From Clostridia bacterium (GTDB lineage Bacteria > Bacillota > Clostridia > CAKSNL01 > HGM11501), in the NCBI GenBank assembly GCA_045545475.1, contig JAZQAZ010000008.1, positions 122,691 through 186,690 on the forward strand: 64,000 bases of DNA, given 5' to 3'. The notes beneath the pieces are model-generated. The model had not been told where the DNA came from. It did no database searches and was given only the letters and a program-made list of their open reading frames with translations. The position numbers were made by a program, and so were the translations under genes. Positions 1-64,000 of this stretch are shown one piece after another (within the stretch, counting starts at the first letter, position 1; every line of letters starts with the position of its first letter).

Positions 1-98
1 CAATGGAATCTGCAGATATGCTTTACGGCGTGACAATGCAGGAAAAAGGCGTTACAAAGCTTCTTAGCCTTAAGTTAAGCGAAGTAGACCAGAATTAA
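1..98 (+). CDS. smc: Chromosome segregation protein SMC, C-terminal fragment (partial)
   Basis: Frame from nt 3 reads MESADMLYGVTMQEKGVTKLLSLKLSEVDQN*, the typical SMC C-terminus; directly upstream of ftsY as in the conserved smc-ftsY order. Confidence 0.9.
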   Translation, partial: MESADMLYGVTMQEKGVTKLLSLKLSEVDQN

Positions 99-116
99 AA
101 AAAACGGAGATTTATT

Positions 117-1022
117 ATGGGATTTTTTGATAAGTTAAAGGAAGGGCTCGGAAAAACAAGAGCAGCACTTAAAGGCGCGGTCGATAATGTATTTGTTGCC
201 TTTAGTAAAATTGATGATGATTTATATGACGAGCTTGAAGAAGCTTTAATTCTTGCGGATCTTGGCGGAGAAACCGCAATGGAAATTGTGGATGAACTAA
301 GAGAACGTGTAAAATCAAAAAGAATTAATGATACAGAGGAAGCAAAACAGGAGCTTTTCACTCTTATAGGAGAAATTCTTGAGGGCGACGCCAATCTTGA
401 TTTGTCAGGTAAACCTGCTGTTGTTATGGTGATAGGTGTAAATGGCGTAGGTAAAACAACATCAATAGGAAAAATTACATCTGTACTTAAAAATAGTGGA
501 AAAAAGGTCATTCTCGCTGCCGCAGATACATTCAGAGCTGCTGCAATTGATCAGCTGGGAGTATGGGCCGAGCGAAACGATGTGCCTATGATTCGCCATG
601 AAGAAGGATCAGACCCTGCTTCGGTTGTATTTGACGCTTGTGCTGCAGCTAAGAGCAGAGGGGCGGATGTTCTTATCTGTGATACAGCAGGAAGACTTCA
701 TAACAAGAAAAATCTTATGGATGAGCTTCAAAAGATTTACAGAGTAATAAGAAGAGAACTTCCTGAATCCAGCCTTGAGGTTTTGCTTGTGCTTGATGCC
801 ACAACCGGACAAAATGCGGTTAATCAGGCTGAAATGTTTAAGGAAACCGCTGATATAACCGGCATTGTTTTAACTAAGCTGGATGGAACTGCAAAAGGCG
901 GGATTGTAATTAATATTAAGAAAAAATTGGATATTCCCGTTAAATTTGTTGGCGTTGGAGAAGGAATTGAAGATTTACAGGTTTTTGAGTCTGAAAGTTT
1001 TGCGAAAGCCTTATTTGAATAA
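117..1022 (+). CDS. ftsY: Signal recognition particle receptor FtsY
   Basis: GVNGVGKTT, DTFRAAA, DTAGR and TKLDGTAKGG SRP-GTPase motifs. Confidence 0.97.
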   Translation: MGFFDKLKEGLGKTRAALKGAVDNVFVAFSKIDDDLYDELEEALILADLGGETAMEIVDELRERVKSKRINDTEEAKQELFTLIGEILEGDANLDLSGKPAVVMVIGVNGVGKTTSIGKITSVLKNSGKKVILAAADTFRAAAIDQLGVWAERNDVPMIRHEEGSDPASVVFDACAAAKSRGADVLICDTAGRLHNKKNLMDELQKIYRVIRRELPESSLEVLLVLDATTGQNAVNQAEMFKETADITGIVLTKLDGTAKGGIVINIKKKLDIPVKFVGVGEGIEDLQVFESESFAKALFE

Positions 1023-1029
1023 AAGCTAC

Positions 1030-1066
1030 ACACCCTCTTGAGCCTGTTGCGTTCAGGAGGGTGTTT
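1030..1066 (+). terminator. Hairpin after ftsY (possible weak terminator)
   Basis: ACACCCTCTTGAGC...GTTCAGGAGGGTGT stem with G-U pairs and only a short T-tail. Confidence 0.45.
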
Positions 1067-1086
1067 GGTAAAAGAAAGGATTAATT

Positions 1087-3717
1087 ATGAAAAAAGTTAA
1101 ATGTATTTTAACAGTTTTAATTATCTTAGCCGCAATATTGTTGGCAGCAGGAAGCTTTTACGGAGACTTTGTTGAATATGAAGAAATAGGCTATACATCA
1201 GCTCTGATTACGAACATTATAGCAAAATCAGGGGTTTACGTTTCGGTGTTCCTGATTTTTCTCACCTTGTTTTTTATCAACCTGTTTTTCGTAAAGAAAA
1301 ATCTTAAGCTTATTAATGAGCATCACGGCATTGAAAATCATAAAATTGCAGTTTTTTTCTTAACTTTATTTGCAGCATTTATATGTGCTTTTATAATAGG
1401 TGAGGTTAATTATGAAACAGTGCTTGTATTCTTAAACAGAACTCCTTTTGGCGAATATGATGCGGTTTTCGGAAAAGACATTTCCTTTTATATGTTTGAA
1501 ATGCCTTTTTATAAGCTTATTTCGAATGTGCTTTCGTTGGCTTTTTTAGCAGGTGTTGTATATTCTGCGGTATTATATTATATCTGTTCTTTAAGGGGAA
1601 ATGTTTCGGGGATAAAAGAAAAATACGGTATAATAACACACCTTGTTACAGTAACTTTGCTTTTTGTTGCAACTAAAGCCTTCTCGCTATACTTAAAAGG
1701 ATTTGAAATTCTTTTCGGGAAATTTACTTCAGGACTTACAGGTGCCGGCGTGACAGCGATCTATTTTTATAAGCTTTTCTACACTGTTGCACCAATAATA
1801 CTTGTTGTTCTTTCTGCATTAATGATATTGTTTATCTTAAGACGGAGCAAGAAACCTTTTGTGATATCTTTAATATCGGCACCTATTATAGTGGCGATAT
1901 TTTTTGCAATTGCATTTTTATTCCAAACATTATATGTTAATCCCAGAGAAGTTACAGCCGAAGCACCATATATAGTTAACAATATTGAGGCAACGCGAAA
2001 GGCTTACGGTATAAACGATATAGAGGAAAAAATATTTGATGTTGAATATAATCTGACAGCAGAAGATATTAAGAATAATTCTTCTACAGTGGAAAACATA
2101 CGAATTACGGATAACAATGCAAATTTAACCGTTGCAAATGCACTTCAGGCTACAAGAGGATATTATAGTTTTGGAGATGTTGATATTTTACCGTATTTTA
2201 TTAATGGAGAAAAACGTGGAATCAGTACGGCAGTAAGAGAACTGGATATTAAAAAACTTGATGATAGCAGTAAAAGTTATATAAACACAAAACTCAGATA
2301 TACTCATGGCTACGGAGTAGTGATGAGTCATATAAATTCGGTTACAGAAGAGGGACAACCTGATTATATAGTGCAGGACGTTCCGCTGAAAGCTACAGAT
2401 GAAGCTCCTGAAATAAGTGTTCCGCAGATATACTACGGCGAATTTACAAACGATTACTCCATTGTAAACACAGAATATAAAGAACTTGATTATATGAAGG
2501 ACGGAGAGACTGTTGAAACAACCTATGCAGGAAAAGGCGGATTAAAGCTTTCGCTTCTTAACAGAATCTATTATTCGGTAAAAAACGGAGACTGGATGAT
2601 GCTTATATCAGGTTATATAAATTCCGACAGTAAACTGCTTATTAATAGAAATGTTATACAAAGAGCTCAGAAAATCGCACCGTATCTTTTGTTTGATTCA
2701 GATCCTTATATTATAGCGAATGATGAAGGAAGACTTATATGGGTTATCGATGCATATACGCTTTCCGACAAATATCCCTATAGCCAGGAGTATGCAAACA
2801 TCAATTATATAAGAAACAGCATAAAAGTTACTGTAGATGCATATGACGGAACGGTAAACTTTTATGTTACTGATACATCCGATCCGATTGCTGCGACATA
2901 TATGAATATTTATCCGGATGTTTATAAGTCTGATTTACCATCCGATGTCGCTTCCCATATCCGTTATCCGGAATTTTTATTTAAGATACAGATGGAGCTA
3001 TATGAAAGTTATCATGTAACAAATCCTGAAACTTTTTACAGTAAAAGTGATATCTGGCTCACAGCGAAAGAAAAATATAATAATTCTCAGGAAAAAGATG
3101 TGGAGCCGTATTATAACATCATGCACCTGAAGGATGAAAATGAAACAGACATGGTTTTAATGCTTCCTTTCATTCCAAAAGCAAAACAGAATTTGATTGC
3201 CTGGGTAGGTGTGTCATCAAATTACGAGACATACGGAGATATGGTAGTATATAAATTTCCCGAAGGATCTCCGGTAAACGGAACGCTTCAGGTCGAAAAC
3301 CTTATTTCTTCAGATCCTGATATATCTGAGCAGATTTCTCTATGGGATCAGGGAGATTCGAATGTAATGAAAGGAAATCTCTTGGTTATTCCTATAGAAA
3401 ATTCGATTATCTATGTAGAACCTTTGTATATAACCAGCGGAGCAGAATCATCTATACCGCAAGTAAAACGAATTCTTATGGCGTATGGTGACAGAGTTGT
3501 TATGGCCGAAGATCTTGAAGGTGCTTTTTCTATGTTGTTTGGGGAAACAGAAACGGAAATTTTCACTGAGGATATTAACGACGATAATACAGAAAACTCT
3601 GAAGAATTAAAGCGAATTCGTGATGTTTATACTGAAGTGAAATCGGCTTTTGAAAGCGGTAACTGGACACTCTTCGGCGAAAAAATGGAAGAGTTGGAAA
3701 AATTGCTTGGAAACTGA
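1087..3717 (+). CDS. UPF0182 family membrane protein
   Basis: About 7 N-terminal TM segments, then YTHGYG, NYIRNSIKVTVDAYDG, GNLLVIP and YVEPLY motifs. Confidence 0.9.
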   Translation: MKKVKCILTVLIILAAILLAAGSFYGDFVEYEEIGYTSALITNIIAKSGVYVSVFLIFLTLFFINLFFVKKNLKLINEHHGIENHKIAVFFLTLFAAFICAFIIGEVNYETVLVFLNRTPFGEYDAVFGKDISFYMFEMPFYKLISNVLSLAFLAGVVYSAVLYYICSLRGNVSGIKEKYGIITHLVTVTLLFVATKAFSLYLKGFEILFGKFTSGLTGAGVTAIYFYKLFYTVAPIILVVLSALMILFILRRSKKPFVISLISAPIIVAIFFAIAFLFQTLYVNPREVTAEAPYIVNNIEATRKAYGINDIEEKIFDVEYNLTAEDIKNNSSTVENIRITDNNANLTVANALQATRGYYSFGDVDILPYFINGEKRGISTAVRELDIKKLDDSSKSYINTKLRYTHGYGVVMSHINSVTEEGQPDYIVQDVPLKATDEAPEISVPQIYYGEFTNDYSIVNTEYKELDYMKDGETVETTYAGKGGLKLSLLNRIYYSVKNGDWMMLISGYINSDSKLLINRNVIQRAQKIAPYLLFDSDPYIIANDEGRLIWVIDAYTLSDKYPYSQEYANINYIRNSIKVTVDAYDGTVNFYVTDTSDPIAATYMNIYPDVYKSDLPSDVASHIRYPEFLFKIQMELYESYHVTNPETFYSKSDIWLTAKEKYNNSQEKDVEPYYNIMHLKDENETDMVLMLPFIPKAKQNLIAWVGVSSNYETYGDMVVYKFPEGSPVNGTLQVENLISSDPDISEQISLWDQGDSNVMKGNLLVIPIENSIIYVEPLYITSGAESSIPQVKRILMAYGDRVVMAEDLEGAFSMLFGETETEIFTEDINDDNTENSEELKRIRDVYTEVKSAFESGNWTLFGEKMEELEKLLGN

Positions 3718-3735
3718 CAGAAAGAGGGAATAATA

Positions 3736-4215
3736 ATGGCAAAAGAAGTTAAAACAAATGCAATGCGAATACTCGATAAAGCCAAAGTCTCTTATGTTCC
3801 GCATCATTATAGTGCGGACGATGGTAAAATAGACGGCATTTCTGTTGCAGAAAAGATAGGATACCCCAAAGAGGTGGTATACAAAACACTTGTAACCGTT
3901 GCTCCGTCAAAGCAATATTATGTATTTGTTATACCGGTGGAGAAGGAGCTTGACTTAAAAGCTGCTGCAAAAGCTGTAGGGGAGAAATCAGTTGAAATGA
4001 TTCATGTCGCAGACATTAATAAAGTCACTGGCTACATCAGGGGAGGGTGTAGCCCGGTCGGCATGAAAAAAGAGTATAAAACAGTAATGGATGAAAGCGT
4101 AAAAGATTTGGATAAATTTTTTGTTAGTGCGGGCAGGATAGGTTCGCAGCTGGAAATAGAACCATCAGAACTTAAGAAAGTAGTCGATTATGAAATTTCC
4201 CCTATAACTTTTTGA
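3736..4215 (+). CDS. ybaK: Cys-tRNA(Pro) deacylase YbaK
   Basis: KTNAMRILD, VYKTLV, TGYIRGGCSPVG and SAGRIG motifs. Confidence 0.93.
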   Translation: MAKEVKTNAMRILDKAKVSYVPHHYSADDGKIDGISVAEKIGYPKEVVYKTLVTVAPSKQYYVFVIPVEKELDLKAAAKAVGEKSVEMIHVADINKVTGYIRGGCSPVGMKKEYKTVMDESVKDLDKFFVSAGRIGSQLEIEPSELKKVVDYEISPITF

Positions 4216-4221
4216 ATATGG

Positions 4222-4250
4222 TTGACAAAAGTTTTTTTATGTGGTAAAAT
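4222..4250 (+). promoter_or_regulatory. sigma-A promoter for GH35 gene
   Basis: TTGACA-17 bp-TAAAAT with extended -10 TG. Confidence 0.75.
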
Positions 4251-4298
4251 TTTCTTAAAGTAAATCGTCACAGAGTGACAAAAAGAGAGGGGTATATT

Positions 4299-6104
4299 AT
4301 GTTAACGGTAAAAGATAAAAAATTTTACTTAAACGGGGAAGAGTTTAAAATTCACAGCGGTTCTCTGCATTATTTTCGCGCACTTCCTGAATATTGGGAA
4401 GAACTTCTTATAAAAATAAAAGCTGCAGGCTTTAATTGTGTTGAAACATACACCTGTTGGAACTTACATGAACCTAAAAAGGGAGAGTATAATTTCGAAG
4501 GAATGCTTGATCTTGAGCATTTCATTGAAACTGCTGATAAAGTAGGACTTAAAGTGATTTTAAGAACAGGGCCTTTCATTTGTGCCGAATGGGAGAATGG
4601 CGGCCTTCCTGCGTGGCTTCTTAAGGATCCTTCGATAAGATTAAGATGTAATTCGGAACCTTATATAACACATCTCCATGATTGGTTTAAAGTGCTTCTT
4701 GCAAAAATAAAACCTCATCTCGACACAAATGGCGGTCCGGTAATCGCCATGGCTGTTGAAAATGAATACGGATCATTCGGCGATGATTTCTCTTATCTTG
4801 CAAAGGTTAAAGAAATTTATTTAGAAGCAGGAATCGACTGTCTACTTTTTGCCTCGGACGGAAGCGGTGAATATTATTTTTCTACCGGAAGAGCCGATAT
4901 GGACATGATACAGGCTTCAGATTTCGGTGTTGGTAATGCAAAGAACGAAATTGTAAAAATTGATGAATTTGATGACCGTATGCCTTATTTCTGCGTTGAA
5001 TACTGGGCCGGAAATTTCTCATCATGGTGTGAGCCTGCGTGCCACAAGGACAGCATTGAGAAAACTAAGCAGGATATAAACGATATGATAGATCTCGGTG
5101 CAAGCTTCAATGTATATATGATTTTCGGAGGAACAAATTTCGGATTCACGGGCGGAGCTAATACAACCGGACCTACTCCTATACGTTTCTTTACTACAAG
5201 TTATGACTATGATGCGGCAATTACGGAATGGGGAGGGTATACACAGCGTTATTTTGATATGAAGGAAGCTCTTGAACGTGATGCGGGAAAACCTGCTGAT
5301 GTTCCGGTTCCGCCTTCCCCGACTTTCCAGAATATCGGTGAAGTTACACTTACAAAAAGTGCATCTCTTTTCGATAATCAACATATCGGAACTAAACATC
5401 ATAGTACCACAGTTGAATGCATGGAGCACTTTGATCAGACAAACGGATATATACTTTATCGTAAGGTTATGGACTATACATGCCCCATTGATTATGTGGA
5501 TATGATTGATATACGCGACAGAGCATATGTATTCTTAAACGGAGAATTTATCGGTATGCGTATGCGCGGAGAGGATGAATCTGCTGTTAAGTTACCTAAA
5601 ACTCTCGAAAAAGGCGATGTTGTTGAAGTTCTTGTTGAAAATATGGGAAGAATATGCTTTGCTCGTCCCACATATCTTGGAGACAGAAAGGGTATACTCG
5701 GCGGTATCTTCCTTTCACCTTCTCCGAATGGAGGAGGAAAGTGTGCGTTCAATTGGGATGTCACATGCTTTGAAATGGACAATATAGAAAAAGTTAATTA
5801 TAGCGACGGAACAGAGGTTAAATGCCCGGCGTTCTTTAAGGGGACATTTAAAGCTGAGACAAAGGAAAGCTGCTTTATACATTTCGATAATTTCAAGAAA
5901 GGTCTCATATATATCAACGGTTTCAATATCGGAAGATATTGGGAGAGAGGTCCTCAGACTGCTCTTTATCTTCCCGGAGCACTTCTTAAGGAAGAAAATG
6001 AAATTGTTGTATTTGAAGCAGAAGGATTAAAGGGAGCACCGGTGCTTACATTCAACGATAAGCACGGACTTGGAGATCATAATCCAGAAGTAATTGTAAA
6101 ATAA
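4299..6104 (+). CDS. GH35 beta-galactosidase
   Basis: SGSLHYFR, GPFICAEW, VENEYGS, EYWAG, GGTNFG and TSYDYDA motifs; ATG 4299 follows GAGAGGGG. Confidence 0.92.
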   Translation: MLTVKDKKFYLNGEEFKIHSGSLHYFRALPEYWEELLIKIKAAGFNCVETYTCWNLHEPKKGEYNFEGMLDLEHFIETADKVGLKVILRTGPFICAEWENGGLPAWLLKDPSIRLRCNSEPYITHLHDWFKVLLAKIKPHLDTNGGPVIAMAVENEYGSFGDDFSYLAKVKEIYLEAGIDCLLFASDGSGEYYFSTGRADMDMIQASDFGVGNAKNEIVKIDEFDDRMPYFCVEYWAGNFSSWCEPACHKDSIEKTKQDINDMIDLGASFNVYMIFGGTNFGFTGGANTTGPTPIRFFTTSYDYDAAITEWGGYTQRYFDMKEALERDAGKPADVPVPPSPTFQNIGEVTLTKSASLFDNQHIGTKHHSTTVECMEHFDQTNGYILYRKVMDYTCPIDYVDMIDIRDRAYVFLNGEFIGMRMRGEDESAVKLPKTLEKGDVVEVLVENMGRICFARPTYLGDRKGILGGIFLSPSPNGGGKCAFNWDVTCFEMDNIEKVNYSDGTEVKCPAFFKGTFKAETKESCFIHFDNFKKGLIYINGFNIGRYWERGPQTALYLPGALLKEENEIVVFEAEGLKGAPVLTFNDKHGLGDHNPEVIVK

Positions 6105-6109
6105 AAATA

Positions 6110-6148
6110 AAAAAGACTCATCGGAAAAAAAACCGATGAGTCTTTTTT
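6110..6148. terminator. Bidirectional intrinsic terminator
   Basis: AAAAAGACTCATCGG-loop-CCGATGAGTCTTTTTT between convergent genes. Confidence 0.85.
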
Positions 6149-6152
6149 GTAC

Positions 6153-6578
6153 TCAGTTTTTCTTGAAATCTTCTTTACTGTATAAAGTTACATTATGCTG
6201 CTTCAATGTTTCAACGCCTTTTTTGCCATCCTCAAATCTGAACACTGCATAAGCTTCTTCGCCGGAAACGGCTGTGAAAGCATACATATACTCGATATTA
6301 ATGTTTTCGTTATCGAGGATTTCAAGTATTGCAGACAGGCTTCCGACCTCATGTTTTATCATTGCCACAGTAACTTCTGTTATGGAAACTATGATATCAT
6401 TTGCCTTAAGGATTTCATAACCCTTCTGATAATCGCTCACAACCATTCTGAGAATACCGAAATCTGCGGTATCGGCAATTGACATTGCATCTATGTCAAT
6501 GTCTTCTTTTGTCAAAAGTTCGGTTATTTTTGCAAGAGAACCTTTTTTGTTTTCTAAAAATACTGAAAGCTGTTTCAT
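6153..6578 (-). CDS. Tandem ACT domain protein
   Basis: KQLSVFLENKKGSL, SIADTADFGILR and NIEYMYAF; usual partner of paaK; GGAGGT RBS before ATG 6578. Confidence 0.88.
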   Translation of the reverse strand: MKQLSVFLENKKGSLAKITELLTKEDIDIDAMSIADTADFGILRMVVSDYQKGYEILKANDIIVSITEVTVAMIKHEVGSLSAILEILDNENINIEYMYAFTAVSGEEAYAVFRFEDGKKGVETLKQHNVTLYSKEDFKKN

Positions 6579-6592
6579 AAACGTACCTCCTG

Positions 6593-7894
6593 TCAATGAA
6601 GTTTTCTTTTATCTATAACTCTTACGGCCTTACCTTCGCTGCGGGCAATGGATTTGGGACTTACAAGATGAACTTTGGGGCCGATTCCAAGCATATCACG
6701 AAGTGCAGTTTCAAGCTGCTTTTCCTTTTGAGTTATTGCCTTAACGGTATCGTCAAAGTGCTCTGGAGAAAGCTCGACGTTTACATCTAATGTATCGGTG
6801 TTGTTTACACGGTCAACGATAATCTGATAATTGGGAGAATATCCTTCTTTGATAAGAACTGTTTCAATTTGAGAGGGGAATACATTTACGCCTCTTATAA
6901 TCAGCATATCATCGCTTCTTCCTGAAGGTTTAAGCATTTTTATATGCGTTCTTCCGCAGGAGCAAGGTTTTCTGCTTAATACGCATATGTCTCTTGTTCT
7001 GTAGCGGATAACAGGGAACGCTTCTTTGTCAAGGCAAGTGAATACAAGCTCACCTGGAGTTCCTTCGGGAAGAACTTCGCCTGTATCGGGATCTATTATT
7101 TCCGGAAGGAAATGGTCTTCGTTTATATGCATACCGGTCTGTTCTTCGCATTCAAAGGATACGCCAGGGCCACTGATTTCAGTAAGGCCATAAATATCAT
7201 AAGCTTTTATACCGAGCGATTTTTCAATATCTTTACGCATTTCCTCGGTCCAGGGTTCTGCACCGAAAATTCCGGCCTTAAGGAAGTTGTCTTCAGGCTT
7301 GTAACCCATTTCCTTTAAGGTTTCGCCTATATATGCGGCGTATGACGGAGTGCAACAGATTATAGATGACTTTAAGTCAATCATAAACTGAATCTGACGC
7401 TCTGTGTTTCCTGATGACATGGGAACAGTAAGGCAACCTACTTTATGTGAACCACCGTTTAAGCCTGGACCACCAGTAAATAAGCCATAACCGTATGCAA
7501 CTTGACAAACATCGTCTTTGGTGCCACCTGCAGCAACAATAGCACGGGCACAGCAATCTTCCCAGAGGTTGATATCATTTTGTGTATAATAAGCAATTAC
7601 TCTTTTACCAGTAGTGCCAGATGTGGACTGTATTCGGACACAATCAGAAAGAGGAACTGCGAGCATTCCGTAAGGATAGGTTTCTCTTAAGTCTCCTTTT
7701 GTTATAAAAGGGAGTTTATGTAAATCTTCGATACCGTGGATATCTTCGGGCTTTACTCCTTTTTCATCCATAAGATTACGGTAGTAGGGGACATTGTCGT
7801 AAACGTGTTTGATTTGTTTGACAAGTTTTTCGGATTGAAGAGCCTTGATTTGTTCTACAGGCATTGTTTCAATCTCTTTTTGATAGTAATTCAT
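6593..7894 (-). CDS. paaK: Phenylacetate-CoA ligase family protein
   Basis: STSGTTG, YGLFTGG, GAEPW, YGLTE, RYRTRD and GRSDDMLIIRGVNVFP motifs. Confidence 0.9.
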   Translation of the reverse strand: MNYYQKEIETMPVEQIKALQSEKLVKQIKHVYDNVPYYRNLMDEKGVKPEDIHGIEDLHKLPFITKGDLRETYPYGMLAVPLSDCVRIQSTSGTTGKRVIAYYTQNDINLWEDCCARAIVAAGGTKDDVCQVAYGYGLFTGGPGLNGGSHKVGCLTVPMSSGNTERQIQFMIDLKSSIICCTPSYAAYIGETLKEMGYKPEDNFLKAGIFGAEPWTEEMRKDIEKSLGIKAYDIYGLTEISGPGVSFECEEQTGMHINEDHFLPEIIDPDTGEVLPEGTPGELVFTCLDKEAFPVIRYRTRDICVLSRKPCSCGRTHIKMLKPSGRSDDMLIIRGVNVFPSQIETVLIKEGYSPNYQIIVDRVNNTDTLDVNVELSPEHFDDTVKAITQKEKQLETALRDMLGIGPKVHLVSPKSIARSEGKAVRVIDKRKLH

Positions 7895-7932
7895 TTTTAT
7901 GCACACTCCTTGTTTATTTATTCAATATCAAT

Positions 7933-7961
7933 AGTATAATTTCAAAGATTGATTTTGTCAA
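7933..7961 (-). promoter_or_regulatory. sigma-A promoter for paaK-ACT
   Basis: TTGACA-17 bp-TATACT on minus strand. Confidence 0.7.
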
Positions 7962-8696
7962 TTATTTTTTTCTGTAAACACTTGGGGAAACTCCAAATTC
8001 TTTTTTGAATTCTTTGGAAAAATAAAACTGGTCATAAAATCCTGCTTCAATAGCAATATCCGAAATTGGTTTATCTGTATTAAGTAAAAGATTAGTTGCG
8101 TGGGAGATTCTGCATTTTCTTATATATTGCTTTGGAGATTCGTTAAGATGTTCTGAAAAAAGTTTATATATTGCCGATTCTGAAATATTCGCACTTTTGG
8201 CCATGTCGGAAATATTAAAACTCTGAGAATGGTTGTTTTCTATATAGGAAATGAGCGGAAGCAACTTCTGATTAATACGATTATCTTCTTTTTCAATAAA
8301 TGTTTCCGAATTGTATATTATCAGATATTCCATTGACTTTTTCAGTATGTCTTCCGTCTTATTCGTGGAACTAAATCCGTAAAAGTACTTTTCTAAATTT
8401 TTAGAAATAGTTTCCTCAGAGGAACAGTGAATAAATGATTTGTTTTTTGGCATAGAGAATTCTTTTTCATATATGTAATATGAAAAAGAGGCTATGGACA
8501 CATTTCTTTTTTGCGGATACGAGAATGAAACAATTGTAAACGGAGGAATGATTATTGTTTCGTTTGTGGAAACTTCATCTGTTTTGCCGCCCGAACTGAT
8601 GTTTAAGTTGCCTTCTTTTAGGTATACAATTTTTGTATATATGTCATTTTTAAAATCGATGGATTCGCCTGTAATTAAATCGTATCTTATATCCAT
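7962..8696 (-). CDS. AraC family transcriptional regulator
   Basis: C-terminal double HTH (IAIEAGFYDQFYFSKEFKKEFGVSPSVYR); start ATG 8696 after GAGGTG. Confidence 0.88.
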   Translation of the reverse strand: MDIRYDLITGESIDFKNDIYTKIVYLKEGNLNISSGGKTDEVSTNETIIIPPFTIVSFSYPQKRNVSIASFSYYIYEKEFSMPKNKSFIHCSSEETISKNLEKYFYGFSSTNKTEDILKKSMEYLIIYNSETFIEKEDNRINQKLLPLISYIENNHSQSFNISDMAKSANISESAIYKLFSEHLNESPKQYIRKCRISHATNLLLNTDKPISDIAIEAGFYDQFYFSKEFKKEFGVSPSVYRKK

Positions 8697-8714
8697 ATAA
8701 TCACCTCTGAGTTT

Positions 8715-8778
8715 ATTATATATAATAAAAATGAATTTGTCAAAACCTATTGAAAATAAAATCATTTAGTGGTATAAT
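8715..8778. promoter_or_regulatory. Back-to-back divergent sigma-A promoters (araC and recJ operon)
   Basis: Minus strand TTGACA(8743)-17-TATAAT(8720); plus strand TTGAAA(8750)-17-TATAAT(8773). Confidence 0.75.
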
Positions 8779-8805
8779 ATAAAGAAAATATTCGGAGGTG
8801 ATGAC

Positions 8806-10482
8806 TTGAGCAGAGTTAAATGGGTAGTCAGGGGTGAAGATGTCGCTAATGACACTGTATATTCGCTTATGAATGATTTGGGATGCGGATATCTTCTTGC
8901 TTCGGTATTATGCTCAAGGGGTATAACCAATGCTTCTGAAGCAAAAAAAATTACTGAGCACAAGGAAATTTGGCACGACCCTATGATGCTTCCGGATATT
9001 GCCCTTGCTGTCAACAGAATTAAAAATGCAAAAGCCGGAGATGAACTTGTTGCTGTGTTCGGCGACTATGATGCTGACGGAATAACCGCAACAATAATAA
9101 TGCAAGGTTGCCTTGAAGAATATGGGATAAAGACGGTTAAATACATACCTGACAGAGCTGATGAAGGATACGGTCTTAATACTAACGCTATAGACAAACT
9201 TAAAGCTGACGGAGTTAAATTAATTGTTACGGTTGATTGCGGAATAGCATCTGTAAATGAAATCAATTATGCAAAGAAACTAGGAATAGATACGATAGTT
9301 ACGGATCATCATAATTGTCCCGAAGTTATACCTGATTGTATAGCTGTTGTGAATCCGAAAAGGAAAAACAGTTTATATCCGTGCAAGTTTTTAGCCGGAG
9401 CAGGGGTCGCTTATAAATTTGCGTGTGCACTTATCGGAATCGAAAATGCAGAGAAATATCTGGAATTTGCGGCAATCGGAACTGTTGCGGATGTTGTTGA
9501 AATTAATGATGAAAACAGAAAAATAGTAACTGAAGGCCTTAAAATAATTAACACTCAACCATCATACGGAACAAATGCTTTGCTATATGCAGCATCAAAA
9601 AGCGAAGCGGACAGTACAACGCTTGCGTACATAATAGGGCCCAGAATAAATTGTGCGGGTCGTATGGAAAAGCCTGATGCGGCCTATGAGCTTCTGCATT
9701 CAAAGAGTGCAGAAGTGGCAGAAAGCTTTGCAGAAAAACTTAGTTGTCTTAACAAAGAAAGGCAAAAGTGCGAACAGGAAATATATGAAGAGGCCGTAAG
9801 TGAAATAAAGCGAAGAAATCTGCAAAACGATAAAGTTATAATTGTAGGAGGAAAGGGCTGGAATCCCGGCGTGATCGGGATTGCTGCCGCGAAAATTACC
9901 GAAAAAGCCTACAAACCTTGTATTTTAATAGCGTATGGAAATGACGGCATAGGCAGAGCTTCCGGCAGAAGTATTGACGGATTTGATCTTTACGAAGCTT
10001 TAAAGAACTGCGATGAGCAGCTTATAAAATACGGGGGACATTCGCTGGCTGCCGGTCTTACTATTGAAAGAGATAAAGAAGAACTCTTCAGAAAAAAAAT
10101 GAACGATTATGCGGAAAAAATTATGACAGAAGATTCTGCAATCAGAAAAATTTTTGTCGATTCCGTTATTACACCTGAAGTTATTACTGTGGAAGGAATT
10201 AGAGAACTGTCCCTTTTGGAGCCTTTCGGGACAGGAAACGAAAAACCTATATTCGCAATCGCAGATGCGAAAATTGCTGATATGCGTGAGTTATCAGACG
10301 GAAAACACTTGAAACTTACACTTAAAAAGAACGATAGAGTTTTAGACGCTATAGGCTTCGGACAAGGGCCCTTGGCTAAAAAACTTTATAAAGGAATGTC
10401 CGTATATGTGTCGGGAAACATTGAAATCAACGACTATAACGGACAACCGCAAATGATAGTAAGAGATATATTGTACAAATAA
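8806..10482 (+). CDS. recJ: ssDNA-specific exonuclease RecJ
   Basis: GDYDADG, TVDCG, TDHH, GTVADV, PRIN..GR and GGH motifs. Confidence 0.95.
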   Translation: MSRVKWVVRGEDVANDTVYSLMNDLGCGYLLASVLCSRGITNASEAKKITEHKEIWHDPMMLPDIALAVNRIKNAKAGDELVAVFGDYDADGITATIIMQGCLEEYGIKTVKYIPDRADEGYGLNTNAIDKLKADGVKLIVTVDCGIASVNEINYAKKLGIDTIVTDHHNCPEVIPDCIAVVNPKRKNSLYPCKFLAGAGVAYKFACALIGIENAEKYLEFAAIGTVADVVEINDENRKIVTEGLKIINTQPSYGTNALLYAASKSEADSTTLAYIIGPRINCAGRMEKPDAAYELLHSKSAEVAESFAEKLSCLNKERQKCEQEIYEEAVSEIKRRNLQNDKVIIVGGKGWNPGVIGIAAAKITEKAYKPCILIAYGNDGIGRASGRSIDGFDLYEALKNCDEQLIKYGGHSLAAGLTIERDKEELFRKKMNDYAEKIMTEDSAIRKIFVDSVITPEVITVEGIRELSLLEPFGTGNEKPIFAIADAKIADMRELSDGKHLKLTLKKNDRVLDAIGFGQGPLAKKLYKGMSVYVSGNIEINDYNGQPQMIVRDILYK

Positions 10483-10495
10483 AGGAGTGTTAATA

Positions 10496-11014
10496 ATGGA
10501 CTTAAAAACTAAATTCAGACATGTAGCAAATTTTCCAAAAGAAGGAATAGATTTTATCGACATAACAACGGTACTTAATGATAAAGATGCGTTTAGAGAA
10601 GCAATTGATATGATGGCTTCTTTTATAGATGCATCTGAATGTGATGTTCTGGTGGCAAGTGAAGCGCGTGGATTTATTTTAGGTTCTGCTCTTGCGTATA
10701 AACTTGGTGTAAGATTTGTTCCGGTTAGAAAACCCGGAAAGCTTCCTTATAAAACCGTTAGAGGATCATACGAACTTGAATACGGAACAGACTCTCTTGA
10801 AATGCATGTCGATGCAATAAAAAAGGGAGATAAAGCGATACTGGTAGATGACCTTATAGCTACCGGTGGAACAATGGGATGCGTTGCAGATATGGTAAGA
10901 GATATGGGAGGAACTGTTAAAAAGGCGGTTTTTCTCGTTGAACTTGAAGAATTACCCGGAAGAAAAATTATTGAAGGTAAAGATATAGAAGTAGTTTCGG
11001 TTGTAAAAATCTGA
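10496..11014 (+). CDS. apt: Adenine phosphoribosyltransferase
   Basis: FPKEGIDF, EARGF, RKPGKLP, LEYG and VDDLIATGGT motifs. Confidence 0.96.
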   Translation: MDLKTKFRHVANFPKEGIDFIDITTVLNDKDAFREAIDMMASFIDASECDVLVASEARGFILGSALAYKLGVRFVPVRKPGKLPYKTVRGSYELEYGTDSLEMHVDAIKKGDKAILVDDLIATGGTMGCVADMVRDMGGTVKKAVFLVELEELPGRKIIEGKDIEVVSVVKI

Positions 11015-11034
11015 TCTGGAAAGGAATTTTAGTT

Positions 11035-13230
11035 ATGGACGCTCATGAAACAAGCTATGAATACTTATGCGAACAATTGAACAGATATATGAAGGACATT
11101 TCGCTTGTTGAGCGAGCCTATGCGTTTGCCGAAGATGCTCATCGCCTGCAAAAGCGAAAATCCGGAGAGGCATATATTATCCACCCGGTGGGTGTTGCAG
11201 TGATATTGGCTGAACTTGAAATGGATCCTGAATGCATTGCGGCAGGGTTACTGCATGACGTTATTGAAGACGTTGAAAAAGCAGATTACAATACAGTGAA
11301 AGAAAACTTCGGAGAAGTTATAGCAAACCTTGTAGAAGGTGTAACAAAGCTTGATAAAATTCCGTTTGTTACGAATGAAGAACGACAGATAGAAAATGTC
11401 CGTAAAATGTTTTTCGCTATGGCATCGGACATCAGAGTAATAATAATAAAGCTTGCAGACCGCCTTCACAACATGAGAACTCTTATGTATATGCCGGGGG
11501 AAAAGCAGCTCAGAATTGCAAAAGAAACTCTTGATATATATGCACCTTTGGCACACCGTCTCGGTCTACAGCGAATTAAATGGGAACTTGAAGATTTGTC
11601 ACTCAAGTATCTTGATTCTGTTGCTTATCACGAAATTGCAGATAGCGTTCATATGAAGAAGCAAGAGCGTGAAGAATATGTGGAAGAGATAATAAAGCTC
11701 TTCAAAGCGAAGCTTGCTGAAATGAATATTGAGGGTGAAATAAAGGGACGAGTAAAGCATTATTACAGCATTTACAGAAAAATGTTTGCTCAGGATAAGT
11801 CTATCGACGAAATTTTCGACCTTTTTGCAGTAAGAATTATTGTTAAAGACCTTAACGATTGTTATGCGGCACTTGGTATGGTTCATGAGATGTTTACTCC
11901 TATGCCGGGCAGAGTAAAGGACTATATAGCAATGCCTAAACCAAACATGTATCAGTCATTGCATACGACAGTTATAGGACCAAAAGGCTATCCCTTTGAA
12001 GTGCAGATAAGAACATGGCAGATGCATCAGGTGGCTGAAAACGGTATTGCGGCCCATTGGAAATATAAAGAAGGAAAAACTGACGGTAAGCACGACGAAT
12101 ATGATACAAAGCTGGCATGGGTAAGAGACATGCTGGAAATACAGAAAGATGTCACGGACACCAATGATTTCCTTAACATGCTTAAAATTGATATGTTCTC
12201 AGATGAGGTTTTTGTATTTACGCCAAAAGGCAGCGTGATAAGTCTACCTGCTGGAGCAACTCCTGTTGATTTAGCTTTCGCCATTCACAGTGCCATTGGT
12301 TACAAAATGACAGGGGCAAAGGTGAATTCCAAAATAGCACCTATTGATTATAAACTTCAAAATGGTGACATAGTAGAAATCTTAACCAGCAGTGTGACAA
12401 AAGGACCCAAACAGGATTGGATAAAATTCTGTAAAACAACTTCCGCAAAGAACAAAATTAATCAATGGTACAAGAGGGAACAGCGAGAGGTAAACATAGC
12501 TAAAGGTAAGGATCTGATTGAGCAGGAAATAAAGAAATTCAACTTTAACATTTCTGATGTTATGATTCCGGCCAATGTTGATGCGATGCTTAAAAAGTTC
12601 AATTTCAATACTCTTGATGATATGTATGTAAGCGTAGGTTGCAATTCTGCAAGTCCGATAAGAATTGTTCAGAAACTTATTGACCTTAATCCTGAACTCA
12701 AGGCTGTACTTAAAGAAATTGAAATTGCAGAAAAACTGGCACGTCAGAAAAAAGCTTCGGCTTCCAAGAAACATTCAAATTCAGGCAGTGGTGTGGTTGT
12801 AAAAGGCGAAGAAAATCTTCTTGCAAGAATTTCGAAGTGTTGCAGTCCTGTGCCTGGTGATGATATTATTGGATTTATTACCCGTGGCAGAGGCGTATCT
12901 GTACACAGAAAAGACTGTATAAATGTGCAAGCTTCTGCACTGGATGAAGATTCAAAAAGTCGCCTGATTGAGTGCGAATGGGATGTTGAAGATTTAGGTT
13001 CTTTTGAGTGTCATCTTCTCATACATGCTACTGACAGAAGGGGGCTTCTTGCGGAGATAACCTCTTGTCTTGCAGAGCAAAAGCTTGCAATAGGAACACT
13101 TAATGCAACAAATAAAAATAATCTTGCGATAGTTGATCTTACGGTTAATATAAACGAAAGTTCCCAGATTGAGTTGATAACCAGGAAACTCCATATGATT
13201 CCGGGTGTTTACGAAGTTATAAGAGCTTAA
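11035..13230 (+). CDS. relA: Bifunctional (p)ppGpp synthetase/hydrolase Rel
   Basis: HD domain (LHDVIED), RVKDY, YQSLHTT, EVQIRT, plus TGS, CC and ACT domains. Confidence 0.96.
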   Translation: MDAHETSYEYLCEQLNRYMKDISLVERAYAFAEDAHRLQKRKSGEAYIIHPVGVAVILAELEMDPECIAAGLLHDVIEDVEKADYNTVKENFGEVIANLVEGVTKLDKIPFVTNEERQIENVRKMFFAMASDIRVIIIKLADRLHNMRTLMYMPGEKQLRIAKETLDIYAPLAHRLGLQRIKWELEDLSLKYLDSVAYHEIADSVHMKKQEREEYVEEIIKLFKAKLAEMNIEGEIKGRVKHYYSIYRKMFAQDKSIDEIFDLFAVRIIVKDLNDCYAALGMVHEMFTPMPGRVKDYIAMPKPNMYQSLHTTVIGPKGYPFEVQIRTWQMHQVAENGIAAHWKYKEGKTDGKHDEYDTKLAWVRDMLEIQKDVTDTNDFLNMLKIDMFSDEVFVFTPKGSVISLPAGATPVDLAFAIHSAIGYKMTGAKVNSKIAPIDYKLQNGDIVEILTSSVTKGPKQDWIKFCKTTSAKNKINQWYKREQREVNIAKGKDLIEQEIKKFNFNISDVMIPANVDAMLKKFNFNTLDDMYVSVGCNSASPIRIVQKLIDLNPELKAVLKEIEIAEKLARQKKASASKKHSNSGSGVVVKGEENLLARISKCCSPVPGDDIIGFITRGRGVSVHRKDCINVQASALDEDSKSRLIECEWDVEDLGSFECHLLIHATDRRGLLAEITSCLAEQKLAIGTLNATNKNNLAIVDLTVNINESSQIELITRKLHMIPGVYEVIRA

Positions 13231-13246
13231 GGATGAAAGATTTATC

Positions 13247-13849
13247 ATGAAAATAAAACGAGTTATTACAGGGGCATTACAAACAAATTGCTATATAGTT
13301 GTTAATAACGATCACGCATGTGTGATTGACCCAGGCGATGATTGCGATGTAATTGTTTCGCAGTTAGAAGGCTTAAAAGTTGATAAGATTATATTAACAC
13401 ATGGGCATTTTGACCATTTTATGGCTGCAGAAGAATTAAAAACAATCACCGGAGCAAAAATTTATATATCGGAAGAAGATGCACCGATGCTTAGTGATTA
13501 CAAAAAGAGTCTTTACGATATGTTGGGCATTGAAGATACCGATTTTACTCCTGCGACAGCAGACTTTTTTCTGGAAGATAGAATGGATATTTGCGGGGAG
13601 AATTTCGACATCATCAAGACTCCGGGGCATTCCAAGGGAAGCATTTGTCTTCTTAATGATGATGTTCTTTTTTCGGGAGATACACTGTTTCACGGCAGTA
13701 TCGGTCGTTACGACCATGGTAGCTATGATGAAATAATGCACTCACTGTGGGAACTTATGCTTCTGGATGACAACGTCACGGTATTGCCGGGGCATGGAGA
13801 TATAACATCCATCGGCAATGAAAGAAAAACTAATCCGTTTTTAAGGTAG
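13247..13849 (+). CDS. MBL-fold metallo-hydrolase (glyoxalase II-like)
   Basis: THGHFDH, TPGHS, SGDTLF and PGHG motifs. Confidence 0.9.
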   Translation: MKIKRVITGALQTNCYIVVNNDHACVIDPGDDCDVIVSQLEGLKVDKIILTHGHFDHFMAAEELKTITGAKIYISEEDAPMLSDYKKSLYDMLGIEDTDFTPATADFFLEDRMDICGENFDIIKTPGHSKGSICLLNDDVLFSGDTLFHGSIGRYDHGSYDEIMHSLWELMLLDDNVTVLPGHGDITSIGNERKTNPFLR

Positions 13850-13856
13850 AGTTAAA

Positions 13857-15266
13857 ATGGAGATAATCACTATTAATCATAACGACAGATATTCCATTGA
13901 ACAGATTTTTTGCTTATTTTTTGAAAAAGATTCTGATGTCATAGTAACTTCGGAATACAATGGTGAAAACAGTATAAAAACATGTACGGTTTATGACAAT
14001 AAAACCGAAAGTGCCGAATGGATTTTTCAAAATACCGATGAATTGAGCTTTAAAAATGCTGTTAAAAAATCTGCATTTCTTTCGATGTCTAAGCTGTCCG
14101 GCAAAAAAGCACCTTGGGGAATATTGACAGGGATACGGCCCACTAAGTTTTGCAGAAGTTTACATGCAAAATATACATATAGGGAAATTCGTGAAATCCT
14201 GATAAAAAATTATTGGGTTACGGAAGCGAAGAGTGAATTTTGTGTAGAGGTGGCTGAAAATTCTGAAAGGATTATGGAAACTATGGCACCCGAAGAAATA
14301 GGTGTTTATGTAGGTATTCCTTTTTGTCCCAGCAGGTGTTCATATTGCTCGTTTATATCTGAGTCTGCGGCTCTTTACAGTAAGTATATTCCGGAATATA
14401 CAAAGGCGTTGATTTCTGAAATAAAAGCTTTAGGAGAAATAGTTTCTGATTTAGGCCTTAAGATTGGCTCGGTTTATGTTGGGGGAGGTACACCGCCCGC
14501 TTTGGGAACTGCATTACTATCCGACGTGATAAAAGCTGTCAAAGAGAATTTTTTTCTGTATCCTGATACGGAATTTACAGTGGAGGCAGGACGGCCGGAT
14601 GTAATTGATGATGAGCTTCTTAAAATGCTTAAGATATATGAAGTTAATAGACTTTGTATTAATCCTCAGACCATGAATGACGAAACGCTTAAGCTCATCG
14701 GAAGAAATCACAGTGCCGAAGAGACCGTTAAAGCGTTTGAACTGGCGAGAAAATATTCTTTCGATAATATCAATTCCGATCTTATAGCAGGACTTCCAGG
14801 CGAGAATTTAGAAATGTTTTTAAAAACTCTTGATTATATTGACAAACTTAATCCTGAAGAAATTACGGTTCATACAATGTATCAAAAAAGAGCATCAAGG
14901 ATTTCGAAGGAAAAAACTTGGGACGATCGTGCTGTGGACATAAATGAGATGGTTGACTCTGCCATAGAATTTACACGGAATAAGGGATATTTACCTTATT
15001 ATATGTATAAACAACGGAGCACAAAAGGGAATCTTGAAAACACAGGATATGCGAAAAAAGGATTTGAATCAGTTTACAATGTGGCAATAATGGAAGAAGT
15101 GAGAAGCATTCTGGCATGTGGCTCAGGAGCATCAAGCAAGCTTGTAAAAGGCGATAATGTAACAAGGGTTTATAATATCAAAGACGCATTTTCTTATATA
15201 AGAGATATTGATACAATAATTAAAAATAAAACAGATAAATTAAATTTATTTTTTAAAAGTGAATAA
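13857..15266 (+). CDS. hemZ: HemZ-like radical SAM protein
   Basis: PWGILTGIRP, CPSRCSYC, GGGTP, EAGRPD and PYYMYKQ motifs. Confidence 0.88.
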   Translation: MEIITINHNDRYSIEQIFCLFFEKDSDVIVTSEYNGENSIKTCTVYDNKTESAEWIFQNTDELSFKNAVKKSAFLSMSKLSGKKAPWGILTGIRPTKFCRSLHAKYTYREIREILIKNYWVTEAKSEFCVEVAENSERIMETMAPEEIGVYVGIPFCPSRCSYCSFISESAALYSKYIPEYTKALISEIKALGEIVSDLGLKIGSVYVGGGTPPALGTALLSDVIKAVKENFFLYPDTEFTVEAGRPDVIDDELLKMLKIYEVNRLCINPQTMNDETLKLIGRNHSAEETVKAFELARKYSFDNINSDLIAGLPGENLEMFLKTLDYIDKLNPEEITVHTMYQKRASRISKEKTWDDRAVDINEMVDSAIEFTRNKGYLPYYMYKQRSTKGNLENTGYAKKGFESVYNVAIMEEVRSILACGSGASSKLVKGDNVTRVYNIKDAFSYIRDIDTIIKNKTDKLNLFFKSE

Positions 15267-15288
15267 ATTATTAAGAATAAAATTTTTA

Positions 15289-15317
15289 TAGACAAAAAAC
15301 AGTTTTTGGTATATAAT
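15289..15317 (+). promoter_or_regulatory. sigma-A promoter
   Basis: TAGACA-17 bp-TATAAT. Confidence 0.65.
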
Positions 15318-15346
15318 ATATGAGAAAATGATTTCGGAGGGATTTT

Positions 15347-15631
15347 ATGGCTATTGATGTTGAAAAAATAAAAGAAAATATAGGTAAAGCCGCTGATTTT
15401 ACAGTGCAAAAAACAGAAGAGGTTTTTTCTTCTGCAAAATTAAAAGTTAAGAAAGTAGAGCTTAAGCGAAAAATATCAGGGGTTTACAAAGAAATCGGAG
15501 AAGTGATTTATACAAATTCGAAAACCGGAAACGATATAACGGAACAGCTTGAGTTTTTGATTAAAAAAATTGATGAATACAACGAAGAAATTTCAAGGTG
15601 CAACGAGGCACTCAATAGCTTAGACGATTAA
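15347..15631 (+). CDS. Small coiled-coil hypothetical protein
   Basis: 94 aa, GGAGG RBS, own promoter. Confidence 0.75.
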   Translation: MAIDVEKIKENIGKAADFTVQKTEEVFSSAKLKVKKVELKRKISGVYKEIGEVIYTNSKTGNDITEQLEFLIKKIDEYNEEISRCNEALNSLDD

Positions 15632-15678
15632 TAAAAACAGACAGCACACTTTAAATTTGCTGTTTACCGGAGGAAAAA

Positions 15679-16554
15679 ATGCGTAAAAAAATACTGATGA
15701 CAGGGATTTTTGTGATATGTCTGATTGTTGTAGCGTATTTAGGCGTACGCATGGCATTCTTTATAACTTCTCCCTTTGATCAGATCGAAGTGGGAGACGA
15801 ACTTGACGAGGTTACTGTTACCAACGGAAATATTGTAATAAATGCACTCGTTATGGGGTTGGATAAAGACGAAACCAGAACCGATACTTTACTTTTTGTA
15901 AGCTACAACAGTGAAGATGGTAAATGTTTTGTTATGAGTATACCTCGTGATACCTATGTAAATGTGGATGGAAAGCCGATAATGATTAATTCGGTATATT
16001 CAAAAGGCGGACTTGAATTGACAATCAATAAGGTTAAAGACCTTATCGGACTTCCGATAAACTATTATGTTGTATTTACTTTTGAGGATTTCAGAAATGT
16101 AATTGACGCTTTGGGCGGTGTAGAGTTTGACGTGAGACCTGAAGGATATTATTACGAAGATCCTTATCAAGATCTCGTAATTAATATACCGGGAGGACAC
16201 CAGGTACTGGACGGTGCAAAGGCTGAAGGCTTGGTACGCTACAGAGCGGATTATGCAAGAGCAGATCTGGAAAGAGTAGAAGTTCAGCAAAAATTTGTTA
16301 AAGCTCTTATCGAACAGAAGTTTACAAAAGAGTATATTGCAAGTATACCTAAAATTTATGATGCCATTAAAGATTCTTTAAAGAGTAATCTTTCCCTTAG
16401 TGATTTGTTGGCATATAGTGGCGAGATTATAGAAGGCGGAGTTTCAGGAATTTATACACATACTCTTCCGACTACTATTTACGGTGCTCATCTTTTACCT
16501 GATGAGGCCGGAATTGATGCTCTGTTGGAGGGATATTTTCCTGAAACGAATTAA
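15679..16554 (+). CDS. LCP (LytR-CpsA-Psr) family protein
   Basis: N-terminal TM segment; RTDT, SIPRDT, IDALGGV and RYR motifs. Confidence 0.92.
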   Translation: MRKKILMTGIFVICLIVVAYLGVRMAFFITSPFDQIEVGDELDEVTVTNGNIVINALVMGLDKDETRTDTLLFVSYNSEDGKCFVMSIPRDTYVNVDGKPIMINSVYSKGGLELTINKVKDLIGLPINYYVVFTFEDFRNVIDALGGVEFDVRPEGYYYEDPYQDLVINIPGGHQVLDGAKAEGLVRYRADYARADLERVEVQQKFVKALIEQKFTKEYIASIPKIYDAIKDSLKSNLSLSDLLAYSGEIIEGGVSGIYTHTLPTTIYGAHLLPDEAGIDALLEGYFPETN

Positions 16555-16650
16555 AATTAAATTTTAATTCGTTTGCATGGTTAAAATATACAAAATGGGT
16601 TAAAATTTTAACGAAGAAATAGTTTTATTGTTGAATTTATAAGTTAGGTA

Positions 16651-16679
16651 TTGCAAAATGGTAATTAATTGGTTATAAT
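16651..16679 (+). promoter_or_regulatory. sigma-A promoter for ppi-gap
   Basis: TTGCAA-17 bp-TATAAT. Confidence 0.65.
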
Positions 16680-16701
16680 AATAGGGTATGGGGTATAGAT
16701 T

Positions 16702-17298
16702 ATGAAAAGAATTTTAGTTATATTAATGACGACAATGTTGTTATTTGCGGTTTCTTGTTCGAATGATATTGATCCTTCAAGAATTGCTGCTGAAAAGGAG
16801 GAAAATCCGGTGGTTACAATCACAGTAAAAGATTTTGGAGATATGGTTTTGGAGCTTTATCCCGAATATGCACCCGAAACAGTTGCTAACTTTTTAGAGC
16901 TTGCTGAAAGCGGTTTTTATGAAGGACTTGTGTTCCATAGAATCTATAAAGGATTTATGATTCAGGGCGGATCCACCGACGGACTTGGAATTGCCGGTTC
17001 GGATAAGAAGATTAAAGGAGAGTTTTCTTCTAATGGCGTAGACAATCCTTTAAGTCATGAACGTGGGGTTATTTCAATGGCTCGTACAAATGATCCTAAC
17101 AGTGCAAGTTCACAGTTCTTTATCTGCGATGCAGATTCGACCTTCCTTGACGGAAGCTATGCTGCATTCGGAAAACTCACTGAAGGCTATGATGTACTTG
17201 ATGCAATCGCATCAGTTGATGTAACATACGGACCTTCAGGCGAGAAATCTTCACCTTTGGTTGCACCGGTGATTGAAAAAGTCACCGTTAACAAATAA
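16702..17298 (+). CDS. Cyclophilin-type peptidyl-prolyl isomerase, lipoprotein
   Basis: Lipobox AVSC; FHR, FMIQGG, ISMAR and SQFFI motifs. Confidence 0.92.
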   Translation: MKRILVILMTTMLLFAVSCSNDIDPSRIAAEKEENPVVTITVKDFGDMVLELYPEYAPETVANFLELAESGFYEGLVFHRIYKGFMIQGGSTDGLGIAGSDKKIKGEFSSNGVDNPLSHERGVISMARTNDPNSASSQFFICDADSTFLDGSYAAFGKLTEGYDVLDAIASVDVTYGPSGEKSSPLVAPVIEKVTVNK

Positions 17299-17325
17299 GT
17301 ATACTATTTTTAGGAGGATGTTAAA

Positions 17326-18360
17326 ATGGTAAGAGTAGGTATAAACGGATTCGGACGTATCGGACGTCTTGCGTTCAGACAGATGTTTGGCGCAGAAGGT
17401 TATGAAATCGTTGCAATCAACGACTTAACACAGCCTTCAATGCTTGCTGGTCTTCTTAAGTATGACACAGCTCAGGGCGGATACTGCGGTAAAATTGGTG
17501 AAAACCTTCACACAGTAGAAGCTGACGATGAAGCAGGCACAATCACAGTTGACGGAAAGGTTCTTAAAATCTATGCTGAAAAAGACGCTAAGAACATTCC
17601 TTGGGGCGAGCTTGATGTAGACGTAGTATTAGAGTGCACAGGTTTCTATTGCTCTCTTGAAAAGTCTCAGGCTCACATCGATGCAGGTGCAAAGAAGGTT
17701 GTTATTTCTGCTCCCGCAGGTAAGGACCTTAAGACAATCGTATTCAGCGTAAATGAAAATACACTTACAGCTGACGACAAGATCATTTCTGCTGCTTCCT
17801 GCACAACAAACTGCCTTGCTCCTATGGCTAAGGCTCTTAACGACTATGCAGCAATCCAGTCCGGTATCATGTCCACAATTCATGCATACACAGGCGATCA
17901 GATGATTCTCGATGGTCCTCACAGAAAGGGCGACATGAGAAGAGCAAGAGCAGGTGCTGCTAACATCGTTCCCAACTCAACAGGTGCTGCAAAGGCAATC
18001 GGACTTGTTATTCCTGAACTTAACGGTAAGCTTATCGGTTCTGCACAGAGAGTTCCCGTTCCCACAGGTTCTACAACAATCCTTACAGCTGTTGTAAAGG
18101 GTGAAAACGTAACTGTTGACGGTATCAACGCTGCTATGAAGGCTGCTGCTTCTGCAAGCTTCGGCTACAACGAAGATCCCATCGTATCTTCTGACGTTAT
18201 CGGTATGAAGTATGGTTCTCTCTTCGATGCAACTCAGACAATGGTTTCTGAAATCGGAGAAGGTCTCTATCAGGTACAGGTTGTTTCCTGGTATGACAAC
18301 GAAAATTCTTACACAAGCCAGATGGTAAGAACAATCAAGTACTTTGCTGAACTTGGCTGA
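17326..18360 (+). CDS. gap: Type I glyceraldehyde-3-phosphate dehydrogenase
   Basis: [17 protein letters not shown] and WYDNE motifs; strong high-expression codon bias. Confidence 0.98.
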
Positions 18361-18375
18361 TTAGAATGAATTAAG

Positions 18376-18409
18376 AAAACGGATGCTTTCGCATCCGTTT
18401 TTTTCTTTT
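18376..18409 (+). terminator. Intrinsic terminator after gap
   Basis: AAAACGGATGC-TTTC-GCATCCGTTTTTTT. Confidence 0.88.
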
Positions 18410-18470
18410 CTGTATTGCATTTTAAAAATAAAATGTTATAATTAAATATATGGAATGGAGTGAATAAAGC

Positions 18471-18875
18471 GTGAAGAAATATCTGCTGATAATTTTTAGC
18501 ATATTAATTTTGATAGCTTTGATTTTTGTGATGTTTTTGCCTGAAAAGACAAACACAGAAGCCGGTAAAACAGTAACACTTATATGTGCTATTGAAGATA
18601 TGGATGTAAATACCGAACTTTCAGCCGAACATTCAAAAATAATTACAGAAATTTTCAATAATAAAGCACTGTATGATGAAAATCCGCCGCTTTGCCCCTG
18701 CAATAAAAATTTCTCTTTTAAGATAGGTAAAAAAACATTTTGCATTGCAGTAGATGGGTGTCCGACAATTTACATAGATGAAAAATCAAGTTATTTTTAT
18801 TTGACAGAGGAAGAAAATGAGATAATAAACGATATTTTAATGGAATATGGCGTGAACAGAGATGTACTTTTTTAA
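18471..18875 (+). CDS. Hypothetical membrane-anchored/exported protein
   Basis: N-terminal hydrophobic helix; Cys motif CPC...C....C; upstream promoter and GGAG RBS. Confidence 0.7.
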   Translation: MKKYLLIIFSILILIALIFVMFLPEKTNTEAGKTVTLICAIEDMDVNTELSAEHSKIITEIFNNKALYDENPPLCPCNKNFSFKIGKKTFCIAVDGCPTIYIDEKSSYFYLTEEENEIINDILMEYGVNRDVLF

Positions 18876-18928
18876 TCGGATTAAAAAGGCACAGCAAATT
18901 TTGTTATAACATATACAAGGGTGATTTT

Positions 18929-19999
18929 ATGAAAATTATTCACACAGCCGATTTACATCTTGACTCGGCGATGAAAACCAATCTCAGTAAAGAAAAGGCA
19001 AAAATGCGAAAAAATGAGATTTTACATACATTTGAAAGAATGGTTGATTTTGCAAAAGAAAATGAAGTAAGCGTCATACTTATTGCGGGGGATCTTTTTG
19101 ATACAAAAACGGTAACGGTTAAAACAAAAGATATTATAAAACGCTGTATCGAAGAAAATCCTGGAATTGATTATCTTTATCTTAAAGGTAATCACGATGC
19201 AGAAGTTTCCCTTTATGACGAAGAAGTACCTTCGAATCTTAAACTCTTTTCCGAAAACTGGACGAGCTATGAGTACGAAGATGTCATAATTACGGGTGCA
19301 CATCTTTCGGGAAAAAGCAATCTTTATGATTCGCTTCTTCTTGATAAGAGTAAAATCAATATTGTAACACTTCACGGACAGGAACAAAAATACGTTGGAA
19401 AGGATAAAACCGAAACCGTAAATCTTCCGCTTCTTAAGGATAAGTACATAGATTATCTTGCACTGGGACACATACATTCTTACAAGGAAGATAAACTTGA
19501 TACGAGAGGTATCTGGGTATATTCCGGATGTCCGGATGGAAGAGGGTATGATGAATGCGGAGAGAAAGGATTTTCTCTTATAACCGTTGAAAACGGAGAA
19601 ATTTCGCATGAATTCATCCCGTTTATGAGTCGCTTTATAAACGAAATCAGGGTTGATATATCGGATTGTGAGACCACTTCCGATGTTGACAGAAAGGTGT
19701 CTGAAAAACTTTCGGATATATCTTATGATGACATGGTCAAAGTGGTTCTTGAAGGAAAGATAAGCGTTGAATCCGGTTATGATTTGAATTATATAGAGGA
19801 CAAAAATAAAGATAAGTTTTTTGCATTTAAAATAGAAGACGCTGAAGTCGGACTAAAGTTTAATGTTGAAGATTATATGCATGACGCCTCTTTAAAGGGA
19901 GAATTTATAAGAACAGTTATGGCTGAAGATTACAGCGAAGAAGAAAAACGTCTTGTAATCGAGCTTGGAATAAAGGCCTTGGCCGGAGAGGAGCTTTGA
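18929..19999 (+). CDS. SbcD/Mre11-like metallophosphoesterase nuclease (YhaO-like)
   Basis: HTADLHLD, AGDLFD, GNHD, LHG and ALGHIH motifs. Confidence 0.9.
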   Translation: MKIIHTADLHLDSAMKTNLSKEKAKMRKNEILHTFERMVDFAKENEVSVILIAGDLFDTKTVTVKTKDIIKRCIEENPGIDYLYLKGNHDAEVSLYDEEVPSNLKLFSENWTSYEYEDVIITGAHLSGKSNLYDSLLLDKSKINIVTLHGQEQKYVGKDKTETVNLPLLKDKYIDYLALGHIHSYKEDKLDTRGIWVYSGCPDGRGYDECGEKGFSLITVENGEISHEFIPFMSRFINEIRVDISDCETTSDVDRKVSEKLSDISYDDMVKVVLEGKISVESGYDLNYIEDKNKDKFFAFKIEDAEVGLKFNVEDYMHDASLKGEFIRTVMAEDYSEEEKRLVIELGIKALAGEEL

Positions 20000-20000
20000 T

Positions 20001-22451
20001 ATGAATTTTATTGAATGTTATATTGAAAATTTCGGAAAGCTCAAAGAATTCCGCCAAGAATTTAAAGACGGACTTAATGTGATTTTAGAAGAAAACGGTT
20101 TTGGCAAGACTACTTTTGCAGCATTTATACAGGCGATGTTTTATGGTCTTGATGCAGGACGTGCAAAAGACAGCGACAGAAAAAAATATGATCCCTGGCA
20201 AGGCGGAAAATTTGGCGGATACATTACTTTTTCATTAAACGGAAAGACATACAGACTTGAGCGTTTTTTTGGCAAAAAAGAAAAGGACGATACCTTTGCA
20301 CTCTATAATGAAGAAACAGGCCTTGAATCAAAGGACTTTACTGAAAATATTGGGTGTGAAATATTCGGTTTAGATAAAGAATCTTACAGCAAATGCGCTT
20401 ATATTCCGCAAGGAAAGGTGGAATCTGAACTTTCAGGAGCCGGAAATATCAACGCAAAACTTTCTGATTTATCGGAAGTTGACAATGATATGGCATCTTT
20501 TGATAAGGCGATGAAAGATTTGAAGGAGTTAAAGAACAAATATAAACGTTCCAGCGGTCTTGTCGCAGAAAAGGAGCTTGCTAAAAGCAATGCTGAGGCA
20601 GAGCTTAAACGTTCAGAAAGCCTTCTCGAAACAGAACTGATGATAAAAGAAGAATTGCATTCTAAAAGAAGGCTAAAGAAAGAGCTGGAAGAAAAAATTG
20701 AAAAGCTACACAAGAATAATGCTGAAAAAGAAAAGGCGGAGCATTATAAAACAATAAAAAATGATGCGGAAGATTCGGAAGGCAGAGTAAAGGGATACGA
20801 AGCAGAAATGAAAAAAATCCCTACTTTCGAAGAACTTTCTTTGCTTTATAATTTAACAGAAGAATATAAAAGAAGCGAGACGATAAAAAGGACCGCTGAA
20901 TTAAGCGAGACTGAAAAGGAGGTGCTGGACAAAGCCGATGCTTATGAGACGCACGAACTTACAGAAGCTGAGTATAAAAGCATAACAGAAAAGATTCAGG
21001 TGTATAAAACGAAAAAAGCAGTTACCGAATCTGCTAATCTTACCGAAGAAGAACAGGTGAGACTTTTAAACTTGCGTAAAATGTTTTCTGAAAATAACTT
21101 TGATATGTCAAAGCTCGAAGAAATATATTACAAAGCAAGAGAAGCCAAAGAAAAGCTGGGCTTTCTTAAAGTAAAGAAGTTTCCCGCAATACCTGTTATA
21201 ATGGGAGCCGTTCTTTTATTGCTTGGTATAATATTTATGTGTTTCTTTTCGGTTATAGTCGGAGCAGCTTTAGCTTTGACCGGTATAGTTTTGTCGGTTA
21301 TTTTCATTATTAAGAATAAAACTGAAAATTCCGGAATTTTGAGGGAGATTGATAATGCAAATAAAGCTATTTCAAAAGCCGATGAGGTTTTTTCAACATA
21401 TGACGATGATTATGCCGGAAAATACGAAGAAGCTTTAAGGTCTATTCGGCTTTGCAATACAGAACTTAATAATCTGGAATTAAAAGAAAAAAGAGCCGCA
21501 GAGTTCACTTCTGATTCCAAGCTGGATGAATTAAAGAAAGAACTTGATGAAATACTTGGGCATTATCTTAAAACACCTTTCTCAGAATATGAAACCGAAG
21601 AAGTATTAAGGGAACTTTATAAACACTGCTCGGAATTAAAGCTCTTGAAAGAAAAGAAAAAAAGGTACGAGGAAGCTTCAAAGACTGCGGAAAATAGGTA
21701 TGCGGAACTCAAAGAAAATGCTTTTATATTTACTGACGTTTCGCCTGAAAAAGCTTATGAGGAGCTTAAAATTTTATGCGAAAAATTAAATGCGGAAAAG
21801 GAAAACTATACTGCAAAAAACAATTTATTGAAAGAATTTATAGCTGCTAACGGTATACCTGAGGAAAATCATGAGTTTACGGGCGTAGCGGAGATTGAAG
21901 CTGCAAAGTCAGTCTTAAGTGAAACAGGCGATATAATCAAAGACCTTGAAAAGAGGCTTTCGGGTATTATTGCCGAAACGGAAAAAATACCGGAGCTAAC
22001 CGCTGGAATAAGTGAGCTTGAGGATGAAATTTCAAACCTTAAAAAGAAAGTTTCGCTGATAGAAAAAACAGAAGTTGCTTTGCAGACAGCAAAAGAAAAT
22101 CTTACATTAAAGTATTTGGGTCCTTTGGCAGAACGTTTTGAAAAGTACAAAACCACACTTATGGCACCTGAAAAAACCACGCTTGATGCAGAACTTAATA
22201 TGGGAGCAATTGAGTATGGAGAAAGGCATCAAGCATCTTCATACAGCACAGGTCTTCGTGATATTTTATCCATTGCATTGCGTTTTTCTTTAATTGATGC
22301 TCTTTTTGCAAGCGAAAAGCCCGTTGTTGTTTTGGATGATCCTTTTACAAATCTGGACGAAAACAGGATAGAAAGTGCAAAAAAGGCTATCGAAACACTT
22401 TCTGAAGAATACCAGATAATATATCTTACCTGCCATGAGAGCAGAACATAA
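20001..22451 (+). CDS. SMC/SbcC-like ATPase (YhaN/SbcE-like) with internal TM hairpin
   Basis: Walker A ENGFGKTT, long coiled coil, central hydrophobic hairpin, YSTG signature, Walker B VVLDDPF, YLTCH. Confidence 0.87.
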   Translation: MNFIECYIENFGKLKEFRQEFKDGLNVILEENGFGKTTFAAFIQAMFYGLDAGRAKDSDRKKYDPWQGGKFGGYITFSLNGKTYRLERFFGKKEKDDTFALYNEETGLESKDFTENIGCEIFGLDKESYSKCAYIPQGKVESELSGAGNINAKLSDLSEVDNDMASFDKAMKDLKELKNKYKRSSGLVAEKELAKSNAEAELKRSESLLETELMIKEELHSKRRLKKELEEKIEKLHKNNAEKEKAEHYKTIKNDAEDSEGRVKGYEAEMKKIPTFEELSLLYNLTEEYKRSETIKRTAELSETEKEVLDKADAYETHELTEAEYKSITEKIQVYKTKKAVTESANLTEEEQVRLLNLRKMFSENNFDMSKLEEIYYKAREAKEKLGFLKVKKFPAIPVIMGAVLLLLGIIFMCFFSVIVGAALALTGIVLSVIFIIKNKTENSGILREIDNANKAISKADEVFSTYDDDYAGKYEEALRSIRLCNTELNNLELKEKRAAEFTSDSKLDELKKELDEILGHYLKTPFSEYETEEVLRELYKHCSELKLLKEKKKRYEEASKTAENRYAELKENAFIFTDVSPEKAYEELKILCEKLNAEKENYTAKNNLLKEFIAANGIPEENHEFTGVAEIEAAKSVLSETGDIIKDLEKRLSGIIAETEKIPELTAGISELEDEISNLKKKVSLIEKTEVALQTAKENLTLKYLGPLAERFEKYKTTLMAPEKTTLDAELNMGAIEYGERHQASSYSTGLRDILSIALRFSLIDALFASEKPVVVLDDPFTNLDENRIESAKKAIETLSEEYQIIYLTCHESRT

Positions 22452-22471
22452 TAATTTTAGGGGATGTTTGT

Positions 22472-23818
22472 ATGAAAAACATAGTACTTAAATTCAAAGC
22501 TCAGGGAAATAGCGAAAGAAGTTACAGACAAAAGGAATTTATTATATCAACCTTTCAGATTAACGGAATAGAAAGGGAAGAGGTTTCCTTTGAAGATGCA
22601 GAGCGTATTATAAAGAACTTAAAGGAAGCACACCATAATCAGATTGAACTTGGTTGGGCACATCACAATACAATAGCTAAAGCCGTTGAAATTTGCAACA
22701 AAGAAGGACTTAAGCTGATAATACAGGATCTTTCGCGCTTCGGCGGATTTCAGGAAAGAATACAAACCGACGAAGATCTTGAAGAAGTTGTAAAACAAGT
22801 GAGCGAAGAATACAAAGACGAGGAATGTCTCGGCGGTTTTTATATTTGGGACGAGCCATGCAGAGATGATGCGGTGGCACTTGCCGCAAAATATACCGAT
22901 TATTTCTATAAATATGCTCCCAGTTTGCTTAATCTTGCTATACTTATACCAAGCTATAACAGCTTATTTACTTGGAACAATGGCAAGTTCCCGGATTATG
23001 TTACACACTTTCTTGATACCATAAAGCCGCCTGTAATTTCCTTTGACTATTATCCTTTCGGCGTTGGCCCCGTAAAGGATGAAAGCGATGAACAGCTTGA
23101 CATTTCCAATATGTGGAAGGATTTAGCTGTTATGAGAAAGGAAAGTGTTGAGAGAAATATACCCTTCTGGTTCTATTTCGAAACAATACGCCTTAACAGA
23201 TACCCGAAAGAGCTTACAAATCCCATGATAACAAGCAACATTTTCTATGCTCTTTTATATGGTGCAAAGGGACTTCAGAGCTTTGGTGCTACGGGCTCGG
23301 TTGCAAGCGTCGATAAAGAGCTTGAAAAGAGAAGATTTCTTGAATTAAATGGCGAAAAAGGATACTTCTTTGATGCAATAAAAGAGGCTCTTGGGGTTGT
23401 CAAAGCCTGGGGCAATACTCTTATGGCACTTACGAGCGAGCATATCTATCACGACGAAGACCTTCTTAAAGGAGCTGCGTATTTCGATGAGCATTTCAGG
23501 GAGAATGTTAAAAATTCTTCTGTCTTCGCAATGGATAAGCTTGAAAAAAGATGTTCTCTTGGCGAATTTTCTGATGGTTACGGAAACAAGTATATTTATG
23601 TTTTGAATCGTGACTATAAAGATGAAAAAGAATTCACCTTAAAGCTTAATAAGGAATACAGGATTTATGAGGTTTCTAAAGCAAACGGTAATCAGTATAA
23701 AATAGCCGATAACTCTGTAAGCTTAACCGTAAAGCTTGCACCCGGCGATGCTTCGCTTTACAGAGTTGACAATTCTGATTCGGAAGAATATACAATAACC
23801 TACGTTTGCGAGGATTAA
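22472..23818 (+). CDS. Hypothetical protein, probable TIM-barrel glycoside hydrolase-like
   Basis: GFYIWDEP, ISFDYYP and ALLYGAKG motifs; C-terminal beta-sandwich-like tail; no signal peptide. Confidence 0.55.
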   Translation: MKNIVLKFKAQGNSERSYRQKEFIISTFQINGIEREEVSFEDAERIIKNLKEAHHNQIELGWAHHNTIAKAVEICNKEGLKLIIQDLSRFGGFQERIQTDEDLEEVVKQVSEEYKDEECLGGFYIWDEPCRDDAVALAAKYTDYFYKYAPSLLNLAILIPSYNSLFTWNNGKFPDYVTHFLDTIKPPVISFDYYPFGVGPVKDESDEQLDISNMWKDLAVMRKESVERNIPFWFYFETIRLNRYPKELTNPMITSNIFYALLYGAKGLQSFGATGSVASVDKELEKRRFLELNGEKGYFFDAIKEALGVVKAWGNTLMALTSEHIYHDEDLLKGAAYFDEHFRENVKNSSVFAMDKLEKRCSLGEFSDGYGNKYIYVLNRDYKDEKEFTLKLNKEYRIYEVSKANGNQYKIADNSVSLTVKLAPGDASLYRVDNSDSEEYTITYVCED

Positions 23819-23822
23819 TAAA

Positions 23823-24485
23823 ATGGAAATTTTATATTCCGACGAACATATAGTCATTTGTGTAAAACCTGCCGGGATTCTTTCTCAGGGAGATGAAAAA
23901 GGAAGCGAAAATATGATTTCACTTTTATCAAAAGAGCTTTCTTCGGATATTTATCCTGTTCACAGGCTTGACAGAAATACAGGCGGAGTTATGGTTTATG
24001 CCAAAAATGTAAAAGCTGCTGCAAAAATGTCTGCAGTCATTGAAAATAAAGACGAATTTCTGAAAGAATATCTCGCTGTTGTTGAAGGAATCCCCGAAAA
24101 CGAAGGGGAGCTTAAAGATCTCTTATACAAAAGTGCGCGGGATAATAAAACATATGTGGTTAAAAAGGCACGAAAAGGCGTCAAAGAAGCATTTTTGCAC
24201 TACAGACTTAAAGAGACTGCAAAAATAGACGAAAAACCGCTGTCGCTTGTTTTAGTGCGTCTTTTCACAGGGCGTTTTCATCAGATAAGGGTGCAGTTTG
24301 CATCCCGTAAAATGCCATTGGCAGGTGACGGTAAATACGGAAGCAGGGACAACGGTTGCGAGCTGGCTCTCTGGTCACACCACATTGCCTTCCGACATCC
24401 TTTTTCGGGAGAAAAATTGGATTTTATATCATACCCCGGAAACGAATATCCCTGGAATTTATTTGACAGTATAAAACCGATGTAG
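23823..24485 (+). CDS. RluA family pseudouridine synthase
   Basis: KPAG, VHRLDRNTGG, TGRFHQIR and GDGKYG motifs. Confidence 0.93.
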   Translation: MEILYSDEHIVICVKPAGILSQGDEKGSENMISLLSKELSSDIYPVHRLDRNTGGVMVYAKNVKAAAKMSAVIENKDEFLKEYLAVVEGIPENEGELKDLLYKSARDNKTYVVKKARKGVKEAFLHYRLKETAKIDEKPLSLVLVRLFTGRFHQIRVQFASRKMPLAGDGKYGSRDNGCELALWSHHIAFRHPFSGEKLDFISYPGNEYPWNLFDSIKPM

Positions 24486-24504
24486 CAAAGCTGCATCGGT
24501 TTTT
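24473..24504. terminator. Bidirectional terminator
   Basis: AAAACCGATGTAGC-AAA-GCTGCATCGGTTTTT between convergent genes. Confidence 0.8.
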
Positions 24505-24507
24505 ATG

Positions 24508-25845
24508 TCATAGTTTTATAAAATGAGGTCTTTCGTAGAATTTATCAAGATGGAAGGTTGACGTTTTGATGCCGGCAGGCGTTTCAATTTCTAAATCGTA
24601 TTTGCCGTAAAATCCTTTTATAACCAGCTCACCGTTTTCATCAGTTGACGATTCGAGATTTGTCTGCCAGCCTTTCAGCAATTCTTTTAAGGCTGTCATT
24701 GCGGGCTTTTCTGTCATATCATAGCGAAGAAGTCCGCCACAGAAATAGTTTTCGCCTTCAAGTGAGCCGGGCTTTGCCCAGGCTGCATACCCGTCAACCA
24801 TATTCCAATATACAATACCTTCCATATAAGGTGATGCAAACCACATCTTATACATATTGGTTAAAATCTCTGCCTGAATATCTTCATCTTCTTTTTCGAG
24901 ACCGAAAGCGGAAATTGTAACTTCCGATATCTGTATAGGAAGTTTAAAATCAGCATACAGCTCACTTTGCGCTGCGATATAAATGGGATTATATCGGTAT
25001 CCGGCAAAATGTGCTTCCTGCTCTTTCCTTATAAAAGAATGAGCCTGCATACTTATAGCGTTACATTTGCCGCCGTTTTTAAGGTGACGCTCTATCATCA
25101 TATAATAGGGAGTACGGTTATCGCGGAAGCTTTCGTCGCCTAAGTTTTGAGCTTCGTTAAGATAGCGAAGATTATACGGGAAATATTTATAGGCAATTTC
25201 ATAAAGCCAGTCAAGATAATCATAATCTCGTAAAAGTGCCGGTCGGTTATTTGTATGTAAAAGTGTTGTATGGCATAAAAGCTCGTTTGTAATATCGAAA
25301 TCATCAATTACATCCGCATATCTTTCGGCTATTTCTGCAAAATGCCTTTCGTAAAATTTCTTTGCTTCTTTTATATCTCTGGGAAAATATTCAGGGGTGA
25401 AAGCAGATGTATCGTATGCAAGGCAATGACCTTTCATTCTGATATTATTTTCTCTGCAGTATTCAACGCAAAGGTCGGGAGCAGGCCGTCTGTAAACCTT
25501 TAAGGAGTTTTTGTCATATCTCGGCTTACCGTATTCCGGCTCTAAATCCGACCAGTAAAACGGAACGGTTGCATAATTGAAGTATTTCTTGAAAAGTTCT
25601 CTGTAAAGTGCGTTTTTTTCGTCGGACTCAAATTCATCAAGCATAAAAATATTGCACCCGAATTTAAAATCGTGGCTATTCTGTTTAATCTTGACTTTAG
25701 CTCCTTTTAAGGGTTTTCCGTCTTCTCCTGTAATGCTGAGACGCGCAAAACCTTTTCTGTTTTTTTCGATGCCGTTTTTCACATAGTCATCGCAAAAATC
25801 CTTATGATAGTTAAAATATTTAAGTGCTGATTCTCGTCTTTCCAT
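24508..25845 (-). CDS. GH10-family (endo-xylanase-like) glycoside hydrolase, cytoplasmic
   Basis: FNYATVPFYW, KGHCL, DITNE (acid/base), MQAH and ISEVT (nucleophile); AAGGAGG RBS before ATG 25845. Confidence 0.8.
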   Translation of the reverse strand: MERRESALKYFNYHKDFCDDYVKNGIEKNRKGFARLSITGEDGKPLKGAKVKIKQNSHDFKFGCNIFMLDEFESDEKNALYRELFKKYFNYATVPFYWSDLEPEYGKPRYDKNSLKVYRRPAPDLCVEYCRENNIRMKGHCLAYDTSAFTPEYFPRDIKEAKKFYERHFAEIAERYADVIDDFDITNELLCHTTLLHTNNRPALLRDYDYLDWLYEIAYKYFPYNLRYLNEAQNLGDESFRDNRTPYYMMIERHLKNGGKCNAISMQAHSFIRKEQEAHFAGYRYNPIYIAAQSELYADFKLPIQISEVTISAFGLEKEDEDIQAEILTNMYKMWFASPYMEGIVYWNMVDGYAAWAKPGSLEGENYFCGGLLRYDMTEKPAMTALKELLKGWQTNLESSTDENGELVIKGFYGKYDLEIETPAGIKTSTFHLDKFYERPHFIKL

Positions 25846-25867
25846 AATCATTCCTCCTTTTTAATAA

Positions 25868-25895
25868 TTGTAGTATGTTTTTCGGAACTGTTCAA
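25868..25895 (-). promoter_or_regulatory. Promoter for GH10 gene
   Basis: TTGAAC-17 bp-TACAAT on minus strand. Confidence 0.55.
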
Positions 25896-25965
25896 CCATA
25901 AAATCGGAATAAAAAGCTTGATTTTCGGCACAAGGTGTGGTACCATAGTCAAAAGGAGTGATTTG

Positions 25966-26718
25966 ATGCGGGATTTATTGTCGGCAGAATTATTCGATGT
26001 GCTTTTTTACAAAGAAAAAGCCAGAGTATCCTTAAACCGCAAAAGAGAATATTCAGCATTGTCTTTCAGGTTATCATCAAAAAACGCCCGTTTTATATAT
26101 AATGGAAAAAATATTGAAGCCCCTTCCGGCAGTATATGTTATGTGCCTATGGGAGCAGAATACAAAAGAACTTGTGAAAAGGATGAACTTATAGTATTTC
26201 ATTTTAATGAGTCTTTTCCCGTAAAAAGCGAAATAGTTGTATTCGAAAGTAAGGATACCGAAAAACACAGAACTCTTTTTGAAAAAGCGGAAATGATTTG
26301 GAACGCGAAAGAAATCGGATACAGATATAAAGCAGCATCGCTGTTTTATGAAATTTTATCGGAACTAACAAGGGAAGGAATGTTGCTTTCAAATAACACC
26401 GATATGGATGTTGCAAAAGCGATAGATATAATCGAGCAAAATTTTAACAATGCTGATTTTCGTACCGAAGAGATATCAGAAGCTCTTTATATCAGTGAAA
26501 CTTTTCTGAGAAGAAAGTTTAAAAAGCATACAGGAAAATCTCCCAAGCAATATCTCAATGAGCGACGAATAGAGGAAGCGAAGAAGCTTCTGGAATCAAG
26601 GTATTTCTCACAAAAGGAAATTGCCGGAAAATGCGGCTTTTCGGATGTGAAATATTTCAGAACAGCATTTAAAACCGCGACCGGAATGAAAATAAAAGAT
26701 TATATGTTTAGCTTATGA
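25966..26718 (+). CDS. AraC family transcriptional regulator
   Basis: C-terminal HTH (IAGKCGFSDVKYFRTAFK); AGGAG RBS; divergent from GH10. Confidence 0.88.
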   Translation: MRDLLSAELFDVLFYKEKARVSLNRKREYSALSFRLSSKNARFIYNGKNIEAPSGSICYVPMGAEYKRTCEKDELIVFHFNESFPVKSEIVVFESKDTEKHRTLFEKAEMIWNAKEIGYRYKAASLFYEILSELTREGMLLSNNTDMDVAKAIDIIEQNFNNADFRTEEISEALYISETFLRRKFKKHTGKSPKQYLNERRIEEAKKLLESRYFSQKEIAGKCGFSDVKYFRTAFKTATGMKIKDYMFSL

Positions 26719-26722
26719 ATAT

Positions 26723-26753
26723 AAAAACGGTGTAGCTTTTGCTACACCGTTTT
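26723..26753. terminator. Bidirectional terminator
   Basis: AAAAACGGTGTAGC-TTTT-GCTACACCGTTTT. Confidence 0.8.
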
Positions 26754-26759
26754 ACTTCA

Positions 26760-28055
26760 TTATTTTTCAACGATTCTTTCCATGCCGCCCATATAAGGTC
26801 TTAAAGCTTCGGGGATTCTTACGCTGTACTTTTCTCCGTCGAATTCGAGATTGTTTTCAAGGAAAGCAATAAGCATTCTGGGAGGAGCAACAACTGTGTT
26901 GTTAAGGGTGTGGGCGAGGTACTTCTTACCGTCATCGGATTTAACACGGATGCCGAGTCTTCTTGCCTGAGCATCACCGAGGTTTGAGCAGGAGCATACT
27001 TCAAAGTATCTCTGCTGCTTGGGAGACCAAGCCACAACGTCTTAAGACATAACCTTAAGATCAGCAAGGTCACCTGTGCAACACTCAAGTGTACGAACGG
27101 GAATATCCATAGAGCGGAAAAGCTCAACAGAGTAGCTCCACATTTTATGGAACCATTCCATGCTTTCTTCGGGCTTACAGATAACTATCATTTCCTGCTT
27201 TTCGAACTGATGTATTCTGTAAATACCACGCTCTTCAATACCGTGAGCACCCTTTTCTTTACGGAAGCAGGGGGAATAACTTGTAAGAGTTAAAGGAAGA
27301 CTCTTTTCGTCGTTAATGGAGTCAATGAACTTACCAATCATGGAGTGTTCGCTGGTTCCGATCAGATATAAATCTTCGCCTTCGATTTTGTACATCATTG
27401 CATCCATTTCTTCAAAGCTCATAACGCCTGTTACAACGTTGCTTCTTATCATATAAGGAGGAATGCAGTAGGTGAAGCCCTTTCCTATCATAAAGTCTCT
27501 TGCATAAGCAAGCACTGCACTGTGAAGACGAGCGATATCGCCCATAAGATAGTAGAAGCCTTCGCCTGCAACCTTACCGGCAGATTCCTTATCGATACCG
27601 TTGAACTTAGCCATAATATCGGTGTGGTAGGGGATTTCAAAGGAAGGATTGGTCTTTTCTCCGAACTGTTCAACTTCAACATTTTCCTCGTCGTTTTTAC
27701 CAACAGGTACGGAATCGTCTACGATGTTGGGGATTTTCATCATAACTTCTTTGAGTTCTGCTTCAAGAACGCCTTCTTTTTCTTCGAGTGCTTTAAGCTC
27801 TTCTGCCTGAGCATTTACCTGAGCTTTTACGGCTTCGGCTTCATCCTTCTTACCTTGCCCCATAAGCATACCTATCTGCTTGCTTAAAGAATTACGGTTT
27901 GAACGAAGTTCGGAAGCTCTTGTATTTGCGGCACGCTTTTCGTCATAAAGACGGATTGCCTCATCAACAAGAGGAAGCTTGGAATCCTTAAACTTCTTCT
28001 TTATGTTTTCTTTAACCAATTCGGGATTTTCTTTGACAAATTTGATGTCTAACAT
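26760..28055 (-). CDS. serS: Seryl-tRNA synthetase, interrupted by an in-frame TAA at codon 338 (27042-27044); possible pseudogene or consensus error
   Basis: MLDIKFV, LIGTSEH, CFRKE, RIHQFEKQE and HTLNNT motifs; the two ORFs share one frame and together give 431 codons. Confidence 0.93.
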
Positions 28056-28089
28056 AAGTATTCCTCTCTTTTCAAAAAGTAATAATGAT

Positions 28090-28118
28090 AGTTTACCGCA
28101 AAATAAAGAAAATGTCAA
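28090..28118 (-). promoter_or_regulatory. sigma-A promoter for serS
   Basis: TTGACA-17 bp-TAAACT. Confidence 0.65.
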
Positions 28119-28147
28119 TATTTAGGCTGAAAATAAGTGGTTTTTTA

Positions 28148-28176
28148 TTGACATATTAAACTAAATCCGATATAAT
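28148..28176 (+). promoter_or_regulatory. sigma-A promoter for ABC transporter gene
   Basis: Perfect TTGACA-17 bp-TATAAT. Confidence 0.8.
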
Positions 28177-28206
28177 TATCTTATTAAAAGCATTGGGGTT
28201 GTAGCT

Positions 28207-29871
28207 ATGAAAAAAGAAAAAATTGAGCCTCAGGCAAGAAAATGGATAACTAAGTGCGCCGGACGTCAGAAGATTGGTATAATTCTTTTGACGGTTTTCG
28301 GCGTTTTCTTGTCTCTTACAGGGGTTTTCAGAGCACTTTGCTATCAGAAAATTATTGATCTTATCGGGCCTGTTACGGAAGGTGCAGATTCTGATACTTT
28401 GAGGAACTGGATAATTGCTTTTGCATCTGTTATAATTATAAGTATTTTGGTTTCTCTTATATCTTCATATGTAAAGGAGCTTTCCATCATTAATATGCTC
28501 AATTACATAAGAAGAGAAATTATGACCTCACTTTATAAAAAAGAATATAAAAAGACAACCGAATATCATTCAGGAGACTTGCTTAACAGGATGTTCAGCG
28601 ATGCGAGGGTAATATCGGGAAATCTTGTTTCACTTATTCCATCGGCACTTTCAGTTATAGTAAGGCTTTCCGGCTCGTTTATATTTATGTATATATTGGC
28701 ACCGAAGCTTGCCTTATTTTTACTGTTTTTCGGGCTTTTGCTCAGTGTATTTTCGTTTTCTGTAAGAAAAACACTTAAGAGAATTCATAAAGAAGCACAG
28801 AGTGCAGAAGGCAGAGTAAGATCAGTCTTTCAGGAGCAGAGTCTCGGGCTTCTTATGATAAAGGTATTTACTGCAGATGATAAAATGGAAAATAAAACAA
28901 ACGAGGTGCAGAAAGAATATAAAGGCAAGTTAATGAAACAAAAAATAATTTCCGCCCTTGTTCATGCTGTTTATGCGGCATCCTATAATTTTGCAATAAT
29001 TGCGGTTTTTGTATATGCCGTTTTTGCTATTGTGAATAACAGTTTAAGCTATGGCTCGCTTACAGCAATGCTTCAGCTCGCAGGAGGGCTCCAGACATCT
29101 CTTAATGAAATAGGGGGAATTCTGCCGAGATATTATTCTGTAGTTGCTTCCGCTGAAAGAATTCTTGAAATTGAAAATCTTCCTGATGAAAAGGAAGAAA
29201 GCTGCGACATAACAGAGGTTGAGGAACTTAAGCTTTCTAATGTCACATTTACATACGGAAGAGAACAACTTTTTGAAAATGTAAATCTTACTGTAAAAAA
29301 AGGAGAGGTTACTGCCATTCAAGGTCATTCCGGAATAGGTAAAAGCACAATACTATTACTGCTCTTAGGGATTTATAAACCTGTATCAGGAAAGGTATTG
29401 CTGAAAGATAAAGATATTGAAATCGAAGCAGGAAGAGGCACGAGAAAGTTTTTCTCTTTTGTTCCTCAGGGAAATCTTCTATTCTCTGGAACAATTCTTG
29501 AAAATCTTTTGTTCTCGAAGGAAGCGGCAGAAGATGATAAGCTAAAAGAAGCCTTAAGGATTTCCGGCTGCGATGAATTTATAAATCAGTTGCCGGACGG
29601 ACTTGATACAAAAATAGGCGAAGGTGGATTCGGACTTTCCGAAGGACAGCAGCAACGTATTGCCATAGCAAGAGCACTTCTCTCGGATGCCGAAATTTTA
29701 CTTCTTGACGAAGCGACAAGTGCACTTGATGAAAAAACCGAAAAAGATGTTATCGAAAATTTAAGAGAAATAAATAAAACCTGTATTCTCATTACACACA
29801 GAAAATCTCCGCTGTCCATCTGTGATTCGGCATATATCCTTGATGAAGCGGGATTAAATAAAGCGAAATAA
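28207..29871 (+). CDS. ABC exporter, fused permease/ATP-binding protein
   Basis: Six TM segments, GHSGIGKS, LSEGQQQR and LLLDEATSALD. Confidence 0.92.
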   Translation: MKKEKIEPQARKWITKCAGRQKIGIILLTVFGVFLSLTGVFRALCYQKIIDLIGPVTEGADSDTLRNWIIAFASVIIISILVSLISSYVKELSIINMLNYIRREIMTSLYKKEYKKTTEYHSGDLLNRMFSDARVISGNLVSLIPSALSVIVRLSGSFIFMYILAPKLALFLLFFGLLLSVFSFSVRKTLKRIHKEAQSAEGRVRSVFQEQSLGLLMIKVFTADDKMENKTNEVQKEYKGKLMKQKIISALVHAVYAASYNFAIIAVFVYAVFAIVNNSLSYGSLTAMLQLAGGLQTSLNEIGGILPRYYSVVASAERILEIENLPDEKEESCDITEVEELKLSNVTFTYGREQLFENVNLTVKKGEVTAIQGHSGIGKSTILLLLLGIYKPVSGKVLLKDKDIEIEAGRGTRKFFSFVPQGNLLFSGTILENLLFSKEAAEDDKLKEALRISGCDEFINQLPDGLDTKIGEGGFGLSEGQQQRIAIARALLSDAEILLLDEATSALDEKTEKDVIENLREINKTCILITHRKSPLSICDSAYILDEAGLNKAK

Positions 29872-29901
29872 CGTTCCGAATATAAAGAAAGAAGGGGTAC
29901 T

Positions 29902-32487
29902 ATGAAGACATTTAACGAAAAATTCAATGCAGTATTAAAAAATGAGCCCGACAATTATCTTCTTCCGTTTCTTTGGGTTCATAACGAAGATGATGAACTC
30001 TTAAAAAGAGAGATTCAGAAGATTTATGAGTCCGGGATAAGGGCTGTCTGCGTGGAATCCAGAACCCACGAAGAATTCGGCAAGGATGACTGGTGGAGCG
30101 ATATGCAGCTTATCTTCGATGAGTGCGAAAAATTAGGTATGGAAGTATGGCTTCTTGACGACAAACATTTCCCGACAGGATTTGCTGTGGATCAGGCATC
30201 CGCTCCCGAAAATGCCCATCTTGTAAAAAGAAGATTTACAGAACTTCACACCGATGTTGTCGGCCCGTGTAAAAACCACAATCTTATTATCGATACCAAG
30301 CTTCCGGAAAATCCTGATATTGTAAAAATAGTTGCATACAAAAGAAACAGTATAGAATTTGAATATTCGGCAGAATTCATTGATCTTACAGATAAGTATG
30401 AAGACGGACTTATAAAAAATATGGATCTTTCGGAGGGTATCTGGTCTGTATTTACGTTATATACATATCCCGTGCCTGAAGAAAGACATATTGATACATT
30501 AAACCCAGAGGCTTGCGATATTTTGGTTAATGCGGTTTATGAGCCGATGTACGAACATTTTTCAAAGTATTTCGGAAATATATTTAAGGGATTCTTCTCG
30601 GATGAACCTTATATAGCACGTTGTACATTACCGACAGAAGGTGAAACGAGTTTTAACGGTGCACTTCCTTGTAATCACCTTGTTTTTGAACGATTGATAG
30701 AAAGATTCGGTGACGATGCACTTTGCAAACTTCCTTCTCTTCTTTATAATGTAGAAGGCGTTTCACCCGAATTCAGAGTTGCCTATATGGATATTGTATC
30801 AACTCTTTATGCGGAAAGCTTCTGTCAAAAGCTTGGTGACTGGTCGAGAGCACATGGTGTTGAATATATCGGTCACGTTATAGAAGATAACAGCCGTGAT
30901 ACAAAATTCGCATCAGGAGCTCACTTTTTCCGTTCCATGGACGGACAGGATATGGGCGGTATTGACGTTGTGTTAAACGAAATACTTCCAGGTTTTCAGG
31001 ATTGCAAGGCTACCATCTGCCATGGTATTCAGTATGCTGACCACGAGTTTTTCCATTATGAACTTGCGAAGCTTGCATCCAGTCACAGTCACATCCAGAA
31101 AGATGTTAAAAAGGGAAGAGCGATGTGTGAAATGTATGGTGCATTCGGTTGGGCAGAAGGTCTTAAGATGATGAAATGGCTTTCCGACCATATGCTTGTC
31201 CGCGGAATCAACTATTTTGTTCCTCATGCTTTTTCGGGAATAAGCCCCGACCTTGACTGTCCTCCTCATTTTTACGAGGGCGGAACATATTCTCAGTTCA
31301 AGGACTTTAAGTCTTTGATGGAATATTCCAACCGTGTAAGTACTCTTCTTACAGACGGCGACCATAAGTGCAAGGTAGCTCTTTATTACAGAGCAGAAGG
31401 CGAATGGTCCGGCGGAAGAAACGGACATGAAAAGAAATATGCTAAAATTCTTACGGATAATCAGATTGACTTTGACATTATTCCTCTTGATTACCTTATT
31501 AATGCTACAGTTGATGACGGAAATATCGTTCTCTGCGACGAAAAATATCCTTGCCTAGTAGTTCCTAACAGCGAATATCTTCCTATAAAAGCATTAAGAC
31601 GCTTTACAGAGCTTGCCGATGCAGGTGTTAAGGTAATTTTTGCAGGTGGTTATATAGATAAAAGCTGTGAAGGGGAGAGTGTATCTTTCTTAAATGGCGA
31701 AAACCTTATTGAGGTAGCACCCGAAAAATTAGTTTCATATTTAAGAAGTGAAGGTCTTTATGATATTTCGCTTTCAAAACCCCATCAGAATTTAAGATAC
31801 TATCGCTACATAAACGGTAATAACGAAATTTATATGTTTGTTAACGAAGATATCTTAAAATCCTGCGAAACAGTTGTTTATCCCGAAGGATTCAGCGGCG
31901 GAACATATATTGAATACGACGCAATGAATAATGTTGCTGTGAAGAAAGTAACAAATGACGGAATCAAGCTTAATCTCGATCCCTACAATTCAGTATTTAT
32001 AATTTTAGGTGATGTGGATGCCGACATTCCTGCGTTTGAAGAGCTTACCGAGGCAAAGAGATCTCTTGTTCCCGAAAGCTATGACGTATCTTTGGCAGAA
32101 GGAAGCGAAGATTATACATTCACTCCTTTTAAAAAGGATTTTGTACTCTGCAATATCAATGCACTTCCCGGAATGGACCGCTTTGCAGGACATATAAAAT
32201 ACGAGACTAAAGTTAATGTTGATGCAAGCGGATATAAAAAACTTTATCTCGAAATCGAAAATGCCGGTGAGACAGTTAATGTGGCTGTAAACGGAAAGAA
32301 AGCTTTGGGAAGAATAGTTCCTCCTTACAAGTTCGATATTACAGACCTTGTAAAAGCAGGGGAGAACGAACTTGAAATTATCGTAACAACTCATATGGGA
32401 TTCCGTGAAAGAGATAAATTTTCAAGATACATGGTAATGGAGCCCACCGGTATGTCGGGAAAAGTTGAGCTTGTAGAATACAAATAA
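29902..32487 (+). CDS. Large glycoside hydrolase, GH106-like with GH2-type sugar-binding C-terminus
   Basis: PFLW, WLLDDKHFPTG, FFSDEP, EMYGAFGW and RGINYFVPHAF motifs. Confidence 0.7.
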   Translation: MKTFNEKFNAVLKNEPDNYLLPFLWVHNEDDELLKREIQKIYESGIRAVCVESRTHEEFGKDDWWSDMQLIFDECEKLGMEVWLLDDKHFPTGFAVDQASAPENAHLVKRRFTELHTDVVGPCKNHNLIIDTKLPENPDIVKIVAYKRNSIEFEYSAEFIDLTDKYEDGLIKNMDLSEGIWSVFTLYTYPVPEERHIDTLNPEACDILVNAVYEPMYEHFSKYFGNIFKGFFSDEPYIARCTLPTEGETSFNGALPCNHLVFERLIERFGDDALCKLPSLLYNVEGVSPEFRVAYMDIVSTLYAESFCQKLGDWSRAHGVEYIGHVIEDNSRDTKFASGAHFFRSMDGQDMGGIDVVLNEILPGFQDCKATICHGIQYADHEFFHYELAKLASSHSHIQKDVKKGRAMCEMYGAFGWAEGLKMMKWLSDHMLVRGINYFVPHAFSGISPDLDCPPHFYEGGTYSQFKDFKSLMEYSNRVSTLLTDGDHKCKVALYYRAEGEWSGGRNGHEKKYAKILTDNQIDFDIIPLDYLINATVDDGNIVLCDEKYPCLVVPNSEYLPIKALRRFTELADAGVKVIFAGGYIDKSCEGESVSFLNGENLIEVAPEKLVSYLRSEGLYDISLSKPHQNLRYYRYINGNNEIYMFVNEDILKSCETVVYPEGFSGGTYIEYDAMNNVAVKKVTNDGIKLNLDPYNSVFIILGDVDADIPAFEELTEAKRSLVPESYDVSLAEGSEDYTFTPFKKDFVLCNINALPGMDRFAGHIKYETKVNVDASGYKKLYLEIENAGETVNVAVNGKKALGRIVPPYKFDITDLVKAGENELEIIVTTHMGFRERDKFSRYMVMEPTGMSGKVELVEYK

Positions 32488-32491
32488 TTAT

Positions 32492-32516
32492 AAGGGCGGG
32501 CATTGCCCGCCCTTTA
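32492..32516 (+). terminator. Intrinsic terminator
   Basis: AAGGGCGGGC-ATT-GCCCGCCCTTT. Confidence 0.7.
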
Positions 32517-32557
32517 CTAAATAGCAATATTTTTATATTTTTAAGCAAGATAGTTTA

Positions 32558-32586
32558 TTTACAAAAAGATATATTTGGTATAAACT
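32558..32586 (+). promoter_or_regulatory. Promoter of epimerase/oxidoreductase operon
   Basis: TTTACA-17 bp-TAAACT. Confidence 0.55.
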
Positions 32587-32612
32587 GAAGAAAAATAAAA
32601 GGAGATGTAAAT

Positions 32613-33467
32613 ATGTATAAATTTCCCATCGGCGTAATGGTTGAATCCTTCCGCCTTCCCACAAAAGATGCTATAAAGAGAGCTGCTGCAATCGGTGCGA
32701 ACGGTCTTCAGATGTATGCAACTCACGGAGAAAACTCTCCCGAAAATTTAAAAGGAGATAAGGTAAAAGAGCTTCTCGCCTTCGTAAAGGATAACGGTCT
32801 TTGCTTCTCAGCACTTTGCGGTGACCTTGGAAGAGGCTTTGGTAATGCAGAGCTTAATCCCGGTTTAATTGAACAGTCTAAGAAAATTCTTTATCTCGCA
32901 AAGGAGCTTGAAACAGACATCGTTACAACCCACATTGGCGTTGTTCCTTCGGATAAGAATCACGAAAGATATAAAATTATGCAGGAGGCTTGCCATACTC
33001 TTGCAGAATTCGCTGACAGTCTGGATGCTCATTTCGCTATAGAGACCGGCCCTGAAACAAGCGCCGTATTAAAAGAATTTCTCGATTCACTCGGCTCAAA
33101 GGGCGTTGCAGTAAACTTAGACCCCGCAAACCTCGTAATGGTAACAGGCGACAATCCTGTAACGGCGGTTCATAACTTAAAAGATTATATCGTACACACC
33201 CACGCAAAAGACGGAAATAAGCTTTGCGATAAGAATCCTGAATATGTTTACGGAATAATCAAGGCTCCCGAAGATGTTAAAAACGTACAGAGCTTTGAAG
33301 AAGTACCCTTAGGAACAGGCAGCGTTCCTTTCCCTGAATACTTAAAGGCACTTGAGGAAATAGGATACAAGGGCTTTTTGACAATTGAAAGGGAATGCGG
33401 AGCAGATCCTGAAAGAGATATTGTTACTGCGTATAATTTCTTAAATAAAGTAATCAGCGAAAATTAA
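32613..33467 (+). CDS. Sugar phosphate isomerase/epimerase (AP_endonuc_2 TIM barrel)
   Basis: IETGPE, NLDPANL, HTHAKD and TIERE metal motifs. Confidence 0.88.
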   Translation: MYKFPIGVMVESFRLPTKDAIKRAAAIGANGLQMYATHGENSPENLKGDKVKELLAFVKDNGLCFSALCGDLGRGFGNAELNPGLIEQSKKILYLAKELETDIVTTHIGVVPSDKNHERYKIMQEACHTLAEFADSLDAHFAIETGPETSAVLKEFLDSLGSKGVAVNLDPANLVMVTGDNPVTAVHNLKDYIVHTHAKDGNKLCDKNPEYVYGIIKAPEDVKNVQSFEEVPLGTGSVPFPEYLKALEEIGYKGFLTIERECGADPERDIVTAYNFLNKVISEN

Positions 33468-33487
33468 TTCCGAAAGAGGTTGATTTT

Positions 33488-34558
33488 ATGAAAAAGTTAA
33501 GAATTGGTATGGTTGGCGCAGGAAACATTGCGAAAGCGCATCTTGATTCTTATATGAGTAATCCGAATGTTGAAATTACGGCAATATGTGACTTTAACGA
33601 AGCTACACTTAAAGCAACTGCTGATAAATATAAGATAGAAAAAGCATTTCTTTCCGAAAAAGAAATGCTTGAAAATGTAGAGCTTGATGCTGTTGACGTT
33701 TGCGTATGGAACTGTTCGCATGCCGAATGTTCGATAATGGCGTTAAACAAAGGGCTTGATGTACTTTGCGAAAAGCCTATGGCTATGAATGCCAAAGAAG
33801 CAGAAGAAATGCTTGAAGCCGCAAAGAAAAACGAAAAACTTCTTATGCTTGGGTTTGTTACAAGATTTTCAAACGAAGCAAAAGTTACGAAGGACTTTAT
33901 TGAAAAGGGATACCTTGGAGATATCTATATGGCAAAGGCTACATATGTAAGAAGGAACGGAAATCCTTCGGGATGGTTTTCGGATAAATCCCGTTCAGGT
34001 GGTGGTCCCGTAATTGATATCGGAGTGCATCCTCTTGATTTAACACGATACCTTATGGGAAATCCTAAGCCTGTTTCGGTTTACGCAGCAACTTATGATT
34101 TGCTTCATGAAAGCCGTGCAAAGCTTCGTACGAAGGCTGCATGGATGCCTGCAGGAGCTGATCCGGAAACAGATGTTTGCGATGTTGAAGACAGTGCAAT
34201 TGCTATTATTCGTTATGATAACGGAGCAACAACCTTGCTCGAGGCAAGCTATGCAATAAACGGAAGTCCTAAGGGAGAAAGAAATATCTACGGAACCAAA
34301 GGCGGAATTGACCTGCAAGACGGAAAACTCACTTTACACACTGATGTAAACGGATTTATGTCTGACAGCCAGCTTTTGGATCTTGACCAGATGAAAGAAT
34401 CTAAAGGCATGTTTAAAGCAGAAATGGACCACTTTGTTGATTGCTGCTTAAACAAAACAAAATGTATGTCACCGGCAGAAGACGGCGTTGAAGTAATGAA
34501 AATACTTGATGCTATTTACGAATCCGCAAGAACAGGACATGAGGTGATTATAAAATGA
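33488..34558 (+). CDS. Gfo/Idh/MocA family oxidoreductase
   Basis: GAGNIA, CEKP and GGGPVIDIGVH motifs. Confidence 0.92.
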   Translation: MKKLRIGMVGAGNIAKAHLDSYMSNPNVEITAICDFNEATLKATADKYKIEKAFLSEKEMLENVELDAVDVCVWNCSHAECSIMALNKGLDVLCEKPMAMNAKEAEEMLEAAKKNEKLLMLGFVTRFSNEAKVTKDFIEKGYLGDIYMAKATYVRRNGNPSGWFSDKSRSGGGPVIDIGVHPLDLTRYLMGNPKPVSVYAATYDLLHESRAKLRTKAAWMPAGADPETDVCDVEDSAIAIIRYDNGATTLLEASYAINGSPKGERNIYGTKGGIDLQDGKLTLHTDVNGFMSDSQLLDLDQMKESKGMFKAEMDHFVDCCLNKTKCMSPAEDGVEVMKILDAIYESARTGHEVIIK

Positions 34559-35430
34559 AAATTTCAGTAAGCTCATATTCCTACAGCAGGTATTTAACAC
34601 AAGGGCATACAATTCTTGATGTTGTTGATAAAGCTCACGAAATGGGCTTTTCCGCAATGGAATTTATTGATATTCCGGGGGATGATTTTCCTGCCAGAAA
34701 GGAAAAAGCAAAAGAGGTAAAAGAAAGACTTGATTCCTACGGAATGGAAGTAACCGCATATACGATCGGTGCAGATATGTATAAAACCGGAGATGATTTC
34801 AAGAATCAGTTCGATACACTTAAGCATCAGCTTGATATTGCAGCAATTCTTAACGCTCCTTTAATGAGACATGATGCAACTTATCAGAAGCCTGTTATCG
34901 GAAACGGTCTTATGAGTTTTGATAAAATGCTTCCCGTAATGGCTGAAAATACCAGAGTAGTAACAGAATATGCAAAGACTTTGGGAATCAAAACCTGCGT
35001 TGAAAATCACGGCTATGTTGTCCAGGATGCTGAGCGATTAGAGCGCTATTTCAACGCCGTAAATCACGAAAATTTCGGTCTTTTGGTTGATATGGGAAAT
35101 TTCCTTTGTGCCGACTCTGACCCGATTTTATCGGTTTCCCGTCTTGCACCTTATGCAATTCACGTTCATGCCAAGGATATGATTTTCTACTCCGGTGAAG
35201 GTCACAATCCCGGTGGAGGGTGTTTTTCCACAAGAGGAGGAAACTGGCTCAGAGGTACAGTAATCGGGCAGGGAAGCGTTCCTGTTAAGCAGTGCCTCCG
35301 TGTGCTCCGCTTCGCAGGGTACACAGGCAATCTGGGGATTGAATTTGAAGGATGCGAAGACCCGATAGAATCAATAGACAGAGGACATACTAACTTAAAG
35401 AAGTATCTTAAGCAGCTTGACAATGAATAA
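34555..35430 (+). CDS. Sugar phosphate isomerase/epimerase (AP_endonuc_2)
   Basis: VENHG, VDMGNF, HVHAKD and IEFEG motifs. Confidence 0.88.
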   Translation: MKISVSSYSYSRYLTQGHTILDVVDKAHEMGFSAMEFIDIPGDDFPARKEKAKEVKERLDSYGMEVTAYTIGADMYKTGDDFKNQFDTLKHQLDIAAILNAPLMRHDATYQKPVIGNGLMSFDKMLPVMAENTRVVTEYAKTLGIKTCVENHGYVVQDAERLERYFNAVNHENFGLLVDMGNFLCADSDPILSVSRLAPYAIHVHAKDMIFYSGEGHNPGGGCFSTRGGNWLRGTVIGQGSVPVKQCLRVLRFAGYTGNLGIEFEGCEDPIESIDRGHTNLKKYLKQLDNE

Positions 35431-35465
35431 AAAATAATCGCAGGCAACGCCTGCGATTATTTTTT
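35429..35465. terminator. Bidirectional terminator
   Basis: AAAAATAATCGCAGGC-AAC-GCCTGCGATTATTTTT. Confidence 0.85.
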
Positions 35466-36329
35466 ATTTGTATTTCTGTATTCTCCGGGAGTTTTTCCGG
35501 TTAATTTTTTAAATGATTTTATAAAATGAGGGATATCAGTAAAACCAACATTTGTTACAATTGTATTTATCGGAAGATTTGTTGTGTGAAGAAGATCCAT
35601 TGCAAGATTCATCCTGTATCTGACCAGAAAGTTGTGAAGCGTATCTCCTGTGTTTTCTTTGAAAATTCTGTTAAGATACGAAGGGTTGAAATGAAAATAT
35701 TCACCGATGGTTTCGTTTGTCAAATCAAGGTGATAATTATTTTCTATATACTGAATAACCTTTCTCACTGTTTCGTAATTCTTTTTCTTTTCAGATGTTT
35801 CCGTAAGTTCTGCAGTTTTCGCAAGAGTGATAAGAATAAACTTAAGGCATGAGGAAAGGTATTCCTGTGAATAGTTGTTTTTAAGGTAATACTCAGATGC
35901 CAGAAGTCTTAAATTAGCTTCCACTGAAGTGGCGTTTTTGATATAAACAGGTGTGTTTAATATTTTCGCATCCTCAAAGTTGATTATTTCAAGAATGTCT
36001 TCTTCAGAAAAGTTTTCCGAATGAACAGGGTGGAAAGAAGCAGTATGACTCGAAAAATTCATTGTGTAATCGAAGTTCACAAAAAGAGCACTCACACCTT
36101 TTTCATCAAGCTGCCAGACATATCTTGTACCCGATTTAAAAAGAATGGCACAACCCTGATGCAAGGGGTAAACCGTATCTTCAATTTTTATACTTCCGTT
36201 TCCGTTTAAGATGTAAAACAATCTGCAATCAGAAGTGCGCAGTTCTTTATAAACATCGTTTTTTACGCGGGAACTTAAATTCGATATTATAACCTGTCGT
36301 GTGAAAGGCTCTATGTTACCTATAAGCAT
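35457..36329 (-). CDS. AraC family regulator (cupin + HTH), divergent from the glycyl-radical operon
   Basis: VGFTDIPHFIKSFKKLTGKTPGEYR; AAGGAGG RBS before ATG 36329. Confidence 0.88.
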   Translation of the reverse strand: MLIGNIEPFTRQVIISNLSSRVKNDVYKELRTSDCRLFYILNGNGSIKIEDTVYPLHQGCAILFKSGTRYVWQLDEKGVSALFVNFDYTMNFSSHTASFHPVHSENFSEEDILEIINFEDAKILNTPVYIKNATSVEANLRLLASEYYLKNNYSQEYLSSCLKFILITLAKTAELTETSEKKKNYETVRKVIQYIENNYHLDLTNETIGEYFHFNPSYLNRIFKENTGDTLHNFLVRYRMNLAMDLLHTTNLPINTIVTNVGFTDIPHFIKSFKKLTGKTPGEYRNTNKK

Positions 36330-36520
36330 CGGAAAACCTCCTTTGTTAAAACATTCTATCACATTAAAGACAATTATGCAATAGTGTATTTTGTTGTTCT
36401 TAAAGGGTTTTTGAAAAGATAAAAGTACAAAAAACACAATTTGATGTGTGTTTTAGACATTTACTTATTTTTTATATGATAGTATTATGATAGTGAAGAA
36501 AAAGTGACAGAGGGGATAGT

Positions 36521-37420
36521 ATGAAAGGAATAATAACCAACATCCAGCGTTTCTCGCTTACTGACGGCGACGGTATACGTACCACAGTGTTTTTTAAAGG
36601 TTGTAACTTAAATTGTACGTGGTGCCATAATCCGGAAACTATAAATAGAGGAAGCGAACTTCTGTTTTACGAAAACAAATGCATCGGCTGCGGAAAATGC
36701 TTTGAAAGCTGCCCTGAGAAAGCACATATTACGGTTGACGGCAAGCATAAAATTGACCGTACTAAATGCATCGGTTGCGGAAAATGTGCTGATACTTGCT
36801 ACGCCGAAGCTCTTATGATGTGCGGAAAGAATATGTCTGTTTCCGATATTTTGAAAGAAGTTAAACAAGATAAGGCGTATTACGATGCATCCTGTGGTGG
36901 TGTTACATTATCCGGTGGAGAAGTTTTGTGCCAAAAGGATTTTGCCATGGAACTTATTGATGCATGCCATAAAGAAGACATTAAAGTAGCAGTTGAGACA
37001 AATATTTGTTTTTCCTTTGATTATGCAAAAGAGTTCCTTTTAAAGTGTGACCTTATAATGTGTGATCTTAAAATATGGGACGAAGAAGATCACGTAAAAT
37101 ATACCGGTGCGTTAAATTCTAAAATTATAGAAAACATCAGAAAACTTGACGAAATGAATATTCCGTTTATAGTAAGAACTCCGCTTATTCCGGGTGCAAC
37201 AGACAGTGATGAAAACATAAGGACAATTGCATCATTCCTTAAGGGTCATAAAAACTTAAAAAGATACGAAATTCTTAACTACAATCCTCTGGGAGAAGGA
37301 AAGTATAAAGCACTTAATGTGAAAAACGATTTCGAAAATGCAAGGCCTTTCGGAAAAGAACGGCTTGATGAAATCAAAGCAATTCTCGATGAAACGGGAA
37401 TCAACTATAAAATAATTTAA
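36521..37420 (+). CDS. Glycyl-radical enzyme activating protein (radical SAM with ferredoxin insert)
   Basis: DGDGIRTTVFFKGCNLNCTWCHNPE; two CxxCxxCxxxC motifs; GGVTLSGGE. Confidence 0.95.
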   Translation: MKGIITNIQRFSLTDGDGIRTTVFFKGCNLNCTWCHNPETINRGSELLFYENKCIGCGKCFESCPEKAHITVDGKHKIDRTKCIGCGKCADTCYAEALMMCGKNMSVSDILKEVKQDKAYYDASCGGVTLSGGEVLCQKDFAMELIDACHKEDIKVAVETNICFSFDYAKEFLLKCDLIMCDLKIWDEEDHVKYTGALNSKIIENIRKLDEMNIPFIVRTPLIPGATDSDENIRTIASFLKGHKNLKRYEILNYNPLGEGKYKALNVKNDFENARPFGKERLDEIKAILDETGINYKII

Positions 37421-37432
37421 GGAGAATGTAAA

Positions 37433-39637
37433 ATGAGTGAACTTACATTTATAAACAGGTTTTCAGTTGATGAAAAGTTTACATATGATAAAAGAATTGA
37501 ACTTCTCCGCAAAAGAAAGATAGAACAGACGGAAGAAAAAGCACGTCTAGGCGGGGCAAACGAGGATGATTACGGACTTATTGTTCAGGATGAATTCAAG
37601 TATAAGCTTAAGCCCAATCATGAAAACGGATCCATTTACGGATATAAGGCGTGGACAGAGAATTACTGTGCGATACTTGACTCTCATCCGTTATACTGCG
37701 ATCCCTTAGATGCTTTCGTTGGAAAAGGATTTCTGTTTTTAGAAAGATTGAGACCTGTTACCTGCAAGTGGAATCCTGACTATCCTTTTGATGAGTTAAA
37801 GGTTTTGTTCGATAAGTATAACATAATTTCCGGCATTGATAACTGTCACCATTTCACGCCGGACCTTGAAATAGGATTCAAGCTGGGATGGGGAGGTATA
37901 CTTAAAAAGCTTAAAGAACAAAGAGAGCTACACGACGAAACACACTATGAATTCTATGACAGCGAAATTCAGGTTGTTGAAGCGATAATCAGATTCTTAC
38001 GCCGTATGGCAACTGAGATAGAGTATCTTGTCAAAAAAGAGACTAATCCCGAATTGAAAGAAAATCTTTACGCTATGGCTAAGGTTAATATGAAAACAGC
38101 ATCTGAGCCACCTGAAACCTTCCGAGAAGCTGTGCAGTGGATGTGTTGGTTCAGTATGCTTTCAAGAACATATAACCGAGGAAGTGCAGGCGGACAGCTT
38201 GACGAAATGCTTCGTCCTTATTATGAAAGAGATATTGAAAAAGGGATTCTGACAGACGATGAAGCTGTTTTCTATCTCGCTTGTCTCTTTTTACAGGACA
38301 GCCGTTATTTCCAGCTTGGAGGCCCCGATGCAGAGGGCAGGGATATGACATCTAAAATTTCTTATCTTTGTTTAGATGCTGCAGATAAAATTAATATTGC
38401 ATGTAATCTTACAATCAGAGTTCACGATAATTTGGATGAAGATTTCTTTAAAAAGTCGGTTTATTATCTTTTCAAAAACAAGCAGGGATGGCCCAGATAC
38501 TCATCGGATACAGCTTTGGCCGAAGGATTTATGAAATGCGGATATCCTTTGGAGCTTGCGAGAAAACGAGTGGCGGCTGGATGTCACTGGATGTGCATAC
38601 CGGGAATGGAATATACCATGAACGATACGGTCAAAATTAACCTTGCTAAGGTTTTTGAGGTTGCTTATTACGATATGATGGCATCGGGAGTTAAGTCCAC
38701 AGAGGAGCTCTGGAAGCTTTACAAGATGCACTTAAAGGCCGCGGTTGATGCAACCGGAAATGGAATAATGCACCACCTTAAATATCAGACTAAGAGTCAG
38801 CCGGAGCTTATATTAAATCTTTTTCAGCACGGTCTTATTGAAAAAGGAGTAAACATAACAGACGGCGGAGCAAACTACTACAACATGTGCGTTGACGGAA
38901 GCGGAATAGCCGTTGTTGCAGATAGCTTTGCCGCTTGTCAGCAGAGGGTAGAGCTCGAAGGTAAAATCACTTTTGACGAACTTACAAAACATTTGAAAGA
39001 GAATTTTTCCGGTAAAGACGGAGAATATATCCGCGTAATGCTACAAAACAGCCAGCGATACTGTGGAGGCGATACGTTGGGCGATGACTGGGCTAAGAGG
39101 ATAAGTGAGCTTTATACAGAGCTTGTAAGGGATCTTAACAATCAGCATCCCGGAATTAATTTCATTCCCGGATTTTTCTCCTGGTCAAACACAATAGGCC
39201 TTGGAAAAACTGTTTCTGCCACGCCTAACGGCAGAAAGGCTTACGATGCGATAAACCACGGTGCAAATCCCAACGGAGGTTTCAGAAAAGACGGTGCGGT
39301 TTCCGCAATGTGCAATTCCATCGGAGCTATTCAGCCGGGCTACGGCAACTGCGCTCCGGTTCAGCTTGAATTTGACCCGGGAATTGTCAATGACGAAGAA
39401 GGAATAGAAAAAATGGCAGCGATGATAAAAACCATAATGAACACGGGAAATACTTTGCTTAATATTAACATCATTGATGCAAAAAAGATACTTGAGGCAC
39501 ATAAAGATCCGTTCAAGTACCCCGATTTGGTTGTCAGAGTTACGGGTTTTACTGCATTTTTCGCAATGCTGTCACCTGAATTCAGGCAACTTGTTGTAGA
39601 CAGAGTTACATCCGTTAATCCGGATGCGTGTATATAA
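37433..39637 (+). CDS. Glycyl-radical enzyme (PFL superfamily) of unknown reaction
   Basis: C-terminal YPDLVVRVTGF (Gly705), ATPNGR, Cys loop AAGCHW (Cys384); adjacent activase. Confidence 0.92.
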   Translation: MSELTFINRFSVDEKFTYDKRIELLRKRKIEQTEEKARLGGANEDDYGLIVQDEFKYKLKPNHENGSIYGYKAWTENYCAILDSHPLYCDPLDAFVGKGFLFLERLRPVTCKWNPDYPFDELKVLFDKYNIISGIDNCHHFTPDLEIGFKLGWGGILKKLKEQRELHDETHYEFYDSEIQVVEAIIRFLRRMATEIEYLVKKETNPELKENLYAMAKVNMKTASEPPETFREAVQWMCWFSMLSRTYNRGSAGGQLDEMLRPYYERDIEKGILTDDEAVFYLACLFLQDSRYFQLGGPDAEGRDMTSKISYLCLDAADKINIACNLTIRVHDNLDEDFFKKSVYYLFKNKQGWPRYSSDTALAEGFMKCGYPLELARKRVAAGCHWMCIPGMEYTMNDTVKINLAKVFEVAYYDMMASGVKSTEELWKLYKMHLKAAVDATGNGIMHHLKYQTKSQPELILNLFQHGLIEKGVNITDGGANYYNMCVDGSGIAVVADSFAACQQRVELEGKITFDELTKHLKENFSGKDGEYIRVMLQNSQRYCGGDTLGDDWAKRISELYTELVRDLNNQHPGINFIPGFFSWSNTIGLGKTVSATPNGRKAYDAINHGANPNGGFRKDGAVSAMCNSIGAIQPGYGNCAPVQLEFDPGIVNDEEGIEKMAAMIKTIMNTGNTLLNINIIDAKKILEAHKDPFKYPDLVVRVTGFTAFFAMLSPEFRQLVVDRVTSVNPDACI

Positions 39638-39649
39638 GGAGGAATAGAA

Positions 39650-40426
39650 ATGAACGTAGTAATGGAAAAAATCGACACATCGGTTAAAGGAAACAGAAGT
39701 ATTGAGCTTTGTAAGGGAGAAATCCCCGGTGCGCATCCTGTGCATCATACAATTGAAAAGGGCTCATCTCTTACATTGGACGCAAACGAGGGATATTATC
39801 ACATCATAATTTTAATAGAAGGCACAGCGATTTTTGAAACCGATGGAAAGAGCCTTACATTTGACGGAAGAACCACTTTTGTTCCCGCTCCCGATAAGGA
39901 GCTTATCATAAAAGCTGAAACAGATGTACAGATTCTCGAAATTCAGTGGGACGAGGCACCCGGTGATGAAGAAGACTTAAAGGAATATAAGACAGAATTC
40001 CCTGTTGTAGTTCCGTATCAGGAGTCCATTCAGTATATCGACCCAAATAAGAGCGAAAAGACCATAAGTAGAATGATGATCCCTCATCAGGTACTTCCGA
40101 GATTTACCATAGGCTCTGTTGAATCCTACGGATATGACCTTGTAAGGCCACACGCGCATCCTATGCTTGACCAGTTCTTTTTCAGCTTCCCCGAAAATGA
40201 TATGGATGTTATTATTGATGACGAAAAAATCAATATGAAGGGCAATATCATAATGCATATTCCTTTAGGCTCTAATCACGGTGTAGAGGTTACGGGAGAC
40301 AGACATATGCATTATATGTGGATTGACTTTATGCCCGATAAAGAAGCAGGATTAAAGCGCCTTAATTTCAGTCACAGACCTACAGGCACCGTACGCGACT
40401 TTGCAAACGAGGATAAACACAGATGA
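39650..40426 (+). CDS. Bicupin-fold protein
   Basis: HAHPMLDQFFF and HIPLGSNHGV metal-cupin motifs in C-terminal half; cupin-like N-terminal half. Confidence 0.7.
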   Translation: MNVVMEKIDTSVKGNRSIELCKGEIPGAHPVHHTIEKGSSLTLDANEGYYHIIILIEGTAIFETDGKSLTFDGRTTFVPAPDKELIIKAETDVQILEIQWDEAPGDEEDLKEYKTEFPVVVPYQESIQYIDPNKSEKTISRMMIPHQVLPRFTIGSVESYGYDLVRPHAHPMLDQFFFSFPENDMDVIIDDEKINMKGNIIMHIPLGSNHGVEVTGDRHMHYMWIDFMPDKEAGLKRLNFSHRPTGTVRDFANEDKHR

Positions 40427-41463
40427 TTGACTTAAGTAAGCCAATAAAGCTTGACAGGGCAGGGGCGTGGCGCACATATTCCGGCGGAAAGCTGATTGAT
40501 GCCATTCACGGAATCGAAAACAGCGTAGACACTAACTTTCCGGAAGAGTGGATGATTTCTACCGTAAGAGCAAGAAATGCAGGGAGAGAGGATATTATTG
40601 AGGGGCTTAGTATGGTATCAGGAACGGATATTTCCCTTGCTGATTTAATCAAAGAAAATCCTGGAAAGCTTCTCGGAAAAAAGCATATTGAAAAATTCGG
40701 CTGCAATTTAGGCGTTCTTGTAAAAATTCTTGATGCGGCAGAAAGACTTACAATCCAGGTTCATCCTACAAGAGCGAAAGCAAAAGAACTTTTCAATTCC
40801 GATTACGGCAAAACAGAATGCTGGCATATTATAGGCGGAAGAGAAATAGGCGGAGAAAAGCCATCAATATATTTCGGATTTAAAGAAGGAATATCAAAAG
40901 AATACTGGAGGGAAGTTTTTAACAAGCAGGATATTTCTGCAATGCTTTCCTGCCTTCATAAATTTGAAGTTGAAAAAGGTGACACCTATTTAATTGAAGG
41001 CGGAATACCTCACGCTATAGGTGCAGGATGCTTACTTATTGAAGTGCAGGAGCCTACGGATTATACTATAAGGACAGAAAGAGTTACTCCTAAAGGACTC
41101 AAGGTTGCAGATTCTATGTGTCATCAGGGACTTGGATTTGAGAAAATGTTTGACTGCTTCAATTATGATGGCTTAAGTGAAGAAGAAACTAAAAAAAGAT
41201 GGAAAATCAAATGCGAAAACGGAAACATCATCTGCTATGAAAATACAGAGATGTTTGCCCTTAAAGAGCTTATGTTAGACGGGGAAGAGATTTTATCTTC
41301 CGAAGGCGTTTTCAGCGGAATTTACATCCTTGAAGGAAAAGGATTTGTGGGCGATGAACCGGTATGTGGAGGAAGCCAGTTCTTTATCGGTGCATCCTGC
41401 GAAGACTTTACAGTTAAAGGCAAAATGAAACTTATAAGATTTTATGGACCAAAGGAGGATTAA
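40423..41463 (+). CDS. Class I mannose-6-phosphate isomerase-like protein
   Basis: PEEW, LVKILDA, LTIQVHP, GKTECW, PHAIG and EVQEP motifs. Confidence 0.85.
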   Translation: MIDLSKPIKLDRAGAWRTYSGGKLIDAIHGIENSVDTNFPEEWMISTVRARNAGREDIIEGLSMVSGTDISLADLIKENPGKLLGKKHIEKFGCNLGVLVKILDAAERLTIQVHPTRAKAKELFNSDYGKTECWHIIGGREIGGEKPSIYFGFKEGISKEYWREVFNKQDISAMLSCLHKFEVEKGDTYLIEGGIPHAIGAGCLLIEVQEPTDYTIRTERVTPKGLKVADSMCHQGLGFEKMFDCFNYDGLSEEETKKRWKIKCENGNIICYENTEMFALKELMLDGEEILSSEGVFSGIYILEGKGFVGDEPVCGGSQFFIGASCEDFTVKGKMKLIRFYGPKED

Positions 41464-41464
41464 T

Positions 41465-42262
41465 ATGAAATACGGCTTTTGCAAAGAGTTTTCAACTCCG
41501 CTTAAAACCGAGGTTGATTATGAACTTATAAAAACCATTAAAGAGGCAGGCTTTGACTATGTTGAAATGCGTGCTATGCTGGTTTCTTCTTTAAGCGATG
41601 AAGAATTCGATAAACTCTATAATACACTTAAAGAATTGGAGTTAGGTTGTGAGTGTAGTTGTGCTCTTTTTCCGAAAACCATAAGAGTAACGGGTAAAGA
41701 TGCGAATAAAGAAGAAATTGCAGTATATATCGAAAAGACCTTTTCAAGACTTAATAAATTAGGTGCAAAAAAGGTTGTTTTCGGTAGTGCTCCGGCAAGA
41801 GCACTTGATGAAGAAACGACAGAAGAAATGGGATATGAACAGATTTCAGAAATCTGCAATGAAATAATCGTTCCTGCGGCAGAAAAGTATGATATCACCG
41901 TTGTAATGGAGCCGTTAAGAGCTTCGGCCTGTAACTTTATTAATACATTGGCTGATGGTATGAAGGTTGTAAATAGGGTTAATCACGAAAGAATAGCTCT
42001 TTTGGCGGACACAATACACATGATGGCAAACGAAGATAATCCAGAAGACATCATAAAATATAAGGACAGCTTAAGGCATATTCATATTTCTGAAATGGAC
42101 AGAGTTATGCCTGAGGATTCCTACAGCGACTTTGTACATAATGTGCTAAATAACCTTATAAATAACGGTTATGACGGAACAATATCCTTTGAAACGAAGA
42201 ACGGCAACGGATTGGATAGTATGAAAAAAGCACTTGCTTTATTAAAAAACACATTTAATTAA
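41465..42262 (+). CDS. Sugar phosphate isomerase/epimerase (ketose 3-epimerase-like)
   Basis: VFGS, MEPL, NFINT, LADTIHM, HIHISE and ISFE motifs; AGGAGG RBS before ATG 41465. Confidence 0.85.
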   Translation: MKYGFCKEFSTPLKTEVDYELIKTIKEAGFDYVEMRAMLVSSLSDEEFDKLYNTLKELELGCECSCALFPKTIRVTGKDANKEEIAVYIEKTFSRLNKLGAKKVVFGSAPARALDEETTEEMGYEQISEICNEIIVPAAEKYDITVVMEPLRASACNFINTLADGMKVVNRVNHERIALLADTIHMMANEDNPEDIIKYKDSLRHIHISEMDRVMPEDSYSDFVHNVLNNLINNGYDGTISFETKNGNGLDSMKKALALLKNTFN

Positions 42263-42282
42263 TAATTAAAGGAGAGATAAAG

Positions 42283-43293
42283 ATGGCAATTAAAACAGCA
42301 GTAATTGGTTGCGGACGTACCGCAAACGAGCTTCACGCTCCGGTTTTGGAAAAGCATCCCGAGTTTGAGGTTACGGCAATTTGCGACGTAAATACAGAGG
42401 CTCTTGACAAGTATTCCGAAAGATTCCCGAATGCAAAGAAATATACAGACTATCACACAATGCTTAACAGTACCGAATATGATTTTGCAATAATTCTTAC
42501 ATACAGCTACACCCACACGGCAATCGCACTTGATTTTCTTCGTGCAGGCAAAAATGTTCTTATTACAAAACCCTGGGCAATAACAACTGACGAGGCTGAT
42601 TCTATCATCAAAACCGCGAAAGAAAATAATTGCATCGTAATGCCCTTTATTCCTTGCCATGATGGTGCCGATGTGGTAAAATTGAAGGAAATCATCAAAG
42701 AAGGAAAAATCGGTAAGGTATTCAGAGTTTACCGTGCACAGATGACCTTCGGCAAGAGAAGCGACTGGCAGACATTAAAGGCTTATGCAGGCGGATACTT
42801 AAACAACTGGGGACCCCATATCGTTGAGCAGGCAATGTGCCTTGTTGATGAGCCGATAAAGTCAGTTTATGCTCAGAAGAGACAGATTATAAATCCCGGT
42901 GATGCCGACGATATGTTCTGCTCAACACTTATCACTGAAAGCGGTGTCATCGTCCAGGTTGACCATAACATCATTTCAGACTATCTGCCTAATTGGGTTG
43001 TTCAAGGGGATAAGGGTACAATTTATGTAAAAGGTAACGAAATGGAAATTCACGAAATTTCTTATCCCGGTGCAGACGATCCTACCGTTTACAGAAGCGT
43101 AACTCATACAGAAAAGACCCATATTACACTTGAAGGAAAAATCTTCGGCGATCATTACTCAATCTATACTATGATTGCAGAAACCCTTAAGGGCAAGCCT
43201 TACATTGTAACACTTGAATATGCAAGACACTTAACGGAAATCATGCAGTCAATTCACGAGTCTGCTGATAATAATAAGCTTGTATTACTTTAA
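42283..43293 (+). CDS. Gfo/Idh/MocA family oxidoreductase (atypical TKPW, NWGPH)
   Basis: GCGRTA Rossmann motif; GGYLNNWGPH. Confidence 0.85.
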   Translation: MAIKTAVIGCGRTANELHAPVLEKHPEFEVTAICDVNTEALDKYSERFPNAKKYTDYHTMLNSTEYDFAIILTYSYTHTAIALDFLRAGKNVLITKPWAITTDEADSIIKTAKENNCIVMPFIPCHDGADVVKLKEIIKEGKIGKVFRVYRAQMTFGKRSDWQTLKAYAGGYLNNWGPHIVEQAMCLVDEPIKSVYAQKRQIINPGDADDMFCSTLITESGVIVQVDHNIISDYLPNWVVQGDKGTIYVKGNEMEIHEISYPGADDPTVYRSVTHTEKTHITLEGKIFGDHYSIYTMIAETLKGKPYIVTLEYARHLTEIMQSIHESADNNKLVLL

Positions 43294-43310
43294 TTTAGGA
43301 GGAATTTACA

Positions 43311-44522
43311 ATGGAAAAATTGACAGTTGCATTTGTAGGATGCGGAAGCTTTGCGAGAAACTTTGTTGAGCTTTTTCAGGTTCATCCTGCTGTTGAAAAG
43401 GTTTATGTATGTGACCTTATTCCCGAAAGAGCTAAAGAATATTCTGAAAAGTTCAATTGCGAGATAATACCTACTTTTGAAGATATTCTTGCTGACAAAT
43501 CCATTAACTGTATTGCAAACTTTACACAGAGACACTTACACGGCGATATCGTTATCCGAGCATTAAAGGCAGGAAAGCACGTTTACAGCGCAGTTCCCAT
43601 GGCATCGGAAGTGGAGGAGTGCCAGGAAATCGTTAAGCTTGTAAAGGAAAATGACTTGATTTATATGATGGGCGAGACCTGCTATTATTATCCTTGTGCA
43701 ATGTATTGCCGTGAAGCAAACAAAGCAGGTAAATTCGGTAAGTTCGCTTATGGTGCAGCACAGTATTATCATAATGTTGATTACATTTCATACGGCAAAC
43801 GCCCCAACGAAGGCGGTATGCCTCCGCTTTTGTATCCTACACATTCAACCGGTATGATACTTTCTGCAGCTGATTCCTATGCTGTAAGAGTTGTTGCTTT
43901 CGGATACGAGGATCAGGAAAACGACGGCCGCTTCCAGGGAACGGATAATCAGTGGAACAACAAGTTCTCAAATCAGTATGTTATGATGCTTCTTGCAAAC
44001 GGGGCAACTGTTCGTGTTACAGAAGCAAGAAGATTCGGCTGGTTTAAGCCCAGCTCATACATTTCCGCTGTTTACGGAACCAAAGGTGGATATGAGTACA
44101 GCAACGCACAGCACATTCTGGTAGAGATGGATACAAGCCTTGACAGAGAAAATGCAAAGCTTACTGATGTAAGTGATTATGTAAACTCCTATGCAATGAC
44201 CGAAAATAAAAACCATCCTGATTTCAAGAATCTTGTTGCAAATTGTGCATGGCAGGGAAGCGATGTTTCTCCCATTCAGGAGCCTGAAATCGCAAGACTT
44301 CCCGAAAGCTATGGCCCTATTTCAAACGGCCATATGGGAACTCATAAATTCCTTATTGACGACTTCTGTAAAGCCGTTTACAATCACAAGCAGCCCATTC
44401 TTAATGCCTGGACCGCTGCAAGATATACAATACCCGGTCTTGTTGCAATTGAATCTGCAAATAAAGGCGGAATGCCTATCGATGTTCCGGACTGCGGAGA
44501 TTGCCCGAAAGAGCTTATGTAA
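43311..44522 (+). CDS. Gfo/Idh/MocA family oxidoreductase (SAVP subtype)
   Basis: GCGSFA, KHVYSAVP, MMGET and PPLLYPTHS motifs. Confidence 0.87.
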   Translation: MEKLTVAFVGCGSFARNFVELFQVHPAVEKVYVCDLIPERAKEYSEKFNCEIIPTFEDILADKSINCIANFTQRHLHGDIVIRALKAGKHVYSAVPMASEVEECQEIVKLVKENDLIYMMGETCYYYPCAMYCREANKAGKFGKFAYGAAQYYHNVDYISYGKRPNEGGMPPLLYPTHSTGMILSAADSYAVRVVAFGYEDQENDGRFQGTDNQWNNKFSNQYVMMLLANGATVRVTEARRFGWFKPSSYISAVYGTKGGYEYSNAQHILVEMDTSLDRENAKLTDVSDYVNSYAMTENKNHPDFKNLVANCAWQGSDVSPIQEPEIARLPESYGPISNGHMGTHKFLIDDFCKAVYNHKQPILNAWTAARYTIPGLVAIESANKGGMPIDVPDCGDCPKELM

Positions 44523-44525
44523 GAC

Positions 44526-44557
44526 AAAAAAGCTTGTACCAAAGGTACAAGCTTTTT
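44526..44557 (+). terminator. Terminator of glycyl-radical operon
   Basis: AAAAAAGCTTGTACC-AAA-GGTACAAGCTTTTT. Confidence 0.82.
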
Positions 44558-44612
44558 CTTGCAAAGAGAAGTATATTGTGGTAAAATAGTTATATAGAAG
44601 GAGGGAAGTTAT

Positions 44613-46022
44613 ATGAAAAAGACATTTGTAATTTTCGGACTGGTATTTATTTTAGTTACATCTATGCAATTTGCTGTATCTGCTAAGCAGAACGGAAAAG
44701 AGATATCTGTTGTAATTCCCGATTATGAAATTATGCTTGATGATGCATCGGTATACTATTATGATTCCTTATATCCCTTCTTAAATTATAAAGGGGTAAC
44801 ATATTTCCCGGCAACCTTTGAATATTGTAAGAGTATGGATCTTGCCTGCGGTTTCATTGAAAATGAAGCTTTTTTGATTGCATATAATCCTTCCAATCAG
44901 TCTGTACCGATATATGAAACAACGGTTAATACTAAAGAAAACACAGCTGTCGTTCCGACTTATAATATAATTATAAACGGTAAAAAAATAGATAATACAT
45001 CGCTCGAATATCCGTTTTTTAATTTCCGTGGTGTTACTTACATTCCGATGACATGGGATTTTGCGGTAAATGAATTTGGATGGAGACTAGATTTTGCCGG
45101 CAATAAACTCACAATAACAACAGAACCGAAATTATATACCTCGTTGGGGCAGTTGGTTGAAGTGGGTAGGGAAGAATTAATCTTCAGCGAATACGGATAT
45201 TTCGAAATGCCTCAACCTGACGGAACTGTACAAAATATCCCAGGCGTTATTTATTATTCAGTTAGCTTTGAAACAGGCGAAACTACCAGACGTGACGACT
45301 ATGTTTTGAATAATATAAATACGGGTAAATTTAGTAATGATGTAGTTGATGTTTCAGTAAAAGACGGATATGTATATTACGGAGAACAGCAGCTTTCAGG
45401 AGTGTTTATTGAAGAAGCAACACCGGGTTTTGTAAAGCCGGATGATGTCCATACGGTAGACTATCAGGTTAATATGTATAAAACCGATAAGTATGCTCCT
45501 CTTACCGTATGCGAATTAAATGTATATATAGCAAACCGTCGTAATGACGGCAGTGCTTACGGTACAAACAGCGATTATACATATTTACTGCACAATGACA
45601 AAATGATTTTTATCGGAGCTAATACTGAAGTTTCTGACGCTTATGTTATAGGTGACTATATTTATTTTAATACTAATAAATATTGGAAAACCATTCATTC
45701 TCACGCTCTGCAGAATAAAGCACTGCACAGACTTTCAAAAGACGGCACTCTAGAGCAAATAAATTATCCTGATTACAATAATATGGAAATTATTGGTATT
45801 GCAGATGATAAGTTATATCTTAAATGCACCTGGTCACCTAATGACTATGTAGAAGGCTCTGAGGTAGTTACAAGCCTTGTATCGGACGGATACTTTACCT
45901 ATGACGGAGCAAATATTGAAAAAATTGCTGATTATGTGTACTCAACCTTTGATGCAGTATCGCCATATGGTGAAATTTTAGCAATTAATCGCAGACTGGG
46001 AAAAGTAATAAAAGTGAAATAA
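44613..46022 (+). CDS. Secreted hypothetical protein with duplicated N-terminal module (copper-amine-oxidase-N-like)
   Basis: Signal peptide; YPFLNYKGVTYFP and YPFFNFRGVTYIP repeat. Confidence 0.7.
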   Translation: MKKTFVIFGLVFILVTSMQFAVSAKQNGKEISVVIPDYEIMLDDASVYYYDSLYPFLNYKGVTYFPATFEYCKSMDLACGFIENEAFLIAYNPSNQSVPIYETTVNTKENTAVVPTYNIIINGKKIDNTSLEYPFFNFRGVTYIPMTWDFAVNEFGWRLDFAGNKLTITTEPKLYTSLGQLVEVGREELIFSEYGYFEMPQPDGTVQNIPGVIYYSVSFETGETTRRDDYVLNNINTGKFSNDVVDVSVKDGYVYYGEQQLSGVFIEEATPGFVKPDDVHTVDYQVNMYKTDKYAPLTVCELNVYIANRRNDGSAYGTNSDYTYLLHNDKMIFIGANTEVSDAYVIGDYIYFNTNKYWKTIHSHALQNKALHRLSKDGTLEQINYPDYNNMEIIGIADDKLYLKCTWSPNDYVEGSEVVTSLVSDGYFTYDGANIEKIADYVYSTFDAVSPYGEILAINRRLGKVIKVK

Positions 46023-46033
46023 ATGGAGGAAAT

Positions 46034-46984
46034 ATGAAAATTACAGTACTTGATGCAAAAACTTTAGGTGAAGATTTATCTCTGGAACCGCTTAAGACTG
46101 TTGGAGAATGTGTTATATATGGCGAAACCAAATCTGAAGAAATTGCAGAACGCATAAAAGACACAGATGTTGTTATCATAAATAAAATCAAGCTTAATGA
46201 AACAAACTTAAAAGATGCAAAAAACTTAAAGCTTATATGTTTAGCTGCAACGGGATACGATAATGTTGATACTGTTTACTGCAGAGAACACGGCATTGCG
46301 GTATGTAATGTTGTAGGATACTCATCCCACTCGGTGGCACAGCTTACAGCAACATTGGTTCTGGCGTTATCGACAAACCTTACATCCTATACAGATTTTG
46401 TAAATAAAAGGAAATATCAGAAAAGCGGCGTTGCAAACCGTCTTACCCCGGTTTATCACGAATTATTTGGAAAGACCTGGGGAATTATCGGCTACGGAAA
46501 TATCGGAAAAGAAGTGGGAGGTATTGCTAAAGCTTTAGGATGTAATGTAATATACACAAGAAAAACTCCAGACGAAAATACCATTGATATTGATACACTT
46601 TGCAAAGAAGCTGATATCATAACAATTCACACCCCTTTGAACCCTGAAACAAAGCATTTAATTAATGAAAATAGAATCAATTCAATGAAAAAAGATGTGA
46701 TAATAGTAAATGTTGCCCGTGGTGCAGTTACTGATGAAGAAGCTGTAGCAAATGCAATAAAAACAGGTAGGGTAGGGGGCTTTGCAACGGATGTATACTC
46801 TGTTGAACCCTTTGGCGATAATCATCCCTTTAACGATATATTAAATCATCCTAATGTACTCCTGACACCTCATATGGCATGGGGAGCTTATGAAGCGAGG
46901 AAAAGATGTTTAGATGAAATCATAGAAAACATCAAAGCATTTTATAACGGCGATTTAAGATGCCGTGTAGATTTATTTGAATAA
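46034..46984 (+). CDS. D-2-hydroxyacid dehydrogenase (glycerate dehydrogenase-like)
   Basis: ATGYDNVD, GIIGYGNIG, NVARG, DVYSVEP and TPHMAW motifs. Confidence 0.92.
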   Translation: MKITVLDAKTLGEDLSLEPLKTVGECVIYGETKSEEIAERIKDTDVVIINKIKLNETNLKDAKNLKLICLAATGYDNVDTVYCREHGIAVCNVVGYSSHSVAQLTATLVLALSTNLTSYTDFVNKRKYQKSGVANRLTPVYHELFGKTWGIIGYGNIGKEVGGIAKALGCNVIYTRKTPDENTIDIDTLCKEADIITIHTPLNPETKHLINENRINSMKKDVIIVNVARGAVTDEEAVANAIKTGRVGGFATDVYSVEPFGDNHPFNDILNHPNVLLTPHMAWGAYEARKRCLDEIIENIKAFYNGDLRCRVDLFE

Positions 46985-47008
46985 AAAAAGTGCCCGTTAG
47001 GCACTTTT
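46983..47008. terminator. Bidirectional terminator
   Basis: AAAAAAAGTGCC-CGTTA-GGCACTTTTT. Confidence 0.75.
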
Positions 47009-48051
47009 TATTCTTCGGGTATTGCTCTATTTCGCATAATCTCTTTTTTTGCTTTTGCACTGTACTGAGCATAGAATTTATGGGTAACTTCAATATTTTT
47101 ATGTCCCATTAATTCCGCTACCATTTTTATATCAACACCCTCTTCTAAAAGTGTGCAGGCAAAAGTTCTTCTAAGAGCGTGAGGCCTCGTTTTATCTTTA
47201 TTTGTTATCCCGGCCATAAGACAGTAAGTTTTAAGGTTATGTTCTACGCTTGAAATAGTGAGTCTTTCTCCGTTTCTTGACACAAAAAGGGCATCGGTCT
47301 TATAATTTTGCTCCTTTCTCCATTCGATATAACTTAAAAGTTCATTTTCAACTTGAATCGGCATAAAAATTTCGTCTTCATTTCCGCCTTTACGGGTAAC
47401 AGTAAAGGAAGATGTCTCAAAATCCACATCCGAAACGTCCAGATTTACTAGTTCGCTGACACGAACACCTGTTCCTAAATAGGTGAGATACAGAGCGATA
47501 TCGCGTTTTTTACGATTTAAATACTCTGTTAAAAGGCGACCGGTAAAGTAGTTTTCGCCGTTTAATATTACATCCATCAAGCGCATGGTTTCCTGGATGG
47601 TGAGAGGTTTTTTGATTTTCTGAACAAGCTTATTCATATCAATTTTAAGAGTAACGTTTTGTGAAATTTTATCTGTTTTATAAAGATAAGAAAATAAGCT
47701 TCTTAATGATGACATTTTACGGTTTATGCCAAAGGAAGAATTTCTATGTGTTCGCTGGTAGCTTTCTCCGTCAGCATTAACGTAGGTAAGTGTGTACTGC
47801 TTAAGATAGGATTTATATTCAAGGAGATCATCAACTGTTATTTTATCCATATCAGCTTCAGTGAAGTACTCATAGGATGAATATTTAAATTTTCCTGATT
47901 CAATTAAAAAATTGAGAAAGATTCGTATGTCGAGAGCAAATGCAAGCTGGGTATTAATGGATTCGCCGTCGTAATAGTAATCGATGAAGCGGAATACAAA
48001 ATCAGGTAATTCAGTTAAATGATTTCTCAATTTCGTTTGTTTATCTACCAT
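47008..48051 (-). CDS. Tyrosine recombinase, XerS-like
   Basis: Catalytic R (TGVRVSEL), K (RKGG), HxxR (PHALRR), MGH and Y; 347 aa with the extended N-terminus (LRNHLTELPDFV) reminiscent of XerS; no phage or ICE genes nearby. Confidence 0.85.
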   Translation of the reverse strand: MVDKQTKLRNHLTELPDFVFRFIDYYYDGESINTQLAFALDIRIFLNFLIESGKFKYSSYEYFTEADMDKITVDDLLEYKSYLKQYTLTYVNADGESYQRTHRNSSFGINRKMSSLRSLFSYLYKTDKISQNVTLKIDMNKLVQKIKKPLTIQETMRLMDVILNGENYFTGRLLTEYLNRKKRDIALYLTYLGTGVRVSELVNLDVSDVDFETSSFTVTRKGGNEDEIFMPIQVENELLSYIEWRKEQNYKTDALFVSRNGERLTISSVEHNLKTYCLMAGITNKDKTRPHALRRTFACTLLEEGVDIKMVAELMGHKNIEVTHKFYAQYSAKAKKEIMRNRAIPEE

Positions 48052-48100
48052 GGCTAAAAACTCCTGAAAATGCTGGGGAAGGCTTAAAAACGTAATTCCA

Positions 48101-48128
48101 ATTCAGATAAATAGTTATTTATCTGAAA
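48101..48128. other. Candidate dif (difSL-like) recombination site
   Basis: ATTCAGATAAA-TAGTTA-TTTATCTGAAA (11-6-11); perfect 12-bp arms at 48102-48113 and 48116-48127; 50 bp upstream of the recombinase; at the gene-strand switch. Confidence 0.7.
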
Positions 48129-48172
48129 ATAAACGTATTTCGCTTTATATATCCCCTGCAGTATTTTTAATA

Positions 48173-48225
48173 AAAGCGATGCTGTTATTCATAAAAATTA
48201 AAAAACAGCATCGCTAATTTTTTTG
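48173..48225 (-). terminator. Terminator after pgm
   Basis: AGCGATGCTGTT...AACAGCATCGCT stem followed by a T-run on the minus strand. Confidence 0.65.
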
Positions 48226-49932
48226 TTACATTACCAATGTTTTTAATTCATCTATAAGTTTATCGGATAATTCATCTGCTGCAGTTTTACGTTCTGCTTT
48301 TGCACCAACATATATCTTAAGTTTAGGCTCTGTTCCGGAGGGCCTTAAAACTCCCCAGATACCGCCTTCTATTTCAAAGTATAATACATTGGATTCAGGA
48401 AGCAAAAGCTTTTCTTCTGTTCCGTTTTCAAAATCGTATCTGATTTTCTTTTTATAATCTCTTAAAGCTAAAACCTTTTTACCTGCTAAAACCCTAGGAG
48501 GATTATTTCTTGCCTTCTCCATAGAGCTTTTTATCTGCTCTACCCCATCAAGACCTTCTCTATAAATGTTATATACGCCTTCTTTATACCATCCGTATTT
48601 ATTATACATATCGCAAAGAGCATCGTACAACGTCTTTCCTTGAAGACTGTAATATGCAGCCATTTCAGCTATTAACATGGAGGCTACAACTCCGTCTTTG
48701 TCACGAGCATGAATTCCTGCAAGATAGCCGTAACTTTCCTCAAAACCGAACATATAATGCATATTTCCGTTTTCTTCGTGTTCTTTTATAAGTTCTCCGA
48801 TAAATTTGAATCCGGTGAGACATTCAAACATGGTTACGCCGTAATTCTCAGCGATAGAACGTATAATATCTGTAGTTACTATAGTTTTAACTACGAAGGG
48901 ATTTTCGCTCATAAGTCCCTTTTCGGTACGCTGTGACAATATGTATTCGCAAAGAAGAGAACCTATCTGATTGCCGGTAAATGTTATGTACTCCCCTTCC
49001 GAATTTTTAACGACAATGCCGACTCTGTCGCAATCGGGATCTGTGCCTATGATAAGGTCAACATCTTTTTCTTTAGCCATGTTTATGGCAATTGTGAAGC
49101 CTTCTTTGTCTTCGGGATTGGGAGATTTTACTGTGGGAAAATCTCCATCGGGGGTACATTGTTCTGTTACCTCATACACATTTTTAAGGCCTATTGCGGA
49201 AAAAGCCTTCATTACAGGCTTATAACCTGTTCCATGAAAAGGTGTATAAATTATCTTAAAGGTCTCCCCTGCTTTTTTTGTAGCTTCTTTATTAATCTGT
49301 TGTTTAAGCACTTCTTTGAGAAATTCGTTTTCAATTTCTTCGCCGATATACTCTATCAATTCCGGCTTGACGGGAGAGTCGAATTCTTCGAAGAGTGACA
49401 TGGATGTTATTTTTTCTACAATACTGTCAGCAACTTCAGGACCAATCTGACATCCGTCATCGCCGTAAACCTTATATCCGTTATATTTTGAGGGATTATG
49501 GCTGGCTGTAACCATTATTCCAGCAGAACATTTAAGAAATCTTGTAGCAAAGCTAACTTCCGGTACAGGTTTAAGCTCTTCAAAAAGGTATACTTTAATA
49601 CCGTATCTTGTAAGAGTTTCTGCTGCTTCCTTAGCAAAAACATCGGATTTATGGCGTGAATCGTATCCTATCACAACAGACGGATTAGTCGCACCGGATT
49701 CTTTTATATATAAAGCCAGAGCCTTTGTTGCACGGCGTACAACGTAGACATTCATTCTGTTTGTTCCGGCGGCAATCACGCCTCTCAATCCTGCTGTACC
49801 AAAGGCAAGTTCGGCACCAAAACGTTCTTTTATTTCGTCATCATTGTCTTTTATAGCCAAAAGTTCCGCTTTTAATTCGGGTAAAAGGCTTTCGTTTGAA
49901 ATCCATTCTGAATACTTTTCCATATAACTCAT
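48226..49932 (-). CDS. pgm: Phosphoglucomutase/phosphomannomutase
   Basis: FGTAGLRG, TASHNP, DPDCDR, FEESYG and RPSGTEPK motifs. Confidence 0.93.
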   Translation of the reverse strand: MSYMEKYSEWISNESLLPELKAELLAIKDNDDEIKERFGAELAFGTAGLRGVIAAGTNRMNVYVVRRATKALALYIKESGATNPSVVIGYDSRHKSDVFAKEAAETLTRYGIKVYLFEELKPVPEVSFATRFLKCSAGIMVTASHNPSKYNGYKVYGDDGCQIGPEVADSIVEKITSMSLFEEFDSPVKPELIEYIGEEIENEFLKEVLKQQINKEATKKAGETFKIIYTPFHGTGYKPVMKAFSAIGLKNVYEVTEQCTPDGDFPTVKSPNPEDKEGFTIAINMAKEKDVDLIIGTDPDCDRVGIVVKNSEGEYITFTGNQIGSLLCEYILSQRTEKGLMSENPFVVKTIVTTDIIRSIAENYGVTMFECLTGFKFIGELIKEHEENGNMHYMFGFEESYGYLAGIHARDKDGVVASMLIAEMAAYYSLQGKTLYDALCDMYNKYGWYKEGVYNIYREGLDGVEQIKSSMEKARNNPPRVLAGKKVLALRDYKKKIRYDFENGTEEKLLLPESNVLYFEIEGGIWGVLRPSGTEPKLKIYVGAKAERKTAADELSDKLIDELKTLVM

Positions 49933-49956
49933 TTACTTCAGTCCTTTCTATATAAG

Positions 49957-49985
49957 ATTATATCATATAAATTCCTTTTCGTAAA
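49957..49985 (-). promoter_or_regulatory. Promoter for pgm
   Basis: TTTACG-17 bp-TATAAT with extended -10 TG. Confidence 0.55.
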
Positions 49986-50009
49986 GAGTATATTTTCATA
50001 TATTATGTC

Positions 50010-50043
50010 AAAAAAAGAGACAACGTATTTTCCGTTGTCTCTT
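50010..50043 (-). terminator. Terminator after ispH-rpsA
   Basis: AAGAGACAACG-loop-CGTTGTCTCTTTTTT on the minus strand. Confidence 0.85.
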
Positions 50044-50055
50044 AAAATACTGAAA

Positions 50056-52110
50056 TTATTCTTCTGTTGTGATTTCAGGCATATTCTCTGCCATTGTAGC
50101 GGTATTCTCTTCCTTGTATTCAGTAACTTCTTCTTCACCTTCGGCAGCTTCTTCAGCCACAGGAGCTTCGACTACTTCTTCAGGAAGGAGTGCTCTTATA
50201 GAAAGTGCAATCTTGGGAGTAGGAGTTGCGTCCCAGTTAATGTCGATAATCTTTGCGTCAACTTTCTGACCCTTGGAAAGCTCGTCAGAGGGTTTTGAAA
50301 TTCTCTTGTTAGCAATCTGAGAAATGTGCACAAGACCTTCTACGCCGGGAATAAGTTCTGCAAAAGCACCGAATGCTGTTACGTTTGTAATTGTAACATT
50401 TACTACGTTGCCTACTTCGAACTTGCTCTTTGCGATTACCCAGGGATTCTCTTCATCCTTCTTGTAACCAAGAGAAACCTTAGACTTTCCGTTTTCGTCA
50501 GTATCAATCTTAAGGATACGAACGGTGATTTCGTCGCCAACCTTGATTACCTCGGAAGGATGCTTAATCTTAGCCCAGGAGAGCTGAGATATGTGAACAA
50601 GACCTTCTACACCGCCGATATCAACGAATGCACCGAAATCGGTAAGTGTCTTAACAACACCCTTGTATTCCTTGCCTACTTCAGCGTCAGCCCAGAAAGC
50701 TTCAGCTTTCTTAGCTTTTTCAGCAAGAAGAACCTGCTTGATTGAACCAAGAATCTTCTTGGAGCGTCTGTCGAACTTAATAATCTTTACAGGCACCTGT
50801 TTTGCGGGATCAACAAGTACGGAAAGGTCGCTTAAATATCTGTCATTAGCCTGAGAGCCGGGAACAAATACTCTGATACCTTCACAAAGTACAATAACGC
50901 CGCCTTTTACAGCTTCGATTATAATACCGGAAAGGATAGTGCCATTTTCCATAGCTTCTTCAAGAACAGCATACTTTTTCTCATTATCAAGCTTCTTTTT
51001 GGAAAGAAGTACAGTTCCTTCAACGTCGTTAACGCGAATTACGAAAACATCGATTTCTTCGCCAACTTTTACAACATCTTCGGGTGCAAGGGTGGGATCA
51101 TCTGTCAATTCACTTGCAGGAATTATACCGTCTGACTTATAGTTAAGGTTTACGATAACTTCTGTAGGATGAATCGCAACTACTGTGCCTTTAACCTTTT
51201 CACCTGTATGTAAGGTAACGAGAGCGTTATCAAGCGCTGCCGCCCAGTTTTCCTCCTCATTTATATTCTGTGTTACTTTTGTGTTTTCTTCCATTGTATG
51301 AAGAACCTCCTTTATTATCCAGTCCGGCGTTGATGCACCGGCTGTTACACCAATTCGTTTGCGGATATATTCTTCCGCATCCGGCAGATCAAATGCACCT
51401 TCTACATGGTATACTTCATCGCATGCAGTTTTTGCAATCTCCACCAGTTTTTTATTATTTGAGCTGTGTTTACCGCCGATGACAAAAAACACATCGGATT
51501 CTTTTGCCAGCTCCAAGGCTTCCCTTTGCCTTAATTCAGTAGCACTACATATTGTATCAAAAAACAGTACCGTTTGGCAAGTGTTTTTTATAAATTCTTT
51601 TAAATTTTTCCAAAAAACACTACTTGCCGTAGTTTGTGATACAACACAAAGTTTGCTGTTTTTTAATTTTTTTAATTTTTCAGGGGCTTCTTCCATATTT
51701 TTTATTATTATGGCACTATTGTCGCACCATCCGTTTATTCCGATTACTTCCGGATGTGTACTATCCCCCGCAATTATTATATTATAACATGCTTTATGAT
51801 ATTTTTCAACTATTGTTTGAATTTTTTTTACAAAAGGACATGTGGCATCAATAAAATCAACATTTATACTTTCGGCAATCGCTTTTGATACACCATGACT
51901 TCGTATTACAACTGTTTCGTTTGCTGTCTGTTCACAGATTTCATTTATAATTCTTACGCCTTTTTCTGAAAGCGAAGACACAACTCTCTCGTTATGTATA
52001 ATAGGCCCTAATGTTGCTATTTTCTTTCCTTCTTCGAGTCCGGTATAAACAAAATCCAATGCTCGTGATACTCCGAAACAAAAACCTGCTGACTTTGCAA
52101 CCTTAATCAT
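50056..52110 (-). CDS. ispH: Bifunctional IspH (LytB) / ribosomal protein S1 fusion
   Basis: GFCFGV, DATCP, TICSAT and TAGASTP motifs, followed by four S1 repeats (FGAFV...GLVHISQ). Confidence 0.94.
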   Translation of the reverse strand: MIKVAKSAGFCFGVSRALDFVYTGLEEGKKIATLGPIIHNERVVSSLSEKGVRIINEICEQTANETVVIRSHGVSKAIAESINVDFIDATCPFVKKIQTIVEKYHKACYNIIIAGDSTHPEVIGINGWCDNSAIIIKNMEEAPEKLKKLKNSKLCVVSQTTASSVFWKNLKEFIKNTCQTVLFFDTICSATELRQREALELAKESDVFFVIGGKHSSNNKKLVEIAKTACDEVYHVEGAFDLPDAEEYIRKRIGVTAGASTPDWIIKEVLHTMEENTKVTQNINEEENWAAALDNALVTLHTGEKVKGTVVAIHPTEVIVNLNYKSDGIIPASELTDDPTLAPEDVVKVGEEIDVFVIRVNDVEGTVLLSKKKLDNEKKYAVLEEAMENGTILSGIIIEAVKGGVIVLCEGIRVFVPGSQANDRYLSDLSVLVDPAKQVPVKIIKFDRRSKKILGSIKQVLLAEKAKKAEAFWADAEVGKEYKGVVKTLTDFGAFVDIGGVEGLVHISQLSWAKIKHPSEVIKVGDEITVRILKIDTDENGKSKVSLGYKKDEENPWVIAKSKFEVGNVVNVTITNVTAFGAFAELIPGVEGLVHISQIANKRISKPSDELSKGQKVDAKIIDINWDATPTPKIALSIRALLPEEVVEAPVAEEAAEGEEEVTEYKEENTATMAENMPEITTEE

Positions 52111-52697
52111 TTCTTATTAACCTCTGCTAAAGAGTATATTTTATCCATAAGTTCCTGTGTCATTTTCTCGTATTCTTTATTTTCGAGATGTTGTTTTTTA
52201 TAGGAGCTGTAATCAATTGGTTCTCCTATCTTCACATGTACCTTTTTTAATATATGATTATTCTCAGATAATCCAACCGGTAAGATTTTTGCACCTGTTA
52301 AAATGGCAAGTCTTATTGCACCTTGTTTTCCGGGATTGTTTTCTTCTTTTTTAGATCTTGTTCCCTGGGGAAAAATAAGAAGTGCTCGTTTATCCTTCAA
52401 AAGCCTTATTGCAGTTTTAAGTGCCGCAATATCGCTGTTTTCTCTGTCTATCGGAAATGCTCCAAGAGACGATATTAATTTTCCGAACGGCTTAAATTTA
52501 AAAAGCTCCTTTTTAGCCATAAACGTAAGCTGGCGGTCAATCGATTCTGCTATAAAAATAGGGTCTCTGAGGCCGGGATGATTGCTGCAGACAATAAGAC
52601 CTTCATCTTCAGGAATTATGGAATTATCCGGTTTTTTAAATCCGTAAAAAATAAAATCTATCACTCGGATTATCCTAATCAAAATTTTATAAAACAT
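52107..52697 (-). CDS. plsC: 1-acyl-sn-glycerol-3-phosphate acyltransferase
   Basis: NHPGLRD, FMAKKELF and FPQGTR motifs. Confidence 0.88.
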   Translation of the reverse strand: MFYKILIRIIRVIDFIFYGFKKPDNSIIPEDEGLIVCSNHPGLRDPIFIAESIDRQLTFMAKKELFKFKPFGKLISSLGAFPIDRENSDIAALKTAIRLLKDKRALLIFPQGTRSKKEENNPGKQGAIRLAILTGAKILPVGLSENNHILKKVHVKIGEPIDYSSYKKQHLENKEYEKMTQELMDKIYSLAEVNKK

Positions 52698-52717
52698 ATT
52701 ATTACTCCGTTTATTAT

Positions 52718-53383
52718 TTATATTCTTTCAGTTATGAATTTTTTTATTAAGTCCACGGATTCTTCTAAGCTGTTACCGGTTGTGTCAATAAGCGTTGCAT
52801 CCTGAGCTTTTTTTAACGGCATATACTCTCGTGAGCTGTCGTTTTTATCACGGAATTCCATATCCTTTAACACTTCTTCGAATGTTACGTTTTCACCTTT
52901 TTCTTTGAGTTCAAGGTAGCGTCTTTGAGCTCTGTCTTTAGTATCCGCAGTTAAGAAAATCTTAACTTTTGCGTCCGGCAAAACATTTGTTCCAATGTCT
53001 CGACCATCCATAATGCAATTATGATTTTTTGCAAGTTCTCTTTGAAAATCAACCATTTTTATACGAACTTCTTTAATTACAGCTACATGAGATGCAGCTA
53101 AAGAAATTTCAGGTGTTCTTATAAGTGAAGAAACATCTTCTCCGTTTAAATAGATATGCTGAATTCCATCAAAATACTTAATATCAATTTTTATTTCAGG
53201 AAGCAGAGCGATAACTCCTGCTATGTCTGAAGCAGTATCTATATTTTTTCTTACAGCCGCAAGACCTACTGTACGATACATTGCACCTGTATCTATATAG
53301 ATATATCCGAGTTCCTTCGCAACGGCTTTTGCGATAGTGCTTTTGCCTGCTCCAGAAGGACCGTCGATTGCTATATTAATCAT
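52718..53383 (-). CDS. cmk: Cytidylate kinase
   Basis: IAIDGPSGAGKST, DTGAMYR and MDGRDIGT motifs. Confidence 0.96.
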   Translation of the reverse strand: MINIAIDGPSGAGKSTIAKAVAKELGYIYIDTGAMYRTVGLAAVRKNIDTASDIAGVIALLPEIKIDIKYFDGIQHIYLNGEDVSSLIRTPEISLAASHVAVIKEVRIKMVDFQRELAKNHNCIMDGRDIGTNVLPDAKVKIFLTADTKDRAQRRYLELKEKGENVTFEEVLKDMEFRDKNDSSREYMPLKKAQDATLIDTTGNSLEESVDLIKKFITERI

Positions 53384-53396
53384 ATGATAATCCTCC

Positions 53397-53810
53397 TTAA
53401 ATTGCACGGTGTCCGAGACCTATTGCTATTTCATTTAAATGTAAAAGGCCTATTCCGCAGAAAATGCATACTGCTATATGTTCATCACACCTTGCGATGC
53501 CTATTTTCCCACCTGCGTTAAGTCCGATCGCTTTTGTCATAATTGCAGCCAATGCTTCTCTAGCCGCTCCTGCAACCGCTCCTTCCTCTGAATGAGAAGA
53601 AGTAATCAAACCTTCACGCTTCGCTCCAACGACAGAACGCTCCACAATTTTATTAACAGAACTGATAAACTCCCCTCCAAAGTCAATTGCACAACAAGAA
53701 ACGCCATCCTTTGCACATTCTGACTTAAATATACTTTCCTCTTCCCTGTTTTTTGTTAACGCCGCTTTTATTGCAGCTGCAGCAACATCTTTACTACCGA
53801 ATTCTGACAT
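53397..53810 (-). CDS. HutP family RNA-binding protein
   Basis: DFGG, AKREG, HSEEGAVAGA, GGKIGIAR and GIGLLHLNE motifs; clostridial hutP-cmk synteny. Confidence 0.8.
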   Translation of the reverse strand: MSEFGSKDVAAAAIKAALTKNREEESIFKSECAKDGVSCCAIDFGGEFISSVNKIVERSVVGAKREGLITSSHSEEGAVAGAAREALAAIMTKAIGLNAGGKIGIARCDEHIAVCIFCGIGLLHLNEIAIGLGHRAI

Positions 53811-53872
53811 ATTATCGCCTCCGGGCACATTATATAATATTATAACATAAAACAAAATAATAATCAATAAAT

Positions 53873-55087
53873 TTATAAATTATTTCCCGCAAGAAATCCT
53901 GTTGAAAAAGCTATCTGAAGATTAAATCCTCCTGTATAAGCGTCAACGTCTATGACTTCACCTGCAAAATATAATCCGGGAATAATCTTTGATTCCATTG
54001 TTGAAGGGTTAATTTCCGAAATCTTAATTCCTCCGGAAGTTATTATAGCTTCCGAAACAGGCCTGAAATCTTTCACGGTAAGCGGTAAATGTTTCAATAA
54101 ATTACAAAGATTCTTTCTTTCCTCTTTTGTTATTTCGCAAACAATTTTGCGTTCTTCAATTCCTGAGAGTTTTACTATAACAGGAATCATTTTCTGCGGC
54201 AAAAGGTCTGAAAGCGAATTTATAAAGTCTCTCTTTGCATATTTTTCGAAATCTCTCAGGATTCTTTTATCAAGTGCCGCTTCATCCAGAGCCGGCTTTA
54301 AGTCAATTTCTATCTTATAGCTGCCTGCAGATTTTTTCATATGAGAACTTGCCGAAAGAATCATAGGACCGGAAATACCAAAATGAGTGAAGAGCATTTC
54401 TCCGAAATCAGAATACTTCTTTTTGCCGTTTTCAAAAAGCGTAATAGCTACATTTTTGAGTGATAGTCCCATCATTTCCGAAGGAAAGCTTTCTTCCGTA
54501 ACAAGAGGAACAAGTGACGGTTTTAGCTCGGTTACGGTGTGTCCCAATTCTCTTGCGAACTTATATCCGTCCCCAGTTGAACCGGTTGTAGGATAGCTTA
54601 AGCCACCTGTCGCTACAATCACTCTTTCAGCTGATATTTTTTTGCCGTCAGAAAGCAATACTCCGGAGGCAGAACCATTTGCCGTTGTGATTCTGGAAAC
54701 ATTTCCTTTTATAGCTTTTACGTTATACTTTTTCATTTCAGAAACCAGAGCATTTACAATATCCTGAGCCTTATCGGATTCAGGAAAAACTCTGTTGCCA
54801 CGTTCGTTTTTAAGCTTAACGCCTGCATTCTCAAAGAAGTCCATTGTATCGTAAGCTGAAAAAGCATTAAAAGCACTGTATAAAAACCTTCCGTTTACGG
54901 GAACATTTTTTATAAGCTCGTCAACAGGTGAATCGTTTGTAACGTTGCATCTTCCTTTGCCGGTTATGGCAAGCTTTTTGCCGAAACGGTCATTCTTTTC
55001 TATTAAAATTACTTCATGTCCGCATTTGCCTGCAGAACAAGCGGCCATAAGACCTGCAGCTCCTGCTCCTATAATTATCACTTTCAT
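53873..55087 (-). CDS. HI0933/BaiN-like NAD(P)/FAD-dependent oxidoreductase
   Basis: GAGAAG, TGKGRCNVTN, LFTHFGISGP and TGGFNLQ motifs. Confidence 0.92.
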   Translation of the reverse strand: MKVIIIGAGAAGLMAACSAGKCGHEVILIEKNDRFGKKLAITGKGRCNVTNDSPVDELIKNVPVNGRFLYSAFNAFSAYDTMDFFENAGVKLKNERGNRVFPESDKAQDIVNALVSEMKKYNVKAIKGNVSRITTANGSASGVLLSDGKKISAERVIVATGGLSYPTTGSTGDGYKFARELGHTVTELKPSLVPLVTEESFPSEMMGLSLKNVAITLFENGKKKYSDFGEMLFTHFGISGPMILSASSHMKKSAGSYKIEIDLKPALDEAALDKRILRDFEKYAKRDFINSLSDLLPQKMIPVIVKLSGIEERKIVCEITKEERKNLCNLLKHLPLTVKDFRPVSEAIITSGGIKISEINPSTMESKIIPGLYFAGEVIDVDAYTGGFNLQIAFSTGFLAGNNL

Positions 55088-55088
55088 A

Positions 55089-55823
55089 TTATTTCTCCCG
55101 TTTTACGGCTTTGATGAAAATACGTTCTTCATCGCCCTTTGGTGCTAAAAAAGTTTTGTCACCAAAGACTTCAATATCGCAAAATCCTGCTTTTTCAAGC
55201 ATTTTTATAAGCTCCTCTATCTCCCATGCACGTTCAGTCTGTTCTTCGTCTATTCTTAAATATTTACCATTTTCATCTTCGATAAAAAATGTAAGATAAA
55301 AATCACAGAGCTTTTCATCCTCGTTATAAACGCTTTCCCATGTATAGAAAATGCCGTTTTCATCGTAGGTATATATATTTCCACCAAGGACGCTTTTGAG
55401 CTTATAAGGACTATTTATATCAAATACAAACACGCCATTATAATCAAGATAATTGTGAGCAAGTGAAAATACCTTTTCAAGTGATTCTTCGTCGATTATA
55501 TAGTTTATCGAATCAAGGCTTGAAATTATTGCTCCCATCGTGCCGTAAAGCTCAAACTCGGTCATATTCTGATTAAGGTATAAAATATTCCCGCCTTTTT
55601 CCGTTGCTTTATTAAGCATTGAAAAAGATGAGTCAACTCCGGTCATATCATAGCCTCTGTCAGCCATTATTCTTGTCAGAGTTCCTGTGCCACATCCGAG
55701 GTCTAATACAAGCTCCGGTTTTATGCCTGAGCGATTAAAAATTTTCTCGAAAAAGTCTGCCCATTTTTCATATTCAACATCTTGCATAAGAGAGTCATAT
55801 ATGTCGGCAAATTCACTGTACAT
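55089..55823 (-). CDS. Class I SAM-dependent methyltransferase (YqeM-like)
   Basis: LDLGCGTG, DSINY and FVFDINS motifs. Confidence 0.9.
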   Translation of the reverse strand: MYSEFADIYDSLMQDVEYEKWADFFEKIFNRSGIKPELVLDLGCGTGTLTRIMADRGYDMTGVDSSFSMLNKATEKGGNILYLNQNMTEFELYGTMGAIISSLDSINYIIDEESLEKVFSLAHNYLDYNGVFVFDINSPYKLKSVLGGNIYTYDENGIFYTWESVYNEDEKLCDFYLTFFIEDENGKYLRIDEEQTERAWEIEELIKMLEKAGFCDIEVFGDKTFLAPKGDEERIFIKAVKREK

Positions 55824-55838
55824 AAAAATTCTCCTTAA

Positions 55839-58028
55839 TTAAACCTTTGTAAGCTTGGCATATACCGCCATAAGATTTTTTTCACCGTGTGCATCAAAGT
55901 TAATCTTAAGTCTCATGTCGTTACCTACAGCCTGAGCTTCTAAAATTGTGCCTTCTCCAAATTTCCCGTGTTTAACCCTCTCTCCCACAGCAAAATCAAA
56001 TTTAAGAGGTGCTGATGTTTTAGTCTGAGTAAAGGATTTAAAATTAATAGTTTGTGTTTTGCGTTCTGTAAAGATATAATCAGATGCATCAAATCCGCTG
56101 AATTTGGGCTTTGGCGTTATATCGTCCTTGCACTTTTCGGGAATTTCTGATAAAAACATGGAAGGCTTATGGAATTCTGTCTTACCGAAAACCTTACGCT
56201 GATTTGCGTAGGTCATAAAAAGCTCTTTTTTAGCTCTTGTTATGGCAACGTAGGCAAGTCTTCTTTCCTCTTCTATGCCATCTTCCTCGTATTTTGAACG
56301 TTCGCTGGGAAAAAGTCCGTCTTCACATCCTGCAATAAATACAACAGGGAATTCAAGGCCTTTAGCCATATGAATGGTCATAAGCGTAACGCTGTCTTCG
56401 TCTTCGTCATAATTGTCAATATCAGACACAAGCGAAATGCTGTCAACGTAGTTTCTGAGTGATGCATCTTCTTCACTTTCCTCAAAGCTTTTTGCACCAC
56501 TTATAAGTTCACCCAGGTTATCAATTCTCGACTTTGATTCAATGTCGTCGTTAAGCTGGAGTGCTGCAAGGTACCCGGTTCTCTTTATAACCTTCTCGAC
56601 GAATTCGCCAAGATTCATCGTATCTGCTTCTTGCCTCAATTCTTCGATTAAAGAAGCGTATTCCAACATTTTAGCACCGCTTTTGCCTATTTCTGAAGAA
56701 TAGTTAACGATTGCTTCATAAAGGCTTATACCTCGCTCGTGGGCAATTTCATCAGCCTTTTCCATAGAGGTCTTACCTATTCCCCTTTTAGGCTCATTTA
56801 TGCTTCTCTTTACGCTTACATCGTCATCGGGATTCACAATAACGTGAAGATACGCCATTATGTCCTTTATTTCCTTACGATCATAGAAACGTAAGCCTGA
56901 TAAAAGTCTGTGCGGAATGCCCGATACTCTGAATCTTTCTTCCAGTGCACGGGACTGATTGTTTGTTCTGAAAAGTACAACTATATCGGAAAGTGCGGTA
57001 GTTTTGCGAAGCTCGTTAATTTTTCCAGCAATGAAGTCAGCTTCGGCATATTCATTGTCGGCTTTATAAATCTTTATAAGCTCGCCTTTTCCTTCGTCGG
57101 TCCAGAGGTTCTTTCCTTTTCTTCCGGTGTTATGCTCAATTACACCGTTTGCGGCGTCCAAAATATTCTGAGTCGAACGGTAATTCTGTTCAAGACGGAT
57201 TGTTGTTGTCTCGGTAAATTCCTTTTCGAAATCAAGAATATTTCTTATATCCGCACCACGGAATTTATAGATACTCTGGTCATCATCGCCAACAACGCAG
57301 ATGTTTCTGTGCTCTTTACTGAGCAGGCTTACAAGCTGATACTGTGCGTTGTTGGTATCCTGATACTCATCAACCAATATGAACTTAAATTTATTTCTGT
57401 AGAACTCCAATACTTCTTTATTTTCCTTGAAAAGCCTTACGGTGCACATGATAAGATCGTCAAAATCCATGGCGTTATTGGAAAGGAGAGTTTTCTGATA
57501 CTCGGCATAAACCCTCATATAAATGCTTCTTAAATAGTCGTTTCCGTATGCGGCTAAAAACTCCTCGGGAGTAATCATTTTGTTTTTAGCATCAGAAATT
57601 ACAGATAAGCAGTTTTTAACTGGGATTTTATCTGAATCTATGTTAAGTCTTCTCATGCATTCCTTTACAACGGTTTTCTGATCTGAATCGTCGTAAATAT
57701 TAAAGCCCGGGCGATAACCAAGATATTCGGCATTTCGTCTCAAAATGGCAAGACAGGCTCCGTGGAAGGTCTTAATCCACATAAGGTCTGCATCGCTACC
57801 GCAAAGCTTTGTGAGACGCTCGCGCATCTCCGCCGCCGCTTTATTTGTAAATGTTATCGCAAGAATACTGTATGGAGAGACATTTCTTTCGTTAAGTAAA
57901 TATGCTATGCGGTGTGTAAGAACTCTTGTTTTTCCGCTTCCGGCACCTGCTAAAATCAAAAGAGGGCCGTCGGGAGCTGTCACCGCCTTATGCTGCTCAG
58001 GATTTAATCCTGCAAGTAGCTCGCTCAT
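55839..58028 (-). CDS. pcrA: ATP-dependent DNA helicase PcrA
   Basis: AGAGSGKT, DEYQDTN, GDDDQSIY, KGLEF and EERRLAYVAITRA motifs; C-terminal Tudor-like domain. Confidence 0.96.
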   Translation of the reverse strand: MSELLAGLNPEQHKAVTAPDGPLLILAGAGSGKTRVLTHRIAYLLNERNVSPYSILAITFTNKAAAEMRERLTKLCGSDADLMWIKTFHGACLAILRRNAEYLGYRPGFNIYDDSDQKTVVKECMRRLNIDSDKIPVKNCLSVISDAKNKMITPEEFLAAYGNDYLRSIYMRVYAEYQKTLLSNNAMDFDDLIMCTVRLFKENKEVLEFYRNKFKFILVDEYQDTNNAQYQLVSLLSKEHRNICVVGDDDQSIYKFRGADIRNILDFEKEFTETTTIRLEQNYRSTQNILDAANGVIEHNTGRKGKNLWTDEGKGELIKIYKADNEYAEADFIAGKINELRKTTALSDIVVLFRTNNQSRALEERFRVSGIPHRLLSGLRFYDRKEIKDIMAYLHVIVNPDDDVSVKRSINEPKRGIGKTSMEKADEIAHERGISLYEAIVNYSSEIGKSGAKMLEYASLIEELRQEADTMNLGEFVEKVIKRTGYLAALQLNDDIESKSRIDNLGELISGAKSFEESEEDASLRNYVDSISLVSDIDNYDEDEDSVTLMTIHMAKGLEFPVVFIAGCEDGLFPSERSKYEEDGIEEERRLAYVAITRAKKELFMTYANQRKVFGKTEFHKPSMFLSEIPEKCKDDITPKPKFSGFDASDYIFTERKTQTINFKSFTQTKTSAPLKFDFAVGERVKHGKFGEGTILEAQAVGNDMRLKINFDAHGEKNLMAVYAKLTKV

Positions 58029-58056
58029 TTGTGTTTTCGTCCTTTCGTGTTAATTC

Positions 58057-58091
58057 AGAAAATTACAGGGCTGCATAAAACAGCCCTGTAA
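58057..58091 (-). terminator. Terminator after transketolase genes
   Basis: TTACAGGGCTG...CAGCCCTGTAA stem with TTTT on the minus strand. Confidence 0.65.
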
Positions 58092-58099
58092 AAGCCAGA

Positions 58100-59035
58100 T
58101 TATTTATTCTTTATTGCATCCTTTGCGGCAGCGGCTATATCTTCTGCTGTCATACCGTAAAGCTTTAAGAGCTCTGCCGGCTTACCGCTTCTGCCGAACT
58201 TATCCTGTACTCCAATTTTACGGAGGATTGCAGGAGCTTTTTCGGCCAATACATCCGCAACCGCTGTTCCGAGACCGCCGATCACGCTGTGGTCTTCAAC
58301 AGTTACGATTGCACCGGTTTCTTTTGAAGCCTTAACGATAATTTCATCGTCGATAGGCTTAATGGATGCCATATTTATTACTCTTGCAGAAATTCCTTCT
58401 GCTTTAAGCAATTCAGAAGCTTCTAAAGATGCTGTTGCCATAAGACCTGTTGTGATTATCGTAACGTCGGTTCCTTCCTTTAACTCTTGAGCCTTTCCAA
58501 GCTCAAACTTGAATGTTTCGGCATCAAAAATATCTTCTGATGCGAGACGGCAGAATCTTAAGTAAACAGGGCCTTTATACTGAATTGCAAATTCAACTGC
58601 AGCTTTAGCTTCAACTGCATCTGCGGGATTGATTACAACCATACCTGGAATTGAACGCATTAAAGCGATGTCTTCAAGACATTGATGTGTTGCTCCGTCT
58701 TCACCAACTGTAATACCGGCGTGAGTTGCACCGATTTTTACGTTAAGATGAGGATAACCAACAGAGTTTCTTATCTGTTCATATGCTCTTCCTGCCGCGA
58801 ACATTGCAAAAGAGCTTGCAAAAACAGTTTTTCCTGTTGATGCAATACCTGCTGCAACACTTATCATATTTGCTTCTGCGATACCCGTATCAAAGAAACG
58901 GTCAGGATAAGCCTTTTTGAAAATACCGGTTTTTGTTGCTTCTGCAAGGTCAGCATCCAAAACCACGTAGTCATACTTCTCGGCAAATTCTCTTAAAGCC
59001 TCACCGTAAGCTTCTCTTGTTGCCTTTTTAGCCAT
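58100..59035 (-). CDS. tkt: Transketolase, C-terminal subunit
   Basis: GIAEANM, GEDGATHQ and EDHSVIGGLG motifs. Confidence 0.92.
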   Translation of the reverse strand: MAKKATREAYGEALREFAEKYDYVVLDADLAEATKTGIFKKAYPDRFFDTGIAEANMISVAAGIASTGKTVFASSFAMFAAGRAYEQIRNSVGYPHLNVKIGATHAGITVGEDGATHQCLEDIALMRSIPGMVVINPADAVEAKAAVEFAIQYKGPVYLRFCRLASEDIFDAETFKFELGKAQELKEGTDVTIITTGLMATASLEASELLKAEGISARVINMASIKPIDDEIIVKASKETGAIVTVEDHSVIGGLGTAVADVLAEKAPAILRKIGVQDKFGRSGKPAELLKLYGMTAEDIAAAAKDAIKNK

Positions 59036-59050
59036 TATCCTTCCCCTCCT

Positions 59051-59881
59051 TTAGCTAAGCTTTGCAAGATATGCATCAAGCTCTTGTATTGCTGTGTTGT
59101 ACTGTTCTTCGTTGGGCGCTTTTCCGTGCCATTCAACGGAATTTTCCATATAGGATACACCCTTGCCCTTTGTGGTATTCATAATAACCGCAGTGGGCTT
59201 GTCCTTGGTTTCTTTAGCATTTTTAATAGCCGCTCTTATCTCGTCATAGTTATGACCGTCAATTACAACCACATTCCAGCCGAAGGCCTCGTACTTCTTG
59301 TCGATGGGCGAAGAATTCATAACGTCCTTTGTTGCACCGTCAATCTGAAGACCGTTTACGTCAACAAAGATGCAAAGATTATCAAGCTTATAATGGCTTG
59401 CGTACATTGCCGCTTCCCATACCTGACCTTCTTCAATTTCACCGTCACCAAGTACGGCGTATACTCTGTAATCGTTTTTATAAATCTTACCGGAAAGTGC
59501 CATACCGCAAGCGGCAGAAACACCCATACCAAGTGAGCCTGTTGACATATCAACACCGGGAACACCTTTCATATCGGGATGTCCCTGAAGGTAACTATCT
59601 GTATGACGGAAGGTTTTAAGGTCTTCTTTTGGGAAAAAGCCTCTCTCTGCAAGTGCGCCGTAAAGAGCGGGACTGCAATGTCCCTTTGAAAGAACAAATC
59701 TGTCCCTGTCCTCCTTCTTGGGATTTTCAGGATCAATGTTCATTTCCTCAAAATAAAGAACCGCCATAAGGTCAGCTATGGAAAGCGAACCGCCCGGGTG
59801 GCCGGCTGCCGCATGATATACTGCCGTTACAGCGTTTTTTCTAATGTTGTATGCTATTTTTTCAAGTTCTCTGTTCTGCAA
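59051..59881 (-). CDS. tkt: Transketolase, N-terminal subunit
   Basis: GHPGGSLS, LSKGH, LQGHP, STGSLG and GDGE motifs; TTG start after AAGGAG. Confidence 0.92.
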   Translation of the reverse strand: MQNRELEKIAYNIRKNAVTAVYHAAAGHPGGSLSIADLMAVLYFEEMNIDPENPKKEDRDRFVLSKGHCSPALYGALAERGFFPKEDLKTFRHTDSYLQGHPDMKGVPGVDMSTGSLGMGVSAACGMALSGKIYKNDYRVYAVLGDGEIEEGQVWEAAMYASHYKLDNLCIFVDVNGLQIDGATKDVMNSSPIDKKYEAFGWNVVVIDGHNYDEIRAAIKNAKETKDKPTAVIMNTTKGKGVSYMENSVEWHGKAPNEEQYNTAIQELDAYLAKLS

Positions 59882-60038
59882 TTCAAACCGCTCCTTCTCG
59901 CATATGTATTTCGATAACAAGTATACCACACATTTACATTTATTTCAAGCTATTTTATGATAATAATAAATTATTTTTCAGTTGATTTTTAATTATTCAG
60001 ATGTTATAATGTGAAAAAACAAAAAGGAGTGTTTTAAT

Positions 60039-62132
60039 ATGGAAAAAGATTTTTGCCGCTATGCCGATGTATTTTACGGTAATGGTGAAGTTGACAATTT
60101 CCCCGAAAACGGTCCTGCTTCAAAATGGTTTTATATAAAGGCAATATGTGGAAACACCACTCCCCACGCCGTGCTTCCCTTCGGCAAGATGTCGGCAGGA
60201 GCATATAGCGGCGGATATCCTACAGGCTACGGCAACCATTGCCCCAATTCCTGTGGAGGTATATATAAGATAAGCGAAAAGCAGATGATACGAGGCTTTT
60301 CCCATCTGCATCAGTCCGGTACCGGAGCAATCGGATTTTATTATAACTACGCAATAGTAACGCCGTTTTACGGAGATATAAAAAACATAACGGAATTTCA
60401 TGAAAACACAAACGAAAAAGCCGTTCCCGGCTTCTATTCAACGGATTTCAATGATGTTTCCTGCTCTTTAACCGTAAACAGTTCGACAGCTTATCATTTG
60501 TATAAATTCAAAAATCCGCGCGGGCGTGTTGCAGTTGATTTTTCCAATAACGGAATATTAAAGAAATTAGGAACAGCATATAACTCTTCGATAGAAGAGG
60601 CATCATTGAAACTTACTCAGAAAGGTGAGGTTCTCTTTGAAGCGGTGCTTTCCGGAGTAAAGCTTTATTTTGCCGTTAAAGCAGAAGGCCGCTATGTAAG
60701 ATGTGAGCTGTTTGAAAATTTATGCGAAACAATTTCTGATTCCTTATCTGTCAGTGATGTATCCGAAAGCTTCGGTGCGGTTTTCGATTTTTTTGGGGAT
60801 GAAATCACCTTAAAAGTTTCTTATTCTACAATAAGCTCTGCCAAAGCTCTTGAAAATATAAATAACAGCACTGAATCATTTTCAGAAACGGCAGAAAAAG
60901 CCTATAAAATATGGAACGGATATCTTTCAAGGATAGCCATAGAAACTGACGATGAAGAGTTAAAAGAGAAGTTTTATTCAAACCTTTATCACAGTCTTAT
61001 TAAACCTGTAGATATGTCGGGAGAAGAGCTACTTGGAATAAAAAATGAGCTCGTAACGGATTTTGCTACGCTGTGGGATCAGTATAAAACATCCCTTCCG
61101 CTTATCATGGCATTTTATCCCGATATGGCGGAAAAGATTGCAAAAGCACTGATTAATACAAGCGAAACCTTAGGAAGAATCCCCTGCTCCATAGTTCTTG
61201 CCGACAAATTTCCTTGCGAAGAGCAGGCAAAGATGCTGGGAATCATAACTCTTATTAACGCCTGCCACTATGGGGTAAAAGGAATTGACAAAAAAACTGT
61301 TACAGATTGTATAAGACGGGAGCTTTCACTTGACTCGAATAAAGAATTTATTAAAAACGGTACTTTTGAAAGGGCGACTCACATACTCGATATGACCGAT
61401 GCCTGTATATGTACTTTTGATATTACAGATGATGAATCACTTAAAACCGAACTTTTGCACCTTGCATCAAACTGGATTAATGCATATGATAAAAAAGACG
61501 GACTTTTAACCGAAAATTCGATATATTACGAAGGTGACCGTTACACCTACTCTTTCAGACTTCATAAATATATGGAGGAGCGTGTAAAGCTTGCAGGCGG
61601 AAAGGAAAGTTTTTCCGGACTCCTTGATGACTTTTTCGGATTCGGAAAAGAAAGTCTTAAACAGATAACATATCAGGGTGCTGACAGGGAAATATCAGAA
61701 ACTGCTTACCACCGTTTCCAGGGCTTTAATAACGAATGTGACTTAGAAGCACCATATGCATACATATATGCAGGAAGGCACGACAGATTATGTGAAATAA
61801 TCCACGCGTGCGTTACCGACTCTTATAAAACCGGCAAAGGCGGACTTCCCGGAAATAATGATTCCGGCGGACTTTCTGCCTGCTTTGTATGGAATGCTCT
61901 CGGTCTCTTCTCTGTTCCGGGTACCGGAGAATTCCTTTTGGGCTCTCCTCATATTAAAAAAGCCGAAATAAAGCTTTCAAGCGGAAATGATCTTTTCATC
62001 ACTGCAGATAATTTATCACCTGAAAATTATCAGGTTGAATCCATTGCCTTTAACGGAAAAACAATCGAAAACTATACCCTTTCTGCAAAAGAACTTATGC
62101 AAGGCGGAAAACTGGAATTCAAGATGAAATAA
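60039..62132 (+). CDS. GH92 (alpha-mannosidase-like) glycoside hydrolase
   Basis: PHAVLPFG, GFSHLHQSGTG, LWDQYK, NNECD and PGNNDSGGLSA motifs. Confidence 0.82.
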   Translation: MEKDFCRYADVFYGNGEVDNFPENGPASKWFYIKAICGNTTPHAVLPFGKMSAGAYSGGYPTGYGNHCPNSCGGIYKISEKQMIRGFSHLHQSGTGAIGFYYNYAIVTPFYGDIKNITEFHENTNEKAVPGFYSTDFNDVSCSLTVNSSTAYHLYKFKNPRGRVAVDFSNNGILKKLGTAYNSSIEEASLKLTQKGEVLFEAVLSGVKLYFAVKAEGRYVRCELFENLCETISDSLSVSDVSESFGAVFDFFGDEITLKVSYSTISSAKALENINNSTESFSETAEKAYKIWNGYLSRIAIETDDEELKEKFYSNLYHSLIKPVDMSGEELLGIKNELVTDFATLWDQYKTSLPLIMAFYPDMAEKIAKALINTSETLGRIPCSIVLADKFPCEEQAKMLGIITLINACHYGVKGIDKKTVTDCIRRELSLDSNKEFIKNGTFERATHILDMTDACICTFDITDDESLKTELLHLASNWINAYDKKDGLLTENSIYYEGDRYTYSFRLHKYMEERVKLAGGKESFSGLLDDFFGFGKESLKQITYQGADREISETAYHRFQGFNNECDLEAPYAYIYAGRHDRLCEIIHACVTDSYKTGKGGLPGNNDSGGLSACFVWNALGLFSVPGTGEFLLGSPHIKKAEIKLSSGNDLFITADNLSPENYQVESIAFNGKTIENYTLSAKELMQGGKLEFKMK

Positions 62133-62152
62133 AACACAATGGAGTTGATCAA

Positions 62153-63520
62153 ATGAAAGTTACTTTTTACGTAACCGACCAAAGCGGAAAAAGACTTACG
62201 AAAACCATTGAAGATAATATGCAGTATAAAAATACCGATATAATAGAAGAACAGGGCCATCCGGGAGATGTTGAATCTCGTCTTATTAACATTCACAGCG
62301 ATGTTGAACTTCAGACCTATGGCGGTATGGGCGGTGCCTTCAGCGATACAGCCGCAGCCGTATGGTCGGCTATGCCCGAAGATAAAAAATCGGAACTCGA
62401 AAAGGCATACTTTGACAAAAAGGAAGGTATCGGCTACACTCTCGGAAGACTTAGCATAGGAAGCTGTGACTTTTCGACAGAGGATTATACCTATGTTGAA
62501 GAGGGCGACGAAACTCTTGACACCTTTGACATTTCTCACGATAAAAAAGCGGTTTTCCCTTTTATCAAGGCGGCAGAAAAATATACAGAACTCACTTTGT
62601 TTTCATCACCCTGGTCTCCCCCTTCCTATATGAAAACAAATAATTCAAGAATCGGCGGACACCTTAAAAAGGAATGTTATCCTCTTTGGGCTAAGTATTT
62701 CAGAAAGTATATTGAATCATGCAAAGAAAACGGGATTAACATCTGGGGCGTAACAATGCAAAATGAGCCGAGGCATCATCAGATATGGGAGTCCTGCCTC
62801 TATACACCCGAGGAAGAAGCGGCTTTTTTAGGCTATCTCGGTAAAGAGCTTGAAGGAAGCGGCGTGAAAATTCTTTGCTATGATCATTGCAGAGAAAGAG
62901 TTTACGAAAGAGCAAAGGCGATTTTAGAAAGCGACAACGGAAAATACTGTGACGGAATTGCATATCACTGGTACTCGGGCGACCACTTTGGTGAGCTTAA
63001 AGCATTCAATGCAAAATATCCCGATAAAATAAGCATCGAAAGCGAAGGATGCCGTGCTATCCCGGGAAGCGGAATAAAAGAAGAATACAATCTGGAATTT
63101 GCCGAATACTATGCCCACGATATATCAGGATGCTTCAATAACGGAACACATTATTTCTGCGACTGGAATCTTTTAATTGACGAAAATAACGGTCCCTTCC
63201 ATAACAGAGAAGGCAGAGGATGCTCCGTCGATGCCCCCGTTTACTACAATAAAGATACGAACGAACTTGTATACAGACTATCATATTATTACATCGGCCA
63301 TTACAGTAAATTTGTTGTGCCCGGTGCAAAGGTTGTTGCATCAAGCTCTTATAATCACAATGTTGAAGGCGTTGCATTCAAAAATCCCGACGGAACAGTG
63401 GTTTTGGTACTTCTTAACAGAACTAACCAAAATATCCCCTGCATCGTAAGAATGGACGGGTATATCAAAGAATATAACCTGGATGCTCACTCCATTGTAA
63501 CGGCGGTAATAGAGAGATAA
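62153..63520 (+). CDS. GH30 glycoside hydrolase (glucosylceramidase-like)
   Basis: GMGGAFSD, IGSCDFS, SPWSPPSYMK, QNEP, YHWY, SEGC and DWNL motifs. Confidence 0.9.
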   Translation: MKVTFYVTDQSGKRLTKTIEDNMQYKNTDIIEEQGHPGDVESRLINIHSDVELQTYGGMGGAFSDTAAAVWSAMPEDKKSELEKAYFDKKEGIGYTLGRLSIGSCDFSTEDYTYVEEGDETLDTFDISHDKKAVFPFIKAAEKYTELTLFSSPWSPPSYMKTNNSRIGGHLKKECYPLWAKYFRKYIESCKENGINIWGVTMQNEPRHHQIWESCLYTPEEEAAFLGYLGKELEGSGVKILCYDHCRERVYERAKAILESDNGKYCDGIAYHWYSGDHFGELKAFNAKYPDKISIESEGCRAIPGSGIKEEYNLEFAEYYAHDISGCFNNGTHYFCDWNLLIDENNGPFHNREGRGCSVDAPVYYNKDTNELVYRLSYYYIGHYSKFVVPGAKVVASSSYNHNVEGVAFKNPDGTVVLVLLNRTNQNIPCIVRMDGYIKEYNLDAHSIVTAVIER

Positions 63521-63558
63521 AAAAAGAATCGTAAGCTTTCGCTTACGATTCTTTTTTT
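63519..63558. terminator. Bidirectional terminator
   Basis: AAAAAAGAATCGTAAGC-TTTC-GCTTACGATTCTTTTTTT. Confidence 0.88.
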
Positions 63559-63784
63559 ACAAATTGTTTTCATAGTCCGAAGCATTAATTATAATTCTCT
63601 TACAACCTGGGCAGCATTCGCTTTCAATATGGTTAGGCGAAAACAACGGAACATCTAATTTAAGAGCATATTTTTCTTTACTGTCCGGTAGTGTGCTTAT
63701 TTTGTGTTTTCTCTCGCTCCAGATTGCATTACCGCAATTAAGATATCCGTTAATCATTTCTGTATTACAAAAAGGACACTTCAT
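63557..63784 (-). CDS. Small Zn-finger protein (PF20097/DUF6487-like)
   Basis: MKCPFC..EM..GY and CPGCKRII; AAGGAG RBS. Confidence 0.75.
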   Translation of the reverse strand: MKCPFCNTEMINGYLNCGNAIWSERKHKISTLPDSKEKYALKLDVPLFSPNHIESECCPGCKRIIINASDYENNL

Positions 63785-63815
63785 ACTATCAACTCCTTTT
63801 ATATATTGGGATTTG

Positions 63816-64000
63816 TCAGTTTATTTCTTTGCCACAGTATGGACAGTATTTTCCAAAAGAAGTTTTTATCCTTCCACAATGCGGGCAGCGATTTGAAATT
63901 TTCAAACAGATAAGCGATGTGAAAAAGACCGCAAATGAACCATATCCTATATATGCTTCCGTAATAAAATCATAGTTGTTATCAAGTATTTTCAAGCCGA
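63816..64000 (-). CDS. Membrane protein with C-terminal double zinc ribbon (partial, 5' end outside window)
   Basis: Manual translation gives ...YIGYGSFAVFFTSLICLKISNRCPHCGRIKTSFGKYCPYCGKEIN*. Confidence 0.7.
   Translation of the reverse strand, partial: GLKILDNNYDFITEAYIGYGSFAVFFTSLICLKISNRCPHCGRIKTSFGKYCPYCGKEIN

Follow-up and report, generated by a model that had tools for sequence, protein, structure and literature searches.

A glycyl radical enzyme of a large Cys-x-Trp clade, found in a conserved sugar-processing operon and probably catalysing a carbohydrate reaction not yet described

Each assignment of a new class of glycyl radical enzyme (GRE) has exposed a hidden anaerobic pathway, and those from choline to trimethylamine, of hydroxyproline, of sulfonates and of anhydroglycolysis were found in this way. 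PflD and YbiW are the isomerases of anhydroglycolysis and convert 1,5-anhydromannitol-6-P and 1,5-anhydroglucitol-6-P to 1-deoxyfructose-6-P (PDB 8yjo, 8id0, 8id7). According to the available part of a June 2026 review, the C-X-E motif is retained by all GRE eliminases and isomerases, and the adjacent Cys-Cys pair is confined to pyruvate formate-lyase (PFL) and TdcE. The GRE described here carries neither motif. Literature searches for a Cys-x-Trp GRE, or for a GRE tied to genes of the Gfo, cupin or phosphomannose isomerase (PMI) kinds, yielded no paper, and supplementary similarity-network tables may list the cluster.

The window, a stretch of 64,000 nucleotides from a Clostridia bacterium (contig JAZQAZ010000008.1), contains an ORF with an ATG start at 37433..39637 on the plus strand, and its 734-aa product matches PF02901 (PFL-like, 2.7e-99) and PF01228 (Gly_radical, 6.9e-15) in Pfam. 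Cys384 lies in AAGCHWMC, where the thiyl loop codons for G383-C384-H385-W386 occupy 38579..38590 (plus strand; PDB alignment and homologue conservation), and Gly705 lies in RVTGF, where the glycyl radical loop codons for R702-V-T-G705-F706 occupy 39536..39550 (plus strand; homologue conservation). The bounds, the length and both loops are as the sequence-only reading had reported them. Its description of the protein as compact also holds, for the PF02901 profile, which has 647 positions, is matched only from position 159 onward, and PDB search turned up characterised relatives of 776-850 aa. The structure prediction that it had proposed gave an AF2 model of pLDDT 93 and pTM 0.93, which Foldseek placed at TM 0.77-0.83 against some 30 solved GREs. 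The glycyl radical domain, the R-V-x-G-[FYW] loop, the Cys finger loop and the ten-stranded barrel fold that mark the superfamily are all present in the sequence or in the model.

The gene directly upstream (36521..37420, plus strand) ends 12 bp 5′ of the GRE gene and encodes a 299-aa radical-SAM GRE-activating enzyme with a two-cluster ferredoxin insert. It scores 337 bits against TIGR02494 (cut-off 174) and contains CX3CX2C at C28-C35 and two CX2CX2CX3C ferredoxin motifs, in agreement with the earlier proposal of a dedicated activase of this type. A homologue is found at 61 of 80 related genome loci, and a natural activase::GRE fusion occurs within the Cys-x-Trp clade (P0133). Judged from the sequence, the ORF is a real, intact GRE gene with its own activase. 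A regulator of the AraC family whose sensor domain is of cupin type (PF12833 2.3e-20, PF00165 2e-14 and a weak Cupin_2 match) is encoded divergently from the operon at 35457..36437 on the minus strand, and its homologue is found at 8 of the 80 loci. The 83-bp gap 5′ of the activase gene holds promoter-like hexamers at 36452..36488 (plus strand), where three matches agree with the consensus at 9 of 12 positions, as pattern evidence only.

Comparison with characterised families placed this GRE outside each of those compared. HMMER alignment set G-C-H-W on the G-C-V-E of PflD (8yjo) and glycerol dehydratase (GD, 1r8w), so that Cys384 corresponds to the catalytic Cys of both enzymes and Trp386 to the catalytic-loop Glu. 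The adjacent Cys-Cys pair of the formate lyases PFL and TdcE is absent from the Cys loop, and the C-X-E motif of the 1,2-eliminases (GD, propanediol dehydratase (PD), HypD, CutC, IslA, HpsG and HpfG) is replaced by Trp at Cys+2; the same motif, together with clade membership, marks the GRE isomerases PflD, YbiW and HplG, and neither is found here. Scores against the curated NCBIfam models of characterised GREs were in every case below the cut-off: 68 bits for TIGR01255 (cut-off 994), 185 for CutC (1050), 215 for HypD (1100), 229 for PRK09983 (1109) and 271 for TIGR01774, the glycerol dehydratase family model (678), and the equivalog models of eliminase families gave 185-226 bits against cut-offs of 1000-1100. 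The decarboxylases (HPAD, IAD and PAD) are likewise distant, with 118 bits for HPAD (cut-off 1150) and 115 for indoleacetate decarboxylase (1100), and a gene like that of the HPAD small subunit was not found in the operon. The X-succinate synthases were the weakest PDB matches (58-81 bits), and the neighbouring genes encode sugar enzymes, not the accessory beta and gamma subunits or the hydrocarbon context typical of that class. Gly705 is present, whereas in aminoacyl radical enzymes (AAREs) Ala, Ser or Thr stands where the radical Gly would be. The genome further encodes L002, a canonical PFL, and L001, an enzyme with G-C-V-E.

Phylogeny gave the same result. All 26 sampled Cys-x-Trp sequences formed one clade with support of 99 in two trees rooted on PflB (FastTree, SH 99, 105 rows; IQ-TREE LG+G4, SH-aLRT 99, 49 rows), and E. 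coli PflB, PflD and YbiW fell outside it in both. The claim that the protein is neither PFL nor a standard eliminase is therefore borne out by the loop, the scores and a separate supported clade, and clustering with PflB, PflD or YbiW, which would have spoken against it, was not observed in these trees. By tree and alignment, the Cys-x-Trp clade is monophyletic, uncharacterised and has thousands of members. Two scans recovered at least 143 Cys-x-Trp ORFs, and 843 cluster representatives matched the GRE at E <= 1e-30, a figure that includes GREs outside the clade. Members share G-C-x-W, R-V-T-G, P-E at 457-458, Y394, D398, an acidic residue or His at 646 and a length of ~700-760 aa, all of which are found in the present protein.

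AAGCHWMC and VRVTGFTA are kept in 120/120 closest homologues (76-93% identity), and G-C-[HNS]-W in 70/70 GRE ORFs called among the 80 related loci, where the 10 loci that gave no full GRE ORF by simple ORF calling are omitted from the count; chance falls far short of explaining this pattern. Conservation across the 143 clade ORFs is of the purifying kind: C384, D398 and an acidic residue at 646 occur in 143, Y394, E458, T704 and G705 in 142, E393 in 141 and H140 in 140, and about 20 clade-specific residues are strongly conserved across phyla. Position 646 is Lys in 18/27 Cys-x-Glu sequences and E, D or H in 22/23 diverse Cys-x-Trp sequences. Trp386 is invariant in the clade. The sequence-only reading had also stressed His385 and a second Cys, and here it needs correction: position 385 is H, N, S, F, Q, Y, G or P, and Cys388 is retained in only 23 of the 143 ORFs, so only the Trp is diagnostic. 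Because one residue is variable and the other is kept in few members, both are unlikely to be catalytic, and they were rejected as candidates for such a role.

The clade ranges over gut Clostridia, Bacteroidota polysaccharide loci, Planctomycetota, Verrucomicrobiota and sediment metagenomes. Its deep subclade is rare in Bacillota (P0150 matched 1/401 genomes at E <= 1e-100), and a metagenome scan for this subclade, which used the Gly-loop pattern only, returned mostly another subclade with G-C-H-W-[CFLS]-A, together with non-Trp GREs in 6 of 79 cases. The stretch itself is partly present in 20 of the 22 sequencing runs listed, all DNA-type gut metagenomes with no RNA run among them. One GRE orthologue in a sister genome has an in-frame TGA.

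The genes that follow the GRE on the plus strand encode putative sugar enzymes. At 39650..40426 is a bicupin of 258 aa with a conserved H-x-H...D/Q...H metal motif in its C-terminal barrel and no Pfam family above cut-off; its AF2 model (pLDDT 93.6) led Foldseek to generic bicupins, with the IolB-like 2qjv at rank 9, a PDB sequence match at E <= 1 was not found, and a KduI cluster came at rank 27 of the Atlas search (score 0.90), all of which are leads only. It is followed by a 346-aa type-I PMI-like cupin (40423..41463; PF20511 4.1e-08, PF21621) in which the Q-x-H, E, H zinc motif is present and the TIGR00218 score, 99.8 bits, is below the cut-off of 116. The next gene is a xylose-isomerase-like TIM barrel (41444..42262; PF01261 7e-29), closest in the PDB to ketose 3-epimerases and a 3-keto-glucoside 4-epimerase. 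Two Gfo/Idh/MocA oxidoreductases come last, one of 336 aa (42283..43293; PF01408 1.1e-23; DgpA2 at 71 bits and a sugar 3-ketoreductase in the PDB) and one of 403 aa (43311..44522; PF01408 1.8e-19; best PDB matches DgpA1 and DgpA at 60-62 bits). At 41-94 bits, the Gfo, TIM-barrel and bicupin proteins resemble named enzymes only weakly.

Orthologue loci keep the activase, the GRE, the bicupin and the PMI-like gene together, mostly in the company of Gfo/Idh/MocA oxidoreductases and xylose-isomerase-like TIM barrels. By tblastn, the bicupin was found at 32 and the PMI-like isomerase at 28 of 33 orthologue loci, which span five phyla and include Clostridia, Spirochaetota, Kiritimatiellia, Lentisphaeria and Verrucomicrobiota. 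The 66 same-strand operon neighbours at these loci include 27 Gfo/Idh/MocA proteins, 16 TIM barrels and 5 FAD oxidoreductases; the Pfam tally of neighbours covers 25 of 40 families, and rare kinases or aldolases could fall outside it. Sugar ABC or TRAP transporters and LacI, GntR or AraC regulators are encoded nearby, and a GH106-like gene lies upstream. In a sister subclade, the minimal conserved unit is Gfo, activase and GRE; sister subclades also occur in a SusC/SusD locus that contains GH76 and GH92, or have a GH47 or GH38 mannosidase as neighbour, and a mannose theme comes mostly from there rather than from this operon. A URO-D-like gene adjoins the GRE at 13 metagenome loci and lies upstream of it at one more. 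Since partner genes differ between subclades, the chemistry shared by the clade may not match what this operon suggests.

Because Trp replaces the catalytic Glu and the operon is a conserved sugar-processing one, the GRE probably performs a carbohydrate reaction that has not yet been described. The reading that we favour, tentatively and at a little short of an even chance, is that an unphosphorylated substrate of hexose type undergoes radical C-O cleavage, with Trp replacing the Glu base and the other operon enzymes acting downstream. The activase would set the radical on Gly705, which would generate a thiyl radical on Cys384, and this would take a carbinol hydrogen from a sugar, glycoside, anhydro-alditol or cyclitol, possibly one related to mannose. 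Trp386 would stack on the substrate ring and take no part in deprotonation, and His140 and Asp398 would drive loss of the neighbouring C-O group, a water or ether oxygen, from the leaving-group side. Any base needed would be a clade-specific acid, and E393, E458 and E/D646, as placed by alignment only, may supply it. The keto-deoxy product would then pass to the bicupin and PMI-like proteins as ketol isomerases, to the TIM barrel as epimerase or lyase and to the Gfo-type proteins as 3-keto-sugar oxidoreductases. C-O cleavage is favoured by PflD, an enzyme of pyranoid anhydro-sugars, being the best match by sequence and fold, and by the eliminase-like leaving-group residues H140, S251 and D398. 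Against it stands the absence of the Glu that, as far as the available part of the review covers them, every characterised C-O or C-N cleaving GRE possesses.

That absence would be consistent with sugar radical chemistry that requires no base and leaves C-O bonds intact, either an epimerisation in which Cys384 abstracts the hydrogen and Tyr394 or another donor returns it from the opposite face, or C-C cleavage or rearrangement in a keto-sugar that Gfo enzymes produce. A residue unable to act as base has taken the place of Glu, Tyr394 is present in 142/143 clade ORFs, and the sister unit of Gfo, activase and GRE means that a keto-sugar could be the substrate. We consider this unlikely, however, for the dehydratase leaving-group residues His140 and Asp398 are kept, and sugar epimerisation is normally carried out by the Gfo and TIM families, both of which are in the operon; it would also be new among GREs, since the review, in its available part, lists no such class. 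The likeness of the Gfo proteins to DgpA-type C-glycoside 3-oxidoreductases, their best named PDB matches, raises the thought of a plant or host glycoconjugate or an aromatic substrate, such as a C-glycoside or polyphenol, on whose ring Trp386 would stack in a lyase or decarboxylase reaction, and the GH106-like gene and the animal gut habitat agree with this. The likeness is weak (60-71 bits), however, and a DgpB/C-like pair was not recognised; polysaccharide degraders of marine and sediment habitats are common hosts of the clade, which is also frequent in mannosidase-bearing SusC/SusD loci, and the decarboxylase scores are very low with no small-subunit gene seen, which together make such a substrate improbable.

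A known GRE reaction despite the altered loop, be it that of PFL, of a diol or glycerol dehydratase or the ring opening by PflD and YbiW, could be read from the database name 'formate acetyltransferase' given to relatives and from PflD as best solved relative. Against this, there is no Cys-Cys and no C-X-E, all curated cut-offs are missed, the protein is outside the PflB and PflD/YbiW clades, the genome already has L002 and L001, and PTS, kinase or aldolase genes were not seen among the neighbours in the 25 of 40 Pfam families listed; we rate it very improbable. A dead or decaying paralogue, for which the missing canonical base and the in-frame TGA of one orthologue could be cited, is hardly credible when about 20 clade residues, the Gly and Cys loops and a dedicated activase are conserved across phyla and a natural activase fusion exists.

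The clade lacks the residue that underlies the accepted eliminase and isomerase mechanism. It is possible, though we hold it with marked reserve, that the Cys-x-Trp enzymes form an eighth functional GRE class, which acts on unphosphorylated carbohydrates without use of a Cys-loop Glu, for example by glycosidic or ether C-O cleavage to an anhydro-keto or deoxy-keto sugar or by epimerisation. If so, anaerobes of guts and sediments and marine polysaccharide degraders would gain a way to use, without oxygen, sugars that are attacked by monooxygenases in aerobes, and each subclade would handle a different sugar (with bicupin and PMI-like proteins; with Gfo alone, in mannan loci; or with a URO-D-like protein and an ABC transporter). 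Assigning the reaction would extend gut and rumen metabolism by a carbohydrate step and probe whether C-O cleavage by GREs needs a Cys-loop base, and the question is directly testable as cultured carriers of the clade exist. An orthologue is carried by Oligosphaera ethanolica DSM 24202 (L048), and members of the sister subclade by Neglectibacter timonensis SN17, Hominenteromicrobium mulieris, Flammeovirga pacifica and Labilibaculum filiforme.

Among known systems, PflD is the closest solved relative (E 2e-56, 22% identity; Foldseek TM 0.82). The barrel, the Gly loop, the Cys position, the ferredoxin-insert activase class and the carbohydrate context are common to PflD/YbiW and the present GRE, and PflD shares the P-G-x-x-Y-x-x-x-D stretch that follows the Cys loop. 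In PflD/YbiW, as the available part of the review describes, the Glu deprotonates the C2-OH, whereas this GRE has Trp there, a shorter N-terminus and a position outside their clade. PTS, kinase or aldolase genes flank E. coli pflD and ybiW but none were seen among the neighbours at the orthologue loci in the 25 of 40 families listed, and the substrate, unlike that of PflD/YbiW, is probably unphosphorylated. The B12-independent enzymes GD (1r8w) and PD (5i2g) are similar in fold (TM 0.81), and by alignment His164, Ser282 and Asp447 of GD have counterparts in H140, S251 and D398 while Glu435 is replaced by Trp; unlike with GD and PD, genes for a microcompartment or an aldehyde dehydrogenase were not seen with this GRE. 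PflB and TdcE belong to the same superfamily, and the database names of relatives copy their 'formate acetyltransferase'. The AAREs (2024) are another recently recognised PFL-like branch with function unassigned, and whereas their change lies in the Gly loop, with the radical Gly replaced by Ala, Ser or Thr, the change in the present GRE lies in the Cys loop and leaves Gly705 intact.

The glycyl radical enzyme (GRE) gene is an ORF of 734 residues on the + strand (37433-39637) with an ATG start, and matches two Pfam families: PFL-like over residues 140-591 (2.7e-99; profile positions 159-647 of 647), and Gly_radical (6.9e-15). Translation of the ORF bore out the sequence-only reading of a GCHW thiyl loop and a Gly705 loop: the Cys loop A-A-G-C-H-W-M-C holds Cys384, with the thiyl-loop DNA correctly placed at 38579-38590, and the Gly loop R-V-T-G-F holds Gly705. 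When solved structures were compared by HMMER, G-C-H-W aligned with G-C-V-E of both E. coli PflD (8yjo) and Clostridium butyricum glycerol dehydratase (1r8w). The dedicated ferredoxin-insert activase was likewise confirmed, as the gene at 36521-37420 (+), ending 12 bp before the GRE gene, passed the curated activase model TIGR02494 (337 bits, cut-off 174) and encodes the radical-SAM CX3CX2C and two ferredoxin CX2CX2CX3C motifs.

Each of the 120 database proteins nearest to the GRE (730-746 aa, 76-93% identity) keeps both loop motifs; most come from metagenome bins of Clostridia, Oscillospiraceae and Lachnospiraceae, and they carry the label 'formate acetyltransferase'. G-C-[HNS]-W was retained in 70/70 GRE ORFs callable among 80 related genome loci, the other 10 lacking a full ORF under the simple ORF caller used and being excluded from the counts. 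The motif pattern is therefore no accident of one sequence. In the small order of the source organism, 10 of the 14 genomes contained a match at E <= 1e-150. The AlphaFold2 model of the GRE had a pLDDT of 93 and pTM of 0.93. The gene is real and of ordinary appearance, but its active site carries an unusual, conserved change. The orthologue in a sister genome (G408:C5:26272-28461, 77% identity) contains one in-frame TGA, possible explanations being recoding, a pseudogene or an error in sequencing.

The GRE scored far below the cut-off of every curated NCBIfam model for characterised GREs: 271 bits for TIGR01774 (cut-off 678), 229 for PRK09983 (1109), 226 for HpsG (1000), 215 for HypD (1100), 185 for CutC (1050), 118 for HPAD (1150), 115 for indoleacetate decarboxylase (1100) and 68 for the PFL model TIGR01255 (994). 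Together with the absence of C-X-E and Cys-Cys from its loop, this agrees with the earlier view that it is neither PFL nor a standard eliminase. In the sections consulted of a June 2026 review of the superfamily (PMC13450708), seven classes are described, the Cys-Cys pair occurs only in PFL and TdcE, C-X-E is retained by all eliminases and all three isomerases with Glu bonded to the substrate, and no Cys-x-Trp class is named. No characterisation of such GREs was found in the openly accessible article texts searched.

When 1.84 billion cluster representatives were searched exhaustively with HMMER, 4372 matched at E <= 0.001, 843 of them at E <= 1e-30. When 96 representatives of at least 600 aa among the matches listed were aligned, the 25 best-scoring lineages (25-54% identity) carried [GAV]-C-x-W, where x is H, N, F, Q, Y, G or P, whereas the remainder were mostly G-C-x-E, and the split was sharp. 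Two trees were built, with E. coli PflB and the source genome's own PFL as the root. With FastTree (105 rows, excluding the sole representative longer than 1000 aa), all 26 Cys-x-Trp rows fell in a single clade (SH-like 99), with E. coli PflD and YbiW outside it. IQ-TREE (LG+G4) gave the identical split (SH-aLRT 99) with 49 rows, comprising the 26 Trp rows, three E. coli proteins, four paralogues from the source genome and every fourth row of the Glu type, two long-branch paralogues being left out. Because the clade is separate in both trees, the objection that the enzyme clusters with a characterised GRE falls for the references included. One clade member, P0133 of the representative library (1052 aa), is a natural fusion in which a Cys-x-Trp GRE is joined to a radical-SAM activase, ferredoxin insert included.

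Conservation was counted in 143 ORFs of the clade (genomes, 70; metagenomes, 73). C384 and D398 were present in all, as was W386, by selection of the set; Y394 and T704 were found in 142, E393 in 141, H140 in 140 and E458 in 142, with Asp in one more, and position 646 was Glu in 108 and Asp in 35. The sequence-only reading had stressed His385 and the second Cys, but both are variable (H385, 112/143; C388, 23/143), and it is the Trp that is the signature of the clade. When 23 diverse sequences of the Trp type were set against 27 of the Glu type, the clade-specific positions were W153, W386, Y394, D398, E458, N612, P642 and T704; residues 457-459 are P-x-P in 27/27 Glu-type sequences, and position 646 is Lys in 18/27 of these and Glu, Asp or His in 22/23 Trp-type sequences. 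In the alignment to 1r8w, H140, S251 and D398 correspond to His164, Ser282 and Asp447 of glycerol dehydratase, where His164 is the acid for the departing hydroxyl (PMC13450708). The contrast between Trp-type and Glu-type sequences is as would be expected if the base had moved off the Cys loop, and the enzyme appears to be a new functional variant inside a known superfamily.

The operon consists of a divergent AraC regulator, activase, GRE, bicupin, phosphomannose-isomerase-like (PMI-like) cupin, xylose-isomerase-like TIM barrel and two Gfo/Idh/MocA (Gfo) genes, with intergenic gaps of -20 to +20 bp and putative promoter-like sites in the 83-bp gap preceding the activase gene. The bicupin metal motif H-x-H...D-Q...H is invariant, and its structure model is confident with generic structural neighbours only; the PMI-like protein retains its zinc motif. 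The TIM barrel is similar to ketose 3-epimerases and to a 3-keto-glucoside 4-epimerase, and the Gfo proteins show weak similarity to glycoside 3-oxidoreductases of the DgpA type and to sugar 3-ketoreductases. Upstream, a separate operon at 29902-35470 encodes a GH106-like protein (861 aa), an IolG/levoglucosan-dehydrogenase-like Gfo enzyme and two TIM barrels, and is closed by a strong bidirectional terminator with a 20-bp stem (35424-35470); it resembles a glycoside pathway of the oxidise-eliminate type and may supply the GRE operon. The second Gfo gene is separated from a D-2-hydroxyacid dehydrogenase gene (46034-46984) by a gene for a 469-aa protein (44613-46022) with a signal-peptide-like N-terminus and no Pfam or NCBIfam family. 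A phage-integrase-family gene (47008-48051, - strand) immediately follows the sugar/GRE cluster, which may thus border a mobile element.

Orthologue loci (33, 58-88% identity) were found in Clostridia, Spirochaetota, Kiritimatiellia, Lentisphaeria, Verrucomicrobiota and the isolate Oligosphaera ethanolica. By tblastn, the bicupin was present in 32, the exception being a 1.9-kb contig, and the PMI-like gene in 28. Among 66 further same-strand operon neighbours (Pfam, 25 commonest of 40 families), 27 were Gfo/Idh/MocA, 16 xylose-isomerase-like TIM barrels and 5 PF12831 FAD oxidoreductases; TIM barrel-Gfo fusions of 631 aa occurred in 13 loci. Transporters were of the sugar ABC or TRAP type, and regulators LacI, GntR or AraC. 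No kinase, PTS or aldolase genes were among these commonest neighbours, which argues for a free sugar as substrate.

The source genome (2.74 Mb) has eight PFL-like genes (contigs C3, C15, C17, C31 and C10; loci L001, L002, L004 and L006-L008). They include PFL (Cys-Cys), a G-C-V-E enzyme and four other short GREs that look uncharacterised too; two of these four (G-C-Y-E) lie in tandem on C3, and the others have G-C-N-E and G-C-T-E, respectively. A G-C-N-W paralogue, 48.5% identical to the GRE, forms a minimal AraC, Gfo, activase and GRE unit. In Bacteroidota, the subclade of this paralogue places GRE and activase inside a polysaccharide utilisation locus (L083:8065-22121) in the order AraC, activase, GRE, small cupin, RhaT-type symporter, SusC, SusD, GH76 and GH92; we know of no earlier description of radical enzymes in loci of mannan type. 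A Flammeovirga member of this subclade adjoins GH47 and one orthologue locus contains GH38; together with GH76 and GH92, these make a mannoside theme that recurs. Environmental metagenomes are rich in a third subclade, and in 13 of its loci (L116, L118, L133, L134, L139, L142, L162 and others) the GRE is followed by a URO-D-like gene and next by genes of a sugar ABC transporter, for a solute-binding protein and two permeases. In a deep-subclade locus such a gene lies directly upstream of the GRE (L095:6621-7763), and in L100, the second member of this smaller group, about 6 kb away on the opposite strand. The uroporphyrinogen-decarboxylase Pfam family, which also includes corrinoid methyltransferases, was confirmed for one member per subclade (L141 and L095).

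We tentatively propose radical C-O cleavage of an unphosphorylated hexose-type substrate with a relocated acidic base. After glycyl radical activation and thiyl formation as is the family rule, Cys384 would take H from a carbinol carbon of the substrate held against Trp386, and the neighbouring hydroxyl or ether oxygen would leave, assisted by His140 and Asp398 as acids. The proton would be accepted by E/D646, E458 or E393, and return of H would give a keto-deoxy or ring-opened keto sugar, which the cupin isomerases, TIM barrel and Gfo reductases could take into central metabolism. A reaction that needs no base, for example epimerisation or cleavage of a C-C bond, is a rather unlikely alternative. 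The reaction is directly testable in cultured carriers of the clade. The closest solved relative is PflD, both by sequence (E 2e-56, 195 bits) and, using the AlphaFold2 model, by fold (TM 0.82, 22% identity); unlike PflD and YbiW, the GRE is proposed to act on a free sugar.

Follow-up and report, generated by a model that had tools for sequence, protein, structure and literature searches.

Most bacteria use two recombinases that act on a dif site with unlike arms. The locus described here raises the question of whether one long recombinase, together with a palindrome just upstream of its gene, makes up a complete Xer/dif system in a clostridial chromosome. The window, that is the whole 64,000-nucleotide stretch of contig that was analysed, contains the following features in this region:

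46034..46984, + strand: D-2-hydroxyacid dehydrogenase gene (Pfam 2-Hacid_dh), the convergent downstream neighbour, given as context.
46985..47009, no strand: G+C-rich hairpin AAAAAGTGCC-CGTTA-GGCACTTTTT, a perfect palindrome located between the recombinase and dehydrogenase genes, which converge here; probably a terminator in both directions.
47008..48051, - strand: long Xer-type tyrosine recombinase gene (P0001), 347 aa (open reading frame, Pfam, NCBIfam and alignment).
48082, no strand: cumulative GC-skew maximum of the contig, a terminus-type switch from + to - (G000:C8:170772).
48097..48127, no strand: 31-bp conserved island, made up of the palindrome and an asymmetric gene-proximal extension (8-locus alignment).
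48102..48127, no strand: candidate dif site, the 26-bp palindrome TTCAGATAAATA-GT-TATTTATCTGAA (sequence, uniqueness and conservation).
48175..48215, - strand: hairpin AGCGATGCTGTT...AACAGCATCGCT followed by a T run, read by eye; probable terminator of the phosphoglucomutase gene.
48226..49932, - strand: phosphoglucomutase gene (Pfam PGM_PMM I-IV), the upstream neighbour, context rather than part of the module.

A preliminary description of the stretch had proposed a self-contained xer+dif module. Every computational check that this description had called for was favourable to this reading, with the qualifications given below, and we consider it likely that the locus is a dif site joined to the gene of its recombinase and serves chromosome dimer resolution. 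On sequence grounds, it is a probable single-recombinase Xer/dif system of an uncultured gut Clostridia bacterium.

The recombinase has a complete catalytic set (R197, K221, H291-x-x-R294, H317 and Y327), and none of the six residues varied when the protein was aligned with authentic XerS, XerD and relatives, confirming the intact R-K-HxxR-H-Y signature first noticed by inspection. It matched the Pfam Phage_integrase family with 112.6 bits. The best NCBIfam model was XerS, matched over its full length with 151.4 bits; this score misses the 267-bit cut-off of the equivalog model (NF003462), on which authentic XerS proteins scored 529-561 bits. The XerC and XerD cut-offs (TIGR02224, 335 bits; TIGR02225, 330 bits) were also missed, with 144.0 and 139.3 bits, respectively. 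XerA, XerD and XerH were the closest solved folds to an AF2 model of the protein (pLDDT 85.8). Residues 85-103 form a beta-hairpin insertion that XerS lacks, and the identity to authentic XerS is 26-28%. In quick maximum-likelihood trees, from which XerH, XerA, XerL and Bacillus CodV/RipX sequences were left out, the recombinase and its orthologues formed a clade of their own within a four-way polytomy that also comprised XerS, a second Clostridia clade and a megaplasmid clade (support for the enclosing group, 84-85). Because the XerS cut-off was missed and a sister relation to XerS was not resolved in the tree, the protein appears XerS-like in length and architecture only.

The palindrome is intergenic and lies upstream of the recombinase gene, 50 nt from its ATG, exactly where the preliminary description had placed it. 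That description had also given it perfect 12-bp arms and an asymmetric core. The arms hold when the palindrome is read as nested pairs around a 2-bp centre (GT on the + strand, AC in gene orientation), but read as 11-6-11 the site leaves its outermost A/A unpaired. With a centre of only 2 bp, the core is asymmetric solely at the central dinucleotide and symmetric elsewhere, so that part of the claim stands for these two bases alone. By eye, the arms have the general TTAT-N-T-N-AA look of published dif arms. Next to the palindrome, on the side of the gene, an extension that reads TCCAA on the + strand and TTGGA in gene orientation completes the 31-bp island.

Aligning the 200 bp upstream of eight orthologues, whose proteins are 82-100% identical, revealed that positions 125-155 are invariant except at two symmetric positions and that the flanks diverge. 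The island is thus unchanged in 8/8 loci apart from one symmetric double change (C>A / G>T, one per arm) in two of them; the eight loci, all from related MAGs of a single small family, are not independent. Within the window, the exact palindrome occurs once (0 expected from 100 shuffles), and it is single-copy in the 2.74-Mb, 50-contig draft genome, where a search allowing up to 6 mismatches returned one unrelated match only; the assembly is 95% complete and the count is therefore not absolute. Conservation among close orthologues and a single copy in this genome, both named as checks in the preliminary description, were observed. Palindromy by itself was rejected as evidence: the genome contains 394 perfect palindromes with arms of 12 bp or more and spacers no longer than 6 bp, most of which resemble terminators. 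Conservation and position, taken together, exceed chance.

A TTAAG variant of the 26-mer occurs on 14 IMG/VR contigs, which form one family of about 33% G+C. None of the 14 carries a recombinase homologue, the TTGGA extension is absent from the variant sites, and the one annotated contig, from a T4-like phage, has the site flanked by a baseplate gene on one side and a large ORF on the other. We rejected these matches as related sites and read them as chance matches of an AT-rich hairpin; the variant site could possibly be a dif mimic.

Cumulative GC skew along the contig reaches its maximum 20 bp from the palindrome, and the skew profile of the window peaks at 46-48 kb. Relatives gave similar values when skew maxima were taken over an 80-kb stretch around the site (70 kb for G002): the distances were 43 bp in G009, 21 bp in G007, 100 bp in G002 and 789 bp in G008. 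The terminus location predicted in the preliminary description was thus found in the source genome and in 4/4 long-contig relatives, 5/5 genomes with enough flanking sequence. An origin-type skew minimum is located on another contig (C34, at 18441) with dnaA adjoining at 18850; as only draft contigs are available, the position of the site refers to the skew switch rather than to a measured distance from oriC. Two observations count against the assignment: the contig continues for only 15.9 kb past the site in the source genome, and contigs C3 and C6 likewise show a short + stretch ahead of a - run. The locus nonetheless combines the general marks of an Xer/dif system, namely an intact active site, a 31-bp intergenic site with inverted arms, one copy and a skew-switch location.

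A true dif could still be served by two recombinases, the 347-aa protein and an unrecognised partner encoded by a gene on contig C20 or by an unassembled gene. We consider this unlikely. Five Phage_integrase-family genes were found in the 95%-complete source genome, all of them scoring below the XerC and XerD cut-offs. XerD-like matches (E<=1e-80) were obtained in 0/7 other sampled family genomes versus 164/301 in the class sample; with the source genome included, no XerD-like gene was found in eight family genomes. A canonical XerC/XerD pair was thus not found in the source genome, nor was XerD found in the family sample. The C20 gene, a candidate partner, encodes a second, small Xer-like recombinase (277 aa, 120 bits on XerD); it belongs, however, to a multicopy family of 1-10 copies per genome that was not found in G013, a genome with the recombinase-palindrome module. 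The arms of the site are also identical over 12 bp, and the sole change observed in them is symmetric.

More favourable to a two-protein arrangement are the orthologues outside the family (54-65% identity), which co-occur with canonical XerD in 13/13 sampled genomes by a hand tally and may work together with it; the recombinase family is therefore not intrinsically stand-alone. In two genomes with such orthologues, G024 and G266, the orthologue is the only XerC-like gene. Also to be set against the module itself, a full-length XerS-like match is absent from five further family genomes, four of them 59-89% complete and one (G011) 91% complete. As the source assembly is a 50-contig draft, the missing 5% could hold a partner gene or another dif. 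We infer a single recombinase from the absence of a partner in draft genomes and from the symmetric arms.

The palindrome might instead be an operator or a 5'-UTR hairpin of the recombinase gene, with the real site elsewhere or absent and the terminus position incidental. Its place 50 nt ahead of the ATG suits such a role, the upstream region folds as RNA better than its shuffles (z -3.26), and the compensatory change is explained by a hairpin just as well as by a dyad-symmetric site for protein binding, which counts against the dif reading. A scan of positions 46900-48300 for promoter and terminator consensus found no element upstream of the recombinase gene. The hairpin at 48175..48215 was missing from that scan because its loop exceeds the allowed length; as the probable phosphoglucomutase terminator, it would place the palindrome in a separate intergenic unit.

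Sites unlinked from the gene argue against regulation. Three other Clostridia families have an orthologue of the recombinase (54-65% identity) and a related site that are not linked to each other, and the site is still at the skew switch. For G024, G266 and G311, orthologue (57-65% identity) and related site are on different contigs, and the sites are 51, 152 and 661 bp, respectively, from the local skew maximum. They have the half-site TCAGATAAA and flanks in common, and the CCAATTCAGATAAA arm is also present at the G266 site. The recombinase gene of G024 is not itself at the skew switch, and the site thus appears to follow the terminus rather than the gene. The G311 site is a perfect palindrome although XerD is present, a point that weighs against the module as we read it. 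Searches with a strict pattern (at most 3 mismatches) gave matches in 4/10 genomes: the one in G013 is the linked site itself, those in G024 and G266 are at the skew switch, and that in G170 is not. A looser degenerate pattern was noisy, with non-zero controls; among four 2-mismatch matches examined, the G311 match lies at the switch and those in G093, G222 and G063 do not. An adjacent conserved palindrome was found in 0/14 loci at 54-65% identity (L009, L010 and L081-L092); L010, from a genome with 6% contamination (G004), is placed by the tree beside a genome from a different family, and its contig is probably a contaminant. No other dif-like sequence was found in the source genome, and the 11-6-11 or 12-2-12 geometry and 31-bp length of the site fit recombinase core sites. 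A regulatory element is accordingly less likely still than a hidden partner.

It is highly unlikely that the locus is a mobile-element integrase with an att remnant, or a captured plasmid multimer resolution module, without a role in segregation. Megaplasmids from Paenibacillus, Bacillus thuringiensis and Clostridium perfringens do carry full-length relatives of the recombinase (31-36% identity), as does one record labelled 'Bacteriophage sp.' that is unverified, and XerS and XerH possibly originated from mobile elements according to an opinion put forward in a preprint (bioRxiv 10.1101/542381). Although 341 phage and 4543 plasmid records were matched, all were below 60% identity, the best at 36%. 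The megaplasmid clade is separate from that of the recombinase with support of 99-100; by the trees and these searches, the protein does not group with mobile-element integrases; such a grouping would have weighed against the preliminary description. The neighbours are Pfam-annotated housekeeping genes (2-hydroxyacid dehydrogenase, phosphoglucomutase, IspH-S1 and cytidylate kinase) and no mobile-element gene lies within 10 genes around the recombinase; the lack of mobile-element neighbours had been noted from the sequence at the outset. Phosphoglucomutase is syntenic with the recombinase in 6/8 orthologous loci and the dehydrogenase in 4/8, and the site sits precisely at the skew switch in all five genomes that allow the comparison. 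A switch in gene orientation had been placed at the palindrome; the orientation in fact changes at 46984/47008, where the recombinase gene has its 3' end, 1.1 kb away.

Equally improbable is a recombinase-site pair with another task at the terminus, such as decatenation, which XerH has been proposed to aid in Helicobacter (in a section of the review PMC5357621), or control of an invertible segment: the single site copy excludes inversion or excision within one chromosome, and Xer decatenation shares site and chemistry with dimer resolution and would be an added role rather than a distinct one.

For the dif module that we favour, the site and the protein suggest a simple mechanism. Two copies of the 347-aa recombinase would bind the two identical arms of the palindrome. 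When the chromosomes form a dimer, both dif copies would meet at the closing septum, where four identical subunits would carry out strand exchange in two steps across the short centre. The central AC/GT and the one-sided TTGGA extension may give polarity to an otherwise symmetric site. The source genome encodes an FtsK with a gamma domain (101.9 bits), which probably delivers and activates the complex, and dimer resolution at division would be the expected phenotype.

The bacterial single-recombinase dif systems named in the relevant sections of two reports are only XerS, XerH and XerL, with XerA in archaea (PMC5357621, PMC9765430), and Clostridia go unmentioned among such systems in those sections (PMC5357621, 2017; PMC9765430, 2022). 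In the literature on Xer/dif we found no description of the module, and published Firmicutes tables (PMC3025954 for dif, PMC8136486 for XerS) may bear on it. Somewhat speculatively, the clade may record how a single-recombinase Xer system originates. In this tentative scenario, taken as a whole, the sister families would represent a state in which the long recombinase, alongside XerD, works on a mostly imperfect terminus dif that is unlinked from its gene; the source family would have lost XerD, made its dif arms identical and brought the site beside the gene; and two or more other recombinase clades of Clostridia, one XerC-like and one nearer XerS, would have gene-linked, dyad-symmetric dif sites at the terminus. 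If true, the textbook XerCD/dif arrangement may be unused in much of the class Clostridia. As a further independent lineage, its perfectly symmetric site would allow the order of strand exchange and its control by FtsK to be tested without arm asymmetry, and the relatives that retain XerD and an unlinked site would make it possible to follow the loss of the second recombinase by comparison. In genomes of uncultured gut Clostridia, the 31-bp site would also provide a ready marker of the replication terminus, and it is a possible docking point for Xer-exploiting mobile elements.

Among known systems, XerS/difSL is similar in using one long recombinase (356 aa for XerS, 347 aa here), in an approximately 31-bp site that precedes its own gene by some tens of bases within a module at the terminus, and in the presence of the FtsK gamma domain. 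In streptococcal and lactococcal contigs that we fetched, difSL starts 57-90 bp ahead of the xerS ATG, in line with its published placement just upstream of xerS in these bacteria (Le Bourgeois 2007, PMC1914069). The arms are perfect over 12 bp here but unequal and imperfect in difSL, which XerS binds asymmetrically according to portions of two reports (PMC5357621; Nolivos 2010, PMC2965235). An ungapped alignment with a difSL core had been offered as support for the module. The core used there matches the L. lactis site as given in PMC2965235 but differs at its end. The palindrome is identical to difSL at 17/26 positions on the + strand and 16/26 in gene orientation; 609 of 5.48 million genome positions reach 17/26 or better, and the resemblance therefore carries no weight. 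We rejected site homology to difSL as evidence because 17/26 is not significant, and the alignment offered earlier lends no support.

XerL/dif of the Legionellales, likened here by description only, also has a single recombinase in a lineage without XerC/XerD, and its dif has long uninterrupted inverted repeats of 10-12 bp at the terminus; in Legionella, however, over 400 kb separate xerL from dif, whereas gene and site are adjacent in the present module (the points on XerL from parts of PMC9765430). XerH/difH of Helicobacter and Campylobacter likewise pairs a single long recombinase (354-362 aa) with a site near its gene, but the arms of difH are imperfect and unequal, in the sections concerned of PMC5357621, and the phylum differs. 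XerH is a structural neighbour of the modelled recombinase (5jjv, E 1.1e-8) at a sequence identity of 19%.

Cre/loxP of phage P1 shares the logic of the site, with perfect inverted arms, one protein and polarity from an asymmetric spacer alone, and this likeness is the reason why a homotetramer is to be expected; Cre itself matches the modelled structure only distantly (E about 1e-4). The arms of loxP are 13 bp long and its spacer 8 bp, and Cre serves a plasmid prophage and does not need FtsK. XerC/XerD (CodV/RipX in Bacillus), with their 28-bp dif, share with the recombinase described here the superfamily, the catalytic residues, the terminus position and presumably the coupling to FtsK. The clostridial module has a single protein where they have two, its arms are identical rather than unlike, and its gene is linked to the site.

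The window encodes a 347-residue protein that matches Pfam Phage_integrase in a profile search and whose residues R197, K221, H291, R294, H317 and Y327 line up with the active-site residues of authentic XerS and XerD. Its AlphaFold2 model (pLDDT 85.8) most closely resembles the solved structures of XerA, XerD and XerH. The gene is accompanied by a palindrome that is a candidate dif site.

47008..48051, minus strand: recombinase ORF, 347 aa (ORF reading)
48102-48127: palindrome TTCAGATAAATA-GT-TATTTATCTGAA, candidate dif, 50 nt upstream of the recombinase ATG (sequence)
48097-48127: 31-bp conserved island (alignment of the 200 bp upstream of eight orthologues)

As nested pairs, the palindrome has perfect 12-bp arms and a 2-bp centre; viewed as a recombinase core, it has 10-11 bp arms and a 4-6 bp centre, with the asymmetry confined to the middle dinucleotide. 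The exact 26-mer occurs once in the window (0 expected) and once in the 50-contig, 2.74-Mb genome (G000). G000 contains 394 perfect palindromes whose arms measure 12 bp or more, most of them terminator-like, which leaves conservation and position as the basis of the case. A genome search identified orthologues of 82-100% identity in eight genomes of one small family, G000 counted, and the palindrome is present in all eight loci, its distance from the ATG being roughly constant; the preliminary description had proposed this conservation as a test. The island is constant across these loci save one position per arm, and the flanks diverge. In two relatives (G009 and G007) both variable positions have changed jointly, C to A and G to T, so that symmetry is kept. 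On the gene side alone, the island continues for 5 bp past the palindrome (TTGGA in gene orientation). The order of the window organism comprises this one family in the collection searched; its named relatives are uncultured "Clostridia bacterium" MAGs of gut samples, and the names in protein databases are generic, apart from one automatic label "XerS".

The site also lies where a replication terminus is expected from GC skew. Cumulative skew of the window contig (C8) is maximal at 170772 (window 48082), 20 bp from the palindrome, being positive over the 170 kb before and negative over the 16 kb after; the opposite-type minimum is at position 18441 of contig C34, with dnaA close by at 18850. 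In four long-contig relatives, with up to 40 kb taken on each side, the sign change is clean and the maximum is 43 bp (G009), 21 bp (G007), 100 bp (G002) and 789 bp (G008) from the site. The relatives are akin and partly syntenic (pgm kept in six of eight loci, the dehydrogenase in four) and do not count as independent trials.

An origin as a mobile-element integrase fits the evidence poorly. Ten neighbouring genes scanned are housekeeping, metabolic or without Pfam match (oxidoreductases, 2-hydroxyacid dehydrogenase, phosphoglucomutase, IspH-S1, acyltransferase, cytidylate kinase), in line with the reported absence of mobile-element neighbours. One of them, at 50056-52110 on the minus strand, encodes a 684-aa protein in which IspH (LytB) is fused to four S1 RNA-binding domains. 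A tblastn search of 50,697 phage and 72,556 plasmid records revealed no relative of at least 60% identity; the best (31-36%) are on megaplasmids of Bacillales and Clostridium and in one unverified faecal "Bacteriophage sp." record, and the window protein forms a clade apart from the megaplasmid clade. The XerS-like gene of that record (MT835555.1) nests among chromosomal genes of family f26, in a second Clostridia clade, and the record may represent a piece of chromosome or a phage that has taken up the host gene. Fourteen IMG/VR contigs (L249-L262; about 33% G+C, similar flanks) carry an exact TTAAGATAAATA-RY-TATTTATCTTAA variant followed some 10 bp later by an ATG, and no recombinase homologue was found on them. 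In the one annotated, L260, the variant (7947-7972) has a baseplate wedge gene on one side and an ORF exceeding 1155 aa on the other, amid T4-like gene content (RNR, DnaB, gp25- and gp6-like genes); it probably either matches by chance or is a promoter hairpin of the phage.

A second recombinase acting at the site was considered next to the single-recombinase reading. G000 (95% complete) has five Phage_integrase-family genes, none of which reaches the XerD cut-off, the window protein scoring best on that model. The others are as follows.

C40: phage-type integrase beside a helicase gene
C10:123668-124633 and C10:124931-126196: two integrases
C20:109096-109926 (locus L066, 8097-8930): 277-aa Xer-like recombinase

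GC skew is locally inverted at about 105-120 kb of C10, a few kb from the two integrase genes, and the 105-126 kb region is probably an integrated mobile element. The 277-aa gene is flanked by a DUF1846 gene and by a 1315-aa ORF that has no Pfam match. Its type is found at 30 other places in the family, at 1-10 copies per genome and 46-60% identity between copies, and may represent invertases for phase variation; one copy in G008 is 1.3 kb from the dif module of that genome. Being multicopy, and not found in G013, where the module is present, it is not a convincing obligate partner. XerD-like genes (E<=1e-80) occur in 164 of 301 class-sample genomes versus none of seven genomes of the window family. 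FtsK with a gamma domain is encoded on C48 of G000. In G011, of the window genus (91% complete, 10 contigs), neither a full-length XerS-like recombinase nor a XerD-like gene was found, the matches being limited to the small multicopy recombinase, in two copies, and a single further partial match; its terminus may be unassembled.

Outside the family, orthologues share 54-65% identity with the window protein and occur in G024 and 12 further genomes of the class sample, including 10/10 of family f12. None of 14 such loci examined has a conserved palindrome adjoining the gene. In three genomes, pattern searches located related sites on contigs other than that of the gene.

G024:C82: TCTGTTAAAT-AGTT-ATTTATATGA, 51 bp from the local skew maximum
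G266:C2: TCAGATAAAG-AACA-ATTTATAAGA, 152 bp from the local skew maximum
G311:C1: CCAAGTCAGATAAA-TTACTC-TTTATCTGACTTGG, perfect 14-bp arms, 661 bp from the local skew maximum

The G266 site shares the CCAATTCAGATAAA arm with the window palindrome, and shares its other arm and flank with the G024 site. The G024 orthologue gene is not at the skew switch; the site follows the terminus, not the gene. G024 and G311 are weaker cases because one side of the site has only 1.2 and 4.4 kb of contig, respectively. Matches in G170, G093, G222 and G063 were not at a switch and were counted as chance. One of the 14 loci, the sole match in G004, of the window genus (L010, on C115), lacks the palindrome and groups tightly with G024 of another family; it is probably a contaminant contig (6% contamination in this bin). 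By hand tally XerD is present in all 13 genomes with a 54-65% orthologue, and thus the protein family is not always alone; no other XerC-like gene was found in G024, G266 or G063. Of all 65 genomes that encode a long XerS-like recombinase, XerD is present in 28 and lacking in 37. G311 combines a perfect palindrome with XerD. In the window family, XerD loss, identical arms and gene-site linkage go together.

Other clostridial recombinases have upstream sites too. An XerC-like clade of other families (about 320-340 aa; 218-230 bits on XerC, cut-off 335) carries TAnAC[A/G]AAAT-AAAAA-TTT[T/C]GTnTA just upstream (G015:C10:139361, G030:C3:222641, G020:C3:51052, loci L017, L028 and L025; also L018, L021, L027 and L029). 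Its arms covary symmetrically between genomes, the site is 122-3320 bp from the local skew maximum in 3/3 genomes tested, and a XerD-like gene occurs besides it in G015 and G030. In a second XerS-like clade, whose proteins are about 35% identical to that of the window and score 172-181 bits on XerS, a difSL-resembling site, ACTATTCGCAAAA-CACAAG-TTTTGCGAATAGT, lies upstream of the gene (L099, G192:C1, about 2270830; L012, L011, L098; genes at G190:C1:2528295 and G252:C1:115627); the gene is 1.1-2.3 kb from the local skew maximum in three single-contig genomes. G000 itself contains AT-rich AAATTTC-N6-GAAATTT palindromes (34 loose-regex matches), forming pairs or triplets with spacings of 110-245 bp at about ten loci (C17:25172/25357, C17:65625/65867, C23:93025/93151/93277, C29:20344/20465, C41:4630/4760, C47:29885/30012, C48:33523-35030 and others), which may be the operator of a regulator.

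Taken together, the best-supported reading is that a lineage lacking XerC/XerD has, at its terminus, a dif site accompanied by its own recombinase. The single-recombinase module proposed in the preliminary description stands as to site and gene; we infer its chemistry, a homotetramer, FtsK dependence and the phenotype. No account of an XerS-like or single-recombinase dif system in Clostridia was found in full-text literature searches or in the accessible portions of PMC3025954 and PMC8136486 (whose supplementary dif tables and XerS distribution, respectively, may contain relevant entries), PMC5357621, PMC1914069, PMC2965235, PMC2731167, PMC9765430, bioRxiv 10.1101/542381 and PMC4876114; "Clostridi" occurs nowhere in PMC5357621. 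The accessible part of PMC9765430 (2022) mentions no earlier bacterial single-recombinase systems besides XerS and XerH and describes perfect long inverted repeats as unusual for dif.

Authentic XerS loci were retrieved with the L. lactis difSL motif as printed in the available text of PMC2965235. The motif was found in more than 100 metagenome contigs; 80 loci were examined, 57 with a readable homologous ORF. Among the 25 unique proteins listed, 24 have 356 aa and start 57-90 bp after the site, and the XerS model gave 529-561 bits for three of these difSL-locus proteins. In quick maximum-likelihood trees built from 47 and 44 proteins, four clades were well supported: the window protein with its 54-65% orthologues (support 99), the second Clostridia clade at about 35% identity (99-100), Streptococcaceae XerS (100) and the megaplasmid clade (100). 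These form a polytomy within a weakly supported group (84-85), apart from XerD and the XerC-like Clostridia clade. The proposed likeness to XerS/difSL holds in that XerS is the best NCBIfam model, aligned over the full length (residues 5-341 to model 7-355; XerA 146, XerC 144 and XerD 139 bits), but the score is 151 bits against a cut-off of 267, and authentic XerS proteins are 26-28% identical to the window protein. The site matches difSL at 17/26 positions, a likeness equalled or exceeded at 609 other genome positions. Thus, the module would work in the manner of XerS/difSL while falling outside that family.
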